Of a stretch of DNA of 64,000 nt, positions 1 to 64,000 are shown in pieces (positions within the stretch are counted from its first letter, which is position 1; the number at the start of each line of letters is the position of its first letter). A program made the translations under genes and the position numbers. The notes under the pieces are model-generated. The model worked only from the letters and a program-made list of their open reading frames with translations, was not told where the DNA came from and made no database searches. This DNA is from a bacterium (GTDB lineage: Bacteria; Patescibacteriota; Patescibacteriia; Buchananbacterales; GWA2-38-13): positions 5,108 to 69,107 of the forward strand of contig JAUSGZ010000017.1 in NCBI GenBank assembly GCA_030648715.1, read 5' to 3'.

Positions 1-147
1 TGGGCGGTTCGATCGGTAGATCCATCGTCCACGACGATGATCTCGTGAACGACGGCGGCGCACTTCTCCTTGATATCGGCAATAACGCGCGCGATCGCCG
101 ACTCTTCATTCAAGGCCGGAATGATGATGGTGAGTGGCGGCATAATC
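1..147 (-). CDS. Glycosyltransferase family 2, N-terminal fragment (gene continues upstream of window start)
   Basis: rc of 1..147 translates MPPLTIIIPALNEESAIARVIADIKEKCAAVVHEIIVVDDGSTDRTA. This is the classic GT2 start (IIIPxxNE...VVDDGSxD). The ATG is at 145..147; the rest of the gene lies off-window. Confidence 0.6.
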
Positions 148-157
148 GTCCTGCGGT

Positions 158-907
158 TTAACGCTTTTCCCACTGACAAAGAGTAAAACAAGAAAACTGT
201 TTTCCCAACAGCGGCGATAGGGTTGCTTCAATGGCGAGCAGCAACGGTGTATACCAATGTTTCAAACCAAGAGGGATGCGTAGAACCAGAGAATTCAATA
301 CGAACAGGTACGCGATACTCCCACCGTACTTTTCTTGACGAAAAAGGAAACGGTCGGAAAATAACGATTTGATCGCCTCCAAATCGATCGCCCGCTCGTT
401 GCGTTCAAAGAGCGGGTCTCGCGGGTACCACCGCCTGCGAACGCGGTCGGGGAGCGACCCTTGGTGCGGCTCGACAAAACAGAGAATACCGCCGGGCTTG
501 AGGATGCGATGAATTTCTTGAAGCGCAGCTGGTACCTCCGGATGGAGATGGTGCAGCCCCCCAATGATGGCGACGCAACCGAATGCGTTATTCGGAAACC
601 CAGAGCTCAGCACCGAGGAACGGATCGCACGGCATTGGGGCCAGCGCCGACGGTACAACTCTACCGCAGCCTCGGAAATATCCAACCCAGTTACCCGCGC
701 TCCCTGGGTCAGTAGGTATCCCGTCGCGGAACCGCCGCCGCACATCGCATCAAGCGCCTCCACGTTGCCGAGCGCGACGCCGCGAAACATGGGCTTGAAA
801 AAAAAACGCTCCCGGTATCGCTGGCTGCAGGCATCATCGTAGTGAGCCTCGTAGGCATGAAAAATCCTATTATAATGCGCCTGCTGGAGTTGTTCCTGCT
901 GATTCAT
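158..907 (-). CDS. Class I SAM-dependent methyltransferase
   Basis: ORF 158..1066 trimmed to the internal ATG at 905..907 (MNQQEQLQQAHYNRIFHAYEAHYDD). It carries the SAM-binding motif LDAMCGGGSATGYLLTQGARVTGLDISEAAV and the LKPGGILCFVEP motif (Methyltransf_11/25-like). Confidence 0.75.
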   Translation of the reverse strand: MNQQEQLQQAHYNRIFHAYEAHYDDACSQRYRERFFFKPMFRGVALGNVEALDAMCGGGSATGYLLTQGARVTGLDISEAAVELYRRRWPQCRAIRSSVLSSGFPNNAFGCVAIIGGLHHLHPEVPAALQEIHRILKPGGILCFVEPHQGSLPDRVRRRWYPRDPLFERNERAIDLEAIKSLFSDRFLFRQEKYGGSIAYLFVLNSLVLRIPLGLKHWYTPLLLAIEATLSPLLGKQFSCFTLCQWEKR

Positions 908-986
908 ACATGCCGAGCTCACCGAACGGTAGCGTGGTACCGAGCCATTTTTTTTAACATGATACAACGACCCACCGAGAAAAAAA

Positions 987-1940
987 CTAGACGCCGTAAA
1001 ACTTCCGATACCAAGAGACGAACGCCAGAACGCCATCGCGGGCGTCGGTCCTCGGTTGCCAGTCAAGCAACCGTTGCGCCTTGGCGATATCGGCGAACGT
1101 CAGCCGCACGTCGCCTGGTTGCATTCCAGTGAGTTCGATTTTTGCCTTGATGCCGAGCGCATGCTCGAGCATTGCCACCAGGTCGGTCAATGCAACCGGC
1201 CGATTATTGCCAAGATTGATGATCTCGTAGGGGAAGGGACGGTCGATCGCTGCCACCACCCCCGCGACGATATCATCAATATACGTAAAATCGCGGGCCA
1301 TCCGACCGTGATTGAACAGCGTAAGAGGCCGAGACGCAAGCATTTTTTGTATGAAGATAAACATCGCCATATCCGGCCGACCCCAAGGCCCATAGACCGT
1401 GAAAAACCGCAGACCGGTGCTTGGAAGCCCGTAGATACTATGGTAAGCATGCGCCAAGAGCTCAGTAGAACGCTTGGTCGCCGCATAGAGCGACAACGGC
1501 TGATCGACGCGGTCATCCTCCGAAAACGGCAACTTATCGTTCGCACCGTACACGGATGAAGAGGACGCGTAGATAAACGGGACGTTTCCGTTCAGGCGCG
1601 CCAACTCCAGCAGCGTCAGCGTACCAACAACATTCGATTGCGCGTAGACGAAAGGATTCTCCAATGAATACCGCACGCCGGCCTGAGCGGCTAAGTGACA
1701 GACACGATCGAAGCGATATTCGCTGAATATCCTTCCCATAACATCACGATCAGCAATATCGGCGCGCACAATGACTGGCTTGAATTCGGACAAAAAGTGC
1801 CGGACCCGCGCTTCCTTGAGCGTTGGATCGTAGTAATTATTGAAATTATCGACGATGACGATCTGGTCGCCACGGATAAGCAACGTCCGCCCGACTGCAG
1901 AACCAATGAACCCCGCCCCACCAGTAAGAAGGATTTTCAT
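987..1940 (-). CDS. NAD-dependent epimerase/dehydratase (UDP-sugar 4-epimerase-like, SDR family)
   Basis: Start MKILLTGGAGFIGS (Rossmann GxxGxxG), catalytic YAATK (YxxxK), 318 aa. The ORF-track start at 2195 was trimmed to the ATG at 1938..1940. Confidence 0.85.
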   Translation of the reverse strand: MKILLTGGAGFIGSAVGRTLLIRGDQIVIVDNFNNYYDPTLKEARVRHFLSEFKPVIVRADIADRDVMGRIFSEYRFDRVCHLAAQAGVRYSLENPFVYAQSNVVGTLTLLELARLNGNVPFIYASSSSVYGANDKLPFSEDDRVDQPLSLYAATKRSTELLAHAYHSIYGLPSTGLRFFTVYGPWGRPDMAMFIFIQKMLASRPLTLFNHGRMARDFTYIDDIVAGVVAAIDRPFPYEIINLGNNRPVALTDLVAMLEHALGIKAKIELTGMQPGDVRLTFADIAKAQRLLDWQPRTDARDGVLAFVSWYRKFYGV

Positions 1941-2077
1941 ACAAATAGTTACTCTTTTATACCACTTTAAACCACACAGTGCCAACAATGTTGTAGCAGT
2001 ATAGGCCCCACGAACAAACGGTAAAATATGGCCTAAACCAAAAAGAAAACTGGGCGGAGCGAAGGAGATAAATTCCA

Positions 2078-2105
2078 TTGACTTTGGATGAAAAAACGCT
2101 ATACT
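2078..2105 (+). promoter_or_regulatory. Putative sigma70-type promoter for the plus-strand glycosylation operon
   Basis: TTGACT (2078..2083), 16-nt spacer, TATACT (2100..2105), about 30 nt upstream of the flippase ATG. It lies in a divergent intergenic region. Confidence 0.35.
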
Positions 2106-2135
2106 ATCAACAGTTTTCACCTTTCCCATCCCCCG

Positions 2136-3515
2136 ATGTCGGAGGAAATTGGCATCGCAGCCACCCCGCCCCAAGGGCGCGCGCACCCTCATCAAGCCGG
2201 GCGGAGATCGTCACCGGTTTTTTTTCTGACCGCCGCGAACGTGCTTTCCGCCGTCATTGGGCTCGTCGCCAGCGTCATGACCGCCCGCTGGCTGGGCGAA
2301 GCATCGTACGGGGTCATGGGCGTCATCTGGGGGGTGAACGCCACCGTCCTCTCGTTCGTGGATCCGCGGCTGACCGACCTGATGGTCAAGCGCTACTACC
2401 AACCCCCTCCGCCGGGCGTCGAACTTCTGCGGCATCGGGCAAATGTCCTGCAGGTTACCTTCATCTCCTATTTCGGCCTGGCCGTTTGCGCGTTCCTGCT
2501 GGGGGCGATCGCCAACCTGGGGCTTATTGGCTTGTTCACGGCACAGCCGGTCAAGCTGAGCTGGATCGCGGCGGGCGCCTTCACCCTGTCCTCCAGCTAC
2601 CTACTCAACCCACTCACCCAGATGCACCGCCTGCAAGGCCGCTTCTATTTCCTCGGCCTGACGAATCTTGCGACCACGCTCGTGCTCTCGGGCACCGTGC
2701 TCGGGTGGTTGTATTTCAATCGCAGCCTCGATGGTTTCTACACCGGGTCGGCAGTCGGGGCTTTTACTACCACGGCGCTGTTCCTAACGGTGTCGGCCTA
2801 CCTTTGGACCGCCCGCGATCGCCTGCCGTTGTTCCAGAGATTGCACGGACCAACGCTCACCCAGTTCAAAAGGAATTATAAATTTTTATTCTGGAGCAAT
2901 ACGCTCGGCTACGTCAAAATGGGCCATCGCGCCGCCGATATTCTTTTCGTCGGTCTGCTGACCAACGACCAACTCACCGGCGTGTACAAGCTCGCGCGCT
3001 CGCTGACCGACAAGCTGTACTATCTGTTCGACGCCACCAACCAGGTCTACCAGCCGGACTTCATGCAATATCTCGCCGCCGGGCAACCGACAGAATACCG
3101 CCGCCTGGCTCGGCGGCTGCTCTCTTGGGCAGGGCTGGCGACGGGAGCGATCGTCGCCGTCGAACTCGCGGGCTACCCGCTATTCCAGCACTGGCTACTG
3201 GCGGGAAAATTCGCCGGTTCGCAAGCGGCCGTGGTCATCCTCACGCTGCCGCTGTTCCTGGTCCTGGGTGGGTATCTCTGGATTTGGCCCATCATTCTCC
3301 ACCACAACCTGCTCCGCTCCTTTACGGTGCTCGGATTGAGCGGTGTGGTGGCGCAGTACGCCGTGGGTTGGTTCCTGTTCACCGCCACCGGTCTGCCGGC
3401 CGCGTTCCCCATAGGCTACCTTACCTACTATCTGGTCCTCATCGGCGGAGCATTGCTTCAGATAAAAAAACTGCACCCGCGCTGGCTTCCCGGCACGTTC
3501 TATGCGCACCCCTAG
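2136..3515 (+). CDS. Polysaccharide/oligosaccharide flippase (Wzx-like, MOP superfamily), polytopic membrane protein
   Basis: About 12 predicted hydrophobic helices. It has the typical polysaccharide-biosynthesis-protein N-terminus (LTAANVLSAVIGLVASVMTARWLG) and heads the GT operon. The start was chosen at MSEEIGIA. Confidence 0.65.
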   Translation: MSEEIGIAATPPQGRAHPHQAGRRSSPVFFLTAANVLSAVIGLVASVMTARWLGEASYGVMGVIWGVNATVLSFVDPRLTDLMVKRYYQPPPPGVELLRHRANVLQVTFISYFGLAVCAFLLGAIANLGLIGLFTAQPVKLSWIAAGAFTLSSSYLLNPLTQMHRLQGRFYFLGLTNLATTLVLSGTVLGWLYFNRSLDGFYTGSAVGAFTTTALFLTVSAYLWTARDRLPLFQRLHGPTLTQFKRNYKFLFWSNTLGYVKMGHRAADILFVGLLTNDQLTGVYKLARSLTDKLYYLFDATNQVYQPDFMQYLAAGQPTEYRRLARRLLSWAGLATGAIVAVELAGYPLFQHWLLAGKFAGSQAAVVILTLPLFLVLGGYLWIWPIILHHNLLRSFTVLGLSGVVAQYAVGWFLFTATGLPAAFPIGYLTYYLVLIGGALLQIKKLHPRWLPGTFYAHP

Positions 3516-5382
3516 CACACGAACACCTCCCCGCGAACCGCCTGGCATCCACGTCGTACAAATCAGCTACGACGAAACCCTGGCGGCGGGCACGGCGGTC
3601 TCGGAGGCGATGGAACGGCAGACAACCTACGCACGGCAGCTGGCCAAGTTGCTGCCGGGGAGCCAGGTCACCATCCTGCTCCTGACCCGCGATCAAAACG
3701 TCGGTGGGCAGGCCGCGGACAACCTCGCCATCCGTCCAATCCTCTACCACTCCTGGTTGACCATCCCCTTCGTGGTCCGGCGTGCACTTCGGTCGCTCCA
3801 CGCGAATGATCCGATCGCCGTGGTCACCACGCAGACCACCCATGAAGACGGCATCGGCGCACTCCTCTTCCGCCGACAAACTCGCGTCCCCGTCATCGCG
3901 CAGGTCCACTACGATTGCTTCGACCGTTCGGCAAGAGCGCACGTGCTCGGCGGCGGCCTTTCTGGCGCGTTGCGGTGGCAACTATCGCGCTCCTGCTACC
4001 AACGGTACGATGCCATCCGGGTCGTCGCCCGGCTCACTGCCGCCCAGCTGGCAGAGCGTGGGTGGCACACGAATATCCATGTTATTCCCGTACCGGTTGC
4101 GTTGATCGCCGAAGCTCCAATACCGAGGTTCGCACCAACGAAAGCGCCGCAGGTCCTGTACGTCGGCCGGCTCGCGCCGGAAAAACGCCTTGACCGCTGG
4201 CTGCGCGTTGCCCGCCGGATCGCCGACCGCATTCCCACCGCGAGGTTTGACCTTGTGGGGGACGGGCCCGAACGACCCGCGTTGGAACAATTGACGCACG
4301 ACCTTGGCCTAGACGAACGCGTGCATTTCCACGGATTCGTTCCTCATGACCGCCTCGGACCACAGTACCAGAATGCCACGGTATTTCTGTTCACCTCCGA
4401 GGCGGAAGGTTTTGGACGCGTGCTGGCGGAGGCAAGCGCCCACGGCCTGCCGATCGTGAGCAGCCGCGTCGCAGGGAGCCGGGACATTATCGAAGACGGC
4501 GTAAGCGGCTACCTGTTGGCGGGTGATGATACTGAGGGCATGGCGAACCGCGTGATCGAGCTCGCGCACGATGACGAGCGCCGCCGAATGTTCGGCGCCG
4601 CGGGCCATGCCCGCGTGCTCCGCGACTTTTCGCCGGACGCGCTGGTTCGTCAATGGGTAGATCTCTGGCGAACCGTGGCCAAACCGGACACGCGCCTCCC
4701 GCGATCACTGCTCGCGCCGAAACGCCCAACCTGGAAACGATGGCGCCGCATCGCCTGGTCGCCCCACTCGCTGCTGCGGTCACTGGAGTATGAAGTGCTC
4801 CGTGGGCTGCCATTGACCGGGCGCACCCTGGACATCGGCGGCGGGGTACGAAATAGCTACATCGCGCTCTTCCGAACCTCGGGGACGATCGATTCAGTGA
4901 ACATTGACCCCGCGATGCAGCCCACCTACCTGGCCGACCTCAATCAACCGCTCGCTATCCCCGATGGAACCTACGATAACGTCATCAGCTTCAATACGTT
5001 CGAGCATATCGCTGACGATGGCACGGCGATCCGTGAGGCACTGCGCGTCCTGAAGCCGGGCGGCCGATGCTATTTCCTTGTGCCATTCCTCTACAAGGTG
5101 CATGGCTCGCCAAACGATTATCATCGCCACACCGCGTGGTGGTGGCACGACACACTGACGGCGCTCGGCATTTCGGAACCCACGCTGTCCATCGACCCGC
5201 TGGTCTGGGACCCATCCTCGTCAGGCGGAGCATTGCGGAACTTCAGTGATCGGCGGTGGCAAAAAGCGCTGGCGCTGTGCCGAGGTCCGCTCCGCCACGG
5301 CTGGAACGCCAGTGAACGGCTGCCCAGTTACGACTGCAGCGACTACGCGCTGGGGTATTACCTGACTGGAACCAAACAGTAG
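3502..5382 (+). CDS. Bifunctional glycosyltransferase family 4 (N-terminal) / SAM-dependent methyltransferase (C-terminal) fusion protein
   Basis: The N-terminal ~400 aa form a GT4 fold (LYVGRLAPEKRLD...FTSEAEGFGRVLAEASAHGLPIVSSRVAGSRDIIEDGVSGYLL). The C-terminal ~200 aa form a methyltransferase domain (LDIGGGVRNSYI...DNVISFNTFEHIADDGTAIREALRVLKPGGRCYF). Confidence 0.8.
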   Translation: MRTPSTRTPPREPPGIHVVQISYDETLAAGTAVSEAMERQTTYARQLAKLLPGSQVTILLLTRDQNVGGQAADNLAIRPILYHSWLTIPFVVRRALRSLHANDPIAVVTTQTTHEDGIGALLFRRQTRVPVIAQVHYDCFDRSARAHVLGGGLSGALRWQLSRSCYQRYDAIRVVARLTAAQLAERGWHTNIHVIPVPVALIAEAPIPRFAPTKAPQVLYVGRLAPEKRLDRWLRVARRIADRIPTARFDLVGDGPERPALEQLTHDLGLDERVHFHGFVPHDRLGPQYQNATVFLFTSEAEGFGRVLAEASAHGLPIVSSRVAGSRDIIEDGVSGYLLAGDDTEGMANRVIELAHDDERRRMFGAAGHARVLRDFSPDALVRQWVDLWRTVAKPDTRLPRSLLAPKRPTWKRWRRIAWSPHSLLRSLEYEVLRGLPLTGRTLDIGGGVRNSYIALFRTSGTIDSVNIDPAMQPTYLADLNQPLAIPDGTYDNVISFNTFEHIADDGTAIREALRVLKPGGRCYFLVPFLYKVHGSPNDYHRHTAWWWHDTLTALGISEPTLSIDPLVWDPSSSGGALRNFSDRRWQKALALCRGPLRHGWNASERLPSYDCSDYALGYYLTGTKQ

Positions 5383-5395
5383 CGCACCATACTTT

Positions 5396-6211
5396 ATGTT
5401 CGGACTATCGCATCTCCGACAAACCTGGTACCTGACCCGCCGGTACGGAGCGCTCACCTCGCACCCATGGAAAGCACTCTCTTTTTTCCTCTTGGGCAGT
5501 CGTCGACCTGATCGCACCCTTGATTTTTCGTGGGACGGCCAGCCGCTGGTATTCCGCTGGCGCGACTGGGGATGCGTCGAAGAGATCGTCGGCAGCGACG
5601 AATATGGATTCACCCGCGAGTTGCTGACGGGTACAGCTTCGCCGCTGGTGGTCGACCTCGGGGCGAACATCGGTTTGTTCTCGCTGCACATTTTCCGCCA
5701 TGCTCCGCAGGCGGAGGTGCATGCGGCCGAAGCCAGCGCGGAAACCTTCCGCGTCCTGGAGCGCAATCGCGCCCTGCAGCCGCAACGTCGCTGGCGCACC
5801 TACCACGTCGCCGTATGGAAAGAGGACGGCACGGTGCCCTTCCTTGACCTGCCGGCCAGCACCTCGAGCCGTATCAGTTTCACCCCAGCCGCAGCCACAA
5901 CGGTCCCCGCACAGTCATTGCCGTCCCTGCTCGAAAGAATGGTGGGGCCGCGTACGGTGGACCTCCTGAAAATGGACATCGAAGGCGCTGAACTGGCGGT
6001 ACTGCCGACCAGCGCGTCCTCGCTGACCCGCGTTCGCCATCTGCTGGTCGAGCTCCACACGAATATCGGACCGATCCACGACGCCGTTACCGCGCTCCGC
6101 CAGGCGTTCCCCCACCTCTATCGCATCCCGGGCCGACGATCGCAAAAACCGCTGGTCTTGGCAACCCGCGACCCGCAAGCACTGCCGACTTTTTCCACGG
6201 ACGACGCATGA
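5396..6211 (+). CDS. FkbM-family methyltransferase
   Basis: Motifs VVDLGANIGLFSLHIF and DLLKMDIEGAELAVL are typical of Methyltransf_21 (FkbM). Confidence 0.8.
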   Translation: MFGLSHLRQTWYLTRRYGALTSHPWKALSFFLLGSRRPDRTLDFSWDGQPLVFRWRDWGCVEEIVGSDEYGFTRELLTGTASPLVVDLGANIGLFSLHIFRHAPQAEVHAAEASAETFRVLERNRALQPQRRWRTYHVAVWKEDGTVPFLDLPASTSSRISFTPAAATTVPAQSLPSLLERMVGPRTVDLLKMDIEGAELAVLPTSASSLTRVRHLLVELHTNIGPIHDAVTALRQAFPHLYRIPGRRSQKPLVLATRDPQALPTFSTDDA

Positions 6212-7308
6212 ACGAGCCGCACGCATTTCCGGACGCTGCGACATCCTCCTCGCTTCGGCTGCTGGTGGTCAACTTTGAAATGGACGAATGCTCGCCGGTG
6301 CTCGCCTGGCAGGCCGGGGTCGTAAACGCGCTGGCGCAACGCTGCGCACAGGTACTCGTCCTGACCGAACGGATCGGCGAATACCGCGCCCCCGCCAATG
6401 TCAGCGTGCAGCGCCTCAATGTTCGGCCAGCCGGCATTCCCTACCGCGTCGGCGGATGCCTCATCGTACTGTGGCAATGTTTCTCTCTCATGCGCGCCCA
6501 CCGCGTGAATGCCTGTTTCATCCACATGAATCATCCGTGGGCCTACCGGCTGTACCCCGCGTTCCGCCGGCTCCGCGTGCCGGTGCTGCTGTGGTACGCG
6601 CACGGCACCGTTACGCCATCGCTGCGGCTGGCTCTCAAGTGCGTATCCAGGGTTATCACTTCGACACCGGAAGGGTTCCGCATCGCTTCCCCGAAAGTCC
6701 GCATTATCGGCCAGGGCATTGATACGGAACGATTCCGCCTTCCCGCCGGCACTCAAGTGCGACAAGGCCTGATCACGGTCGGCCGCCTATCGCGCCGCAA
6801 ACGTCTTGACCTGCTGCTCGAAGCGATGGCGCAGCTGAAGGCACTGCTTCCCAGCCACAGGGTGCACCTGCGCATCATCGGTGCCCCGCTGACGGCGGAC
6901 GATAACGAATACGTCCACGAACTGCACGCCAAAAAAATATCGCTCGGGCTCCAGAACCTCGTCGAATTCGTCGGCGCAGTCCCCCAGACGGAACTGCCAA
7001 ACATCTACGGGAGCGCACAACTGATGCTCAATGTCAGCGAAACCGGCAGCCTCGATAAGGTCATCCTGGAGGCCTTGGCCTGCGGCTGCCCCATACTTAC
7101 CAGCAATCCGGCCGCGCGCGAAACGCTGGCCGCATATCCTGAATTCTTCACCGCAACGGACGACCCGAAGGCGTTGGCGCACAGCTTAGCAACGCTGCTC
7201 CAGCGGGCATCCGCATACCAACCCGCCGCGCTGCGGGCGCTGGTTTCCGGCCGCCACGACCTCAATACGTACGCCCAACAAATATTCCATCATCTTGAGG
7301 AGATCTGA
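6208..7308 (+). CDS. Glycosyltransferase family 4
   Basis: LITVGRLSRRKRLDLLLEAM...ETGSLDKVILEALACGCPILTS (EX7E-like GT4 C-terminal domain). ATGA overlap with the upstream gene. Confidence 0.85.
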   Translation: MNEPHAFPDAATSSSLRLLVVNFEMDECSPVLAWQAGVVNALAQRCAQVLVLTERIGEYRAPANVSVQRLNVRPAGIPYRVGGCLIVLWQCFSLMRAHRVNACFIHMNHPWAYRLYPAFRRLRVPVLLWYAHGTVTPSLRLALKCVSRVITSTPEGFRIASPKVRIIGQGIDTERFRLPAGTQVRQGLITVGRLSRRKRLDLLLEAMAQLKALLPSHRVHLRIIGAPLTADDNEYVHELHAKKISLGLQNLVEFVGAVPQTELPNIYGSAQLMLNVSETGSLDKVILEALACGCPILTSNPAARETLAAYPEFFTATDDPKALAHSLATLLQRASAYQPAALRALVSGRHDLNTYAQQIFHHLEEI

Positions 7309-8432
7309 TGAAATCCCTGCTGCTCATCACCGATATTTTTCCACCGGAGATCGGCGGACCGGCAAGCTTTATGGTGCGGCTGGCCGCTACGCTGGCTGCC
7401 CGTGGTAGCAAAGTCACGGTGGTGTGTGCGACGCCTGCCGAGGGTCACGACGACCGGCAATTCCCGTTCAGAGTGTATCGCCACTCACGCCGACAGTTTG
7501 GTTTCCGCACCCGCACCGCTCTGCGAATCGCACGGGAGCTGCTCGCCCACGATGCATGCCTGGTGAACGGCCTGGAATACCTGACCGCCATTGCCGCGCG
7601 GATAGTTCGCCGCCCCTACACCATCAAGATCGTCGGTGATATCGTCTGGGAGATGGCGCGGCATTACGCTCTCACGGCGTCCGATATCGATGCCTTCCAA
7701 TCCCTGCTGCCTCCCTCGGAGAAATTGCGAACGCTGGCACGACGCCGGCGGTGGTACCTGAACGGTGCCGCAACCGTCATCGTCCCCAGCAACTACCTGC
7801 GCGGCCTGGTGCGCGGCTGGGGTATTCCCGCTGAGAAGATCCGAGTCATCCAAAACGGCATCCCCACCGAGGACTACCGTCAATGGCAGCCCCAACGAAG
7901 AGGGGCGTCCACACCGCTGCGCGTCGCATTCTGCGGACGCCTGACCAACTGGAAAGGGGTGGACACGCTCTTGGAAGCCGCCGCGGCGATAAAAAATATT
8001 AACATCGATATTATCGGCGACGGCCCCGAACGCGCAGCCCTGGAAAAAATCGTGACCGCGCGGGGGGTCAACGAACGGGTGACCTTTACCGGACGCCTTG
8101 ACGAAAAAGCCGCCAGGGACCGGCTCGCAAAATCCCACGTGCTGGTTCTTGACTCCGCCTACGAAGGGCACTCGCACGTACTGCTGGAAGCGGGAGCATT
8201 GGGCCTGGCGCCGATCGCCAGCCGCTGCGGCGGGAACCCCGAGATCGTCCGCGATGGCGAAAACGGCATCCTGGTCGCGCCCCATGACGTGCCCGCCTTG
8301 CGCGATGCGTTAGAACGACTGGAGGAAGATGAACCGCTCCGATTCCGACTCGCCTCGGCGGCAAAAAACGGAAGCCAGCGCTACTCGTTCAGCAACACTA
8401 TGACCGCCATTCTCGACCTGATCTCCGGCTGA
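7308..8432 (+). CDS. Glycosyltransferase family 4
   Basis: MKSLLLITDIFPPEIGGPASFMVRLA...FCGRLTNWKGVDTLLEA...YEGHSHVLLEAGALGLAPIASRCGGNPEIVRDGENGILV. ATGA overlap with the previous gene. Confidence 0.85.
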   Translation: MKSLLLITDIFPPEIGGPASFMVRLAATLAARGSKVTVVCATPAEGHDDRQFPFRVYRHSRRQFGFRTRTALRIARELLAHDACLVNGLEYLTAIAARIVRRPYTIKIVGDIVWEMARHYALTASDIDAFQSLLPPSEKLRTLARRRRWYLNGAATVIVPSNYLRGLVRGWGIPAEKIRVIQNGIPTEDYRQWQPQRRGASTPLRVAFCGRLTNWKGVDTLLEAAAAIKNINIDIIGDGPERAALEKIVTARGVNERVTFTGRLDEKAARDRLAKSHVLVLDSAYEGHSHVLLEAGALGLAPIASRCGGNPEIVRDGENGILVAPHDVPALRDALERLEEDEPLRFRLASAAKNGSQRYSFSNTMTAILDLISG

Positions 8433-8501
8433 ACCCATGGTTGCCAAGCCAAGCGCATTACGCCTACAATGACTACCACAACGTGACCGCTGACCACGCC
8501 T

Positions 8502-9395
8502 ATGACCTACCAAATTCTCCTCAACAAAACCATGGACCGCGCCGACCTTCAAGGTCAGGAGGCGCAAACCGTGCTCCATGAGCTCAACGAGCTCATCCGA
8601 AAACTCCGCAAAAAAAATCTCAACATCAGTTCCTGGTACGGCTATTTCTCGCTGCCGCCGGTATGGCAGCACTATGAAACGGCCAACCGCGGATTCAACT
8701 ACCAGGCGTTGCCCGAAGCCATCGACGACCGCCATTTTCCCTGGTTTCTGTATTGGGAGATCGCCTGGGTGGTCATCAACAACCACTGGCAGCCGGGTAT
8801 GCGGGTGTTGGACCTGGGCGGAAGCTCGTCACTGTTCTCCTATTACCTTGCGTCCAAGGGACTCGAGGTGACCACGGTGGATCTCCAACCGGAGCTGGTC
8901 GACAACGCCAATCGCGTGGCCGCAGCCATGGGATGGCGCCTGAACAACCTGGTGATGGACATGCGCCACCTCACCGTGCCCGGGCCATTCGACCATATCA
9001 CGTCGATCTGCGTCTACGAGCATCTCCCCTGGCACGATCGGGTCGCGGTCAACCAAGAGGTGCGGCGGTTGTTGATGCCCAGGGGTAATTTCAGCATTAC
9101 CTTCGACTACCGCAACCCTTCGCAGCAGGCCCGCATTAGTTCGCCCGATGACGTCGCCGCGCAGTTCATCGCCCCCTCTGGCCTGGTGCCGCGCGGGAAC
9201 CTTCGGTTCCATGATTCCGGCTCCAGTCACCTCCTACACCCCTTCTTTTCCCCCAACGCAGACTGGCGGTGGAAGCTACAGTCCATCCGGCGCCGGGAAT
9301 TCCGCCTCACCGACTGGCCGAAAAAGAAGTTTGCTAATGACTATACGTTCGGAGCGCTGTTCTTGACGCAGCCGACTGCACCGCCGACGGCGTAA
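8502..9395 (+). CDS. Class I SAM-dependent methyltransferase
   Basis: MRVLDLGGSSSLFSYYLASKGLEVTTVDLQ...ITSICVYEHLPWHDRV...LLMPRGNFSITF. Confidence 0.75.
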   Translation: MTYQILLNKTMDRADLQGQEAQTVLHELNELIRKLRKKNLNISSWYGYFSLPPVWQHYETANRGFNYQALPEAIDDRHFPWFLYWEIAWVVINNHWQPGMRVLDLGGSSSLFSYYLASKGLEVTTVDLQPELVDNANRVAAAMGWRLNNLVMDMRHLTVPGPFDHITSICVYEHLPWHDRVAVNQEVRRLLMPRGNFSITFDYRNPSQQARISSPDDVAAQFIAPSGLVPRGNLRFHDSGSSHLLHPFFSPNADWRWKLQSIRRREFRLTDWPKKKFANDYTFGALFLTQPTAPPTA

Positions 9396-9425
9396 CAACG
9401 CCACCGCCAGGCTGCTGCTTCCTGC

Positions 9426-10571
9426 ATGCGGGTTACTCACGTCATCAACGTTGCTGAAATCCCTGGTCGCCCCCTGTTCTCCGGATCGGAACAGCACGTC
9501 TTCGTATTGATGGCCGAGCAGCAGTCGCGCGGCCTGCAGGTTGAATTTGCTCCCCAGGTTTTCCGTGACGGCCCCAACTTGCAAAAAAAATTCTCGGAAC
9601 TGCAGGCGGCGGGGATAACGGTGGCCCCGACGCTCGTCAATGGCCCGTACCACTGGCAGACGAATCTGCGACTGCTGCCGCGACTCCTACCTTTCTTTCG
9701 CACGCGCCGCCAACGATTGATCCACACCCACCTTGACGGCGTGGACTACGCCGCGCGTTTTGCCGCTGGGCTTGCCGGATGCCGCCGGGTGATCAGCACG
9801 GTGCATAATAATGAACCCCACTACGCCCGGCGGCGGGAGCGGCTGCAGCTGCAATTCCTGGACCGCTGGAATGCGCGGTACATCGCCATTTCAGAATGTG
9901 TGCACCGCTACCTGGTCGACCGACTCGGACTCCCCCCAAAAAAAATCGTAACCATTTACTACGGATTACCGGCGCCTGCCGCCATCCTCACGCGAACAGA
10001 GGCGCGTCGCCGCCTCGGACTGGACCCGGATGACCCGCGATTCACCGTGGGTTTTATCGGACGCTTTGAACCGCAAAAAGATCCACACAGCCTACTGCGC
10101 GCCGCCGCGGAAATTCCCGAACTTCAACTGGTCATGGTCGGCGCCGGCAGTCTCGCCGTCGACCTTCTCCGCGACGCGCAAAGACTCCCCGACGGTCAGG
10201 TGCATTTCATCCCGTACCGGCCGGATGCTGCCGACTTGATACCGGCATTCGACCTACTCTGTCTTCCCTCGCGCTGGGAAGGTTTTGGCCTGGTGCTGCT
10301 GGAGGCCATGGTACGCAATGTACCGATTGCCGGCAGCACCGCAGGCGCGATCCCGGAGATCCTTGACCACGGTCGGTGCGGTCTCCTATTCGACCCATCC
10401 CAACCTTCAGCGCTGACCACGTGCCTTCGGTACGCCATGGCGCAACGCCAAGAATTGTCGCTCCTCGCGCAGCGGGCTGCGGCATGGGCCGAATCGCGCT
10501 TCACCACTGCCGCGATGGTGGAGCAGACTCTTACCGTTTATCGTGAAGTATCGGGGAAACAAAAATCGTAG
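9426..10571 (+). CDS. Glycosyltransferase family 4
   Basis: FIGRFEPQKDPHSLLRAAAE...SRWEGFGLVLLEAMVRNVPIAGSTAGAIPEILDHGRCGLLFDP. Confidence 0.85.
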   Translation: MRVTHVINVAEIPGRPLFSGSEQHVFVLMAEQQSRGLQVEFAPQVFRDGPNLQKKFSELQAAGITVAPTLVNGPYHWQTNLRLLPRLLPFFRTRRQRLIHTHLDGVDYAARFAAGLAGCRRVISTVHNNEPHYARRRERLQLQFLDRWNARYIAISECVHRYLVDRLGLPPKKIVTIYYGLPAPAAILTRTEARRRLGLDPDDPRFTVGFIGRFEPQKDPHSLLRAAAEIPELQLVMVGAGSLAVDLLRDAQRLPDGQVHFIPYRPDAADLIPAFDLLCLPSRWEGFGLVLLEAMVRNVPIAGSTAGAIPEILDHGRCGLLFDPSQPSALTTCLRYAMAQRQELSLLAQRAAAWAESRFTTAAMVEQTLTVYREVSGKQKS

Positions 10572-10572
10572 T

Positions 10573-11415
10573 ATGGCAAATCCGCTCATTTCCATCATTA
10601 TCCCGACCTACAACCGGCCGCAACAGGCCGTTGCAGCAGTCCAAAGTTTTCTCCGTCAAACCTACCAGCGCTTCGAGGTGATCGTCGTGAATGATGGCGG
10701 CACCCAAGAGGTCGGGCCGGCGGTGAGCGCGCTGGACGATCCGCGTATCCGCTTCGTCTCAAAACTGAACGGCGGTTTAGCCTCGGCCCGCAACTACGGA
10801 TTGCGGCTCGCGCAAGGTGAATTCGTCACCTTCTGTGATGATGACGACGACGTGTACCCGCAGCGCCTCGAGTTGCATCTCGCGCACGTCGAGGCCGCCG
10901 GCGCGGCGATTTCCTTCTGCAACGCCCACATCGTGACCGGCCGCCGGACCCGGCTATTTTTCGGCCACGCGCCCCAACCCTCCTTCACCGGCCTCTTCTG
11001 CCGCCGCAATCCGCCCGTTCACGCCTTCCTGGTTGCGCGCGAGTGTATTGAACGTGCCGGCGGTTTTAACGAACGTTTGCGCGTCTGCGAAGACTATGAT
11101 CTGTGGCTGCGGCTGCTGCCGCGGTACCGTTTTGACTATTTCCACCTGCCGCTGGTCCGGTATGTACGGCATCCCGGCGCGATGAGCAACGACTTGCCGA
11201 CGATGTCGCGCGAGATTTGCCGCCTGGCGGAAAATTACGTCCGTGTCCATACGGCAGAACTGCCCCCGGAATTCCTACAAAAATTCCGACGCCTGATGCT
11301 CCTGCGCCAGGGCAAGCGGCAATTGCGGGAACACGATTTCCTCGGCAGCCTGATGACGGCGTATGAGTGGCTGACCGCCGCCTGGTCGCGTCCCCGTACG
11401 CCAAACGCATCCTGA
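10573..11415 (+). CDS. Glycosyltransferase family 2
   Basis: MANPLISIIIPTYNRPQQAVAAVQSFLRQTYQRFEVIVVNDGGT...DDDDVYPQRLE (DxD). The start was trimmed to MANPL. Confidence 0.85.
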   Translation: MANPLISIIIPTYNRPQQAVAAVQSFLRQTYQRFEVIVVNDGGTQEVGPAVSALDDPRIRFVSKLNGGLASARNYGLRLAQGEFVTFCDDDDDVYPQRLELHLAHVEAAGAAISFCNAHIVTGRRTRLFFGHAPQPSFTGLFCRRNPPVHAFLVARECIERAGGFNERLRVCEDYDLWLRLLPRYRFDYFHLPLVRYVRHPGAMSNDLPTMSREICRLAENYVRVHTAELPPEFLQKFRRLMLLRQGKRQLREHDFLGSLMTAYEWLTAAWSRPRTPNAS

Positions 11416-11417
11416 CC

Positions 11418-12587
11418 ATGCAACGAACCCCCCAACCGCTCCATGTCCTCCATATCGTCGAGGCAACACTGACGGGCACGCGACGGCACGTGACCGACCT
11501 GGTGTTGCAGGCAACCCCGGCCGTGCAGCCAACGCTGATATTTTCCAGAGTACGTGCCGACCGCGAATTTACAAACTCGCTGGCAGCAATCCAAGCGCGC
11601 GGGATTCCGCTGGTCGAGGTACCGATGTATCGGGTCTTCAAACCGTTCCAAAACTTCCGAGCTGGCCTGCAAATTTGCGCCCACATCGCCCGCACGCGTC
11701 CGCACATCGTCCACACCCACGGCGCGATCGCCGGCATTATCGGCCGCTGGGCGGCACACCGTGCGCGTGTTCCCGTTATCGTCCACACCCCGAATGCCTG
11801 GCCGTTCCTCGCGACCGGTGAGTGGCTGCTGCGGAGTCTGTACCGCGGGCTAGAGCGCTGGACGGCGCGCTGGTCGGACGCCATTATCTGCGTCTCCGAC
11901 CACGAACGACGGCTCGGCCTCACCTACCGCATCGCGCCGCCGGAAAGACTTATCCTCATTCCCAACGGCACGGATCTGACGGCAATCCACGGCGACCGAA
12001 CAGCGGCCCGCACGCTCCTGGGTCTGCCGTCCGATGCGCTGGTCTTTGGCAGCGTGACCCGTTTTGCCCCCCAGAAAGACCCCCTCGGCCTGATCTCCGC
12101 GCTGCAACCGCTCACCGCTCGCTTCCCGCGCTTCCACCTGGTGATGGTCGGCGAAGGACCGCTCCTTGCCGCCGCTACAAAATTCGTGACGCGCCACCAT
12201 GTAGAGCGGCAGATCCACCTCACCGGATTTAGAACTGATGCGACCGCGCTGCTCTTTGGTTTCGACGCGTTCCTCCTCTCCTCGCGCTATGAGGGGCTTG
12301 CGTACGGCGTGCTGGAGGCGATGGCCGCCGGACTCCCCATCATCACCACCGCCGGCGGCAATGAGCAGGCCGTACGCCACGGAGTGAACGGCCTGGTGGT
12401 ACCCGTGGACGACCAGGTGGCGTTGCAAACAGCGGTCACGACCCTGCTGCAGGACCACCACCTGCGCCAGTCCTTCGGACAACAGAGCCGAGTTCGGGTA
12501 CAGCAGTTCACCGTTGATGGCATGGTCGGAAAGACGGAAGCGCTCTATCGGCGATTAGTGGAAGAGAAAGGACTTCTGCTAGAGTAA
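11418..12587 (+). CDS. Glycosyltransferase family 4
   Basis: HVLHIVEATLTGTRRHV...GSVTRFAPQKDPLGLISA...SSRYEGLAYGVLEAMAAGLPIITTAGGNEQAVRHGVNGLVV. The start was trimmed to the ATG at 11418. Confidence 0.85.
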   Translation: MQRTPQPLHVLHIVEATLTGTRRHVTDLVLQATPAVQPTLIFSRVRADREFTNSLAAIQARGIPLVEVPMYRVFKPFQNFRAGLQICAHIARTRPHIVHTHGAIAGIIGRWAAHRARVPVIVHTPNAWPFLATGEWLLRSLYRGLERWTARWSDAIICVSDHERRLGLTYRIAPPERLILIPNGTDLTAIHGDRTAARTLLGLPSDALVFGSVTRFAPQKDPLGLISALQPLTARFPRFHLVMVGEGPLLAAATKFVTRHHVERQIHLTGFRTDATALLFGFDAFLLSSRYEGLAYGVLEAMAAGLPIITTAGGNEQAVRHGVNGLVVPVDDQVALQTAVTTLLQDHHLRQSFGQQSRVRVQQFTVDGMVGKTEALYRRLVEEKGLLLE

Positions 12588-12593
12588 GCGGGT

Positions 12594-13937
12594 ATGATGT
12601 GGCTTTTGATCGCGAGCGACATCCTCATGCTTCAGGCGAGTTTTTGGCTGGCCTATGCGGCGCGCACCGGCACGTTCTTCGCTACTACGCTGGAAGTACT
12701 GCCGCCCATGGCGGTATATCTGGCTGCCTTGCCCTGGTCGGCCGCGCTCCTCGTGGCGATCTTTTACGTCCGCGGGCTCTACTGGCCGGCCCGCCGGCTC
12801 ACACCCGCGGTCGAGGCCTACGAAGTGGTCAAGGGAGTGACCGCGTGGGCGCTGCTGGTGATGTCGGGTTCCTATCTGGTGAAATTCGATTACTCGCGCA
12901 TCGTCGTCCTTGCGACCTGGCTGCTGGCCGTGGTCCTGGTGACCGGAGGACGCTGGATCTCCAGCCGCATCATCAGCGTACTTGCCCGCCGCGGCGTGGG
13001 TGCGCTCAACGTCCTGATCATCGGTTCGGGGAAACCGGCCCGCATCATTGCCCAACAGCTTCAGCCGTACGCTCGTCTCGGCTATCGCCTCGTGGGCTGT
13101 GTCGGGGACGGTGGAATCAACGGATTGCCATGCCTCGGTACCGCCGACGACGTACCGCGCCTGATCAACGCTCATAGTATCCGACAAGTCTACGTGGCGG
13201 AACCCGCGCTCTCGTACGACGCCATCCTGACCATGGTCTACACCTGTCCGTCCAAGAACGTCCAATTCCGCATCGCCGCAAATATCTTCCCCCGCTTCCA
13301 CGCTCCCCGCTCGCTGACCGAACTCGAGGGCTTCCCGTCACTGGATGTGCGGCGCGCGGAACCCGCGCTCTGGTACCGGGCCGCCAAGCGCCTCCTGGAT
13401 ATCCTTTTGAGCGGTTTCCTGCTGATGTTCAGCCTGCCGCTCTGGGGACTGATCGTGCTTTTTATCCGCCGCGATTCCTCAGGCCCCGCGCTCCTCACGC
13501 AGCCGCGCGTCGGCTACCGCGGACGGCGTTTCATCCTCTATAAATTCCGCTCCATGGTTGCCGCTACCGAACGCGACGCGACGCCACCCTCCAGCTTGCA
13601 GGATTCCCGCATCACCAATGTGGGCCGATTTCTGCGGCGCACCAGCCTGGACGAGCTGCCGCAATTGCTCAACATTCTCCGCGGCGACATGAGCCTGGTC
13701 GGCCCGCGTCCGGAACTGGAATCGCTCGCCGCGCGCTACCAGGGATGGCAGCTGCGCCGATTCGACGCCAAGCCGGGGCTGACCGGGCTGTGGCAGATCC
13801 TGGGACGCAAAGATCTCAGCCTGGAACAAAAACTGGAATACGATTTCTATTACGTCAACAATCAATCTCTGCTCCTCGATCTGATGATCATGGTCCGGAC
13901 CATCCCCCAGATCATTTTCGGCAAGGGTGCGTATTAA
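12594..13937 (+). CDS. Undecaprenyl-phosphate sugar phosphotransferase (WbaP/exopolysaccharide priming glycosyltransferase family)
   Basis: N-terminal TM helices, then the bacterial sugar transferase domain [57 protein letters not shown]...[22 protein letters not shown]. Confidence 0.9.
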
Positions 13938-13938
13938 T

Positions 13939-15816
13939 ATGACCCTGCTGCGCACGGACAAAGTGGTTGCCGCCGGCACGCTGGCCGCGGTGCTGCTGGC
14001 GGCAGGCTTGGGCTGGAACAGCCGCGAACCGTGGGGAATGCTTCTGATCTCCGGCACGGTCCTCACGCTGGTGCTTTCCAGCCTGGCCGCCAAAAAACGG
14101 TCGGCGGCACAGCCATTCCCTGCCCCCCTGCTGCTGTTTGCCCTGGCGACCGCCATTGCCACGGCGACCTCAAGCTACGTGTATGGCTCGCTACTGGCCG
14201 CCCTGCCCATCCTCACCGGTATCGCGGCATTTTACCTTGGCCAGCAACATTTCCATTCGGTGCGGCGCCAACAGTGGCTGGCCGCAACGGTGGTTATCAC
14301 CGGGGTGGTCCTTGCGGTGGATGGGTTGCGCCGCGTCCCCGGCCTTGACAACCCCGAGCTTGGCATCGCGTCGGTGTTCCTGTGGAAAAACGCCTACGCC
14401 GGATGGCTGGCGATGACCTTGCCCATCGCCGTAGGGCTGGTTGCTGCCAGCCGCCGCCCGCTCCTTTTTTGGCTGAACATTGGCGGCTTGAGCACCATTG
14501 CCGCGGCGCTGTTCTTCACTTCGTCACAAGCGGGATGGCTGGCCGCAGGCGCGGGTATTGGTCTGGTGATCGCGGCATCGGCATGGCAACACCGGAGCGT
14601 TCCCAGGCGAGCGCTGCTGAGCCTCCTGATCGCCGGACTGGGAAGTGCCGCCATCATCGGCGTGCTGTGGCGGCTGCAAACGGACGGCATTGGGCCGCAG
14701 GGCAGCCCGGCAGCGCTCTCCCGCGTGGCCGGGTTCATCCCCGAGTCCACCAGCACCCGCCAGAACTACTGGAAAACAACGCTTGAGATGATCGCCGACT
14801 ACCCCTGGTACGGCGTTGGTCCGGGCAACTTCACCGCCTGGTACCCCCACTACTTCAAACAACCATGGCTGTACACTATCAGCCCGCATAATGTCGCCTT
14901 GCTTTATGCGGCGACGCTGGGCGTGCCCGCCACGATCTTCCTGCTCATGTTCTTAGGCCAACTTTTTTGGCGTACGCTCCGAGGCTGGCAACAGCAGTGC
15001 CGCGTCAACCAGGAAAAAGATTCTTGTGCGTGGACAGTGGTTTGGACCGGGAGCGCGCTGACCGGCATCGCGCATGCACTGCTGGACTTGACCTTTGAAG
15101 TGCCGGCAATCCTCCTGCTGTGGTGGCTGTTGCTCGGCCTGCTACACGGCAGCCAGGCACCGGAGGGAGCAGCAGTGCGTACCTCCAAGGTTGTTCGCGC
15201 AAGTCTGGCCAGTGTTGCCACCGCAACGCTGGTCCTGGTTTTTGTGCTGCTGATCGCCGACAACGCCTACCGCCAGGCGGTGGTGCTGACCGGCGCGAAC
15301 GCGGCACAACGCCTCTCCTTGCTGCAACGTTCCCTGTCTCTAATGCCGCTAGCAGCACCGGCGCACGAGGCCATCGCCCAACACTACTGGGAAATGGTGA
15401 CCGCCCACAACGGCGACCGCGGCGCCAACTTACGGGCCATGGTTGCCGCTGCGCGACGAGCGGCGGAACTTGAACCCGCCTCTGCACACCGACAGTGGTT
15501 CCTCGGCTACGCGTACTACCTGGGACAGACACCCGAACATGCCTACTGGCCGTTCATTATTGACCATCTCACCCGTGCTATCGCCTACGATTTTCACGAC
15601 CCGACGTACTATCGGACGCTGGCGGAAGTCTACCTGCGTCTTGGGTGGCCACAGCAGGCACGCGCGACGATCACCACGGTACTGGATCTGTACTCCGAAC
15701 AAGAGCTTTCCCGCATCACCTTCGGCGGGGTCATCTACGAGCAACTCGGCCTCCGGGAACGGCTGGAAGCACTGCGCGGGTTGCTGCGCTACACCGAACT
15801 TCCCGCGCGGAAGTGA
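13939..15816 (+). CDS. O-antigen ligase (Wzy_C/WaaL) family polytopic membrane protein with C-terminal TPR-like repeats; candidate O-oligosaccharyltransferase or polymerase
   Basis: Multiple TM helices and a large loop with the ligase-like YPWYGVGPGNFTAWYPHYF. The C-terminal ~200 aa are helical repeats (TPR-like). The start was set to MTLLRT at 13939. Confidence 0.75.
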   Translation: MTLLRTDKVVAAGTLAAVLLAAGLGWNSREPWGMLLISGTVLTLVLSSLAAKKRSAAQPFPAPLLLFALATAIATATSSYVYGSLLAALPILTGIAAFYLGQQHFHSVRRQQWLAATVVITGVVLAVDGLRRVPGLDNPELGIASVFLWKNAYAGWLAMTLPIAVGLVAASRRPLLFWLNIGGLSTIAAALFFTSSQAGWLAAGAGIGLVIAASAWQHRSVPRRALLSLLIAGLGSAAIIGVLWRLQTDGIGPQGSPAALSRVAGFIPESTSTRQNYWKTTLEMIADYPWYGVGPGNFTAWYPHYFKQPWLYTISPHNVALLYAATLGVPATIFLLMFLGQLFWRTLRGWQQQCRVNQEKDSCAWTVVWTGSALTGIAHALLDLTFEVPAILLLWWLLLGLLHGSQAPEGAAVRTSKVVRASLASVATATLVLVFVLLIADNAYRQAVVLTGANAAQRLSLLQRSLSLMPLAAPAHEAIAQHYWEMVTAHNGDRGANLRAMVAAARRAAELEPASAHRQWFLGYAYYLGQTPEHAYWPFIIDHLTRAIAYDFHDPTYYRTLAEVYLRLGWPQQARATITTVLDLYSEQELSRITFGGVIYEQLGLRERLEALRGLLRYTELPARK

Positions 15817-15850
15817 CGCAACATTCGCGTACGATCAGACGAACAAAAGA

Positions 15851-15872
15851 ACGGCATATGCCGTTCTTTGCC
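15851..15872. terminator. Hairpin (agaacggcatatgccgttct) between the convergent O-antigen-ligase-like gene and pilin gene; likely bidirectional terminator
   Basis: Perfect 9-bp stem around a 4-nt loop, flanked by aaaag on the plus side (T-run for the minus-strand pilin). Confidence 0.4.
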
Positions 15873-15888
15873 TATCGCGAAAGCCCTA

Positions 15889-16398
15889 TTAGTGTGCGCA
15901 GCTTGGGCCAACTCCGGCTTCGGTACCGCACAGCAATCCGACACCCAGCTGGCCGGCGCCGACTTCCAGTCGGAAATGGATCTCGTAACGTTCGCCGCTC
16001 AAACGCGCGTACGAATAATTGCACGGGGTGCCAAAGGTCGCGCACGGCCGGTTGTGGTTGGGCACATCCGACGTGCTGGCGGGATCGCGGGGAGCCAACC
16101 CCATGTAGACCGGATTGGCGCAGGTGGTGTCCACTTCCCAGCCAAGGGCGCCGAGGCATCCGATGCCGTTCGTTGGGTTGCCGATCTCGCCGTCGGCCAG
16201 CGTCGGAGGGAAATCAACACTCGTGTTGAAGTACACTTCCAGCGCCTTGCGCAGCTGGGCGACATCACCGGAACGAATGGCATCGCGGGCTTTGGAACGG
16301 GCATTCCCGTACGCGATGAGCACCAGGGTCGACAGCAACCCGATGATGGCAATAACCACCAGCATCTCGATCAGCGTAAATCCGGTCCGTCGAATCAT
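15889..16398 (-). CDS. pilA: Type IV pilin (prepilin-type N-terminal cleavage/methylation domain)
   Basis: MIRRTGFTLIEMLVVIAIIGLLSTLVLIA carries the G|FTLIE class III signal. The C-terminal globular domain has several Cys. Trimmed to the ATG at 16396..16398. Confidence 0.85.
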   Translation of the reverse strand: MIRRTGFTLIEMLVVIAIIGLLSTLVLIAYGNARSKARDAIRSGDVAQLRKALEVYFNTSVDFPPTLADGEIGNPTNGIGCLGALGWEVDTTCANPVYMGLAPRDPASTSDVPNHNRPCATFGTPCNYSYARLSGERYEIHFRLEVGAGQLGVGLLCGTEAGVGPSCAH

Positions 16399-16470
16399 GG
16401 TATTGGTAACATCTCCAGTATAACAGACTGCTCCCCTAGACGAAAACCGGCTGTGCACAGCAGCCCAACG

Positions 16471-16500
16471 AAAATTCCCGCTCTTGCGAGCGGGAATTTT
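16471..16500 (-). terminator. Rho-independent terminator downstream of pilin 2
   Basis: aaaattcccgctcttgcgagcgggaatttt: an 8-9-bp GC stem. On the transcribed (minus) strand it is followed by a T-run. Confidence 0.45.
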
Positions 16501-16526
16501 TCTCCCGATACTAGAGTCCCAATTAC

Positions 16527-17054
16527 TTAGTGGGAGCAGCTCCCGCCAGTGCCGGCTTCGGTCGCGCAGTTCAACCCGCTGTTCAGGCCACCGGTATTCG
16601 CCTCAAGGCGGAAGTGGATCTCATACCCGTTGGCGGTCCCGGTGCCGACGTTGATCTGGTCGTAGGAGTAGTTGCACGGCAACGCCCCTTCCGTTTCGCA
16701 GGGGTTATCGCTCCCCGGGTTGGAGGCGGTGTTGCTCGGATCGCGCGGCGTCAACCCCATGTAGATCGGAGCGGCGCAGGACGTATCCAGCTCCCAGCCG
16801 AGGTCGCCCAGACAACCTTGCCCGTTGGTGGGGTTGCCAATCTCGCCGTCGCCGGATTCCGGCGCGTAGGCGCCCTTGTCGTTGAAGTAGATCTCGAGTG
16901 CCGTTTGCAGCTGCTTCATGTCGGACACGCGCTTGGAGTCCCGAGCCTTCTGCCGGGCGGAGTTAAGGGCCACCACGGCGAGGGTTGACAGCAGACCAAT
17001 GATCGCGATCACGACCAACAGCTCAATTAACGTAAAACCTTTTCTGGTCTTCAT
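16527..17054 (-). CDS. pilA: Type IV pilin paralog
   Basis: MKTRKGFTLIELLVVIAIIGLLSTLAVVAL. It shares the internal GEIGNPTNGxGCLGxLGWExDTxCAxPxYMGLxPRDP block and the C-terminal YEIHFRLE...TEAG.G.SC.H block with the adjacent pilin. Confidence 0.85.
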   Translation of the reverse strand: MKTRKGFTLIELLVVIAIIGLLSTLAVVALNSARQKARDSKRVSDMKQLQTALEIYFNDKGAYAPESGDGEIGNPTNGQGCLGDLGWELDTSCAAPIYMGLTPRDPSNTASNPGSDNPCETEGALPCNYSYDQINVGTGTANGYEIHFRLEANTGGLNSGLNCATEAGTGGSCSH

Positions 17055-17258
17055 TGTGTCACCCCCTTTCCTTATAGAATTGACAGCGGAAATATTGTTT
17101 CCGCGTGCCTCGTGGTAGACGCTGAGCGTTGTCCGTACCACATCGGCTACGCTCAGTATAGCCGATTTCCAGTCCTTAGGTAAACCGTAAAGTTATCAAC
17201 AGTCACCCGGTACTGCTTGACTCAGTATAGCAAAAAAATGAGATAACAGCAATGAAAA

Positions 17259-18464
17259 TCAAATATTTTCGGACAGCTGATACAAGGGCAGGATGACGGC
17301 GGCGACCATCAGCCCGACCGCAATACCCATCATGCCGATCACCAACGGTTCAATGAGAGAAACGAGGTTCCGCACCACATTATCGATCTCGCGGGTATAA
17401 AAATTGGTCATTTTCTCCAACACGTGGTCCAGGCGTCCGGTCTTCTCGCCAACGTTCAGCATCTGCGCCACCATGAACGGCACGACCGAGGAGTGCAAAA
17501 ACACCGACGCGATGGGGTTGCCATCCTCCACCTCGCGGATGGTATCGGTAATGACCTTGCGGTAGACCTCGTTGCCGACCACATCCGCGGTAATGGCCAG
17601 CGCCTGGGGCAGGTTCACGCCGCCGACGATCAGCGTGTGCAGGCTGCGGGAAAACCGCACCAGCGCGATCTTCTGGAACAGCTTGCCGAATATCGGGACG
17701 TGCAATTTCACGGTATCCCACGTGCGGCGCCCTTCCTTGGTCCGGATGAGAAAAAAAAGTCCGATCCCTCCTGCGATGCCGCCGAGGAGCAAGAGCAGCC
17801 AGTAGTTGGAAAGAAAATCGCTGACCCAGATCAGCAAGCGCGTGGAAATGGGCAGCTCGGCTCCGCTCTCTTGCAGGATGGTGGTGATCTTCGGCACCAC
17901 GAACGTCATCATCATGAACCCGACAATGACCAGGCCGCTCAAAATGAACACGGGATAGATCATCGCGCCCCGGATACGGCTGGTCAGGTCGTAATCTTTC
18001 TCCAATTGGTTGGCCAGATACTCGAGTACTTCATCGAGTTTGCCCGACGTTTCGCCTGAACGGATGATGTTGACGTAGAACGCGTCGAACACCCGCTTGT
18101 GTTTCGCGAGGGCCACGGAAAACTTCGTGCCCGCCTCCACATCGTCGGCAACCTCGGAGACGATGACCTTGAGGTGCCGGTTCGGGGTTTGCGTGATAAG
18201 AATACGCAAACTCTGCACCAAGGGAACGTTCGCCGACACCAACACCGCCAACTGCCGCGAGAATACCACGACGTCGCGGATGGACACGCGCTTGAGCACG
18301 TCCAACGACTTCCCCAGGATGGAGGAAGATACCTCGTGCAGGTACACGATGGTCAACCCCCGCTCCCGCAGACTGTCGGCGGCCAGATCCTCCGTGGCCG
18401 CCTGTACCAGGCCGCTGACAGTCACATTCTCGGCAGTCTTGGCTTTGTAGGCGTATTCAGGCAC
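17259..18464 (-). CDS. pilC: Type IV pilus inner-membrane platform protein PilC (GspF family)
   Basis: 401 aa with two T2SSF repeats and 3 TM segments (MIYPVFILSGLVIVGFMMM...; IEPLVIGMMGIAVGLMVAAVILPLYQL). GTG start. Confidence 0.9.
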   Translation of the reverse strand: MPEYAYKAKTAENVTVSGLVQAATEDLAADSLRERGLTIVYLHEVSSSILGKSLDVLKRVSIRDVVVFSRQLAVLVSANVPLVQSLRILITQTPNRHLKVIVSEVADDVEAGTKFSVALAKHKRVFDAFYVNIIRSGETSGKLDEVLEYLANQLEKDYDLTSRIRGAMIYPVFILSGLVIVGFMMMTFVVPKITTILQESGAELPISTRLLIWVSDFLSNYWLLLLLGGIAGGIGLFFLIRTKEGRRTWDTVKLHVPIFGKLFQKIALVRFSRSLHTLIVGGVNLPQALAITADVVGNEVYRKVITDTIREVEDGNPIASVFLHSSVVPFMVAQMLNVGEKTGRLDHVLEKMTNFYTREIDNVVRNLVSLIEPLVIGMMGIAVGLMVAAVILPLYQLSENI

Positions 18465-18577
18465 AACGTAAGCTCAAAACGTAAAATGCAAAACGAAAAT
18501 CTTAGGAATCGGTCCCGCCGACGGCGGGACTTTGATAGTTTGCGCTTTGCATTTTGCGCTTTGCATTTTGCATTTCT

Positions 18578-19657
18578 CTATCCGTACCCGCGCGTCATCA
18601 TTTTCAGGTGTTCGGGGTCAACCGCCTCCGCCAATGCCTGCGGCTGCGCCACGATCCCGGCCTTGACCAGCGCCGCCAGCGACTGGTCCAGGCTCACCAT
18701 CCCCTCCTGTTGCGACGTCTGCAGCACCGATTGCAGCTGCGGGAACCGACCCTCGCGCAACAACGAATGGGTGGCTGATGTCAGGGTCAGGATCTCCATC
18801 GCCGCGACCCGGCCGCCGTCCATGCGCGGCAACAAACGCTGGCAGATGACCGCACCCAGGCTTTCCGCGAGTTGCTCTTGTGCCTGCCCGCGGACGTCCT
18901 GGGGGAACGTGGAAACGAGCCGTTCAATGGCCTGCACGGCGGTCACCGCGTTCATCGTCACATACACCAGCCGGCCGAACGCCGCCAGCTCCACGGCCGC
19001 CCGCAGCACGCCCGGCTCATCCGTTTCCCCCACCAACACCACGGTTACGTCCTCCTGCCCGCATTCCTCGAGCGCCTGACGGAACGTCGGCACGTCGCGC
19101 CCGACCTCGCGCTGGACCACGATGCTCTTGGCGTTCGTGATCAGGTACTCGATCGGCTGTTCGACGGTGAGGATGTTCTCGGACCTCCGCTGGTTGATCT
19201 GCTCCACCATCGCCGCCGCAGTCGTCGAGCGACCGGAATTGTACGGCCCGCAGGCCACGATCAGCCCGCGCTTGCGGTCCACTAGCTGCCCGATGAATGC
19301 CGGCAACCCCAGCTGATCAAGGTTGGGCACGGTCGTGGAGATCAGACGCCAGGTGAACGCCAGCCCACCCTTCTGATAGAACGCGGTTATCCGCACCCGC
19401 AGCTTCCCCTCATAGAGATAGATGAACCGGACGGAACGGTGCTGCTCCAGCGTTTCCCGCTGCATGGGATCAAGCAGTTCGTCGCGGAGCGCCTCCAAAA
19501 AATCCTTGGTCAGCACCGACGCATCGGTCACTTCGATCAACCCCGTATCCAGCCGCAGCACCGGCAGACTGCCGGCCAGCAGGTGGATATCGGAAGCCTG
19601 GCGCTTGGCGGCGGTAGCCAGGATCTTCCCGACCTCAAGATGGACTGCGGTATTCAT
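18578..19657 (-). CDS. pilT: PilT-family twitching-motility ATPase homolog with degenerate catalytic motifs
   Basis: PilT-like length and N-terminus (DIHLLAGSLPVLRLDTGLI), but Walker A reads GPYNSGRSTT (canonical GPTGSGKSTT) and the His box reads TMNAVTA (canonical TLHTNSA). The Walker B/Asp-box region VVLVGETDE is retained. Confidence 0.8.
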   Translation of the reverse strand: MNTAVHLEVGKILATAAKRQASDIHLLAGSLPVLRLDTGLIEVTDASVLTKDFLEALRDELLDPMQRETLEQHRSVRFIYLYEGKLRVRITAFYQKGGLAFTWRLISTTVPNLDQLGLPAFIGQLVDRKRGLIVACGPYNSGRSTTAAAMVEQINQRRSENILTVEQPIEYLITNAKSIVVQREVGRDVPTFRQALEECGQEDVTVVLVGETDEPGVLRAAVELAAFGRLVYVTMNAVTAVQAIERLVSTFPQDVRGQAQEQLAESLGAVICQRLLPRMDGGRVAAMEILTLTSATHSLLREGRFPQLQSVLQTSQQEGMVSLDQSLAALVKAGIVAQPQALAEAVDPEHLKMMTRGYG

Positions 19658-20037
19658 TGTGGTACAAGCGCCTTAATTTTCTTGACGACCTCCGATGGCA
19701 TGAAGTGCGCCTTGATCAGGTAGTCGGCCGCGCCCAGGTCGAGCCCGCGCTTGACCTCGTCCTTCTGGCTCAAGTTCGTCAGGAGAATGACCGGGATATC
19801 CTTGGTGGCCGCGCCCTCCTTGAGTCCCTTGAGCACCTCGAAGCCGTCGAGTTTCGGCAGAATGATATCCAGCAGCACCAGCGCCGGTTGCTTGTCCTGG
19901 GCGAGTTTTAGCCCTTTCTTCCCGTCGGCCGCGGACAGCACCTCGAACCCCTCCAAGTTCAGCTTCGTCGCATAGAGCTCGGCGAGGAATTCATCGTCTT
20001 CGACCAGGAGGATCACTTTCTTCGCGGATGTGGACAT
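19654..20037 (-). CDS. Single-domain response regulator (CheY-like receiver)
   Basis: KKVILLVEDDEFLAELY...LVLLDIILPKLDGFEVLK...KDIPVILLTNLSQKD...GAADYLIK. The phospho-acceptor Asp and conserved Lys are present. ATGA overlap with the pilT start. Confidence 0.85.
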   Translation of the reverse strand: MSTSAKKVILLVEDDEFLAELYATKLNLEGFEVLSAADGKKGLKLAQDKQPALVLLDIILPKLDGFEVLKGLKEGAATKDIPVILLTNLSQKDEVKRGLDLGAADYLIKAHFMPSEVVKKIKALVPQ

Positions 20038-20054
20038 AGGCAGCGTATCCCCAG

Positions 20055-21785
20055 TTAGAGTTTGGTCACGCGGTACACCTCTTCGAGCGTGGTTTTCCCG
20101 GACAGCACCTTCAGCAAGCCGTCCAGACGCAAGGTGATGTACTTTTGCTTCGCCAGGGCGATAGTAACCTCGCGCGGATGAAACCCCGAGGTAATGAGCT
20201 CTTGGAGTTCGGGGGTGAATTCGATGGCTTCAACGACCGCCACTCGGCCTTGATACCCGGAATTCGCGCACCGCGTGCAACCCTTTCCCTTCGTGAATGA
20301 CAGCTTCTCATGCGACACTCCCTTGGGCCAGTATTCGTCGGGAATCGCCACAATTTCCGCTTTGATCGCCGCCACCGTTGCCGCGGGCACCTCAACCGGC
20401 TTGGCACAGTACCCGCAGATACGTCGCGCCAAACGCTGCGCCATTACGACGTTCACCGTCGAGGCGAGCAGGAACGGCTCAACCCCCATATCCATCAGGC
20501 GCGGAACCGCACCGACAGCGTCGTTCGTGTGCAGGGTCGAAAGCACCAGGTGGCCGGTGAGGCTGGCGTGAATCACGAGCTCGGCCGATTCCTGGTCGCG
20601 GATCTCGCCGAGCATGATGATATTCGGGTCCTGGCGCAAAATGCTGCGCAATCCCGACGCGAACGTGTAGCCCACCTCCGGATTGATCTGCGACTGGTTC
20701 ACTCCCTCCACGTAGTACTCCACGGGGTCTTCCAGGGTAATAATATTCACGCCCTCCTTATTCAGCATGGTCAGGATAGTGTAGAGCGTGGTTGTTTTCC
20801 CTGAACCGGTCGGGCCGGTCATCAGCAGCAACCCGTTGGGCTTGGCAATACCGCGGGAAATGATCGCAATATGCGGCGCGGAAAACCCCAGGTCCTCCAG
20901 CGTCGGAACCTTCAGCGAGACATCCAGCACGCGCATCACTACCTTTTCCCCCTCGAACAGCGGCAAGGTGGAGACGCGGAAGTCGATCTCGCGCCCTTCA
21001 ATGGTCAGGCGGATGCGGCCGTCCTGGGGTTTGCGGGTCTCATCGAGCTTGAGGTTCGCCAACACCTTGATGCGGGCGACGATCGCCGAATGAATGTAGC
21101 GCGGGAGCCGCAGGCTGGTGCGCAGAATGCCGTCAATGCGGTAACGGACGCGCGTTTCATGCGGCTCGGGCTCGATATGGATGTCGGAAGCGCGGCCGTC
21201 GATAGCGTGCCGGATGATGACGAGCACCATCTTGGACACCGGCGCCGATTTCACGACCTCCTGCAGATCTTTTTCCGTCACGCGCGTATCCAGCTCCGTC
21301 ACCTGTTCGTTGACGCCCGCCAGCGCCTCCTCGGCCTCCTTGCTGAGTTCGCCGTACTGCCGGGAGGTTTGACGCCAGCCCGTTCCCGAGATCATGAAGT
21401 AGCGCGCCGTAAACCCGCTCTCCTGGGCAAGGAAATCAACGGCCTCGATCGCTTTAAAATTCTGCGGATCGACCATCGCGACCTTGACTTCGTTGCCCTC
21501 GCGGTCAAAGGCGATCATCTGGTAGTTCTCGGCCGCGGACGCGGGGATCGTATTGAGCACGTTGGGGGCAATGACCTTGCCGGTCAGGTCAATATAGGGC
21601 ACACCCAGCATCGCCGCCTTCACCTGGGTCAGCGTTTCCTCATCCATCAACCCCTCCTTCACGATCTGCCGCTCAAGCGCGACGGGGTCGGCGCCGGCCT
21701 GCTGCAATAAGGCGTCCGCCTGCTGGGCGGAGATGGTATTGCGTTCCTGGAGCGCGGTGATCAGCAGTTTTACATCGATCGGCAT
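20055..21785 (-). CDS. pilB: Type IV pilus assembly ATPase PilB (GspE family)
   Basis: Walker A LMTGPTGSGKTTTLYTIL, Asp box, His box LSTLHTNDAVGAVPRL, and a C-terminal CxxC...CxxC Zn motif (CGYCAK...CTRCANSGY). Trimmed to MPIDVKLL (ATG at 21783..21785). Confidence 0.9.
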   Translation of the reverse strand: MPIDVKLLITALQERNTISAQQADALLQQAGADPVALERQIVKEGLMDEETLTQVKAAMLGVPYIDLTGKVIAPNVLNTIPASAAENYQMIAFDREGNEVKVAMVDPQNFKAIEAVDFLAQESGFTARYFMISGTGWRQTSRQYGELSKEAEEALAGVNEQVTELDTRVTEKDLQEVVKSAPVSKMVLVIIRHAIDGRASDIHIEPEPHETRVRYRIDGILRTSLRLPRYIHSAIVARIKVLANLKLDETRKPQDGRIRLTIEGREIDFRVSTLPLFEGEKVVMRVLDVSLKVPTLEDLGFSAPHIAIISRGIAKPNGLLLMTGPTGSGKTTTLYTILTMLNKEGVNIITLEDPVEYYVEGVNQSQINPEVGYTFASGLRSILRQDPNIIMLGEIRDQESAELVIHASLTGHLVLSTLHTNDAVGAVPRLMDMGVEPFLLASTVNVVMAQRLARRICGYCAKPVEVPAATVAAIKAEIVAIPDEYWPKGVSHEKLSFTKGKGCTRCANSGYQGRVAVVEAIEFTPELQELITSGFHPREVTIALAKQKYITLRLDGLLKVLSGKTTLEEVYRVTKL

Positions 21786-21801
21786 ACGCGAGCAAAAAAC
21801 T

Positions 21802-22140
21802 TCATTGCGTCGTGGGGGTCGTGGTCCCAATGTAGGGCAGCGGTTCGAACGGATTGGTACGGCCGGTCGGCCCGGCCTCGACGGGCAACGGCACCACCTG
21901 TCGCAACTCGGTGAACTGCCGGCTGGTAAAGACCGGCGGTTCCGCATTGAATGCCGGCGGCGGCGGGTACTGCACTTGGGCGCTATCGGCAAACTCTTGC
22001 TGCCATTGGGTCGGGACCACGGCGGTATCGGTGTTCACCACGTTGGTATACAACAGCCAGCCGATCGTCACGATCGTCACTACCAGCACAAGGGTAAGGC
22101 TGATGAGTTTCCCGGGGCTTGTTCGGCGGGGGGCGAGCAT
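21802..22140 (-). CDS. Small single-pass membrane protein of the pilus operon (unknown function, Pro-rich periplasmic tail)
   Basis: MLAPRRTSPGKLISLTLVLVVTIVTIGWLLY, then a Pro-rich segment. It is tightly packed between pilO and pilB and has no prepilin motif. Confidence 0.4.
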   Translation of the reverse strand: MLAPRRTSPGKLISLTLVLVVTIVTIGWLLYTNVVNTDTAVVPTQWQQEFADSAQVQYPPPPAFNAEPPVFTSRQFTELRQVVPLPVEAGPTGRTNPFEPLPYIGTTTPTTQ

Positions 22141-22148
22141 AGTTGGTG

Positions 22149-22766
22149 CTAACGCGGCCAATAGTACGCCTGCATCGAAATGGAGAATACCGTATCGTCG
22201 CTGGCGGTAAAATTGATACTGATCACGTCGATCAGCCGGAGGTTGGATTCAAGGTTCGTCAGCAGCTGCTTGATCCTGCCGTAGTTGCCGCGGGAAACGC
22301 TCAAATCGATACGTACGGACCGCAGATCGGACAATGGCCGCGCTTCCGGCGGCACAGCTGCCTCGCCCGCGCCGCCACTGCTCGCAGCGTACTCGGTGAA
22401 TTGGACGCCATTCACCAGCAACCCGCTCTGCCGCGCGATCTCGGCGACCTGCACCAGCAGTCCGGGCAGGTCCGGCTCGGCGGGCAGCAACGACTTGAAT
22501 CGCTCGATCTGCGACAAATTGAAACGGCTTTTCCGCTCCTGCAGGGTGTGCAAGGCTTTCAGATGACCGTCCAAATAATCGGCCTGCGTCCTGGTCTGGA
22601 GCAGATTATAACGACGATGCGTGCGAATTTCCTCCCACCCTCCTTTGATGAACCACAGATACCCGCACACCAAGACGATCACCACGCTCAAAATAATGAG
22701 CTCAAGGTAAAAGCGGGAAAATACCTTGAACAGCTGGACGCGGATTTTCGGCCACGAAATGCTCAT
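22149..22766 (-). CDS. pilO: Type IV pilus assembly protein PilO
   Basis: N-terminal TM (LELIILSVVIVLVCGYLWFI), a coiled-coil segment and a C-terminal PilO-like domain (LPGLLVQVAEIARQSGLLV...ISMQAYYW). ATGA coupling with pilN. Confidence 0.7.
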   Translation of the reverse strand: MSISWPKIRVQLFKVFSRFYLELIILSVVIVLVCGYLWFIKGGWEEIRTHRRYNLLQTRTQADYLDGHLKALHTLQERKSRFNLSQIERFKSLLPAEPDLPGLLVQVAEIARQSGLLVNGVQFTEYAASSGGAGEAAVPPEARPLSDLRSVRIDLSVSRGNYGRIKQLLTNLESNLRLIDVISINFTASDDTVFSISMQAYYWPR

Positions 22767-24556
22767 GGGGCAAACTCCAAGGGCTCAAAGAATACTTCGG
22801 GGCGAAGTATCAACCCGACGGAAAAGTCCACCTGCAGGATCTGCTTGGTCACTGCGTCGGTGATGGCCGTCGCGCTGGAAATATCCGCCCGCTGGATGAC
22901 ATCAGCGGCCTGACGGAACGCGACGATCTGCCGCGCCACGCTGCGGTAGTCGCGGCCGTGCGCCGAGAGTGCCAGCGAACCGTCCGCGCCTGAAGCGAAT
23001 GTGGTGTAGTACACTTCGTCGATGGTGGTGCGCTCCAGCGCGGCAAGCGCCTTGGTCCAGTGGCGGTGCCGCTGCAGCAGATCTTCCAGCAATTTCACAT
23101 CGCGCTGGATCGCGGAGGCTTCGTCGACGAGACCGCGGTACTGGTCGATCTGTTCCACCAGGATCTTAATGCGCTGTTCTTCCCGCTCGATCTCATTGCC
23201 GATGAGATAATCGTACCAGCTGATGAGTTGGCTCATGGTCAGGACCACGAACACGCTGACGCCGATCGCCGACAGGTAGAGCAAGAACTTCCGCGATAAG
23301 TTCAATTCGGGGTGTCGGGCGTACTCTTCCGGGATCAGGTTGATCGCCAAAGTTTTTGTCGGACGCTCCACTGTTTTGCCAGGCTTGAGGGGAAGTTTGG
23401 GTGGTACCGGTTGCGGCGTGATCTTTGGAACAGGTACCGGCTGAAGTTTGGGAGCGGCCATCGCGGTTTTTGCCGGCGCTGGCGGCGGGACAGTCGTTGG
23501 CGGCAACATCGTCAGCCGAGGCGGGACCGGGGGAGCAGCCGGCGGCATCGGCTTTGGCGGCGGGGGTGGCACGGGTTTTACGGGCGGCAACGGCGCGAGC
23601 TTGGGCAGCGGCGGCAGTGACAATTTCACCGGTTTTGGCTTGCGGCGGAACAGCGACTTCAGCCATGCCCAAAACGTTCGCCGCGGCTTTTTTTGCAACG
23701 GCTGCTTTCCCGGCACGGACAACGGCCGCGGTGAAACGATCTTGACGGCGGGGACGGTCGGCTTGGGGGGCGGAGGCGGCGGAAGGAGCGGCTTGAGCTG
23801 TGGCAGCGTCGGCTTTACCGGCTTGGGAGGACGGGCAAACAACTGGAGCAGGCGCTGCCACAACGACTTTCTCGGCGGACGCGGCATCCGCGGCAACGCG
23901 GGACGGATAACGACCGGCGGTAGCACGGGAACTTTAACCTCCACGCGCGGCAGCAAAGGCGGCGGCAACGGCTGCGGCCTGACCGGCGGTACCGCGGGTG
24001 CCACCACGGGCCGGGTTAACGGCAAGGGCGGCCGCGTGAAAAACGATCTCAACCAGCCCCAAAAACCGCGGCGCGGTTTTTTGAACACCCCCACGGCCAC
24101 CCCGCGGCTCACGGATTTGCGCTGAGCGGCTTCCACCTCGCGCCTCACCGCCTCCGCCAGTTTTGCGACCTCGCGATCGTTCAGATGGTACGCACTCGGG
24201 CGCACGGACGGCGCGGCGGGCGAAACTCGCGGTGGCGCTGCCGGCCTGGCGGGCAGCGGCGGCAAGGTGGTAATGGCGGGTTTTGCCGCACCCCCACGCG
24301 GCACCACCACACGTTCCAGTCTTGGTAACGGCGTTGCGGGTAATGGCGGCAATAGTGGCTCGTTCGGGGGCAACGGCCCGGGCCGAGGGACGACCGGCCG
24401 GCCCATGCCGGCGCCCCCGTGCTGCAGCTTTGATCCTCCTGGACGGTCGGGGTTGGTCAGACGCATCTCCACCACCTTGGGCGTTTTGCTCAAACGCTTG
24501 CGCTCGGCCTCTTCCTGGCCGCGCAGTTCGTCAGGTAATAGGTTGATCTCAACCAT
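22763..24556 (-). CDS. pilN: PilN-like protein with ~410-aa proline-rich cytoplasmic N-terminal extension
   Basis: The C-terminal ~180 aa are a canonical PilN (INLIPEEY...TM helix LLYLSAIGVSVFVVLTM...coiled coil...periplasmic domain). The N-terminus begins with a second MVEINLLPDEL motif and is followed by ~400 aa of P/K/V-rich low complexity. Confidence 0.7.
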   Translation of the reverse strand: MVEINLLPDELRGQEEAERKRLSKTPKVVEMRLTNPDRPGGSKLQHGGAGMGRPVVPRPGPLPPNEPLLPPLPATPLPRLERVVVPRGGAAKPAITTLPPLPARPAAPPRVSPAAPSVRPSAYHLNDREVAKLAEAVRREVEAAQRKSVSRGVAVGVFKKPRRGFWGWLRSFFTRPPLPLTRPVVAPAVPPVRPQPLPPPLLPRVEVKVPVLPPVVIRPALPRMPRPPRKSLWQRLLQLFARPPKPVKPTLPQLKPLLPPPPPPKPTVPAVKIVSPRPLSVPGKQPLQKKPRRTFWAWLKSLFRRKPKPVKLSLPPLPKLAPLPPVKPVPPPPPKPMPPAAPPVPPRLTMLPPTTVPPPAPAKTAMAAPKLQPVPVPKITPQPVPPKLPLKPGKTVERPTKTLAINLIPEEYARHPELNLSRKFLLYLSAIGVSVFVVLTMSQLISWYDYLIGNEIEREEQRIKILVEQIDQYRGLVDEASAIQRDVKLLEDLLQRHRHWTKALAALERTTIDEVYYTTFASGADGSLALSAHGRDYRSVARQIVAFRQAADVIQRADISSATAITDAVTKQILQVDFSVGLILRPEVFFEPLEFAP

Positions 24557-24561
24557 GCTGC

Positions 24562-25704
24562 TTAGGAAATCTCTTTCATTCCCAGACCGATAGCGACGGA
24601 AAACCGCGGACCGATCTCATCCAGTGCCGGCTTCAGTTCCTCGGGACAGATGACGCGCGCCCACGGATCGCCCAAAAACACGCGGAGTTGCAGCAGATTC
24701 CCCAAGTATTGCGGAAGGTTCGCGAGCAGCGACGACCCGCCGGTGAGGATCACGCGCTCGATCGGCGGCCGGCCCTGGCTGCGGTAGAGGTTCAGGCTGT
24801 AGCGGATCTCATCGACCACCGGCGCCAGCGCCTGGACGATGGTCGTGGGGATGCTGCCCGCCGCGGTCCCCTGCTGCATGCCGATGTCGTATTTGAGTTG
24901 CTCGGCGCGGTCGAGCGAGACGTTGAGCGCCGTGGCGATTCCCCGGGTGATGGTCAGCCCGCCGACGTTGATGCTGCGGTTCAAGTACGGCACCCCGTTC
25001 TGGGCGATCATGATATTGGTCACGGTGAAATCCATATCCACCAGCATGACCGTCGCCGGGTCTGAACCGATCAAGCTGCGCACCAGCGAGAATGACTCGG
25101 TATCCAGCGCCAGCAGCGTCAACCCGGCCTCGCGGAACAGCGTCAAGTAGCGCCGCACGAGCGCTTTCGGCGCGGCCGTCAGCAGCACTCGGGTATTGCC
25201 CGCCTGCTTGCGATGTACCATCTTGCCGAAGAACCGCATGCCGTTGAACGACAGCTTCTCGGGGTCATTGGGGGTGTGTCCGCTGGCCTTGCCATCCGCC
25301 ACGGCGACCGGCGCATCGGTCGGCAGAATATCCCAATGCAGGTTCATTTCATCGATCGGCAGCGGAATGACCTTCTTGGCCTCCCAGCGCACGGCCGCGG
25401 CCAGCTCCTTGGCGGACAGTTCCGGCAACGTGATGACCGAAGAGAACACCGAAAATGCCGGCAGCGCGGAGATGGCCACGCGACTTCCCACTTTAGCCTT
25501 GCGCACCGTTTCACGGATCAAGCCAGCCGTCATCCGCAGGTCCTGTTCGCTGTCGTCCTTGGATTGGTAGTCCAATGGATGGTCAAAATAGCCGTACGTC
25601 AAGAGCCGCGGCCGGCCGCGGTCATTCTTCAGCTCAACGATTTTCACGCTGTGACTGTCGACGTCCACTCCCAGATAGCTGGTAGCAGCGGAAAAAAGAG
25701 CCAT
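24562..25704 (-). CDS. pilM: Type IV pilus assembly protein PilM (actin-like ATPase fold)
   Basis: SYLGVDVDSHSVKIVELK at the N-terminus and the PilM_2/FtsA-like fold. It is the first gene of the pilMNO-...-pilB-pilT-pilC operon. Confidence 0.85.
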   Translation of the reverse strand: MALFSAATSYLGVDVDSHSVKIVELKNDRGRPRLLTYGYFDHPLDYQSKDDSEQDLRMTAGLIRETVRKAKVGSRVAISALPAFSVFSSVITLPELSAKELAAAVRWEAKKVIPLPIDEMNLHWDILPTDAPVAVADGKASGHTPNDPEKLSFNGMRFFGKMVHRKQAGNTRVLLTAAPKALVRRYLTLFREAGLTLLALDTESFSLVRSLIGSDPATVMLVDMDFTVTNIMIAQNGVPYLNRSINVGGLTITRGIATALNVSLDRAEQLKYDIGMQQGTAAGSIPTTIVQALAPVVDEIRYSLNLYRSQGRPPIERVILTGGSSLLANLPQYLGNLLQLRVFLGDPWARVICPEELKPALDEIGPRFSVAIGLGMKEIS

Positions 25705-26075
25705 TGGGGGATGAAAAACTAAATAATTAAGCGGTAATTTCGAAGTATTTGTAACTTACAACAGGTACGATTCTGTACCCGACCGAGCGCCTGTTGATGA
25801 GCGCTGAAGTAGAAAAATTATACCACAAAATCCATGGTTCCGGATTGTGGATAGATGTCAAAAAAAATAAGCCTACGTAAGCACAAGAACCCGCCTCCAG
25901 CCCGCGAATACGGCTACTAGGGAAATCTTGAGAATTGGGCGCGAAAAACCGCCTGCGGCTGGCAAAACAATTTCCATCATCCTGCTGCCAACTTGCGGCG
26001 GGTTAATTTCCCGCACGCCTCGCTGCGGTCGTCCGCCCTAGGCGGACTCCCTTGCTGCGGCGGCGGGTAATTAAA

Positions 26076-26108
26076 AAGAGCCCGGTAACCGTGAGGTTCC
26101 CGGGCGAG
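26076..26108 (-). terminator. Rho-independent terminator downstream of the dockerin-protein gene
   Basis: Minus strand reads gcccgggaacctcacggttaccgggc followed by tcttttt. Confidence 0.4.
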
Positions 26109-26135
26109 AGAGCGGGCTGTGCGGGGCGGAACCGC

Positions 26136-27608
26136 TCAGCGGGAAGAGGGCGGGTAGCGGGCACACCCGAGCGCATCGTCGGTCGGATCGACCCCAATGC
26201 CAGGGTATGGAAGGGGCAGCTTCAACGGACTGCCGAGGAAAAGGTGCCCCAACGTCGCGACGGCGTCGGAAATATCGACATCACTGTCGTCGTTCACGTC
26301 AGCCGCGTCCAGGCAGGACAGGTCCGGGCCGCCAAGGAAGAGGTACGTCAGGGTGTAGACGGGGTCCGAAATGTCGCGCTCGCCATCGACGTTGCTGTCG
26401 CCGCGCATGAACGTGACGAGCAGCGGCACGGTCCTGATGACCAGGATGTCGTAGTTGGGAGTCGGTGACTCCTGGACAACCCCGTACCCTGTGATGAGGT
26501 AGCTGCCATCCGGGGCAACGCCAAGGTATCTAGGCACATCGCGGCCAGCGGTGCCGTAGTGGGCCTCCCACTGGAGGTTGCCTGCGGCATCGGTCTTGAC
26601 GAGGTAAACGTCAACATTGCCGGCAGTGGTGCCGTCCGTGGTGCCGGCGAGTATGAACCCGCCGTCGCTATCCTGCGCCAAGCGCAACCCGTCTTCGTGA
26701 AACTCGGGAAGCCCGAACTGCTGGTACCATGCAAGCTCGCCGGCAACATCCACCTTCAGCAGAAAGGCGTCGAAGGGCCTGCTGATGTTGGCGTACGCGG
26801 CGCCGCAAATAACGACCCCGTCGTCCACGGCGACCATCGAACGGCCGGAAAGGTGCACGGCAGCGCCGTACGAACGCTGGCCGACGACGTTGCCGCCAGA
26901 ATCGGTAGTGATGAGGACCACCTCAACCTTGCCATCGGTACTGGCACCAGAAAGCAGGAGGTACCCTCCACCGTCCAGCTCCAAAACGGCACTGGCGCTG
27001 GTGATACTGTCATCACCGAGCAACTGCAACCACTGCTGGTTGCCTTCAGCATCCACCTTTAGTAAGAGGATACGATTGATGGCGCCGTTCTCGACCGGAA
27101 CCTGGCTAGCATCGCCGACTGCCACATAGCCGCCGTCGCTGGTGGCCCGTACATCATAGAGACCATCATAGCCATCAGTTCCGTAGGTCTGCTGCCACTG
27201 CAGCACCCCGATGTCGCTCACCTTCATCAGAACGACATCGGGAACCTCCAGCACTGGAGGGTTCTGGAACACTCCAGCCATAACGAACCCATCGCTGGTT
27301 TGGTACGCGACCTGCGGTACCTCGTACCCCTCGCTGCCGAAGGCAGCTGCGGTGTTCATCCCCCCGCCTGGGTCGAGCGACAGGAGACAACTGAGGTTAT
27401 CTCCTACGCCGTACTCACGCGACACCGCGATGACGCTCAATGAACCGCCAGTACCGGACACCGCGCCGATCCCGACGTCCATCGAGCCGCCGCCGTAGGT
27501 GCGGACCACCGCCTCCGGCGGATTGCCCGCAATTGCGGGAACAACGAACATCGCGATGCAGAGCATCACCCCCACTGCGCCCAGACCGAACTGAACCCGT
27601 GTAGCCAT
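26136..27608 (-). CDS. Secreted repeat (beta-propeller-like) protein with C-terminal type-I dockerin-like domain
   Basis: Signal peptide MATRVQFGLGAVGVMLCIAMFVVPAIAG. There are ~6 repeats of a DGG[YF]hhhG ~50-aa unit. The C-terminus carries two Ca-binding dockerin loops, DSNVDGERDISD and DVNDDSDVDISD, each followed by an amphipathic helix. Confidence 0.7.
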   Translation of the reverse strand: MATRVQFGLGAVGVMLCIAMFVVPAIAGNPPEAVVRTYGGGSMDVGIGAVSGTGGSLSVIAVSREYGVGDNLSCLLSLDPGGGMNTAAAFGSEGYEVPQVAYQTSDGFVMAGVFQNPPVLEVPDVVLMKVSDIGVLQWQQTYGTDGYDGLYDVRATSDGGYVAVGDASQVPVENGAINRILLLKVDAEGNQQWLQLLGDDSITSASAVLELDGGGYLLLSGASTDGKVEVVLITTDSGGNVVGQRSYGAAVHLSGRSMVAVDDGVVICGAAYANISRPFDAFLLKVDVAGELAWYQQFGLPEFHEDGLRLAQDSDGGFILAGTTDGTTAGNVDVYLVKTDAAGNLQWEAHYGTAGRDVPRYLGVAPDGSYLITGYGVVQESPTPNYDILVIRTVPLLVTFMRGDSNVDGERDISDPVYTLTYLFLGGPDLSCLDAADVNDDSDVDISDAVATLGHLFLGSPLKLPLPYPGIGVDPTDDALGCARYPPSSR

Positions 27609-27838
27609 GGAAAGACCTCCTTTCGAGAGTTGTTGCCTGTTTTCCAGGCACGGGCACACCAAATTTTTTGCCGTACCACACAATGGCGCGGCCAAAGTTC
27701 ATAGCAATTGACTGATTTTCAAAGTACCGGACGTAACGTATCAACTGCCATCAATAAATATATATCATACGTCATCATCCACCAACCGAAGTATACTAAA
27801 ATTACAAAATTTTGTCAAGAGTAAGCCAAAATTTCCGC

Positions 27839-30800
27839 CTACTTCCAGACCGGCAGCGATTGAACGGCCTGTTCCAGCCCCAAGGGAGTATTTGCGAGGA
27901 TTCGGCCGTCGTAAATGAAGCGCTCGGCGGGATTCACCAGGTCGGGATAGACGCGTTCCAGCAGGAATTGCCGCGCCACAAATACCCCGCGCGCCGTCAA
28001 TGCCTTCGGTGACGCCGTATCGTCGCCGGTCATGATGCTGCCGCAGGTCAGAGGATCAGCGGCGGCGTTGCAGGCCGTCGCGCGGTTTGCCCAGTCGCCC
28101 AACGCAATGAGTGTGCTGTCCACCTGGGTAACGCTCGGGTCGATCTGCACGCCGCCCAAAACCAGCCACGCGGCAGACGCGATATTCTTCAGGCTGGTGG
28201 GGCCGGGCGCGTCGGTGTACTGAACGCCGTCACCAATATACAAGTTGCCGTTGATGAGGAACAGCGCCGACCCATCCTGACTGCCAAAATTATTGGCAAA
28301 TGAGAGCGCGCTCGAGGTGACGCAATCCCCGAGTGTACTGCCGTCCCAGTAGTAAATGTTGCCGCCCAGCACCGAGGGCAGCGACGACCCACTACCGTCG
28401 CAGGTATTGTACGTTGCCAGGTCGATGACGCGGGCGGCACCATAGCGGTTGCGCAACTTATCCAGCACCCCGCCAACGCTGGAAAAATTTGACCCGTTGA
28501 ACCCCTGCAAGAACCACAGGGTGCCTGCCGGCGTGCTGAAATCGTTGGTATAGCTGGGGAAAGACTTGGTCCAACCGGCATTGCTGTAGAATGGCAGTTT
28601 GCACGCTCCGCTGCCGAAATCGGCCCCGGATGCGCAGGTGGACGACCAGTTGTTGATGCTGCCGCCCGAAGTCAGGAGGAACGTGCTGTTCAGCGTCGGC
28701 GGCGGCGTCAGCGCCTCAAGGTTGTGTCCGGCAAAGACATCGCCGTACTGGGTCTGTGCCCACGGCTTGGGGTCGGAGAAAAGGCAATTGCTGACATTTC
28801 CAAAGTCATCGAGCGCGCAGATGTTGAAGTAGATCGTGCCGGTCAGCTTGGTCCACAACTGCGTCAAACAATTCGCTCCTTGATTACAGGTAATAACGCC
28901 AAGGTTGGCATCAAGTCGCGGACGCACCGTCCAGTCGCAGGCTAATGTATCCTCCTCGTGCGGCAACCCGCTCGCCGCGGCGGAGATATCCTCCCACACG
29001 AACGGGCCATCCGCGGCGTTGCCGTTGGTATCTTGACGGGCGATTATATCGGCGCTGATACTGCCAAACCAAATCTCGTAGTGCGCTTGGTTGTTCGTCC
29101 ACGACTGATACTCGCCCGAGGTCACCTCGCCGGTCGCCCACGGCCAGGTAATATCGTAGCGATTGACCGTATAGGCGCAAGGGAAATCATCCGACGTGCC
29201 CTGTGCCCCAAAGTTTGGGACCGGCAACGCCGGCAACGTCGGCCCTTGCAAGTCCAGCATCATCCGCTGGCGGCGCGTCCATTCTTTCCTGGTTTCTGCG
29301 TCGGCTTGGGTGCACGCCTGCGTGCAGGACGGCTGGCAACTGGCATCGCAGAGGGTGATGTTATTGTACAATCCTGGCCCAGAGAAACAGCCCGGGTCGG
29401 TATCCCACGGACAGCTGCTGTTGCCCTGCTCGAAATTATTCACTTCCAGCCACACTGGCAGACGCCGGTTGGCATACGTCACGCTGCCGGCCGGACAGCC
29501 TTCCCCATAGTTGAAGCAGCTGCTGGCCGCCGCCCAGTAGAACGTCACGTCGGTTAAATAGTTGAGATCAAAACCAGTGTTGGGCGCCGGCCAGGGGCGC
29601 GTTACGACGGGATCCGTCTGGCCGATGCGCGACGTCAGCGGCCAAAACTCATAGCCATTGTCCACCGAAGGATGCGGGGGGGGTGGCGGCTGCGGCAATC
29701 CCGCAGGCGGTTGCATTTTTGGCAGCGGCAGCGGCGGATCGGCTGGCGACAACGGCTGCTGGCTTGTATTGTCGCTAAAGTAGCTCTCGGAACACCAATA
29801 GCTTTCGCCGTCGCAGAACGGCCACCAGCCCGTGCCGGGCGGCGTCGTACTTATGTCTGATGGGTCTTTCCAGGTTGCCTGCTCGGTCGCAAACCACAGG
29901 CCAAGCTTCAGGTCTGACCCCTCGTAGTCGCCCATTTGGACCGTGATCTTCACGTCGCCGCGCGCCAATTCGCGCGTCGCCAGGTCGGAACTCCGCAAGG
30001 GTTTATCCTGGGTCGCGAACCGGTCGGCGTTGCCCGCCGCATCACCATGGAAACGAATGATGGGTGCAACGCACGAAGCCGCGGTATTTGGTATTCCCTC
30101 TTCATAGAAGTAGTTCAAGTCGTCCTTATACGGCGACGCATAGGATGCCGGCCACGTATTGCCGCCGAGGTAGCTGCGATTGCCGCAAAAGTTAATGTCA
30201 CTGGTACAGTCCGGGTCCATTACCGCCGGACAATCGGCGTCGCACACCCCATCATCGGCCGCCAGGCAACAATTTCCGGCCGTATTCGTGCAGCCATTGA
30301 TACAGTCGGGGTCCACTGCGAGGCCGCCGGCATCAATACTGCAATCCGGGTCGCAACGGTTGTCGGTATTGGCCTGGCAGCAACCGTCCGCCGAATTGTT
30401 ACAGAGCGTCGCGCAGTCCGGGTCCGCGGGCAGCCCGTCCGAGTAGGTAAAGCCGCAATTGTAGTCGCAGACGCCGTTCAACCGGCGGTCGCAGGCAGCG
30501 CCCGAATAGGCGATGGTCAGCGCGCCACAATCCGGGTCACGGCCGGCGGGACATCCATAGTCGCACATCCCGTCCAGCCATGGCTGGCAGCTGGCGACGG
30601 CCGGCCACTGCGCAGGAGTCGTACAGTCAGGGTCCACGCCTGCAGCGCAGTCGGTATCGCAAGCGTTATCGACGGCCGGGAAGCAGCAATCCACCGCCAC
30701 GCAATCAGGGTCCACCGGCTGGCCGCCGGTCAGCGGGCCGCAATCAATATCGCACACGCCGTTACTCCGGGCAAAGCCGGTGGCGGGATCGGTATTGCAG

Positions 30801-33800
30801 CCGGCGCCGCCGTCGGTGGAAACCGTATTGCCGGGAACATACGCCGGCCGCCAGGAGCAGAGGCCGGTGCGGCAATCCGGGTCGTTGGAACCGCTCACTC
30901 CCCTCTCCAGACAATCCGGGTCGCAGATACTGTCGCTTTGGCCGTTGCACGTGCCGTCCGGCCCGTCGTCACCGCTCCCGTTGGTGCCGCAGTTGGGGTC
31001 CAAGCCCGCCGGACAGTCGGGATCGCAGAACCCATCGCTGGCAACCGGCCAGCAGCCGTCGTCGCTGCCATTGCCGATGCCGCCGCAATCCGGGTCGACG
31101 ATGCTGGCAGCGAACGACCCATACGTGCAGTCCGCATCGCAATCGTCCGGCTCGTCATTGCTGGCATTGCAGCAGCCGTCGGTCGCATTGCTGCACACGC
31201 GCGGGCCGCAGTCGCGGTCGTAATTTCCGCTAAATGAGCAGTCGTAATCGCAGCCATCGCCCACCGGCGGCGGGTTGGGGCACGAAAAATTCTTGACCGC
31301 ATTCGCCGGCTTCCAGCAGTCCGGGTCAACCGCGCCCGGACAGTCGGCGTCGCAGACCGTATCGATGACGGGCAGGCAGCAATTACCGGCAGCGCTGGTA
31401 CAGACCGGACAATCCGGGTCCACAACCTTCCCCTCCGCATCCAAACCGCAATCCGGGTCGCAGACATCCGGGGTGTCATTCTGGGCCAGGCAGCACCAAT
31501 CATGGCCGTTCTGGCACGCCTGTTCGAACGCCCCGCGGTCGGCTGCCGCCGAGCCGATGGATGACTTTTGGATATTGCCGGTCGTCATCCCGCCCACCTG
31601 CACCTCCCAGAACCGGTTGGCCGGATCGGCTCCGTGGCGGAGGTCGTTGCGGCCGGTCAAGGCGCCGCCGCCCGTCCCGCCGCCGCCCAACGGATCGCTC
31701 GTGCAGTCAACGCACGACAGGTCGAAATTGGCCACGCTCTTCATGCTGATATTGTCGCCTTCCATGGTGCCGCTGCCCGGCGTAATGCGCGCATCAAGGA
31801 TGGTGACCTGGCTGCTGTCAGTAACCTCCACGCCATGGCCGAACGGGTTACGGATCTCCAAGCCATCGAACGTCGTGGTCGCATCGCTGAATCCGGTATT
31901 CCTCCCGACGATGCGGACGCACGGCCCGATGCAATTTTCGAGTTCAAGGTTCCGCGCATTCACCGGACCGGCGTAGTTGAATTCCAGCGGGTCGGCGCCC
32001 GACAATTTGCTCGCCACCCCCTTGAGGTTGGTGAACTGAAAAAAGGTGCTGTTGTTGGCGACTTGGAGGTGGTAGGTGCGCAACGGCGTACAGGTAGCGC
32101 CAATGCCGGCGCAGTCGGCGGCCGCGGTACACCGTTTTCCCCAGTCCAGCGTCGAACCCTGGCAGGTTTTCTCGAATTCCGGGTTGCTCAATGTCTGCAC
32201 CACGCCAGCGTCAACGTACTCACTCGTACCGTAGAAGTAGTAAAGCGGCGGGTGCAGGGCGCAGGTCACCGTCAGCTTCGGACGGTTCGCCGCCGTGCCA
32301 TTCTCCTCCTTATCGAAAGCGAACCCATCATCGTCGGCGGCGCCGTTATCGGGCGCGATCAGCAAACCTTCCGCGAGCCGCAGCCCCGACACCCACTCCT
32401 GCACCAGCTGACGGCCGTAGGCGTTGAGGGTATGGGTGTAGCTTCCCAATACCCCCGTACCGAAGCCCGTACCGCTGGCTAAATTGATGCCGTCCTGGTC
32501 CTGGAACGTGGATTTCGCCCCAGGAATGTTCCACGAGCCGGACGCAAACGGCCTATTCCAAGTCGCCTCGGCATCAATAAAGTAGTTCCGCAGCCCGTAG
32601 ATGGCAAACCGGTCCGCGGAGCTGTTCGTGACGTTGACCGTGAGCTTCACGTCCAGGACGGTGCAGCCGGGGGGCAGCACAAGATCCTGGGTTGAAAAGG
32701 GCACCCACCGGAGAAGTACGCGTGTCTCCTTGCCGGTGCCGTTGTTGTCGATATCACCGTCCACCGCCAAGGTCGCGTCGCCGTTCTTGGGCGTCGTCGG
32801 CTCCTTCTCATTAATGACGGTGTCGGACGTATCGTTGAACGTGGCCGTCGGACCCACGCCATCCTGCAGCTGGTAAGTGACGACGGTCGCGGACCCGCTG
32901 GGGCCGGCCGCATTCGTGCGCGCGACCGTGTGGCTGTAGTACTGGGTCGCGGAAAAATCCTCTGCGCCGTCGACGACGCGCGAGCCCGGGATACGCCCGA
33001 CCCAGAAGTAGGGCTGCTTGAGCGCGGTACCGGTGGAGGTCACGCGGTTGCCGAACCAGGTGATCTGCGTCGAATCGCCGATACGGATGCCCGGCGGGTC
33101 CTCCACATCCAGGCCGCCGAACCGGTCCGGGATCTGAACAACGTTGCCGCGAAAGATCATATTCCGAGCGTAGGAAAGCTGGATGCCCGGCCCATTGTTG
33201 TCTAAAAATTGATTGCCATCCACATCGGTGTAGCCGGACTGGAGGTACTCGTCCTCGGAAAACGCGGCCCCGCCTTGCGCGTTGCCGTTGAAGGAATTGA
33301 ACGCGATCTGCGTGCCGCTGCCGGCATCCTCCGCGCGCAGCCCCCACCCGGTATTGTTATTCACGGCGCTGTAGTTGAGGTACTGGTTGAATGGCCCGTC
33401 CAGCCATATCCCATCGCTCCCCTCGCGGAGCGTGGCGCCGGCGGCGTTCTTGCCATTCTCCACGCTGGCGAGCTTGTAGAACACATTGAGTCCGTATCCG
33501 CGGAGGTGCATGCCACCCGCAAAATTCCGGGTCGTGGTGTTGTTATACTCGTTCGGCTGGAGCCCGATCGGCCAGGTCCGAACATCATAGACGGAATACC
33601 CGTAGCACGGCGACGTGGGCGAGATATAGTTGCAGCTCGAGCCAAAACCCACATTCCACCCGAAAAAATTCCCCCAACCGGATTGCCCGCCCTCCGCGTA
33701 CACGCCGTACCGGCTGACGCTCCCCGAGAACGTATTGCGCCAAAAGAAGTTGTGGGTCGTGTCGGCATCGCGGCCGCTGTACGAACGCGTGAGCGCGACA

Positions 33801-36361
33801 TTGTCGCCCTGGCTGTCGGAGATGGTGTTCTCGTAGAACTGGCCGTACTGCGAGCCGTAGAGGAGGAGGCCGATGGCGTCCGTCGCGCCCCCCGTCCCGG
33901 TATCGTCAATGGTCGTATGATGGGTAATGACCTGGTCCACGTCGTACGCTAGGAGCCCGCCGTTGGTATTGGCCGAGAAAAGCGCGTTCCACACCAGCAG
34001 CCGGTTGGCGACGACCCCGCGCGACTGCGCCCGCACCCCCTCGTTGTTGGTCAGCAGCTGGATGCAGCCGGCAGTCGCACACCCCAGCGTCGTGCTGGAC
34101 GTGTCGAACATCAGCACGCCGTAGCCGTTGCTGGAAAACTGGCTGTTGCTGACCGCAATGTTGTAGCTGTTGACCGCATAAAGCCCGACCTGCGCGCCGC
34201 TGACCGAAACGTTGGTGACCTTTTGGGACGAGGCAACGGCCGTGTCGCATTTCCCATTGTCCAGGCTCATGCCGACGCACGCCAATTTCAGCGGGTCGCC
34301 GTTGGCGAGCGCCATGCCGCCCCCCAACAGACCGCCGAAATTCCGCACTTCGATGTTCTTGGCGCCAACGATGGTCAGGTGGCCAAGGTTGGCGAGGAAC
34401 GGGTCGGTAACGCCGTCAAATACCAGACCGTCAATGGTCGGCCCGAAATAGTAGAGCACCTGTTTGCCGGTGACACCCAGCCAGTTGAACGGCATGGGTG
34501 CGCCGCCGCCGGGCCGATAGGCGGGATTGGCGAAGACGTGACGGTAGTCGTTCAGCCGCAGACCCGCGGGGTAATTGGGGTCAACATCGGAAACGCCGTC
34601 CCCATCCACTCCTTTTTCGCAATACACGCCATCGCCATCCTTATCCGGGAAACAATCCTGGAGGTGGTCGGACAGCACGTTGTAGTACTGGCCGTAGCGG
34701 CCGTCGCGGATGGTCCAGACATTATTCCAGCGCAGGAGAAAATCCTCGGTGTTCTCGAGCTTGATGCCGTTGCCAAACCCCTCCAGCTCGCAGCCGACGA
34801 TAGTGCCGCGCCGGCGCGTTTGGTACGTGTTGTTGCTGGCAAGCCGCGTGGACGTGGCGTGGATGCCGACTGTGCTGGTGGCAAAAAGGTCCAATACCGC
34901 CGGGTTCAGCCGCAGCTTGCCGCCGAAGTCAAACTGTGCCTCCCAGTCGCAGTCCAAAATGAGATTGTCGGCCGCAAAACCGATGGCATCGCGCGTGCCA
35001 TCCCCCGGCGGATACGGCGGATCGAACGTGTAGAGGGTATTAGGCGCCAGACACGTGTTTTCCTGGAGAATTCTCGAAGAAGTCCACGTCCCGCCCGCCA
35101 GGCACGCCTTGCGATAATTCTCGGCGTTGTAGAGATCGGTTCGCGGCAGCCCATAACAATCGGGGTCGACGGATGGAGTGACGCAGTCGTAATCGCATAG
35201 ATTGTTGCTCGCGGTGTTGCAGCTGCCTGGCGTTCCGGTATCCTGCGGTTCGACGCTTGTGAAAATGTTGTCCTTTGTGACATCGTTGCCCGGCGATTGG
35301 AAACTGATGTCGTGACCGACCGACTCCAGACGGATACCCACCCCGCGGCCTGAAAATACGTTGTTGTAAACGTTGATGTAGTCCATCCGCGGGGTCAACG
35401 CGCCGCCGTTGTCCAAATACAGGTCGTTGAGCGTGCAGTCGGTGCTCATCGGCACGGTTTTGGTCGCACAGTCAATGTAGTTGGAGTGGATAGGCAGCCG
35501 GGCGGCGGCCTGGCCCAGCGGCGTACTCAAATAGATACCGGCCTCATTGGTGTAACTGTCGGCCGCCGTCTCGTAGACGGTGACGCGGTTGCCGGAAATT
35601 TCGCTGTCGGGCATGTGCAGGTTGGCAAGGTAGATACCCTGCTGGCCCACCTCCAGGATGTCGTTCTCCAAAATTTTTATGCCGGTCCCGTTACTGGCGC
35701 CGAAACTCCCGCGAATGCCGATCTCGGTCGTTGCCAGCACGCTGCCGGTCCAACGGCTGCGGATGGTATTGTTCTGCAGCGTCCAGTTGACCGTACTCTG
35801 AAAGCTGATGCCCTGGTCGAATCCTTCAATGACGCAATTTTTAATGGTGACGTTCTGTTTGCAGGCATCCTGACCGCCGCTGGCGCAGGGCTGCGAGCAG
35901 GTGTCATACTGCCGGGCCTCCGCAAAGCAGGCGGTACACGACCAGCCCCCGCGGAAGTAATCCCAGCGCGCGTCGATGCCGACGCCGGGAATGTTGCCGA
36001 TGTTATTGCGGTTCGTGTACAAGCGGTGCCCCTGGCAATCAATGGTGATGGGGGTGGCATCGTCGGTCGCGGCGATGCGCAAACCGTAAAAATATTCATC
36101 CGACTGCACGTTGCAGTGGCCCTCGCCGGCGTAGTAATCGGACTCATACCCATCGCACGGCCCCAGGTCGCTCGCCAGGGTAACATCGCCCACCACGTAG
36201 CTCCCGCAGGCGCACTGCCCCTGCCCGCCGCCGCACTCGTCATAGGAATACTGCTGGGCACCGACCGCGCGGGGCAGCAGGAACATCGCGCCGGCAGCAA
36301 CCGCTGCCGCTGCCCACGAGCGTACCCTGAACCCTTGCTGCAAAATACTGAGATGCCGCAT
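27839..36361 (-). CDS. Giant secreted protein (2841 aa): parallel beta-helix repeats, TSP3-like Ca-binding motif, Cys/Asp-rich tandem repeat array, large C-terminal domain; probable surface adhesin/fibre
   Basis: Signal peptide MRHLSILQQGFRVRSWAAAAVAAGAMFLLPRAVGAQQ. Right-handed beta-helix repeat signatures occur throughout (NNTIR...G.Y...N, GVLMFDTSSTTL...). It contains DKDGDGVYCEKGVDGDGVSD and ~13 CDxDC-x(5-10)-DPDC repeats. A GTG at 36427 is an alternative start. Confidence 0.8.
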   Translation of the reverse strand: MRHLSILQQGFRVRSWAAAAVAAGAMFLLPRAVGAQQYSYDECGGGQGQCACGSYVVGDVTLASDLGPCDGYESDYYAGEGHCNVQSDEYFYGLRIAATDDATPITIDCQGHRLYTNRNNIGNIPGVGIDARWDYFRGGWSCTACFAEARQYDTCSQPCASGGQDACKQNVTIKNCVIEGFDQGISFQSTVNWTLQNNTIRSRWTGSVLATTEIGIRGSFGASNGTGIKILENDILEVGQQGIYLANLHMPDSEISGNRVTVYETAADSYTNEAGIYLSTPLGQAAARLPIHSNYIDCATKTVPMSTDCTLNDLYLDNGGALTPRMDYINVYNNVFSGRGVGIRLESVGHDISFQSPGNDVTKDNIFTSVEPQDTGTPGSCNTASNNLCDYDCVTPSVDPDCYGLPRTDLYNAENYRKACLAGGTWTSSRILQENTCLAPNTLYTFDPPYPPGDGTRDAIGFAADNLILDCDWEAQFDFGGKLRLNPAVLDLFATSTVGIHATSTRLASNNTYQTRRRGTIVGCELEGFGNGIKLENTEDFLLRWNNVWTIRDGRYGQYYNVLSDHLQDCFPDKDGDGVYCEKGVDGDGVSDVDPNYPAGLRLNDYRHVFANPAYRPGGGAPMPFNWLGVTGKQVLYYFGPTIDGLVFDGVTDPFLANLGHLTIVGAKNIEVRNFGGLLGGGMALANGDPLKLACVGMSLDNGKCDTAVASSQKVTNVSVSGAQVGLYAVNSYNIAVSNSQFSSNGYGVLMFDTSSTTLGCATAGCIQLLTNNEGVRAQSRGVVANRLLVWNALFSANTNGGLLAYDVDQVITHHTTIDDTGTGGATDAIGLLLYGSQYGQFYENTISDSQGDNVALTRSYSGRDADTTHNFFWRNTFSGSVSRYGVYAEGGQSGWGNFFGWNVGFGSSCNYISPTSPCYGYSVYDVRTWPIGLQPNEYNNTTTRNFAGGMHLRGYGLNVFYKLASVENGKNAAGATLREGSDGIWLDGPFNQYLNYSAVNNNTGWGLRAEDAGSGTQIAFNSFNGNAQGGAAFSEDEYLQSGYTDVDGNQFLDNNGPGIQLSYARNMIFRGNVVQIPDRFGGLDVEDPPGIRIGDSTQITWFGNRVTSTGTALKQPYFWVGRIPGSRVVDGAEDFSATQYYSHTVARTNAAGPSGSATVVTYQLQDGVGPTATFNDTSDTVINEKEPTTPKNGDATLAVDGDIDNNGTGKETRVLLRWVPFSTQDLVLPPGCTVLDVKLTVNVTNSSADRFAIYGLRNYFIDAEATWNRPFASGSWNIPGAKSTFQDQDGINLASGTGFGTGVLGSYTHTLNAYGRQLVQEWVSGLRLAEGLLIAPDNGAADDDGFAFDKEENGTAANRPKLTVTCALHPPLYYFYGTSEYVDAGVVQTLSNPEFEKTCQGSTLDWGKRCTAAADCAGIGATCTPLRTYHLQVANNSTFFQFTNLKGVASKLSGADPLEFNYAGPVNARNLELENCIGPCVRIVGRNTGFSDATTTFDGLEIRNPFGHGVEVTDSSQVTILDARITPGSGTMEGDNISMKSVANFDLSCVDCTSDPLGGGGTGGGALTGRNDLRHGADPANRFWEVQVGGMTTGNIQKSSIGSAAADRGAFEQACQNGHDWCCLAQNDTPDVCDPDCGLDAEGKVVDPDCPVCTSAAGNCCLPVIDTVCDADCPGAVDPDCWKPANAVKNFSCPNPPPVGDGCDYDCSFSGNYDRDCGPRVCSNATDGCCNASNDEPDDCDADCTYGSFAASIVDPDCGGIGNGSDDGCWPVASDGFCDPDCPAGLDPNCGTNGSGDDGPDGTCNGQSDSICDPDCLERGVSGSNDPDCRTGLCSWRPAYVPGNTVSTDGGAGCNTDPATGFARSNGVCDIDCGPLTGGQPVDPDCVAVDCCFPAVDNACDTDCAAGVDPDCTTPAQWPAVASCQPWLDGMCDYGCPAGRDPDCGALTIAYSGAACDRRLNGVCDYNCGFTYSDGLPADPDCATLCNNSADGCCQANTDNRCDPDCSIDAGGLAVDPDCINGCTNTAGNCCLAADDGVCDADCPAVMDPDCTSDINFCGNRSYLGGNTWPASYASPYKDDLNYFYEEGIPNTAASCVAPIIRFHGDAAGNADRFATQDKPLRSSDLATRELARGDVKITVQMGDYEGSDLKLGLWFATEQATWKDPSDISTTPPGTGWWPFCDGESYWCSESYFSDNTSQQPLSPADPPLPLPKMQPPAGLPQPPPPPHPSVDNGYEFWPLTSRIGQTDPVVTRPWPAPNTGFDLNYLTDVTFYWAAASSCFNYGEGCPAGSVTYANRRLPVWLEVNNFEQGNSSCPWDTDPGCFSGPGLYNNITLCDASCQPSCTQACTQADAETRKEWTRRQRMMLDLQGPTLPALPVPNFGAQGTSDDFPCAYTVNRYDITWPWATGEVTSGEYQSWTNNQAHYEIWFGSISADIIARQDTNGNAADGPFVWEDISAAASGLPHEEDTLACDWTVRPRLDANLGVITCNQGANCLTQLWTKLTGTIYFNICALDDFGNVSNCLFSDPKPWAQTQYGDVFAGHNLEALTPPPTLNSTFLLTSGGSINNWSSTCASGADFGSGACKLPFYSNAGWTKSFPSYTNDFSTPAGTLWFLQGFNGSNFSSVGGVLDKLRNRYGAARVIDLATYNTCDGSGSSLPSVLGGNIYYWDGSTLGDCVTSSALSFANNFGSQDGSALFLINGNLYIGDGVQYTDAPGPTSLKNIASAAWLVLGGVQIDPSVTQVDSTLIALGDWANRATACNAAADPLTCGSIMTGDDTASPKALTARGVFVARQFLLERVYPDLVNPAERFIYDGRILANTPLGLEQAVQSLPVWK
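30180..31516 (-). repeat. Coding tandem repeat array within the giant protein: ~13 copies of a 25-40-aa Cys/Asp-rich module (CC-x6-8-C-D-x-D-C-x5-10-[VL]DPDC)
   Basis: Examples are CCLAQNDTPDVCDPDCGLDAEGKVVDPDC, CCLPVIDTVCDADCPGAVDPDC, CCQANTDNRCDPDCSIDAGGLAVDPDC and CCLAADDGVCDADCPAVMDPDC. It is mirrored on the plus strand as 'QSGS'-repeat shadow ORFs. Confidence 0.6.
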
Positions 36362-36405
36362 CACTGGAGGGAAATGCAGAACAGCGTTATACTGAAACCG
36401 TCCGT

Positions 36406-36909
36406 ATGGGAAAAAATCGCGCTCCACTTGCCGGCCTCGTCATTGCCCTTGGGCTCGTCGTACTTGGGTTGTTCCTGGGCGCGCGCTGGCTGACCACATC
36501 GCGACGTGCACCCGTCGCACCGGTAACCGTCTGGGGCCGGTATCTTGAGCGTACCCCCGACTCGCTGACAGTGACCGTTGACCAGTTGCCGCCGGCGGCA
36601 ACCCAACAGGCAAATCTCCTGCCGATGGGCACGGAACGGCGTACAGTCTTTCCGCTCACGCCGCAAACGACCATGGTGGCGGAATATTTCATGGGCGACG
36701 GTGAACTGGCAACGCTCATCCTGTCGGAACCGCTGAATTTCAATAACCTCTTGCCGGGTACCGTACTCCAGATCGAAGCCGTTCCCCTCGGCCGGGGAAA
36801 ATGGCGCACGCTGGCAGTCCGGCGCCGCCAGTCCATTGCCCGCCCGGATCCTGCTGCGGAAGATACTGCTGCTACTACGAACATCCCGCCACCTATCAGC
36901 CCCCCATAA
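36406..36909 (+). CDS. Hypothetical membrane-anchored protein (divergent from giant-protein gene)
   Basis: N-terminal TM LAGLVIALGLVVLGLFLGARWL, 167 aa, no recognisable family. Confidence 0.4.
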   Translation: MGKNRAPLAGLVIALGLVVLGLFLGARWLTTSRRAPVAPVTVWGRYLERTPDSLTVTVDQLPPAATQQANLLPMGTERRTVFPLTPQTTMVAEYFMGDGELATLILSEPLNFNNLLPGTVLQIEAVPLGRGKWRTLAVRRRQSIARPDPAAEDTAATTNIPPPISPP

Positions 36910-36936
36910 CGAGTGTGACGGCAGCGGGAAAATCTT

Positions 36937-36966
36937 TTGACAATGGAGGGCATTTTATTTTATAAT
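36937..36966 (+). promoter_or_regulatory. Consensus sigma70-type promoter upstream of lemA
   Basis: TTGACA (36937..36942), 18-nt spacer, TATAAT (36961..36966), about 65 nt upstream of the lemA ATG. Confidence 0.5.
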
Positions 36967-37031
36967 GCAACCGTTGGGATCACTTTTTTTATCCCTCAAG
37001 TCTAATTATTATACCACAAACGAACCCACGT

Positions 37032-37589
37032 ATGAATTTCAATGTACTCTACGTCCTCCTCGGAGTCGTCTTGGTCGTCGGCATCTGGCTGATCGCCGTC
37101 TATAACGGCTTAATCCGCCTGAAAAACCGGGTCCAAGAGGCCTGGTCGGACATTGAAGTCCAGCTCAAGCGACGCTACGACCTTATCCCCAACCTGATCG
37201 AAACGGTCAAGGGCTACGCCACCCACGAGCGCGAGTTGCTGGAAAAGGTCACCGCGGCCCGCACCGCGGCGATGACCTCGGGGTCCCTGGCGGAAAAAGC
37301 GCAGGCCGAGAACATGCTGTCGCAAACGCTCAAGTCGCTGTTCGCGGTGGCGGAGAACTACCCGCAATTGCGCGCGTCCGAGAACTTCGCCAAGCTACAG
37401 GATGAACTTTCCGACACCGAGAACAAGATCCAAGCCGCGCGGCGCTTCTACAACAGCCAGGTACGCGACTTCAACACCAAGATCCAGGTCTTCCCCAACA
37501 ATTTGATGGCGTCCAGCCTCGGCTTCAAGTCCCAGGAATTCTTCGACGCGGAAGCGGAGGCCGAGCAGCCGGTCAAAGTGAAATTTTAA
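37032..37589 (+). CDS. lemA: LemA family protein
   Basis: N-terminal TM, then the LemA signature NGLIRLKNRVQEAWSDIEVQLKRRYDLIPNLIETVKGYATHERELLEKVTAAR. Confidence 0.9.
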   Translation: MNFNVLYVLLGVVLVVGIWLIAVYNGLIRLKNRVQEAWSDIEVQLKRRYDLIPNLIETVKGYATHERELLEKVTAARTAAMTSGSLAEKAQAENMLSQTLKSLFAVAENYPQLRASENFAKLQDELSDTENKIQAARRFYNSQVRDFNTKIQVFPNNLMASSLGFKSQEFFDAEAEAEQPVKVKF

Positions 37590-37599
37590 ACAATTTACA

Positions 37600-37671
37600 T
37601 TTGACCATTAACCTTTGACCGTTGACTTTTAACGCGGTCGTCACCCAAGGTCAAATGGTAAATGTCAAAGG
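37600..37671. promoter_or_regulatory. Composite heptad-repeat element upstream of htpX: 4 tandem TTTGACC-type heptads, 21-nt spacer, 3 tandem GGTCAAA-type heptads in inverted orientation
   Basis: TTTGACC ATTAACC TTTGACC GTTGACT (37600..37627), then GGTCAAA TGGTAAA TGTCAAA (37649..37669). The element ends ~20 nt before the htpX ATG. Confidence 0.5.
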
Positions 37672-37689
37672 TTAAGTGTCGCGCCACGC

Positions 37690-38577
37690 ATGTATTCCCA
37701 GATCACGGCCAATAAGCGAAAAACCTGGCTGCTGATCGCGATCTTCACCGTCGTTATCCTGACGGCCGGGTATGCGTTCGGCGAATACGCCGGCATCGGC
37801 TACGGCGGACTGGCGTTTGCCGTTATCGTTTCCCTGACGATGACGCTCTTTTCGTATTTCGCCGGGGATAAGGTGGCGCTGGCAACCGCAGGGGCCAAAT
37901 TGGTCGACCAACAGCAAAACCCTTACCTCTACCGGATGGTGGAAAATCTGGCCATCACCGCTGGACTCCCCATGCCCCGAGTCTACGTCATCAACGACGG
38001 AGCGATCAACGCGTTTGCGACCGGCCGCGACCCGCACCACGCGTCGGTCGCCGTTACCACCGGCGCGATGGAAAAATTGGAGAACGAGGAATTGGAAGGA
38101 GTGCTGGCCCACGAGTTGTCCCACATCGGCAACTACGACATCCGGCTTATGACGATGGTTATCGTGCTCGTCGGCCTCGCCACCCTGCTGTCTGACCTGT
38201 TCTTTCGTGCGCGCTGGTATGGCGGCAGCCGCGGGCGTTCCGACAGCCGCGGCGGCAACGGCATCATCCTGGTCATCGGTATGATCGCGCTCATCCTGGC
38301 GCCCATCCTCGGCAAACTCATCCAGCTGGCGGTGTCTCGCAAACGAGAATTCTTAGCGGATGCGAGCGGAGCCCTGCTCACCCGCTACCCCGAGGGGCTG
38401 GCGCGAGCGTTGGAAAAGATCGGCGCCACAAACGTTGCGCCGATGCGCGGCGCGCACGAAGCGACCGCGCACCTCTACATCAGCTCACCGTTCGGTGCGG
38501 GAAATCGGGTAGCGAAACTCTTCTCCACGCACCCGCCGCTCCAAGAACGTATTAAGGTGCTGCGCCAAATGGCGTAA
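37690..38577 (+). CDS. htpX: Zinc metalloprotease HtpX (peptidase M48)
   Basis: HELSHIGNYD (HExxH), 4 TM segments, C-terminal LFSTHPPLQERI. Confidence 0.9.
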   Translation: MYSQITANKRKTWLLIAIFTVVILTAGYAFGEYAGIGYGGLAFAVIVSLTMTLFSYFAGDKVALATAGAKLVDQQQNPYLYRMVENLAITAGLPMPRVYVINDGAINAFATGRDPHHASVAVTTGAMEKLENEELEGVLAHELSHIGNYDIRLMTMVIVLVGLATLLSDLFFRARWYGGSRGRSDSRGGNGIILVIGMIALILAPILGKLIQLAVSRKREFLADASGALLTRYPEGLARALEKIGATNVAPMRGAHEATAHLYISSPFGAGNRVAKLFSTHPPLQERIKVLRQMA

Positions 38578-38583
38578 GACAAA

Positions 38584-38683
38584 CCATTGACATCTAACCA
38601 TTAACAATTGACTATCGCCCGAAGAACGTCAACGGTGAATGGTCAACAGTCAAACGTCAATGGTCAAGGGTCAACGGTGAACA
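38584..38683. promoter_or_regulatory. Composite heptad-repeat element upstream of clpC: 4 forward (n)ATTGAC-type heptads then 8 in-phase GTCAAnn heptads
   Basis: CATTGAC ATCTAAC CATTAAC AATTGAC (38584..38611), then GTCAACG GTGAATG GTCAACA GTCAAAC GTCAATG GTCAAGG GTCAACG GTGAACA (38628..38683). It ends 4 nt before the clpC ATG. Confidence 0.5.
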
Positions 38684-38687
38684 CCGT

Positions 38688-41162
38688 ATGGACATTCTGG
38701 AAAAATTCTCTACCCACGGCCGTGCGGCCCTCCGCCAGGCATTTTTACTCAGCCGCGAGTGCGGGAGCCTGACGGTCGAACCCGAGCACTTGCTGTGCGG
38801 CATCGCCTTGCAGCGGGGCTCGATCGGCGCGGAAATGCTGGCCAAGGCCAATCTCAATATCCAAACCATCCAACAGGCGCTGCCGACGCAATCTCCAAAA
38901 GCCGCTTTGCTGCCGCGGCTGTCCGAAACGTCGCGGCGCAGCCTTGAACGCGCGACGCTGCTGTCCAGCCGCTTCGGGCACCGGTACATCGGCACCGAAC
39001 ACCTGCTCGCGGGACTGCTGGAGCAATCGGCGGGCCGGCTGGAACGGCTGCTGGCCGTCCAAGGCGTCTCGCGGGAACAGTTGCGCGACCGGCTGGGCGT
39101 CGTGTTCAAAAGCACCACGAAATTTCCCGAGCTGGCGGAAGCGCTGGATATCATGGGCGGAAGCGCCCACGAAGACGAGGCGATGCCTTCGACGACCCGC
39201 GTCGCAGCCAGGCCCGGCAACTCGCCGCTCGCCAGCTACGCCATTGAACTCACTGATGATGTGGTGCAGCGGCGCATTGACCCGCTGATCGGCCGCGAAG
39301 CTGAAGTGGAACGGCTGATACAGATCCTGTGCCGGCGCACGAAGAACAATCCCCTGCTGCTGGGCGACCCCGGCGTCGGCAAGACCGCCATCGTTGAGGG
39401 CCTGGCAAAAAAGATCGTGCAGGGCGACGTGCCCGATCCGCTGCGGCGGCGGCACATCTGGCAGTTGGATCTCGGGCTGCTGGTCGCCGGGTCATCTTAC
39501 CGCGGCGAATTCGAGCAGCGGCTGAAGCTTTTGCTGGCCGAGATCCGCCAGCGGCCCGACGTCATCCTCTTCATCGATGAGCTGCATGCGATCGTCGGCG
39601 CGGGGTCGGCGAGCGGTTCCATGGATGCGGCGAATCTGATGAAACCGGCGCTGGCGCGCGGCGAGGTACGCTGCATTGGTGCCACCACCCAGGAGGATTA
39701 CAAACGTCACGTGGAGCATGATGCCGCGCTGGAACGCCGTTTCCAGCCCATCCTCGTCCGCCAGCCCGACCAGCGCCAGACGGTCGCCATTTTGCGCGGC
39801 CTGCGCCAAAGCTACGAGCGCTTCCACGGGGTCGCCATTACCGATGAGGCCATCAGTGCGGCGGTGCAGCTGGCCGACCGTTACGTGATGGGAAAAGCCC
39901 AGCCGGACAAATCCATCGACGTACTGGATGAAGCCGCGGCGATCCGCAAGATCACCAGCGTCAAGGCGGGAGGCCGCGATCCGTTGCGGACGGCTGAACA
40001 GCAGCTGGATGAGCTCCTGGCCGGCAAACAGCGCGCGGTGGCAGATGAACGATTCGAAGATGCGCTGCAATTGCGCGACCATGAAGCGCGCCTGCGGACA
40101 AAGATGACGCGGCTGAAAGAGCGTCGCGCGCAGCTGCCGCCCATCGCCCTGCCGCGCGTTACCGTTGCCGACGTGCACGCGGTCATCGCGAAAATGACCG
40201 GGGTGCAATTGGCGGTGCTGCGCACGGGCGAACGGCAGCAATTACGCCGCCTGGAACGGCAGCTGGGAGAGCGAATTGCCGGCCAAACCGAGGCGCTCCG
40301 CAAGGTCGCCCAAGTCATCCGGCGCGCCAAGACCGGCGTTGCCAACGTCCGCCGTCCCCTGGGTTCCTTCCTCTTTCTCGGCCCATCCGGCGTCGGAAAA
40401 ACCGAATTGGCGCGGGTGCTGGCCGATACCGTCTTTGGGGGTGTGGATGCGCTCGTGCGGCTGGATATGTCCGAATTCGCCGAACCCTTCACCGTCTCGA
40501 GGCTGATCGGAGCGCCCGCCGGCTACGTGGGCTACCGTGACAGCGCACAGCTCACCGACCTGGTACGCAAACGTCCGCACAGCGTCGTGCTCTTCGACGA
40601 AGTGGAGAAAGCCCATCCCCAGGTACTGACCCTGCTGCTACAGATCCTGGAAGACGGGGTCCTCACCGACGCAACGGGAAAAACCGCCAGCTTCCGCAAC
40701 GCCGTGGTCATCATGACGGCCAACCTTGGCACGGAAGAATTCCTGCAGCAGGCCGCGATCGGTTTTGACGACCGCGAGGCCGAGCACGATGAGCGCTTCG
40801 CCGCGGTACAGCAGGCGGTGTTAGCCACGGTCGCGCAGGAGTTTCCCCCGGAGCTGCTCAATCGTATCGATCAAACGATCATTTTCAAACCCCTTTCGCT
40901 GCCGACGGTCGCGCAGATCGCCCATCGCCAGCTCCAGGAACTGGCGGCGCGGCTGAAAGAACAGGGCACGCAGCTGCGCTGGGGCCCGGCCGTTTGCCGC
41001 GCCATTGCCCAGGTCAGTTTTTCACCCGACCAGGGCGCGCGCGCAGTTCGGCGCACCATCCAAGACCTGGTGGAAACGCCGACGGCCGATCGGCTGTTGC
41101 GGAATCGGCGTCCCCCGCGCCTGACGATCCGCGCGCGCGGCGGCGTCATTACGCTCGCCTAA
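38688..41162 (+). CDS. clpC: ATP-dependent Clp protease ATP-binding subunit ClpC (Clp_N + two AAA+ modules)
   Basis: Double Clp_N repeat at the N-terminus, D1 Walker [20 protein letters not shown]2 Walker [22 protein letters not shown], and the sensor/arginine-finger regions. Confidence 0.9.
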
Positions 41163-41166
41163 CTGT

Positions 41167-42405
41167 ATGGTCCGCCTGCAACGCGCCTTGCTCATCTTCA
41201 CCTTTGTCCTGGTCACCATCATGCTGGGGGTACTGCTCTATGCGGTCTTTTTCGGCGGCGGTTTTTCCGATCTCGGCGGTAACGAACAGGCGGGCGGCAG
41301 CGGCAGCGCGATCTACGGCGACCAACAGGGCCCGCTCGGGAGCGGCGGTCAGCTCCCCACCGGCCGCCCCTCGCCAAGCCCGAACGTTTCCCCCGCGGCC
41401 AGGCCCAGCCCGGCAGCATCGGTGGCCAGCGGCGGCACCACCGTCACCCAACGCGTGGTTGATGCCGACGCCCAACAGCTGACCTTGGACCGCGACGGGG
41501 TCAGCGTACTGTACTACAACCCCGCGGATGGGCGCTTCTACCGGTTGACGCCCCGCGGCACCGTGGAAACGCTGGATGACCGGGTGTTCCATAACGTCGA
41601 GCGCATCACCTGGTCGGATGACCGCCAGCGGGCGGTGCTGGAATATCCGGATGGCGCGAATATCGTGTACGACTTTTCAACGGAGCGGCAAACCACCCTG
41701 CCCAAGCACTGGGAAGCCTTTGATTTCGCCCCGGGCGGCGACCAATTGATCGCCAAAAGCATCGGCTTGGACGCCGAGAACCGCTGGCTGGTCGTCACGG
41801 ATGCCAGCGGCAGCAGAACACGCCCCATTGTGGCACTCGGCGACAATGCCGACTCCGTCATCCCCTCCTGGTCACCCAACGGTCAGATGGTTGCCATACA
41901 GGTCGAAAATAGCGGCGCGCAGCGGCAGGAGGTATTCTTCATCGGACAGAACGACGAGCGTTTTCCTTCGGCACAAGTGCCAGGCTGGGGGTTTGAAGCC
42001 GAATGGACCCCAAGCGGGAATCAACTCCTCTACTCGGTCTACAGCAACCGCTCCGGTAACCGGCCGGAATTATGGCTCTCCGATGCCACCCCCGCAAGCG
42101 TCGGTACCAACCGCTTGTCGGTGGGTTTACAGACCTGGGCGCACAAATGCACGTTCAGTAGCCCGTCGGTCGCCTATTGCGCGGTCCCCAATGAGCTCCC
42201 CAGCGGTGCCGGGCTTTTCCCGAATGAAATGGATACCGGGGTGGACAGCGTCTATCGGGTCGATCTGGCGAGCGGCGCCACCTCGCTGGTAGCAACCCCC
42301 AACCAGCCGCACACGATGGGTCAGCTGCTGGTCTCCGGTGACGGACGCTCCCTCTATTACACCGCCAAACAGGACGGCAACGTCTACCGGCTCCAGCTGA
42401 AGTAG
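41167..42405 (+). CDS. Membrane-anchored TolB-like beta-propeller (PD40/WD40-like) protein
   Basis: N-terminal TM LLIFTFVLVTIMLGVLLYAVFF, a Gly/Pro-rich linker, then repeated S(W/P)SPNG/DG.....Y... motifs (IPSWSPNGQMVAIQ, WTPSGNQLLYSV, LVSGDGRSLYYT). Confidence 0.6.
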   Translation: MVRLQRALLIFTFVLVTIMLGVLLYAVFFGGGFSDLGGNEQAGGSGSAIYGDQQGPLGSGGQLPTGRPSPSPNVSPAARPSPAASVASGGTTVTQRVVDADAQQLTLDRDGVSVLYYNPADGRFYRLTPRGTVETLDDRVFHNVERITWSDDRQRAVLEYPDGANIVYDFSTERQTTLPKHWEAFDFAPGGDQLIAKSIGLDAENRWLVVTDASGSRTRPIVALGDNADSVIPSWSPNGQMVAIQVENSGAQRQEVFFIGQNDERFPSAQVPGWGFEAEWTPSGNQLLYSVYSNRSGNRPELWLSDATPASVGTNRLSVGLQTWAHKCTFSSPSVAYCAVPNELPSGAGLFPNEMDTGVDSVYRVDLASGATSLVATPNQPHTMGQLLVSGDGRSLYYTAKQDGNVYRLQLK

Positions 42406-42465
42406 CCAGTCGCGCGGGAGCACGCCCCGAATTCCAGATTCTCGTTGCGGGAGGTGGATTTTTTT

Positions 42466-43818
42466 ATGCCCAAGGCCAAAGCCGTGTACGTCTGCGCCAA
42501 ATGCGACGCCCAGTTCCCGAAGTGGCTCGGGCGCTGCGCGGAGTGCGGAGGATGGGGAACCATCGCGAGTACTCCCGTTGCGGTCAGCGCGCCCGCGCCG
42601 ACCCGCCCACCGTCCGGCCAGGTCATCAGTTTTGCCGACGTCCTCGGCGACAACGTCAAACGGCTGCCCAGCGGCATGGATGAATTCGATCGCGTGGTCG
42701 GTGGAGGTTTAAGCCAAGGGTCCGTCACGCTGCTGACCGGCGAACCCGGCATCGGCAAATCGACGCTCGTGCTCCAGGTGGCCGACCGGATCGCCCGCCA
42801 CTCCGGCAAAACGGTGCTGTACGTATCCGGCGAAGAATCCGCGAGCCAGATCAAGGACCGCATCACCCGCTTGGGCGTGACGGCGGCGGGGATTTCCTAC
42901 CTCGGCGCGACGTCCGCGGAAACCATCGCCGCCACCATCACCGCGCATCGTCCGCCGCTGGCGATCGTAGATTCCGTTCAGACGGTCCGTGCCGACCGGA
43001 ACGCCGGTGAACCCGGGAGCGTCGGCCAGATCCGCGCTGCGACCGCAGTACTCATAGAGGCGGCGAAAACCTCGGCGACCGCGGTCCTGCTCATCGGCCA
43101 TATCACGAAAAGCGGCGACGTCGCCGGGCCAAAAACGCTCGAACACCTCGTGGATACGGTCATTGGACTTGAAGGCGACGGCACCCAGCACTACCGTCTG
43201 CTCCGGACGGTCAAGAACCGATTCGGCGCCGCCAATGAGCTGGGCGTTTTTGAAATGAAGGGCGGCGGCCTGCAAGAGGTAACGAACCCCTCGGCGATGT
43301 TCTTGGCCGGACGGGTTACCCAGCAGCCGGGCGCCGTCGTCGCCCCGGTCGTGATCGGCACCCGCGTATTTTTGGCCGAGATCCAGGCGCTCGTGTCATG
43401 GACGCGGTTCGGCTACCCGCAACGCAAGGCGGTGGGCTACGACTTCAACCGCCTCAACCTCATCGCCACGGTACTTGACCAGCGGGCCGGCATCCGGCTC
43501 GCGAAAAGCGACATCCACGTAAAGATCGCCGGGGGCCTGCGCGTCAACGACCCGGCCGCCGACCTGGCAGTCGCACTGGCCATCATCTCCGCACAACGCA
43601 AACGAACGATCGACCCCCATACCGCCGCGTGCGGCGAACTGGGACTCAGCGGCGAGATCCGGCCGATCGCACGGTTGGATGCGCGACTGCAGGAATCGAC
43701 GAAACTCGGCTTTACGTCCGTTCTGTGCCCCCGTCCGGGAGATTCGGCCCAGTTGCCGCCCGCAGCGCTCCCGATCGACAGCATACAAACCGCAGTGCGC
43801 GAGCTGTGGGACGGCTGA
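42466..43818 (+). CDS. radA: DNA repair protein RadA (Sms)
   Basis: N-terminal Zn finger CAKCDAQFPKWLGRCAECGGWG, Walker A LLTGEPGIGKSTLVLQVA, KNRFG motif, and a Lon-protease-like C-terminal domain. Confidence 0.9.
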   Translation: MPKAKAVYVCAKCDAQFPKWLGRCAECGGWGTIASTPVAVSAPAPTRPPSGQVISFADVLGDNVKRLPSGMDEFDRVVGGGLSQGSVTLLTGEPGIGKSTLVLQVADRIARHSGKTVLYVSGEESASQIKDRITRLGVTAAGISYLGATSAETIAATITAHRPPLAIVDSVQTVRADRNAGEPGSVGQIRAATAVLIEAAKTSATAVLLIGHITKSGDVAGPKTLEHLVDTVIGLEGDGTQHYRLLRTVKNRFGAANELGVFEMKGGGLQEVTNPSAMFLAGRVTQQPGAVVAPVVIGTRVFLAEIQALVSWTRFGYPQRKAVGYDFNRLNLIATVLDQRAGIRLAKSDIHVKIAGGLRVNDPAADLAVALAIISAQRKRTIDPHTAACGELGLSGEIRPIARLDARLQESTKLGFTSVLCPRPGDSAQLPPAALPIDSIQTAVRELWDG

Positions 43819-43830
43819 ATCCCCCCGCGC

Positions 43831-45912
43831 TCACTCCAAATGGACAAGGGCTTGTAAGTCCGCGACCTGCTTGCGCAGGACCGCGTGCTGGGCAAGCTCA
43901 GGGTCTTGGTGAAGGAGTGCGGCCGCCTCATGCTTCGCGATCTCGGCCACCTCCAGATCGGCTAACGTCGCCAGGCGCAAGTGGGAAAAACCGGACTGCA
44001 GCGTCCCCAGCAACTGCCCCGGCCCGCGAAATTTCAGATCCAATTCCGCCAGTGCAAAGCCATCTTTCGCCTGCAAGAATGCGGCGAGCCGCTCGAGAAC
44101 TTCGGGGCTGGTCGCGTCGGCGCAGAGAAAACAGTACGATTGGTGGCCCGAACGGCCGACCCTTCCGCGCAATTGGTGCAGTTGACTCAGCCCGAACCGC
44201 TCGGCCCCTTCGATCACGATGATGGTGGCATTGGGTACATCCACGCCCACTTCCACGACCGTGGTCGTCACCAGCACCGACGTCCGATTCGCCAAAAAAT
44301 CCGCCATGGTGGTGGTCTTTTTTTCCGCCGAAAGTTTGCCATGGAGGACGCCGACGCGAAGGTCGGGAAAAACGCGCTGCTGCAGTTCCGCCAGCTCGGC
44401 AGTGACCGCCTTGACCCCGAACCGATCCGACGGATCGATCAGCGGACAAACCACGAACGCCTGCCGCCCAACTGCGACCTGGTCGCGAATGAACTGGTAT
44501 AATCGCTGCCGTGCAGCCGCCGAAACCAGCTGGGTCACCACGGTCTTGCGTTCGCGCGGCCGCTGACGAATGGCGCTGATCGCGAGGTCGCCGTACAGCA
44601 CCAGCGCAAGCGATCGCGGGATCGGTGTTGCCGTCAACGACAGGAAATGAGGACTGGCGCCGCTCCCCGCCGCGACCAGAAGCTGGCGCTGCTGGACGCC
44701 GAACCGGTGCTGCTCGTCAACCGCGGCAAGCGTCAGTTGTTGCCAGCGCACCGACTCCTGCAACAACGCGTGCGTACCGACCACAAGGTCGAGCTCTCCG
44801 CGGCCAAGCATGGCAAGAATTTCTGCTTTTTTGAATCGGCCGGGCTGCGGCGCGGTGGCGTCACGCGCCTGGACGAACCGCTGCGTACGCGTGAACAAAC
44901 CGACGGCAACGGGAAAGTCGGCAAACATCCGACAAAATGTTTGAAAATGCTGGACGGCCAAGATCTCGGTCGGCGCCATCACCGCGGTTTGCCCGCCGGA
45001 CAGGGCGACGTTCAACGCGGCAATGGCAACCACCACCGTCTTGCCGGCGCCGACATCGCCTTCGAGCAACCGATGCATCGGCACCGATCGCTGGAGGTCC
45101 TGCAAAATTTTCCACGCCGCTGCTCGCTGGTCTTGGGTCAGCGTGAATGGGAACGATTGCACCAGCCGCGTCGTCGCGTCGCGCTGGAATGGCACGGCAT
45201 GAGCAGCGATCTGGGACATCTGCCAGCGCGCCTGTTGCAATGCCAGCTGCAGAACGAAAAATTCGTCGAATTTCAAACGCCGCAGCGCTGACTCCAGCGC
45301 CTGGCGATGTTGGGGAAAATGCACCTGCTGAATCGCCCACCCCCGCGTCGCCAGCTGCAAACGCTGACGGAGCGCCGGCGGCAAACCATCGGGCACCAGG
45401 CTTGCCGCCGGCAGCGCCTGCTGCACCAGCGCGCGGATCTGCCGCTGGGTGACCCCCTCGGTAGCGGGGTACACCGGTACCAAACGCGCCGTGTGCAAGG
45501 TGAGCTGACGATAGAGTTCAATGCTCGGATTCACGAGCTGCAGCTGGCGGAATTCGTAGCTCGCCTGTCCCGCCAGATACACGTCATCACCGGGGCGAAA
45601 CTGACGAACTAAATAGGGCTGATTGAACCACACCGCCAGAATCGAACCGGTGGCGTCAACGATAACTGCTTCGGTGAGCATGAGACGTCGCCGCGGGCTG
45701 CGCCGATTCTCGATCAGCTCGATACGGCCTCGCACGGTGGCTACCGTGCCCGCTGCCAAACGACCAATGGGCAATATCGTCCCGAAATCATCGTACCGGA
45801 ACGGATAATGGCGCAGGAGGTCGTGGACCGTGCGAAGACCCAAACGACTGAGCCGCGCGGCGGTGGCGCTGCCGACCCGACTCAGATGCCCCAACGCCAT
45901 CCCCGGCGTCAT
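43831..45912 (-). CDS. recG: ATP-dependent DNA helicase RecG
   Basis: N-terminal wedge domain, helicase motif I GDVGAGKTVVVAIAAL, DEQHRFGV (motif II), TATPIPRSL, and the C-terminal helicase domain. The start is ambiguous (45912, 45900 or 45933). Confidence 0.85.
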   Translation of the reverse strand: MTPGMALGHLSRVGSATAARLSRLGLRTVHDLLRHYPFRYDDFGTILPIGRLAAGTVATVRGRIELIENRRSPRRRLMLTEAVIVDATGSILAVWFNQPYLVRQFRPGDDVYLAGQASYEFRQLQLVNPSIELYRQLTLHTARLVPVYPATEGVTQRQIRALVQQALPAASLVPDGLPPALRQRLQLATRGWAIQQVHFPQHRQALESALRRLKFDEFFVLQLALQQARWQMSQIAAHAVPFQRDATTRLVQSFPFTLTQDQRAAAWKILQDLQRSVPMHRLLEGDVGAGKTVVVAIAALNVALSGGQTAVMAPTEILAVQHFQTFCRMFADFPVAVGLFTRTQRFVQARDATAPQPGRFKKAEILAMLGRGELDLVVGTHALLQESVRWQQLTLAAVDEQHRFGVQQRQLLVAAGSGASPHFLSLTATPIPRSLALVLYGDLAISAIRQRPRERKTVVTQLVSAAARQRLYQFIRDQVAVGRQAFVVCPLIDPSDRFGVKAVTAELAELQQRVFPDLRVGVLHGKLSAEKKTTTMADFLANRTSVLVTTTVVEVGVDVPNATIIVIEGAERFGLSQLHQLRGRVGRSGHQSYCFLCADATSPEVLERLAAFLQAKDGFALAELDLKFRGPGQLLGTLQSGFSHLRLATLADLEVAEIAKHEAAALLHQDPELAQHAVLRKQVADLQALVHLE

Positions 45913-46076
45913 TCCGACATCGGCTGCTCTCATACGTCCGTCAGTATACCAGAAGCAATTAAAAAAACGGCTCGCTCATAGGCGAACCGCGCTCGACCGT
46001 TGTCTCCCCTTTGCGCCCGGCAGGGCTTTCACCCCACACCTTTTTGGTATGGATGAGAGGTATATCTTTTTACCTT

Positions 46077-46150
46077 TGCGCCCGGCAGGGCTCGAACCTG
46101 CGGCCTCAAGGTCCGCAACCTTGCGCTCTGTCCAGCTGAGCTACGGGCGC
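46077..46150 (-). tRNA. tRNA-Arg (anticodon GCG as folded by eye)
   Basis: GCGCCCGTAGCTCAGCTGGACAGAGCGCAAGGTTGCGGACCTTGAGGCCGCAGGTTCGAGCCCTGCCGGGCGCA. The cloverleaf is perfect, with 7-bp acceptor, Arg-type D loop (AGCTGGAYAGAGC) and T-loop TTCGAGC. No CCA is encoded. Confidence 0.7.
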
Positions 46151-46295
46151 AAAGGTAAAAAGACAATATGAGAGTACACGGGAAAAAGGTGTGGGGCAAG
46201 CCTGCGGCCTTCCCGCCAACGGCGGGACGCTCTGGGCCGCTGAGCCCTGCCGGCAGGCAGGTACGGGCGCAAAGGGGAGACAACGGTCGTGCCTC

Positions 46296-46805
46296 CTATA
46301 ATTTCAATAATCGCGAGATCTGATCCAGGACCGGCTCATCCTCCCGCCGCAAGTCCTCCGACAAATAATCCAAGAGCGCGTGCCGTGCCGTCACCGGATT
46401 CTGCGAGCCCAGTGGCAGAGGGAGGTACGGTTTGAACGGGTTTCGAAACTCCAGGTACAAATTCTTCACCTCGGGCGGCTGATAGATGATCCAAAAGCGT
46501 TTCAGTTCCTGGTAGGAATAAAAGGTCCGGCCCGCGGCCACCCCGTTGTCGGTGATGGCAAAGCTCATGGTCTTGGACGGCTGGCGGCGCATCAGCCCAT
46601 AGGTTAAGCCGAACAGTACCAGTAACCCGGAAAAAAGGAAATCCCCCATCCATACTCCGTAGGCGATCAGCAGGACGGCAACGACACCGGCGATCACATA
46701 CCAGCGATGGCTGCGCGGCTGTTGGGTTCCATCGTCGCATTGCCACTGGACAATCACCCGACCGATGCCGGGAGGCAAGCCTGGTGAAGTTATCGGTTCT
46801 GCCAT
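46296..46805 (-). CDS. Hypothetical small membrane protein (2 TM)
   Basis: WYVIAGVVAVLLIAYGVWMGDFLFSGLLVLFGLTYGL. No recognisable family. Confidence 0.45.
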   Translation of the reverse strand: MAEPITSPGLPPGIGRVIVQWQCDDGTQQPRSHRWYVIAGVVAVLLIAYGVWMGDFLFSGLLVLFGLTYGLMRRQPSKTMSFAITDNGVAAGRTFYSYQELKRFWIIYQPPEVKNLYLEFRNPFKPYLPLPLGSQNPVTARHALLDYLSEDLRREDEPVLDQISRLLKL

Positions 46806-46973
46806 ACACGAAAATTCTTACACTATTTCTTCCGGCTGCGGCTCGGCATGCAGGGCGGGGAAGATGTCCGGAACTTTGAACCGAAAATCTCTTTAAAATT
46901 CAACGATCTTAATAAAACAATACCAAAATTGAGAGCTATATACAAAGAGCATCCAGAGTGATTTGAAGTGCCT

Positions 46974-47936
46974 TCATCTACTTATTAGAAATTCTAACAA
47001 GCCTTCATGTAAATGTTTCTGACCGCCCCAAACCACAGTATTGTAACCCTCCAAAAATTCTGCAGGATTTTCTTCTCGAAAAGTAATAGAACGAACTTTT
47101 TCGGGCAGCGCTTCGCTCATGTGCCTATCAGTCCCGCCTCTTATAACTGAAAATTTATCTCCCCAAACTTCTATATTATCTGGCTTTAGCCTTTCTTTTG
47201 CTAAACCAACGGCTCTCAAAACTTCTTCGTTACCTAAAATATATTTAATAGCTGTAGTTTTTGATACCCCTTTAATAGCCAAATCGATAGCAAATACTCC
47301 TGCTAACCTCGGAGAAATTGGTAAATTATTTTCTTGCAATAGCTGATCAATTCGCTCAACAATGGGAACTCTCAAATCCAAATTGCCGTGAGTATTCGGA
47401 ACGCTGATTTCCAATGCCTTTTCTTGCTCTGGCGTTAAATCGTAACCATTTATCACCTCTAAAGTTATTTGTGGGCCCCTGTCTTCCAGCATGATCGCTA
47501 ACGGATTATTCCCAACCTTAGATTTAAACTCTGTTAGCGGCGTTGCTGGGTAAACCTGTAACTTAAATTCCTTTATTATTTGATTTACTATATCTCGCCA
47601 TCTCTTTTTTTGATTCTCAGTTAAAGCGTTTTCATACAGGCTGTAAAAAGGCTTGGCGTTTACATAACCCGATTCATCAAACCCCCAAACTTCAGCTCCA
47701 CTGCAATGACCAACTAATACTTTCTTTCTTAACTTTGATTTAACATGGTCAGTAATGCGCCATTGAACACTTTTAATGCTCTGTCCCGTAATAAAAAATA
47801 CTACAGTCCCTTGTTCCAAAATCTTTTCCAACTCTCTACATATTTCAGGAGTGGCGGCAGTATATAGATCTGCAACTGTTTCATCGACATCAGATAAAAT
47901 CAACCTTAAACTGTTATTCCATTTGATAGTTGCCAT
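46974..47936 (-). CDS. HAD-superfamily hydrolase-like protein (DxDET motif), encoded by an atypically low-GC gene
   Basis: LILSDVDETVADL matches the motif-I DxDxT of HAD phosphatases (class-B acid-phosphatase-like DIDET). The gene GC is visibly far below the ~64% flanks and there is an AT-rich intergenic region at 46810..46975. Confidence 0.45.
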   Translation of the reverse strand: MATIKWNNSLRLILSDVDETVADLYTAATPEICRELEKILEQGTVVFFITGQSIKSVQWRITDHVKSKLRKKVLVGHCSGAEVWGFDESGYVNAKPFYSLYENALTENQKKRWRDIVNQIIKEFKLQVYPATPLTEFKSKVGNNPLAIMLEDRGPQITLEVINGYDLTPEQEKALEISVPNTHGNLDLRVPIVERIDQLLQENNLPISPRLAGVFAIDLAIKGVSKTTAIKYILGNEEVLRAVGLAKERLKPDNIEVWGDKFSVIRGGTDRHMSEALPEKVRSITFREENPAEFLEGYNTVVWGGQKHLHEGLLEFLISR

Positions 47937-48088
47937 GTGTTGGTTCAAAGTTGGACATCTGGCCGTGGCGGTGGGGGTGAGATTCTCTGCCTTCGGGAAA
48001 CCACCCGTAGGGTGGGTACCCACAGTACCCTTGCTGGTTCAGCAGTTTTTCCGCCTGCGGCGGATCCGCCGTAATATTTATTTTAGAA

Positions 48089-48175
48089 CGGAGGGGGCGA
48101 GATTCGAACTCGCGAGACCATTCCTGGTCTACTGGTTTTCAAGACCAGCCCTTTCAACCGCTCAGGCACCCCTCC
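48089..48175 (-). tRNA. tRNA-Ser (anticodon TGA), class II with long variable arm
   Basis: GGAGGGGTGCCTGAGCGGTTGAAAGGGCTGGTCTTGAAAACCAGTAGACCAGGAATGGTCTCGCGAGTTCGAATCTCGCCCCCTCCG. Anticodon loop CTTGAAA, variable-arm stem AGACC/GGTCT, T-loop TTCGAAT. Confidence 0.85.
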
Positions 48176-48190
48176 GTTCTAAAATCCTTA

Positions 48191-48325
48191 CCTATGGAGG
48201 CGGACAAGACCAGCGCATTCGTCCACTCTGCCAACCCACCAAAACTAGATGGTGGTTTTTCACCCTTCGGGTGATCCCCCGTAGGGGGACAAGACCGTCC
48301 CGTTCGTCCACTCTGGCACCCCTCC
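48191..48325 (-). other. Two tandem tRNA 5'-half-like fragments (acceptor+D-arm+anticodon-stem-like, no T-arm) separated by two small GC hairpins; probable pseudo-tRNA remnants
   Basis: rc of 48283..48325 is GGAGGGGTGCCAGAGTGGACGAACGGGACGGTCTTGTCCCCC. rc of 48194..48240 is GGTGGGTTGGCAGAGTGGACGAATGCGCTGGTCTTGTCCGCCTCC. Both resemble the 5' half of the adjacent tRNA-Ser. No TTCGAAT T-arm follows either. Confidence 0.4.
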
Positions 48326-48349
48326 GATCGGGCAAGGATGCGACCCTCC

Positions 48350-48670
48350 CTAGCGCGCCACCGAATTCTTGCGGTCCAAAAATCGCGTGACTTGGCCCTC
48401 CAATTTATCCACCGACAGATCGAGTGCTTTATGCAGCGCGTGGCTGGTCGCCTGCGCATACCCTTCATCCCATGACGGCACTCCCAGCTGCAGCGTGACC
48501 TCAAAAGCGTTGTGATGGCGGAAGTAGACGGCGTGCACCTGCAGACTGACGCTGTCGGTCGGGTAGTGCGAAAGCAGTTTCTCAAGCCGGGCTTGCTTCT
48601 GATCCAGATAGGCGCGAAAACCATCTTTCGCATTCTCGGCAACATCCTGGAATGTGACCGTCACCAGCAT
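48350..48670 (-). CDS. hpf: Ribosome hibernation-promoting factor / RaiA-like (ribosomal S30AE family)
   Basis: 106 aa, MLVTVTFQDVAENAKDGFRAYLDQKQARLEKLLSHY...VHAVYFR...FEVTLQL. This is the short HPF/YfiA architecture. Confidence 0.75.
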   Translation of the reverse strand: MLVTVTFQDVAENAKDGFRAYLDQKQARLEKLLSHYPTDSVSLQVHAVYFRHHNAFEVTLQLGVPSWDEGYAQATSHALHKALDLSVDKLEGQVTRFLDRKNSVAR

Positions 48671-48679
48671 AGAAAAGGA

Positions 48680-48766
48680 AAATTAAAATCGGAGAGGGTG
48701 GGATTCGAACCCACGAGGGACTTTCATCCCCAACGCCTTAGCACGGCGCCGCTTTCGACCGCTCAG
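48680..48766 (-). tRNA. tRNA-Ser (anticodon GCT), class II
   Basis: GGAGAGGTGGCTGAGCGGTCGAAAGCGGCGCCGTGCTAAGGCGTTGGGGATGAAAGTCCCTCGTGGGTTCGAATCCCACCCTCTCCG. Anticodon stem GCGCC/GGCGT, loop GTGCTAA, long variable arm, T-loop TTCGAAT. Confidence 0.8.
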
Positions 48767-48867
48767 CCACCTCTCCACAGGCGTACTCCGTCAAGGCACG
48801 ACATCGGTCAATAATTTTTTTTAACCGACCGTGTCATCATACCAGAAATGTCGCCTCCTGTCCAGCC

Positions 48868-49608
48868 TTAGCCGTGCGCCAGGGCCAGGGCAACCACCTC
48901 GTGGGACCCCGCATCCCGCAACGCTTGGGCGCAGGCGCGCATCGTGCTGGCGGTGGTCACCACGTCGTCCACCAGCAGGACTCGGCGCGGCGCCATACCG
49001 CTGACCGAGAACGCTCCCCTGACGTTTTTCAGCCGCGTTCGCTGCGGAAGTCCGACCTGCGGCCGGGTCGCCCGCACGCGGAACAGGACATCCTCACGCA
49101 AAGGCCAGCTGAAATGTTGCGCCACGGGGACGGCGAGCAAGGCCGCCTGCTGGTAGCCGCGCGCCAGGAGTCGACGCCGGTGCAGGGGTACGGGAATGAC
49201 CGCGTCAAATGCTTTTGACCATGCCCCGGCATAACGAAAGTGTTCAAGATGTGCAATGAGCAGTTCCGCCAACGGATCTGCTAAGGCTTGCACCCCGGTG
49301 TACTTCAACGACTCCACAGCCCTCGCCAGGGGGTTCTGCCGATACGGACAAGCGGCAAACAGCTGGGTCAGGGGGCAGGCAGCAACGCACGTAAGGCACG
49401 GACGGCCATCCGTGGACGGCCGCAAACAGCCGGGACAAAACCCGCTCCCACACTGCCGCAGGCCTGACAAACAGGCGGCGCACAGCCAGCTGCCCCGCTC
49501 CGCGCACCCGACGCAATGGGATGGGAACAGCGTTTCCAGAATACGCGCACGGACCTTGGCGGCCCACCTCGATTGCAACACAAATTTTTCTTCCCGAATT
49601 TCGGCCAA
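48868..49608 (-). CDS. comFC: ComF family protein (ComFC/GntX phosphoribosyltransferase-like competence protein)
   Basis: N-terminal 4-Cys Zn motif (CVGCAERGSWLCAAC...CPGC) and a C-terminal PRTase fold with RVLLVDDVVTTASTMRACAQALRDAG. Confidence 0.8.
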   Translation of the reverse strand: MAEIREEKFVLQSRWAAKVRARILETLFPSHCVGCAERGSWLCAACLSGLRQCGSGFCPGCLRPSTDGRPCLTCVAACPLTQLFAACPYRQNPLARAVESLKYTGVQALADPLAELLIAHLEHFRYAGAWSKAFDAVIPVPLHRRRLLARGYQQAALLAVPVAQHFSWPLREDVLFRVRATRPQVGLPQRTRLKNVRGAFSVSGMAPRRVLLVDDVVTTASTMRACAQALRDAGSHEVVALALAHG

Positions 49609-49631
49609 CGTTCAGGGGCAAAACGTCAGGC

Positions 49632-50204
49632 TCACTGCCATGAGGCCCCGTCGACGCGCCAACCTGCGGTATTCTTTACCAGGGTCACCGTCAATTTCTG
49701 GTAAAACTGCTGCCGTCCCCCACCGGTCCGGGTTTCGGAGCGCTGCGTCTGCACCACGACCTGCGCCTCCGTTTCCTCGCTGTTCAGAGCAACGATCTCG
49801 GCCGACAATACTTTGGTCGTAACGCCGTAGAAGCCGTCGCCCAGAAGTACCTGCTGCTGGGCCGAACGCGCGGTAACGGCGAATTGCTCGGTCATCAGCG
49901 GTTGGAGCTGCTGCAAATTCGTGCTCCCGCCGTGCGTGGAAAAACTGCCGAAACGCTCCGCGAAGGTCTTGGCCAGCGCCTCGAGCGTGGCCTGGGTTTT
50001 TGGCTCTTTGGTCACCGGCGGCTCCACGGGTTGGGTCACGGTTCCCCCAACGGGCGGCAGCGTCGTACCGGCCCCAGGCAAGGGTGACACCTGCTCGGGG
50101 CCCAATGGACGCGCCGGACGCGGAGCACGCGCGATGAGCACCAGCGCAAGCACCACCACGAGCGCCAATACGAGAATAACGATTATTTTTGTCCGTTTGG
50201 TCAT
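49632..50204 (-). CDS. Membrane-anchored hypothetical protein, last gene of the VirB4 operon before comFC (possible VirB8-like/accessory component)
   Basis: N-terminal TM KIIVILVLALVVVLALVLIA, Pro-rich linker, ~120-aa globular C-terminal domain. ATGA-type overlap with the VirB4-like stop. Confidence 0.45.
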   Translation of the reverse strand: MTKRTKIIVILVLALVVVLALVLIARAPRPARPLGPEQVSPLPGAGTTLPPVGGTVTQPVEPPVTKEPKTQATLEALAKTFAERFGSFSTHGGSTNLQQLQPLMTEQFAVTARSAQQQVLLGDGFYGVTTKVLSAEIVALNSEETEAQVVVQTQRSETRTGGGRQQFYQKLTVTLVKNTAGWRVDGASWQ

Positions 50205-52168
50205 ACGTTTTCACGTTGATGAGCGGCTGTTTTCCGCTCCTTGGGAGCGCCGGTCTGGTCTTCCATCGACTGCGCGAAGTCCTTTTTGGCCTGCTCGATC
50301 TCCAGCAGCTGCCGCGGGTCCGACGTGATGAGCTGGTCTTCGGCGTACGAAGCGACGACCTTGATGGCCGCGTGCTTGTCACCGGCGAAAAAGATCCCCT
50401 CCCCGACGCCGCACTCCAGCAGCAGGTACTTTTCGCCGTCGGTCAGAACGAATGTTTTGGCGATGAGGTCGATGGATGCGGATGACTGGCGCATCAGCAC
50501 CTGGATGGAACTGTTGGTGACGATCGCCGACCCATACGGCGAAAGCAGGAAATCATTGACGTCCTGGGTGATGGTGGTCACCCCCAGGTAGTACTTGCGG
50601 CAGCGCTTCACGAGGGCATAGATGAACTTTGCCGAGTCCTCATATTGCATCAGCCACCAGGCTTCATCGATGACCATGATGCGGCGCTTCAGCTCGGAGC
50701 GCACGACGTTCCAGATGTAATTGATGATGGTGTAAATCGCGATCGGCCGCAGCTCGTCTTCGAGGTCCCGAACGGAAAAGACCACCAGCTGGTTGTGCAC
50801 GTCGATGTTGGTGGGGCTGTTGAACAAACCGGAGAACGTTCCCTGCGTGTACTTCTGCAGCCGAATGACCAGGTCGCCCGACCCCTCCATACCTTCCAGC
50901 ACCTCTTGGAAATCCTGCATGATCGGTGCTTCCACCGTGGCGAGGTCGGAGTTGGCCGTGATGTCTTTCTTGGCGTAGGTTTCCAGCAGCGCGCGGTCGA
51001 TGAGCGAGTCTTCCTGCGGAGAGAAACCGAGCTTACCCGAATCACCGATAGGCTTGCCCAGCATGATGCGCAGCAGCCCCTTGAGCGTGATGACCGCGCC
51101 GCGGATGATGTCGCCGGCGCGCTGGTCGCCGACGGGCCGCGGGAGGTCGAACGGATTGAGCTTGCTCTCCGAGGACAAAGAAATATTGATGTAGGTGCCG
51201 CCGACCGCGTCGCACAGATGCTGGTACTCGCGCTCGGGGTCGATAATGATGACGTCGGTGCCCAGCATCAGGGACCGCAGAACCTCCAGTTTGATGGTGT
51301 AACTCTTGCCGGCGCCGGAGGTGGCGAACACCACCATGTTCGCGTTCTGCAGGCTAAAACGGTCGAACAGGATCAGGCTGTTGTTGTGGCGGTTGATGCC
51401 ATACAGGACGCCATCATCCGAGGTCAGCTCCGACGAAATGAACGGGAATGAGCTGGCGATGGGCGACGAGTTCATGTTGAATGCGATCATCAGCATATCC
51501 TCACCCAACGGCATCGTCGAGGTGAACCCCTGCTCGGCCTGATAGAGTACCTTGCGCGAGTACACCAGCTTGCTGCCGAACAACGCCTCCACGTCGTCGG
51601 TCAGTCGCTCCAAAATCTTTCGGTCCTCGGCGTAGAGCGTCACGTACAGCCCAAATTGGAAGAAATGCTCGATCCCCTGGGTCAAGTCATCCCGCAGCTG
51701 CTCGATGTCGCGCAATGCCGTCTCGCGGATGGGGTCGCGGGGAGCGCCTTTCTCGCGGTCGGCGAGGATCTGCGCCTCAAGGTTACCGACCCGCTTCTTC
51801 AGCTGCTTGAGAATGACATCCGACCGCACGGGGTAGAAATACATTGAGATATCGAGCGGCAGGTTGAGGTTGATGATGGGCGCGAACCATCCGACCGTGA
51901 TGTACCTGGGGTAGCCGATGACGAACAGCGTCCGCACGAACAGGTCTCCCAGCATCAGGAAGGACGGCTTGACCTGGAAAGCCGCCGGCGCGATCAGGTC
52001 CCGGATGGAAATGAGGCCTTCGCGGTAGACGCGCTCTTCCTCGAGGATGACCTTCTCCTCGGTGATCTGCCGCTGCTCCAGCCGCTTGCGCTCCTCGGCC
52101 GACAGTGTCGGGGTCACGGGCTTCCCCGCCTGTTTTTCCTCGCGCTCGATTTGCTGTGGTTTGAACAT
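50201..52168 (-). CDS. virB4: VirB4/TrbE/ConE-family type IV secretion ATPase
   Basis: Walker A VVFATSGAGKSYTIK, Walker B VIIIDPEREY, C-terminal VMIDEAWWLM. The overall VirB4 (CagE_TrbE_VirB / AAA_10) architecture is present, 655 aa. Confidence 0.85.
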   Translation of the reverse strand: MFKPQQIEREEKQAGKPVTPTLSAEERKRLEQRQITEEKVILEEERVYREGLISIRDLIAPAAFQVKPSFLMLGDLFVRTLFVIGYPRYITVGWFAPIINLNLPLDISMYFYPVRSDVILKQLKKRVGNLEAQILADREKGAPRDPIRETALRDIEQLRDDLTQGIEHFFQFGLYVTLYAEDRKILERLTDDVEALFGSKLVYSRKVLYQAEQGFTSTMPLGEDMLMIAFNMNSSPIASSFPFISSELTSDDGVLYGINRHNNSLILFDRFSLQNANMVVFATSGAGKSYTIKLEVLRSLMLGTDVIIIDPEREYQHLCDAVGGTYINISLSSESKLNPFDLPRPVGDQRAGDIIRGAVITLKGLLRIMLGKPIGDSGKLGFSPQEDSLIDRALLETYAKKDITANSDLATVEAPIMQDFQEVLEGMEGSGDLVIRLQKYTQGTFSGLFNSPTNIDVHNQLVVFSVRDLEDELRPIAIYTIINYIWNVVRSELKRRIMVIDEAWWLMQYEDSAKFIYALVKRCRKYYLGVTTITQDVNDFLLSPYGSAIVTNSSIQVLMRQSSASIDLIAKTFVLTDGEKYLLLECGVGEGIFFAGDKHAAIKVVASYAEDQLITSDPRQLLEIEQAKKDFAQSMEDQTGAPKERKTAAHQRENV

Positions 52169-52272
52169 TGATGTTTGGGGCTAGTACCCGGTGCTCTGTA
52201 CCCAGTGCTCCGTGCGTATCGTCACCGTCGTAACTATACTGAGCACGGTGTACTGAGTACTGAGCACATGCG

Positions 52273-52995
52273 CTAGGGCTCGACCTGCAGTTGGTTAAGA
52301 TCGGCGAGCTTCTGCCGCTCGGATGCGCCGGGGTTGTAGGTGTTGTAGTACAGCTCAATCAGCCCCTGGGTGTCCAAGAGCGCCGCCTTCAACCCGATGC
52401 TGCCGAGCGACGCCACGACATGATCGACCCGCTGCATCAAGTCGCGCCGCCGCTGCAGGAACCGTTCGCGCGACAGCCGCACCGACCCCGCCGCCTTAAA
52501 GACCTCCAGCAGGCGCCTAAACCACCCCTTCTGCTTGTCGGACAGGGGATTGTGCGGCACCACAACGTAGAAGCGCTTGGTCATGATCTCGCCCAGCTCC
52601 ACCAGTTCGGTGACGTAGTTGCGGTACTCGGCAATCTGGAGTTTCAGCAGTTCATTGGTCTGCTCCTTTTCTTTCTGTTCCAGGCGCGTCAAGTAGCCGC
52701 TGATGTTGAGCTTACGCGACTGGATCAGGATCTGGAGCGGAAAATCGATGGCATTCAGGAAATTCACGTACGCCGCGATGATCGCGTTTTGCTCCTCCTC
52801 CGACTTGAGGGAAAAATTGATGCTGGATACCAGCAGCACCGCCCGCAGGGTACCGTCTTTGAGCACCGCGCAGTCCTCTTTGATCTCGGTGATCGGCAGA
52901 TGCCGCTGCGTTGACGGAGTTTTTGCCGCCGAACGCGCCGGCACTCCGGTGGAAGCGGCGCCCTTTGCGGTTGCGGTTTTTTTCAATTTAGCCAT
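52273..52995 (-). CDS. Hypothetical T4SS-associated protein (possibly VirB4 N-terminal-like accessory domain encoded as separate ORF)
   Basis: ITEIKEDCAVLKDGTLRAVLLVSSINFSLKSEEEQNAIIAAYVNFLNAIDFPLQILIQSRKLNI. It sits immediately upstream of the VirB4 ATPase. The start was trimmed to MAKLKK (ATG at 52993..52995) to avoid overlap. Confidence 0.45.
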   Translation of the reverse strand: MAKLKKTATAKGAASTGVPARSAAKTPSTQRHLPITEIKEDCAVLKDGTLRAVLLVSSINFSLKSEEEQNAIIAAYVNFLNAIDFPLQILIQSRKLNISGYLTRLEQKEKEQTNELLKLQIAEYRNYVTELVELGEIMTKRFYVVVPHNPLSDKQKGWFRRLLEVFKAAGSVRLSRERFLQRRRDLMQRVDHVVASLGSIGLKAALLDTQGLIELYYNTYNPGASERQKLADLNQLQVEP

Positions 52996-53008
52996 AGCGA
53001 AGTTCAAC

Positions 53009-53446
53009 TCAATCCTGGGCGGTTTCGCCCTCGTAGACGCCACCGGTATCCACGATCAAGGATAGCTCCACGAGCCGCGAGCTCCCCACCAGGGGCTTGT
53101 GGCGGGGCGGAACGATGGGTTTGGTCGTGATCTCCTTCATGGCCAGCTGGAGCTCGGCCGGCGTCAGCCGCTTGTCCCAGAGCGTGAGGCGCGGCCGCTT
53201 CATGGTTTGGATAAAATTGAGGATGAAATAATGGACCGGACGGCCGTTGATCTTGATGAACGCGAACACGATCGTCAACACCGCGATCACCAGCAGCCAG
53301 AACAGGAACAGGGTGAAGTCGGAGATCTTGTACGCCAGGAACACCATCCCGCCGGACACCAGTAAAATAATGAACTGGCGCACCGTGATGGGGCCGATCA
53401 CCTTGTCTTCCACATCGAGGAATTGCGGAACCACGAACTGCTGCAT
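53009..53446 (-). CDS. Small 2-TM membrane protein, PrgI/VirB3-like first gene of the T4SS-like sub-operon
   Basis: 145 aa with two hydrophobic helices (FIILLVSGGMVFLAYKI; LFLFWLLVIAVLTIVFAFI). It is positioned directly before the VirB4 genes. Confidence 0.5.
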   Translation of the reverse strand: MQQFVVPQFLDVEDKVIGPITVRQFIILLVSGGMVFLAYKISDFTLFLFWLLVIAVLTIVFAFIKINGRPVHYFILNFIQTMKRPRLTLWDKRLTPAELQLAMKEITTKPIVPPRHKPLVGSSRLVELSLIVDTGGVYEGETAQD

Positions 53447-53461
53447 AATGGAACATTTAAC

Positions 53462-53547
53462 ATTTGACCCTTAACCATTGACCGTGATTCGATTGTTCAG
53501 GTCAAATGTCAATTGTCAAAGGTTAATTGTTAACGATTAAAACCTCA
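53462..53547. promoter_or_regulatory. Third copy of the composite heptad element (4 forward nTTnACC heptads + 6 GGTCAAA-type heptads) between the Pro-rich gene and the PrgI-like gene
   Basis: TTTAACA TTTGACC CTTAACC ATTGACC (53462..53489), then GGTCAAA TGTCAAT TGTCAAA GGTTAAT TGTTAAC GATTAAA (53506..53547). Confidence 0.5.
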
Positions 53548-54721
53548 ACGTCCGATTAAAATCAGCAATCGCCTCGAACTCGGCCACGCTCAGGATCGAC
53601 GTTCCGGGGGTTGCATTTGAGCCCAGCATTTCACTGATCGGCCGCTTCTCCGCCATCGCGCGACCAGCGGTCGCCGTGTAAAGGTTGAATACTTCGCAGG
53701 ACCGCCAGGCGGCGATGGCGGCCGCTTTGTGAGCAAAGGATTGCTGTTCAAGCAGGACGATCTTTTCGCGTAAACGATCCGTCGCGCGGCGCGGGTCGGC
53801 ATCCAAACGGCGAAAGTCTTGCAGAGTCATCTGGCCGATCTCTTCCAGGGGGCCAACCAGCTGCGGCCGGTACCGTACTGCCGGCACTTCCTCTGCCATG
53901 GGCTCTGGGGACGGCGTGAACGGTTCCGTTGCTCGAGCTACGGGCGGCAGCATTGCTGGCGGCGCGAGAGGTGGAACAGCGGGCACTGGTTGCGGGAACC
54001 TCGTCGGCACCGGTAATGATGGCGGCTCCAGCGGTACCGCCGACGGGACCGGCGAAACAGCGGCGGAGGGGCGGCTCATCAACGGAGGACGCGTCGGGGG
54101 ACGGACTGGCGGGAGTGGCGGCACCGTCGGAGGAAGAGCGGCGGGCGGTAACGGCTGCAGGGACATGCGCCGCGGCGGCGCGATCGGCGCGGCAGGTACG
54201 GGTGCGGAAGGCGTTAGCGGCGCAACCTCGCTGACGTTGGCCTGCAGCTGGGCGACGGCTTGGTCCTGCTGCCGGCGGCTGGCTTCGCTGAAACGGCGGT
54301 AGTGTCTTTCGATGACCACGGACGACGTTTCGGCCTGCTCGGCCGTGAACCCGAGCCCGCCGACCTTCAGTGGCCGCGCCATTGCCTCGCGGGTTTCAAT
54401 GGCATCCCGCACATCCTTGAACCGCGCCAAGATATGGGTACGCAGACGTTTTTGGAGTACCGGGTCGGGCAACGGCAACGCCAACTCCTTGATGACTTGT
54501 TCAACGAACGATTCCACGGGGGACGATTGGGAGGGAAGCGCCGCAGGCACGGACGCAGGAAGTAACGGCACGGCCGTCGGTACGGCGCTACGCCACGGCT
54601 CCACGATACCGCCGCGCAACACCTTCAGCTGCCCATCGGCGTCCTTAAAGAGTACCTCCTCGCTGCCGGTAAACGGATTGTACACAGCCTCTGGCATGGG
54701 TAACAGGTTCACGGCAACCAC
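53537..54721 (-). CDS. Hypothetical proline-rich protein
   Basis: 394 aa with a central ~130-aa segment of PxxP/PPLPP repeats and a folded C-terminal region. Translationally coupled (13-nt overlap) to the upstream gene. Confidence 0.5.
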   Translation of the reverse strand: MVAVNLLPMPEAVYNPFTGSEEVLFKDADGQLKVLRGGIVEPWRSAVPTAVPLLPASVPAALPSQSSPVESFVEQVIKELALPLPDPVLQKRLRTHILARFKDVRDAIETREAMARPLKVGGLGFTAEQAETSSVVIERHYRRFSEASRRQQDQAVAQLQANVSEVAPLTPSAPVPAAPIAPPRRMSLQPLPPAALPPTVPPLPPVRPPTRPPLMSRPSAAVSPVPSAVPLEPPSLPVPTRFPQPVPAVPPLAPPAMLPPVARATEPFTPSPEPMAEEVPAVRYRPQLVGPLEEIGQMTLQDFRRLDADPRRATDRLREKIVLLEQQSFAHKAAAIAAWRSCEVFNLYTATAGRAMAEKRPISEMLGSNATPGTSILSVAEFEAIADFNRTLRF

Positions 54722-56001
54722 TTGAAGGTCTTTTCCCGGACATCAAAGTACGCCAATTTTTCATACTGATGCCGCCCGCGCTGCTTAAAAATATTGGATA
54801 GCTGCGCACCGACGCGCGCGGCATCATGCTCGGGCACATCCAAACGCTCCTGTAGCACATATTGTATAAACAACTGCACCGACTGTCTACTCAACGGCTG
54901 CCGCACGAGCGTGTCCGCCGCCGCTTGGCCGTACAACGATGGCCACACCGACCGCAGGTGCTGCTGCAACGCCTGGTCATTGGCGAGTAACCGCTCCAGC
55001 TGGTCGTTCTCCGCCAACAAGCGCATCGTCGCGACCGTGCGAGGCACGTTCCGCGACTGCACCGCCGCGAAGAACTCGGCGGCCAATTTTTTCTGGTCAT
55101 TACCGGCCTTGGCGCGGATGCCAGACACGGCCTCAGTGACCGCCCGCTGGTCGGCATCGCCGCCGCGGTAGGCAGCGACGATATGCCCCAACGCGGGGGC
55201 AGTCACCGCTGCGGAGGCGAAATCCGTGATCGCTTTACCGCCAACCCGTTCCACCACCGGTTCCTGGACGGTGCGCTCTTCCACGATGGGCGCCTTGTGC
55301 GGGAAGCGCAACAGGTCGTAGGTCTCCAGCAGTTTGGTGAGAATTTCACGGTCGGCGTTGTTCAGCCGCTTGACGTTGGCATCCCGCTGCAAAAAATGGG
55401 CGCGTTCCACCGGTCCGCGTTCCTGGTTCAGGGGGAACGAACCGTTGTAGGCCCGCAGCCAATTCTGCACCGTCGGGTCTAAACGCTCCGGGTTCTCCGG
55501 CACGGTGAGCGGCGTTTCTCCGATCGTTTCCAAATTCAACCCGATAACCCGTAAAATGGTGTTGCTTGCGTTCACCGCCAATTCGGGTTCGCCATAACTG
55601 ATGAGCGCTGCTTGCAGCCCAGCGGCCAGATTCAAGCCCGCTCGCAAGGCCATGACGGTGCTGGCTTGGAATACCCCCTCAACATCGCGAATCCGCAGTA
55701 AGGCAACTCCGACAACCTTCAAAATGGCGATGATCTGCTGGAGTCGTTCTTCATCGGTAGCATCCAGAAGCGTTCGGTCCGAGCTGGAAGAAAGCAGCCC
55801 CTGCAGCCGTCGCGCCAGTTGCAGCGCCAATCCCCATTCATGCGCTTCATCCAGATAGAGCGCAGTGGCATAGAGCCGTTCGAACGCCCTGGGCTGCTTC
55901 AACCAATGCACATCAACAAATGCGAACTCTTCCTCGGTCAAACCCTGGTCAAGGTCGGGTTTCCGGGTCGCGAGAAAGTGATATGTCAGATGTTCGGCCA
56001 T
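54709..56001 (-). CDS. Hypothetical cytoplasmic protein (430 aa) translationally coupled to the giant TrbL-like gene
   Basis: No TM segments and no recognisable family. The start lies 5 nt after the stop of the giant gene. Confidence 0.5.
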   Translation of the reverse strand: MAEHLTYHFLATRKPDLDQGLTEEEFAFVDVHWLKQPRAFERLYATALYLDEAHEWGLALQLARRLQGLLSSSSDRTLLDATDEERLQQIIAILKVVGVALLRIRDVEGVFQASTVMALRAGLNLAAGLQAALISYGEPELAVNASNTILRVIGLNLETIGETPLTVPENPERLDPTVQNWLRAYNGSFPLNQERGPVERAHFLQRDANVKRLNNADREILTKLLETYDLLRFPHKAPIVEERTVQEPVVERVGGKAITDFASAAVTAPALGHIVAAYRGGDADQRAVTEAVSGIRAKAGNDQKKLAAEFFAAVQSRNVPRTVATMRLLAENDQLERLLANDQALQQHLRSVWPSLYGQAAADTLVRQPLSRQSVQLFIQYVLQERLDVPEHDAARVGAQLSNIFKQRGRHQYEKLAYFDVREKTFKWLP

Positions 56002-56006
56002 ACTGC

Positions 56007-59000
56007 TTAAATGGTTGGTCGGCCTTTCGGCGGTTCGCCGGATAAGGATTCTGGAGAAATTGCAGGGATTTCTGGTACGCCGGTTGACCCTTCCTTGCTC
56101 TGCGCCATCTCCTGCAAAGACTTATTGATCTGGAAAAGAAGGTCTGCAAGCTCGTCGGCTTGTTCCCTTGTCACCCCAGCCCCGGCTTCGGCAGATACCT
56201 GCGCCTCGCCGATACGCGCCACACCATCACGCAAATTCTTGCCCAAAACATCAAATTTCTTGCTTGCGTCTTTATCGGTCATGCCAGCCTTTTCCTCCTG
56301 TTCGGATAACGTTGTCGCAAGCGACTGTACGCTGCCAGAAACCTGCGCCAGCGCTTCGCTCATGGTCTTGAGCATCTTGTTCAGGGTGGCGAGGTCGGCA
56401 GTCGGAAACGCTTTTACCACCTCCGCCTGCCGCTCAACTTGTTCTGCGGCGTGCGCTGCTATCTTTTGGGACGTCACGGTCGCAGCCGGAGGCGTCGGTG
56501 AATCCGCTGGTTGTACGGGCGCGGGGGAAGACGGATGTGCAGCTACTGGGGATGGCTCTTGGACGGGTTGGGACGCTCGAGGCGATGTGGACTTACGAGC
56601 CGCACGCCTTGCCTCCACTTCCTTGGCCAAGTTATCGGTATGTGATGTACCCCCGCGATCAATACCGCGGCCAACCGCCGAAAGCTGGTTACCGAAAAGA
56701 TTTCGGGCAACCGCGGCTGCCTTCTGGACATCCTCAGGGGTCGCGCCGTGCATCACCACGTTATCAAATCTATATTTCGCCCGTTGCCCGGTTGGAGCAA
56801 CTTTCACTTGGCCGTTATAGCCTGCCTTCGCCAAAGCCGCCATAAATTGATTCAAGCGTTCCGGCGTAAGATCCCGCAGCGTGTCTTTGAACGTCAAATA
56901 ACCTTTGTGGGTTTCTCCCGTTGATTCTTTGCCTTTGCCAACCTGGTAATTCAGCCAATCCGACTCTGCTCCGATAGCGCGGACATTCTCAACTTGGGTC
57001 TTCCCACTCCCTACTTCATTCCAATTGTTAGTTTGTTTTTTACCGAACTCCTTCAATGATTCAAGCAACCCGGGAGTTGAAGCCATCTCTTTGGCGATAT
57101 CAGACTCTTGCAAGTGGCGCAGTTCCGCCTTTCGCGTCAATAGATTGTAGACATCCGCGCCAGTTACCTCTAAACGATTTTGGGTCAGATACTCCGCAAA
57201 TTCATCCTGGGACATGGCGGCAATCTCATGTTGAGATGGCGAATGCAGCGCAGACGGCGCGGAACCTAGTCCTGCAGTTCCTGTGGGGGGTTGCGCCGGC
57301 CCGGCAGCTGTTTTGGCAGAAATCTTTGGCGGCGGAACAGCCCGTACCGAGGGCGGCTCAATGCCCTCAGCCGCGGCTTCGGCCGCACGACCAACATTTT
57401 CTTCCGCCGCAGTGGCGGTGGCCTCCACCTGTTCAACCAACCCGACCAGACCCGCGGAGAAATCCTGAATTTCTCCCATTCTTTGTTCGATCTGCCCCAT
57501 CTCTTCGGTTCGTTGAGCGATCGCCTGCTGCGCCTTGCGCAGGGCGGCAACATTACCCGTTGACCGGGCCTTCTGGGCAGCCGCCCCCTGCTGCTGCAGC
57601 GCAGCCCCTGCCGCAATACGACGCTTGTCCAACTTCTCGTACTCTTTGCTCATGGCTGGGATTTCCTGCTCCCCGATCGTTTTCGCTTCTTGCAAACGAC
57701 GCTGAGCGATCACCAACTCTTCTTGCGCGAGCACGAGATCGCTCACATCGGCAGCGTTCTTCAGCACCAAATCATCCCACTCGCCGATCTCCTTATCGAC
57801 ACCCTTGATCTGGCCACCCACCGTATTGAAACGGTCTTGGGCGGCCTTCACCGCATCATCAGCGCGCTTGCGTTCCGTACCCGGCGCGGCCTGGGCCTGC
57901 CGCTCTTGCTGCTTCCGCAGGTCTTTCTCCGCGGCTTGATGCTGCTTGACCAACCCTGTCCGCTTCTCGGCGAGCTCGGCATAGTTGAAATCACGCTTCA
58001 CTTTTGCGACATTGAGCTCCTGGTCCGCATCTTTCAAGCCGCTACCCTTGACTTTGGGGGCTAGACCGAGACGGCGACGCTTCACGGTGTAATCCAGCTG
58101 GTCGCGAATGATCTGCGCTCGCTGCGCGCGGTCGTGCGCCGCCCGAGCGCCCGCCGCATCCCCTTGGGTCGCCTTTTCTTCCGCCTCCTTGTTATTCGCT
58201 TCCAATTCGGACTGGGCATGGCTAAGTTGCTGGGCCAGTTCATCCTTACTCAATGTGCCAGCCGCGTCCCGAACAGCGGCAGCGAACGTTTCCAGAGACT
58301 GCACGGATTCCTCAACCCGGCGCCGGTAATCGGCTTGCGCGCCTTCCAGCGCCTGGGAGTCCCTGGCGACGACGTCCTGCTGTTCAGTAACGGCATCGGT
58401 GGCGGCGGTAACCTCCTGCTGCTTGGCACGGGCCAACGTTTGGGCCTCCTCCTGGGCCTGGTAGTTCCCCTCTTCGACTGCCCGGCGGGCCTGCGCGTTC
58501 AATTCCGCGAGCTCAAGCTGCCGCTGGTCGCGCACCTTGACGCGATTTCCCAATTCCTGCTGGCTAGCCCGCACGATCTGTTCCTTGGCGCCGATCTCCT
58601 GCTTGGCACCCGCCACCTCCTCACGGTTTCCCTGGCGCGCCGTCAAAAACTTCTCTTCCACGGCAGTCAGCGACTGCTGGCCCTTGCTGACCGGTACGGG
58701 CTTAGGTTGCAACGCCTGCACCGCGCGCTCCTTGGCCTGTACCTCCTGCTGCTGTTTTGCGATGCGCTGTTGCGCGGTACGCAGATCCCGTTCCGCGGCC
58801 TGGGCCAGGCGTTCCTGCCTCCCGGCTTCTTCCTGGCTGCCTTGGTCTGCGGCCCGCTTCCTCAAGCGGTTATGCACCTGGGCGCGACGGGCAAGCTCAT
58901 CGCGATTCTGTTCCAATTCCGTCAATTTGCCGCGGCTTTCCGACAGCTCCTGCTGCGCGCGCGCCGCTACATTCTCGGGCTTTGCCGCCTCGCGGCGCTG

Positions 59001-62000
59001 CTGGGTTTGACTGACGCGCTCCTGCAACGTCGTCATGAGCTCGGGGAACGACTGGTCCGCCTGCCGCGCGTTGTCCAGCGCCGCCTCCTTGCCCGCCACG
59101 TCGCGACGCTTGGCGCCAATGGTCTGATCAAGCTGCGCCAGCTGCTGAGCGGACTGGTCGGCTTGCTGGCGAGCTGCGGCGATCTCCTGGGGCGTCAGGC
59201 CAACACCTGCCTGCCGCACCGCCGCCTGGTTGATCTGCACGGCTTCGCCCAACGCCTGCTGGTCAGAACGATGCTGCATTAGCGTACGCTTGGACTCCTG
59301 CAGGCGAAGGTACTCGGCGTCGTACGCCTGACGTTTGACCCCGACGTCCTGGCGCGCCGTCTCGTCGCGTTGAACGGCTGCCGCAACACGCGTCTCCTGC
59401 GCGGCCTTGGCCGAGCTCTGCGTCTCGATCTGCTGGTTCAGCTGCGCCAATGGTGCGGCGATCTTTCCCTCTGCAGCAGCTGCCAACGCCTGCTCACGGG
59501 TCGCTTCCTCAAGCGCCTGCTGTTCGGCCAAAGCGTTGCCACTCGCCCTCGCGGCGTTCAAACGCTGGCTGGCGGCGTTCTGGTTGGTGAGATGTTGGTC
59601 GCGTTCGCGAGTCAAGACATCGCGATTTCCCATCAACGCCGTCAACTGGGTTTGTATCGCCTGCAAAGCCGATCTCTCTTGCCCCGCTGCCGCCGCCGCT
59701 TCGGGCAGCTCCACCTTAGCGTTCTGCAGCTCGATGCGGGCATGCTCGACATTTTCCTCCTGGGTCTGCACCACCTGCTCCTGTTCGTTGACGCGTTGAT
59801 CGGCCGCACCCAACTGCCCCGCGCTGCGGTTATACGCTTCCTGCGCCGCGCTCACGTCACGCGCCTCGGCATACCGGGCAGCCTGCTGGCGCACCAACGT
59901 CAAGGACTTCAGCTTGCTGCGGTCGCCTTCTAACGCTGCCAACTCACCGCGCTCTCCCTCCAACGCCGATCTCGACTCCTCGGTTGCCGCCCCCCACTGG
60001 GGACTGACCTCGGCCAGGACTTTTTCTGCGATCCCGTCCAGCTCCGCGTCCGACAGTTGGTCAAGGGATCTTTGCAATGTCGCTGCGAACGCTTGGCTGC
60101 TGGGCCCCGCGCTCGCGGCTGCCTGCTGGCGCAGGGCTTCGGCCTGCGTCAGGGCCTGCTGGCGCTGGTCTACCACGCCCCGCTGGGTCGCGACCTGCGT
60201 ATTGAGGACATTCAACTGCGGCTGCACCTTCGCCTGGGAATCGCGCGCCAAATCGCGCTCCGTCATGGCTTCGCGGTCATTCGCAGCAAAACCCAATTTG
60301 TCGCCGCGCGCTTTTGCCTGCTCCGCCCGCTGGCGTGCCGCCTGGCCCTTGGCGATATGCGCATCCGTTTCCCGCAACAATTCCCCGCGCTGGCCTTCCA
60401 GCTGGGTAAGCTTTTGCTGTTCCGCGGTAAGGGAGGCGTTCGCTTGCTGTACCTGCGCTTCGGCCCGGGTAACCTCCTGGGCGCGCGAACCTTGCTGGCC
60501 CGCTGCGTCCGTCAAAATTTTCCCGATCTGCACATCAGGCTTTTGCTGCCGCTGACGGTGAATTTCTTCGATCTCTTCGTTGGTGATGGCGCGCTCTGCC
60601 TTCTCCTGCGGGGCAAGCGGTTCGTCCGGCTTGAGTTTGCGGCCGCGGTAGCGCGCACCCTTGGCAACCTTTCCGGTCTTGTCCGTCACTTCCAGCTCAT
60701 CAAGGAAATTCCGCGTCTGTTCGGACAACGTGTGGGCGTTATCGTTCACGCCCAACGCGTGCGCCAGATATTCTTCCGGCGTTTCCTGGTCGAACAATTG
60801 CTGCTGCTCCTCGGACAACGTGCCCCGGAACGTCTGACGCTGCTCGTCGTTCAGCTGATTAGCAAGAGTATGGCCGTACTCGTGGCGACGGGCGGTGAAA
60901 CGACTGCCGAACGCGGCGTTGTTATGCAAGGACAGTGTGGAAGCGGAATCCAGCCGCTTTTTGAATTCGGCCTGGCGCTGCTGGGCACTGACCTCTCCAG
61001 CCGCCAGCGAGGAAACATCCTTGTCCTGGGACATCTGCCGCAGCGCCTCACCCTGCTGGGCGCCCAGCACCGCCGCATCCCTATAGTGGTAGCCCGCCAC
61101 CGCGCCCGAAGCATCGCGAACCTCCTCAACGCGCCCAGCGGCGTTGCCCTCCTTGAACTCAGCCGCCGCCCATTGCCCGACCACGCGGTCGGCATATTGT
61201 TTGTCCGCGTCCGCCGGTTTCAATGTTTGGTATTTCGCGGCGTAACCGTCGCGCAATTCCTCATCCGTGACGGCGTCGGGCTGCTTGCCCAACCCTTGGG
61301 CAACCTCCTGTCGGAACGCGGCTCCTTTGCCGACCAACTCTTTCCCGTAATCCTCCGCCAAATTCTTGGCGACGATATCTTTGTTCGCCTTACGCTCTGC
61401 GGTTGACTCATCGTAGTTGACGGCAGTCATTCCCGGAACGACGCCATACCGCTGACCGGCTTCGGCGGACTCGAAGTTCACACCGATACCGGCCACCGCC
61501 TTTCGTCCATATTCCGCCAATGGGCCTTCGGCGTAGCCCTCGGCTGGCCGCCGCTCGATGGAGGCAACACCCCGCATCGCATCCAGGCTCTCGCTCCGTT
61601 TTTCCTCCACCTGCTCATGGCGGATAATTGCCGACGTAGCATACAACGTCCCGGCGCGTATTTCTTCCTGGTGCAGGCGCCCATACGCTTCATTGGCCTC
61701 GGACTCCGACATTCCGGCAGCCAGCAGCTGCTGGTACGCTTCCTGCGAAGCGGCCTGGACCTCGGGGCTGTAGGTCTCCATCAACGGGCGTCCGCCCTTC
61801 GGGGCGTACCCACCATGCAGCCGCCATTCTTCGGGAATCTCCTCATGTTGCGACGCCGCTGGTCTTCCATTGATATCCAAAGCCCCGGGTGTCCCATGCT
61901 GTAAATACGTCTCCCATTCTGGGCCGGTTCGGCTATTGACGTAGGTTTCCAACTCGGGCGAAAGCGGCCCCGCACGAGCGGCGGCATAACTTGTAGGCTC

Positions 62001-64000
62001 GTAGGTCTTTCCTGATTTTGTAAACGCTTCCTCTGCATACTTATCTAATTCAATCCCAGGGGTGCCATCGTAGTTCCGAACCCCGGCTTTATTCATAATT
62101 CTTTCAACCGCTACGGCTTGTTCCGGAGAAATATTCTTTTGTCCAAAAAGGTTGGCTACCCCATGGTGGCCCTTCGCCTTGAATTGGTCGTAGACCGACC
62201 TAATATCCAGCGCCATGGAACCGGTTTTTTGGTCAAAACGGAAGCCGGCGAACTCCGCGGCGCGCGGCTGCAGGCCGTGTCCTCGTTGCGCCACCACGCG
62301 ACCGAAGAATACGGTATCGAATTTCGCCGACGCGATCTTACCCAAACGGTCCATCCGGCCCATGCGAGAATGGACGACCTTTCCGCCCGACAGCACGTCC
62401 TCGAACGGCTGCGCGGTGGGATGGAATTTGAAAAAGGCCTTGCCTTCGGTCTTGGCAACAAAATTTTCCATTTTTCCGCGGCCGATGATCGTACCGAACT
62501 CTTCGCCGAACTTCTCCTCGAGTTTCCGCAAGACATTCGCTTGGATCCGTGGATTATTGTCGATGGTCGGATGCTTTTTGTACTCCACTTCAAGTTCTTC
62601 CCGGGCGCTGTCTTCGGACACCAGCACGTTCTCCACGTCGCCGGTGGGGCGTCCTTTGCTGTCAAGTACGGGGCGCGTGAACCCGTAGCCAAATCCGCGC
62701 AGGAGCGCGCTCTCCTCTGATTGGTCCTTCAGCAACACGCCCAGGTCGCCCGCAGACCGTTTGCCGAAAGTGCCGCCGATGCGCTTCATCAAATGTTCGC
62801 GGAAACTGGTTTGTGAGTGTTCTTGGTCTCCGTACTCATCGGGGTACCGCTGCGCCATGTAGCCCATGTAGTCGTCGGTGTGGTTGCCCTTGTTCAGCGC
62901 CAGGGCGGCCGCGAACGAGCGCACCTGGTTTTTGTTCTTGATGGCAAGGTCAAATTCGCTGGCTTTTTCCGTTTCCGTCAGGTTATTCAGTTCGGACATT
63001 TCCTTGCTGACGAGCGAACGGAATGCCTTGTCACCTTCCTTGGTTTTTTCACCTTCCAGCCGAGGAATAGCTCCGACGGTTACGCCCGCGATCTTGACCC
63101 GCTGCCAACGCAGGCGTGGTTTGGTCACGCTGTTGAGAAAGTCGGCCATGTCGCCAACGGATTTACCGAACGACTGCTGCTCCGCCATCTGTCGCGAACG
63201 CGCCGTGCCTTGCCGGCGAACGGTCGGGCTTAATAATCCCGCAATCGTTGAATACCACCGCTTGTCTTGCACGCGCCGACCGAGCCATCGGTCGGTCAAG
63301 CGGCCCGCGCCGTAGGTGCCTTCCCGCGCCAGCCAACCGGCGCCGCGCAACGGCGAGGTACCCGCACGGATGCCGGCGCGGGCCATGCGCTGGCCGTACG
63401 ACCGCAAACTGCCCATGACCGAGCCGGCGAACTGCGAACCGGCAACGCCGGCCTTCTGGGCGGCCACCAGCCCGCCCAGCATCAGGCAGGTCATCACCAA
63501 AAACTTCAACACGTTCTCTTTCTCTCCGGCCTTGCCGATACCCACCCGCAATGACGGTTCCAATTGGGCGACGCCCCCTTCGCTCAAGGCGGTGGTTGGC
63601 GCACGCGTGGTATCCAGCGTGGTCGTGAAGGCCTGTTCCGAGGTCGCGATCGCCAGCCAGAAGAAGAACATCAGGATGGGCCCGACGGTCACGTACTTGG
63701 AGAAGGTCTGCCACCACTCGCGGCTGTAGCGCTCCCCCTGCGGGAAGGCCGACAGCACGTAGGCGAGCGGCGAAAGGATGATCAGTATCCACAGCGCAAC
63801 GATACGCAACGCAAACACCACGAGGTACGCCAGGATGACGGAAAACGCGATGATGAGCATGACGGTTGCGAGCAGCAGCGACAGGAAGAGGTAGAACAAG
63901 GCGATATTCTCCTCGCCGGACCCCGGCAGGAACGCGTCCTGGCTGACCGCGAACAACTCGGCGAGCCCGAACTTGGCGTAGATGTTGCCGGCGGTCACCT
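56007..64000 (-). CDS. Giant (>2663 aa, 5' end outside window) TrbL/VirB6-like polytopic membrane protein with >1000-aa Q/A/E/R-rich coiled coil and C-terminal globular/Pro-rich regions
   Basis: The visible N-terminal part has 5-6 TM helices with a TrbL-like pattern (LRIVALWILIILSPLAYVLSAFPQGERYSREWWQTFSKYVTVGPILMFFFWLAI). Heptad-pattern coiled coil is encoded across ~57.6-60.8 kb. The C-terminus is Pro/Ser-rich. The ORF is open to the window edge. Confidence 0.6.
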   Translation of the reverse strand, partial: VTAGNIYAKFGLAELFAVSQDAFLPGSGEENIALFYLFLSLLLATVMLIIAFSVILAYLVVFALRIVALWILIILSPLAYVLSAFPQGERYSREWWQTFSKYVTVGPILMFFFWLAIATSEQAFTTTLDTTRAPTTALSEGGVAQLEPSLRVGIGKAGEKENVLKFLVMTCLMLGGLVAAQKAGVAGSQFAGSVMGSLRSYGQRMARAGIRAGTSPLRGAGWLAREGTYGAGRLTDRWLGRRVQDKRWYSTIAGLLSPTVRRQGTARSRQMAEQQSFGKSVGDMADFLNSVTKPRLRWQRVKIAGVTVGAIPRLEGEKTKEGDKAFRSLVSKEMSELNNLTETEKASEFDLAIKNKNQVRSFAAALALNKGNHTDDYMGYMAQRYPDEYGDQEHSQTSFREHLMKRIGGTFGKRSAGDLGVLLKDQSEESALLRGFGYGFTRPVLDSKGRPTGDVENVLVSEDSAREELEVEYKKHPTIDNNPRIQANVLRKLEEKFGEEFGTIIGRGKMENFVAKTEGKAFFKFHPTAQPFEDVLSGGKVVHSRMGRMDRLGKIASAKFDTVFFGRVVAQRGHGLQPRAAEFAGFRFDQKTGSMALDIRSVYDQFKAKGHHGVANLFGQKNISPEQAVAVERIMNKAGVRNYDGTPGIELDKYAEEAFTKSGKTYEPTSYAAARAGPLSPELETYVNSRTGPEWETYLQHGTPGALDINGRPAASQHEEIPEEWRLHGGYAPKGGRPLMETYSPEVQAASQEAYQQLLAAGMSESEANEAYGRLHQEEIRAGTLYATSAIIRHEQVEEKRSESLDAMRGVASIERRPAEGYAEGPLAEYGRKAVAGIGVNFESAEAGQRYGVVPGMTAVNYDESTAERKANKDIVAKNLAEDYGKELVGKGAAFRQEVAQGLGKQPDAVTDEELRDGYAAKYQTLKPADADKQYADRVVGQWAAAEFKEGNAAGRVEEVRDASGAVAGYHYRDAAVLGAQQGEALRQMSQDKDVSSLAAGEVSAQQRQAEFKKRLDSASTLSLHNNAAFGSRFTARRHEYGHTLANQLNDEQRQTFRGTLSEEQQQLFDQETPEEYLAHALGVNDNAHTLSEQTRNFLDELEVTDKTGKVAKGARYRGRKLKPDEPLAPQEKAERAITNEEIEEIHRQRQQKPDVQIGKILTDAAGQQGSRAQEVTRAEAQVQQANASLTAEQQKLTQLEGQRGELLRETDAHIAKGQAARQRAEQAKARGDKLGFAANDREAMTERDLARDSQAKVQPQLNVLNTQVATQRGVVDQRQQALTQAEALRQQAAASAGPSSQAFAATLQRSLDQLSDAELDGIAEKVLAEVSPQWGAATEESRSALEGERGELAALEGDRSKLKSLTLVRQQAARYAEARDVSAAQEAYNRSAGQLGAADQRVNEQEQVVQTQEENVEHARIELQNAKVELPEAAAAAGQERSALQAIQTQLTALMGNRDVLTRERDQHLTNQNAASQRLNAARASGNALAEQQALEEATREQALAAAAEGKIAAPLAQLNQQIETQSSAKAAQETRVAAAVQRDETARQDVGVKRQAYDAEYLRLQESKRTLMQHRSDQQALGEAVQINQAAVRQAGVGLTPQEIAAARQQADQSAQQLAQLDQTIGAKRRDVAGKEAALDNARQADQSFPELMTTLQERVSQTQQRREAAKPENVAARAQQELSESRGKLTELEQNRDELARRAQVHNRLRKRAADQGSQEEAGRQERLAQAAERDLRTAQQRIAKQQQEVQAKERAVQALQPKPVPVSKGQQSLTAVEEKFLTARQGNREEVAGAKQEIGAKEQIVRASQQELGNRVKVRDQRQLELAELNAQARRAVEEGNYQAQEEAQTLARAKQQEVTAATDAVTEQQDVVARDSQALEGAQADYRRRVEESVQSLETFAAAVRDAAGTLSKDELAQQLSHAQSELEANNKEAEEKATQGDAAGARAAHDRAQRAQIIRDQLDYTVKRRRLGLAPKVKGSGLKDADQELNVAKVKRDFNYAELAEKRTGLVKQHQAAEKDLRKQQERQAQAAPGTERKRADDAVKAAQDRFNTVGGQIKGVDKEIGEWDDLVLKNAADVSDLVLAQEELVIAQRRLQEAKTIGEQEIPAMSKEYEKLDKRRIAAGAALQQQGAAAQKARSTGNVAALRKAQQAIAQRTEEMGQIEQRMGEIQDFSAGLVGLVEQVEATATAAEENVGRAAEAAAEGIEPPSVRAVPPPKISAKTAAGPAQPPTGTAGLGSAPSALHSPSQHEIAAMSQDEFAEYLTQNRLEVTGADVYNLLTRKAELRHLQESDIAKEMASTPGLLESLKEFGKKQTNNWNEVGSGKTQVENVRAIGAESDWLNYQVGKGKESTGETHKGYLTFKDTLRDLTPERLNQFMAALAKAGYNGQVKVAPTGQRAKYRFDNVVMHGATPEDVQKAAAVARNLFGNQLSAVGRGIDRGGTSHTDNLAKEVEARRAARKSTSPRASQPVQEPSPVAAHPSSPAPVQPADSPTPPAATVTSQKIAAHAAEQVERQAEVVKAFPTADLATLNKMLKTMSEALAQVSGSVQSLATTLSEQEEKAGMTDKDASKKFDVLGKNLRDGVARIGEAQVSAEAGAGVTREQADELADLLFQINKSLQEMAQSKEGSTGVPEIPAISPESLSGEPPKGRPTI

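Follow-up and report, generated by a model that had tools for sequence, protein, structure and literature searches.

The 64,000-nucleotide stretch of DNA analysed here (the window) ends within a giant gene that heads an operon encoding a PrgI/VirB3-like protein, a TrsD-like protein and a VirB4-family ATPase (Table 1). As the earlier note had observed, the open reading frame (ORF) runs to the window end without a start: it is intact over 8 kb and still open at the edge, and the GTG at 63998 is not its true start, the L002 orthologue and other relatives having ~165-171 extra N-terminal residues. Some 170 N-terminal codons probably lie beyond the window, which would give a full protein of about 2,830 aa. 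This is roughly three times the usual length in its family (median ~940 aa and second largest member 1,855 aa among 59 complete ORFs) because a putative zinc-protease module, a coiled coil of 1,050 residues and an effector-like HopA1/phospho-lyase module have been added to the tail. The protein can be called extraordinarily large, as had been claimed, within its own family but not among VirB6 proteins in general, where giants are already known from Anaplasma (VirB6-4, 4,322 and 9,935 aa).

Table 1. Features of the giant VirB6-like gene and of the operon that it heads (window positions)
Feature	Position	Strand	Remarks
Giant VirB6-like ORF	56007..63998	minus	2,663 codons + stop; 5'-truncated by window edge
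Hydrophobic VirB6/TrbL-like core, aa 1-185	63444..63998	minus	corresponds to last four hydrophobic helices of family; contains RIVALWILIILSPLAY...WW motif
Arg-rich, Gly/Ala-rich juxtamembrane segment, aa 186-275	63174..63443	minus	17 R/K in 90 residues
Region A, aa 276-735	61794..63173	minus	globular, no known family
Region B, aa 736-1150	60549..61793	minus	alpha/beta domain, invariant HExxH + Glu1076
HEYGH motif, aa 1039-1043	60870..60884	minus	within region B
Segmented coiled-coil region, aa 1151-2200 (~1,050 aa)	57399..60548	minus	unique sequence, no DNA repeats
Pro/Ala-rich linker 1, aa 2201-2256	57231..57398	minus	
Inserted HopA1/LanY/OspF-like domain (phospho-Ser/Thr-lyase fold), aa 2257-2467	56598..57230	minus	GC 0.515
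Pro/Ser-rich linker 2, aa 2468-2503	56490..56597	minus	
C-terminal helical tail, aa 2504-2663	56010..56489	minus	motif ...ADLLFQINKSL..., common to long family members
Unknown-function protein, 430 aa, next gene in operon	54709..56001	minus	88% identity to L002 counterpart
Pro-rich unknown-function protein, 394 aa	53537..54721	minus	78% identity to L002 counterpart
PrgI/VirB3-like small membrane protein	53009..53446	minus	PF12666, E 6.6e-9
TrsD-like protein, homologue of VirB4 N-terminal domain	52273..53043	minus	basis includes PMC12102498
VirB4-family ATPase	50201..52168	minus	NF045971, E 1.3e-99, above cut-off

A metagenome-derived sequence that looks low-complexity and is cut by the window edge could be an assembly artefact, a chimera or a decaying pseudogene, and the earlier note had named collapsed repeats as a danger. 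Nevertheless, an orthologue of 2,589 aa encoded in an independent metagenome-assembled genome (MAG; VMFR01000004) has the same architecture and is collinear with the window protein over aa 1-2219, at 90% identity and with zero gaps or indels, a Logan contig of 5,950 bp is 100% identical to positions 54491-60440, and neither tandem DNA repeats nor long direct ones occur in the ORF (TRF detected nothing and the longest direct repeat has 31 nt), so that an artefact of assembly, collapsed repeats included, is excluded. The coiled-coil codons of the two orthologues show 22.7% synonymous-only differences and 12.8% amino-acid differences, a pattern that indicates purifying selection and that, together with the intact frame, also speaks against decay. 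We find a spurious or decaying ORF scarcely conceivable; the gene is genuine.

The PrgI, TrsD and VirB4 genes downstream have the arrangement described for type IV secretion systems (T4SS) of Patescibacteria (PMC12102498), with which the earlier note had suggested a comparison. The last two might be taken for a VirB4 gene split by a frameshift, a reading that we rejected since they correspond to the known TrsD and VirB4 pair (PMC12102498). Neither an entry-exclusion partner nor a relaxase is encoded in the locus. Patescibacteria are episymbionts that need their T4SS to grow on hosts, and the system is reported to be essential in Ca. Southlakia epibionticum (Quinonero-Coronel et al. 2025, PMC12102498). 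Most of these systems have no coupling protein (PMC12102498), a relaxase being usually absent too (PMC12102498, PMC12857230), and neither their substrate nor their mode of action is established (PMC12102498, PMC12857230).

The N-proximal part of the giant protein has the VirB6/TrbL-like character that the earlier note had read in it, and its sequence places it in a VirB6-like family of Patescibacteria. Its membrane region shares 28-49% identity (E 1e-38 to 2e-7) with Patescibacteria proteins of 800-1,100 aa, and the GTDB genomes contain 471 confirmed relatives, nearly all of the 80 kept being Patescibacteria MAGs. Full-length relatives have eight hydrophobic segments, with the last four of which the three strongly hydrophobic segments at aa 46-180 of the window protein align. 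The similarity of this family to TrbL/VirB6 is weak but consistent. PF04610 (TrbL), the sole recurrent Pfam match, was found subthreshold in 12 of 66 relatives (best E 2.4e-6; up to ~23 bits), and the window protein itself stays below its gathering score (11.8 bits, E 0.2, vs a cut-off of 25.9); nor does it pass the cut-off of any curated VirB6/TrbL model. Below the curated NCBIfam cut-offs, it matches NF045848 (MMCAP2_0566; E 2.4e-5) and the Mbov_0396 family of integrative and conjugative element (ICE) membrane proteins (E 2.4e-3). Comparison by hhalign of a profile for the CPR (candidate phyla radiation) family with seven MPF_T VirB6 proteins yielded E 3.5e-4 over 93 columns, albeit with a probability of only 37%. 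The motif SPLA pairs there with GPLF and the conserved Trp is aligned; P76 and W94/W95, invariant in our alignment (A1) and located after the central pair of helices, have their counterparts in P181 and W199 of TrwI, which are likewise invariant. Family homology, subthreshold matches, the hhalign alignment and T4SS neighbours all support a VirB6/TrbL-like N-part, a putative remote homologue of VirB6. Profile searches of PDB sequences with the hydrophobic core, the HExxH region or the C-terminal insert (see below) returned no meaningful match.

The last hydrophobic helix is followed by ~2,480 hydrophilic residues, whereas tails of 500-700 aa are usual in the family. This tail is not made of tandem repeats as in the Anaplasma VirB6-4 type, and no domain was detected in it when the complete protein was scanned with Pfam, PHROGs and NCBIfam, nor when 38 tails from the family were searched against Pfam, where only TrbL came up. 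Beyond the Arg-rich segment, region A recurs only in a handful of long proteins of this VirB6-like family (P0018, P0021, P0022 and P0024). The stretch aa 215-1150 has only nine matching proteins among 1.84 billion representatives, six of them with a length and an alignment position that fit long VirB6-like proteins, the other three being fragments or devoid of the N-terminal hydrophobic domain. Within the family, the HExxH region is likewise restricted to the long subfamily. H1039, E1040, H1043 and the downstream E1076 are invariant in 10 sequences that share 19-37% identity, which makes region B a putative gluzincin-type metallopeptidase. It showed no similarity to the zincin-like ArdC protein from plasmid R388.

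The coiled-coil region is rich in A, Q, E, R and L, contains at most three Pro per 100 aa, and is 87% identical to that of the orthologue with zero indels; its length is strictly conserved. Heptad periodicity was measured with a home-made score against composition-matched shuffles, not with COILS or MARCOIL: over aa 1151-2200, 11 of the 21 blocks of 50 aa had at least 50% of their 42-aa windows exceeding the shuffles' 95th percentile, compared with almost none over aa 301-1150. The heptad stretch announced in the earlier note is therefore real, but it is neither uninterrupted, since the signal is segmented into about ten blocks, nor adjacent to the membrane part, from which ~950 non-coiled residues (aa ~186-1150) separate it.

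The globular region with the sequence ...LNQFMAALAKAGYNGQVKVAPTG..., noticed in the first reading of the DNA, is indeed present at aa ~2257-2467. The Pro/Ser-rich stretch described there as the tail also exists, but as a linker beyond which a helical tail of 160 aa forms the actual end of the protein. The globular insert shares the phospho-Ser/Thr-lyase fold of HopA1, LanY and OspF. None of eight members of the insert family matched PF17914 or SpvC at E ≤1, and hhalign against SpvC gave a probability of 0.1%. In an alignment that is manual only, the invariant K109 (in KGYLTF) and K143 (in GQVKV) of the insert family, 34 residues apart, may correspond to the carbonyl-activating K104 and the catalytic K136 of SpvC, 32 residues apart, and a Tyr occupies the position of the SpvC catalytic His106. 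Stand-alone relatives of the domain are devoid of a signal peptide. The 90%-identical orthologue lacks the insert, whose GC3 is 0.54 vs 0.74 in the coiled coil; this low-GC domain was probably acquired recently. The C-terminal tail is only 53% identical to that of the orthologue, which was the only sequence that jackhmmer found with the last 160 aa, and its motif was recognised by eye and by regular expression only. Several tails of long members end in basic residues, that of the window protein not clearly so.

A tail synthesised in a cytoplasmic position is the reading that we prefer, because 17 R/K lie in the 90 residues after the last hydrophobic helix, the first 60 tail residues carry a net charge of +7.9 vs -3.5 in the preceding loop (across 66 relatives), no later hydrophobic segment occurs, and the lyase-like relatives have no signal peptide. 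The charge counts as a whole also favour a cytoplasmic tail, K+R amounting to 21.7 in the loops assigned inside vs 7.0 outside, with helices defined by hand and loops L2 and L3 carrying the 'wrong' charge. Neither a further hydrophobic segment, nor an extra transmembrane segment, nor an export signal was found in the ~2,450 aa of the tail. A cytoplasmic C-terminus is also the classical VirB6 topology (cited in PMC7648143). For these same reasons, the fibre reaching a partner cell proposed in the earlier note is not supported as stated. In its fuller form, that proposal makes the VirB6 core a stalk outside the membrane and the tail a surface coiled-coil fibre or adhesin of up to ~150 nm, in contact with the host cell. 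It can invoke the R388 cryo-EM structure, in which only two N-proximal VirB6 helices lie in the membrane and most are outside; helices a5-a7, which sit in the periplasmic stalk (PMC9259494), are the part that hhalign matched to the window protein, and with an R388-like placement the tail would begin outside the membrane. Moreover, the Anaplasma VirB6-3 and VirB6-4 tails are trypsin-accessible, with surface-exposed C-terminal repeats (PMC7648143), the C-domain of F-type TraG is said to serve mating-pair formation as well as entry exclusion via the inner-membrane TraS (discussed in PMC7648143), and both the dependence of Patescibacteria episymbionts on a T4SS for growth on their hosts (PMC12102498) and the conserved length of the coiled coil would suit such a fibre. 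We nonetheless regard a surface fibre as unlikely: the strongly positive juxtamembrane segment and the lack of any export signal speak for an internal C-terminus, a domain with phospho-Ser/Thr-lyase fold has no obvious substrate at the cell surface, and a segmented heptad signal does not imply a single rigid stalk.

The tail might instead be made in the cytoplasm and then delivered. According to this possibility, which we consider rather improbable, it would be freed, perhaps by its own HExxH module, and pushed through the T4SS into the host, where the lyase-like domain would irreversibly dephosphorylate host phospho-proteins. HopA1 and OspF/SpvC, whose fold the insert shares, are secreted effectors, the C-terminal ~440 aa have been swapped or have diverged between 90%-identical orthologues with conserved trunks, which recalls polymorphic effectors, the long family members have a common C-terminal motif in tails that in several cases end basic, and a proposal made for Rickettsiales has extended VirB6 tails being released into target cells (PMC7648143). 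However, the cleavage site and the protease activity are putative only, these systems have no defined secretion signal, the counterpart of the SpvC catalytic His is a Tyr, and the orthologue devoid of the lyase-like domain keeps the whole trunk, which must then have a role of its own. A polymorphic toxin with a downstream immunity gene does not fit either, as the two following genes are conserved (88% and 78% identical) and no swapped immunity gene is evident. A bolder version, which we rate as quite doubtful, has the channel subunit carrying its own cargo, namely a swappable, horizontally acquired phospho-Ser/Thr-lyase effector together with a zinc protease, both tethered by 150 nm of coiled coil and either released and injected into the host cell or threaded through the channel while still attached. 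If true, this 'evolved VirB6' would parallel the evolved VgrG/PAAR proteins of type VI secretion.

The best explanation of the whole, in which our confidence is about even, is that of a VirB6-family T4SS subunit with a modular scaffold on the cytoplasmic side. The bacterium is probably closely related to 'Parcubacteria group bacterium Gr01-1014_31'. Most Patescibacteria carry a chromosomal monoderm-type (MPF_FATA-like) T4SS, of which the protein would be the VirB6-family membrane subunit. Homology and gene context suggest that its hydrophobic N-domain forms the membrane translocon with PrgI/VirB3, TrsD and VirB4. In this lineage the tail would have grown to ~2,450 aa by the addition of modules, namely the Arg-rich segment, two rare globular regions (one with the invariant HExxH...E), the segmented coiled coil of ~1,050 aa, the lyase-fold domain and the conserved C-terminal tail. 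The coiled coil may make it oligomerise in the cytoplasm under the channel, into a scaffold that holds the enzyme-like modules at the channel entrance, both their location and their activities being what we infer. Because these systems mostly operate without a coupling protein (PMC12102498), such a scaffold could replace it or supply the channel with substrates.

The T4SS is among the few machines kept by nearly all Patescibacteria (PMC12102498, PMC12857230), and the role of 'extended' VirB6 domains is an acknowledged open question (PMC12857230). Here the extension consists of recognisable and testable modules (HExxH site, phospho-lyase fold and length-conserved coiled coil), and the orthologue without one of them is a natural comparator that provides a handle on both the function and the membrane side of the extension.

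Among known systems, the closest are the VirB6-like proteins of CPR T4SS (PMC12102498), which have a homologous core (28-49% identity), the same PrgI/VirB3, TrsD and VirB4 partners and a hydrophobic domain followed by a hydrophilic tail; the window protein is ~3 times longer (~2,830 aa, the median being ~940 aa) and has in addition the 1,050-aa coiled coil as well as the lyase-fold insert. The Mycoplasma ICE membrane proteins MMCAP2_0566 and Mbov_0396 are the best curated matches to the core (E 2.4e-5 and 2.4e-3) and also adjoin VirB4 (Mbov_0397 is VirB4-like), but the scores are far under the cut-offs (23.8 vs 90 bits) and these proteins, of ~300 aa, are tail-less. TraG of F-type and SXT elements resembles the window protein in its two-part architecture and, through the mating-pair stabilisation and entry exclusion served by its C-domain, in the idea of partner-cell contact; however, no similarity to TraG was found beyond the hydrophobic core, the tail has no Pfam match, and there is no entry-exclusion partner or relaxase at the locus. 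Compared with the HopA1, LanY (LxmY, CaoY) and OspF-SpvC lyases (PMC9486802), the insert has no detectable sequence similarity and a Tyr for the catalytic His106, and it is built into a T4SS channel protein, the known lyases being free effectors or RiPP enzymes. Finally, VirB6-4 of Anaplasma phagocytophilum (the 4,322- and 9,935-aa proteins; PMC7648143) likewise has a VirB6 core followed by a giant, strain-variable, hydrophilic C-terminal extension. In Anaplasma, a diderm, this extension consists of tandem repeats reported to be surface-exposed, whereas in the monoderm-type cell studied here it is a unique sequence with a coiled coil and enzyme-like domains, the start of which is, to judge from its residues, more probably cytoplasmic.

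The giant VirB6-like ORF, which an earlier note had described as very long and open, indeed comprises 2,663 codons and runs past the window edge, the GTG at 63998 being merely the window end (residue numbers refer to this truncated product). Since its relatives start to align at about their residue 165-171, some 170 codons are missing and the full protein should have ~2,830 aa. An artefact such as collapsed repeats, raised in the same note, is extremely improbable: the ORF contains no tandem repeats and no direct repeats >31 nt, window positions 54491-60440 recur at 100% identity in a Logan contig of SRR13727527, and an orthologue of 2,589 aa, encoded in the GTDB MAG 'Parcubacteria group bacterium Gr01-1014_31' (contig VMFR01000004.1; locus L002), aligns with aa 1-2219 at 89.6% identity and zero gaps. 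Between the coiled-coil regions of the two orthologues, 22.7% of codons differ by synonymous change only and 12.8% by amino-acid change, indicating purifying selection. We regard the ORF and its VirB6 nature as confirmed.

The VirB6/TrbL-like character proposed for the N-terminal part held up. In a hydropathy scan, the last of three strong hydrophobic segments, all lying in aa 46-180, is followed by no other, and the first ~200 residues match Patescibacteria proteins of 800-1,100 aa (28-49% identity, E 1e-38 to 2e-7). A pattern scan of GTDB genomes yielded 471 confirmed relatives, of which 80 were kept, nearly all from Patescibacteria MAGs; some record titles are evidently wrong. Many 'uncultured Gammaproteobacteria' MAG records (CAY*/CAZ*; loci L003, L006, L010, L014 and others) hold a Patescibacteria-type VirB6 gene, and these titles look taxonomically wrong. 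No curated VirB6 model matched the giant protein at its cut-off; the protein itself matches two NCBIfam ICE/conjugal-transfer membrane-protein families (E 2.4e-5 and 2.4e-3), and TrbL/VirB6 (PF04610) is the sole Pfam family recurring among its relatives (it matches 12 of 66, with E down to 2.4e-6). Using hhalign, the family profile aligned with seven proteobacterial MPF_T VirB6 proteins, including R388 TrwI, over 93 columns (E 3.5e-4), its invariant Pro and Trp matching theirs. The downstream genes (Table) reproduce the gene set and order of the chromosomal, monoderm-type T4SS of Patescibacteria, where the apparently 'split VirB4' is TrsD plus VirB4 (PMC12102498). These comparisons point, with high confidence, to a VirB6-type subunit of such a system.

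Table. Coordinates of the giant gene, its surroundings and selected relatives (window positions unless a locus is named)
Feature	Position	Strand	Description
Giant VirB6-like ORF	56007-63998	-	stop at 56007-56009; 5' end beyond window
C-terminal cassette of giant	56010-57398	-	last ~440 aa (aa 2201-2663)
Two genes of no assigned family		-	directly downstream of giant
PrgI/VirB3		-	downstream of the two unassigned genes; PF12666, E 6.6e-9
TrsD		-	downstream of PrgI/VirB3
VirB4		-	downstream of TrsD; NF045971, E 1.3e-99
190-aa protein	49632-50204	-	immediately after VirB4; one N-terminal transmembrane helix, small C-terminal domain
ComFC-like protein	48868-49608	-	double zinc ribbon and phosphoribosyltransferase; adjoins end of T4SS genes
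Low-GC island	46000-48000		GC 0.47 (window 0.61)
ORF in low-GC island	46974-48023	-	HAD-IIB-type hydrolase, GC3 0.34
RecG	43831-45933		
RadA	42445-43818		
Second giant ORF	27839-36427	-	2,862 aa; right-handed beta-helix/NosD repeats (PF13229, E 3e-20)
PilM	24562-25704		type IV pilus
PilB-type ATPase	20055-21992		type IV pilus
Giant ORF of L002	L002 5-8491	+	at least 2,828 aa, open at locus start; weak CBM_4_9 match
Insert relative P0029	L082 10001-11239		stand-alone protein

The 190-aa protein has no family match; its size and position would fit a VirB8-like component. The nearby ComFC-like, RecG and RadA genes place the T4SS locus among DNA-uptake and repair genes, and the low-GC island between the T4SS/ComFC block and RecG is possibly foreign DNA. 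In L002 another giant ORF, by synteny just past window position 64000, and a 358-aa ORF directly precede the giant VirB6 gene, so the T4SS locus may be flanked by two giant genes. The window's beta-helix ORF adjoins type IV pilus genes.

The tail opens with a Gly/Ala/Arg-rich stretch (aa 186-275, 17 R/K). Only nine proteins among 1.84 billion representatives match aa ~215-1150, six whose length and place in the alignment fit long VirB6-like family members, and three that either are fragmentary or have no hydrophobic domain at the N-terminus. Region A (aa 276-735) is common to family members of ~1,030-1,440 aa, and the more distal region B (aa 736-1150) to those of at least 1,285 aa. In region B, the two His and the Glu of the HExxH motif HEYGH (aa 1039-1043), and also Glu1076, do not vary across ten sequences that share 19-37% identity. 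HExxH plus a downstream Glu is the gluzincin signature; as the AlphaFold model is of only moderate quality (pLDDT 66.6), it is from the motif that we hypothesise a putative metallopeptidase. The coiled coil had been described as uninterrupted and as directly following the membrane part, from which ~950 aa of ordinary sequence separate it; aa ~1151-2200 are indeed A/Q/E/R/L-rich, Pro-poor and of heptad type, but scoring against composition-matched shuffles divides the periodicity into ~ten blocks.

Compared with L002, the C-terminal cassette is swapped or diverged, whereas identity is ~90% over the 2,219 aa that precede it. Missing from the orthologue are aa 2220-2503, within which aa 2257-2467 form a domain (the insert) between Pro-rich linkers; linkers of the cassette have GC3 0.47-0.48. 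The lower GC (0.515) and GC3 (0.54) of the insert relative to the coiled coil (0.64 and 0.74) point to recent acquisition. Its likeness to the HopA1/LanY/OspF phospho-Ser/Thr-lyase fold was not detected by sequence methods. In a manual alignment, its invariant K109 (KGYLTF) and K143 (GQVKV) are spaced like K104 and K136 of the lyase SpvC, the carbonyl-activating and base lysines (PMC9486802), of which they may be counterparts, although Tyr takes the place of SpvC His106. Seven relatives were found in 5.8 billion proteins: a 229-aa sequence without start Met and six stand-alone proteins of 288-412 aa without N-terminal signal peptides, one of them among housekeeping ribosomal-protein and EF-G/EF-Tu genes. 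These six (P0016, P0026-P0030) share a conserved N-terminal motif, GRAxRxDETPxEY..ERExSW, and make up a small HopA1-fold protein family that lacks annotation. The globular stretch quoted in the earlier note is present, as is its Pro/Ser-rich stretch, which proved to be a linker and not the end of the protein: a helical tail of another 160 residues (aa 2504-2663) comes after it. This tail, only 53% identical to the orthologue when the next two genes reach 88% and 78%, contains ADLLFQINKSL, and other long family members end with similar motifs (LLFKINQSI, LLFKIWQAI, LLFNINQNL and others).

On which side of the membrane does the tail lie? Across 66 family members, K+R average 21.7 in loops assigned inside versus 7.0 outside, with hand-defined helices and two loops contradicting the assignment, and the first 60 tail residues carry net +7.9 against -3.5 for the preceding variable loop. 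Together with the absence of a later hydrophobic segment and the cytoplasmic C-terminus of classical VirB6 topology, cited in PMC7648143, this somewhat favours a cytoplasmic tail, a fairly probable one if delivery is counted as cytoplasmic synthesis; that a phospho-protein lyase is meaningful only inside cells also counts for it. The extracellular fibre or adhesin reaching a partner cell, as first imagined, finds no support in the sequence and is unlikely given these charges, even if the part of R388 VirB6 aligning with the giant (hydrophobic a5-a7) lies in the periplasmic stalk, only a1-a2 being in the membrane and the last 70 residues unresolved (PMC9259494), and Anaplasma VirB6-3/-4 tails are trypsin-accessible (PMC7648143). 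Quite unlikely, too, is a tethered effector, released and injected, for which neither cleavage nor a secretion signal or an immunity partner is apparent; the modular C-terminal swap, effector-type fold and conserved tail motif speak for it and make cargo on a channel subunit the most interesting reading. Most likely, the hydrophobic domain would be part of the translocon and the tail a cytoplasmic scaffold, oligomerised by the coiled coil, that keeps the putative protease and, in this lineage, the lyase-like module at the channel entrance; T4SS of Patescibacteria mostly have no coupling protein (PMC12102498). The modules of the tail are testable.

With a median of ~940 aa among 59 complete family ORFs, the longest after the orthologue having 1,855 aa, this lineage is an outlier in its family. 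Fully extended, the 1,050 coiled-coil residues would span ~155 nm (0.148 nm per residue), comparable to the 200-300 nm of cultivated Saccharibacteria cells given in PMC7427843. 'Extended VirB6' is a recognised subtype in which the function of the extension is an open question (PMC12857230), and the giant is a variant of it so far limited to two closely related Parcubacteria MAGs. VirB6-4 of Anaplasma phagocytophilum is likewise giant (4,322 and 9,935 aa), by way of tandem repeats (PMC7648143).
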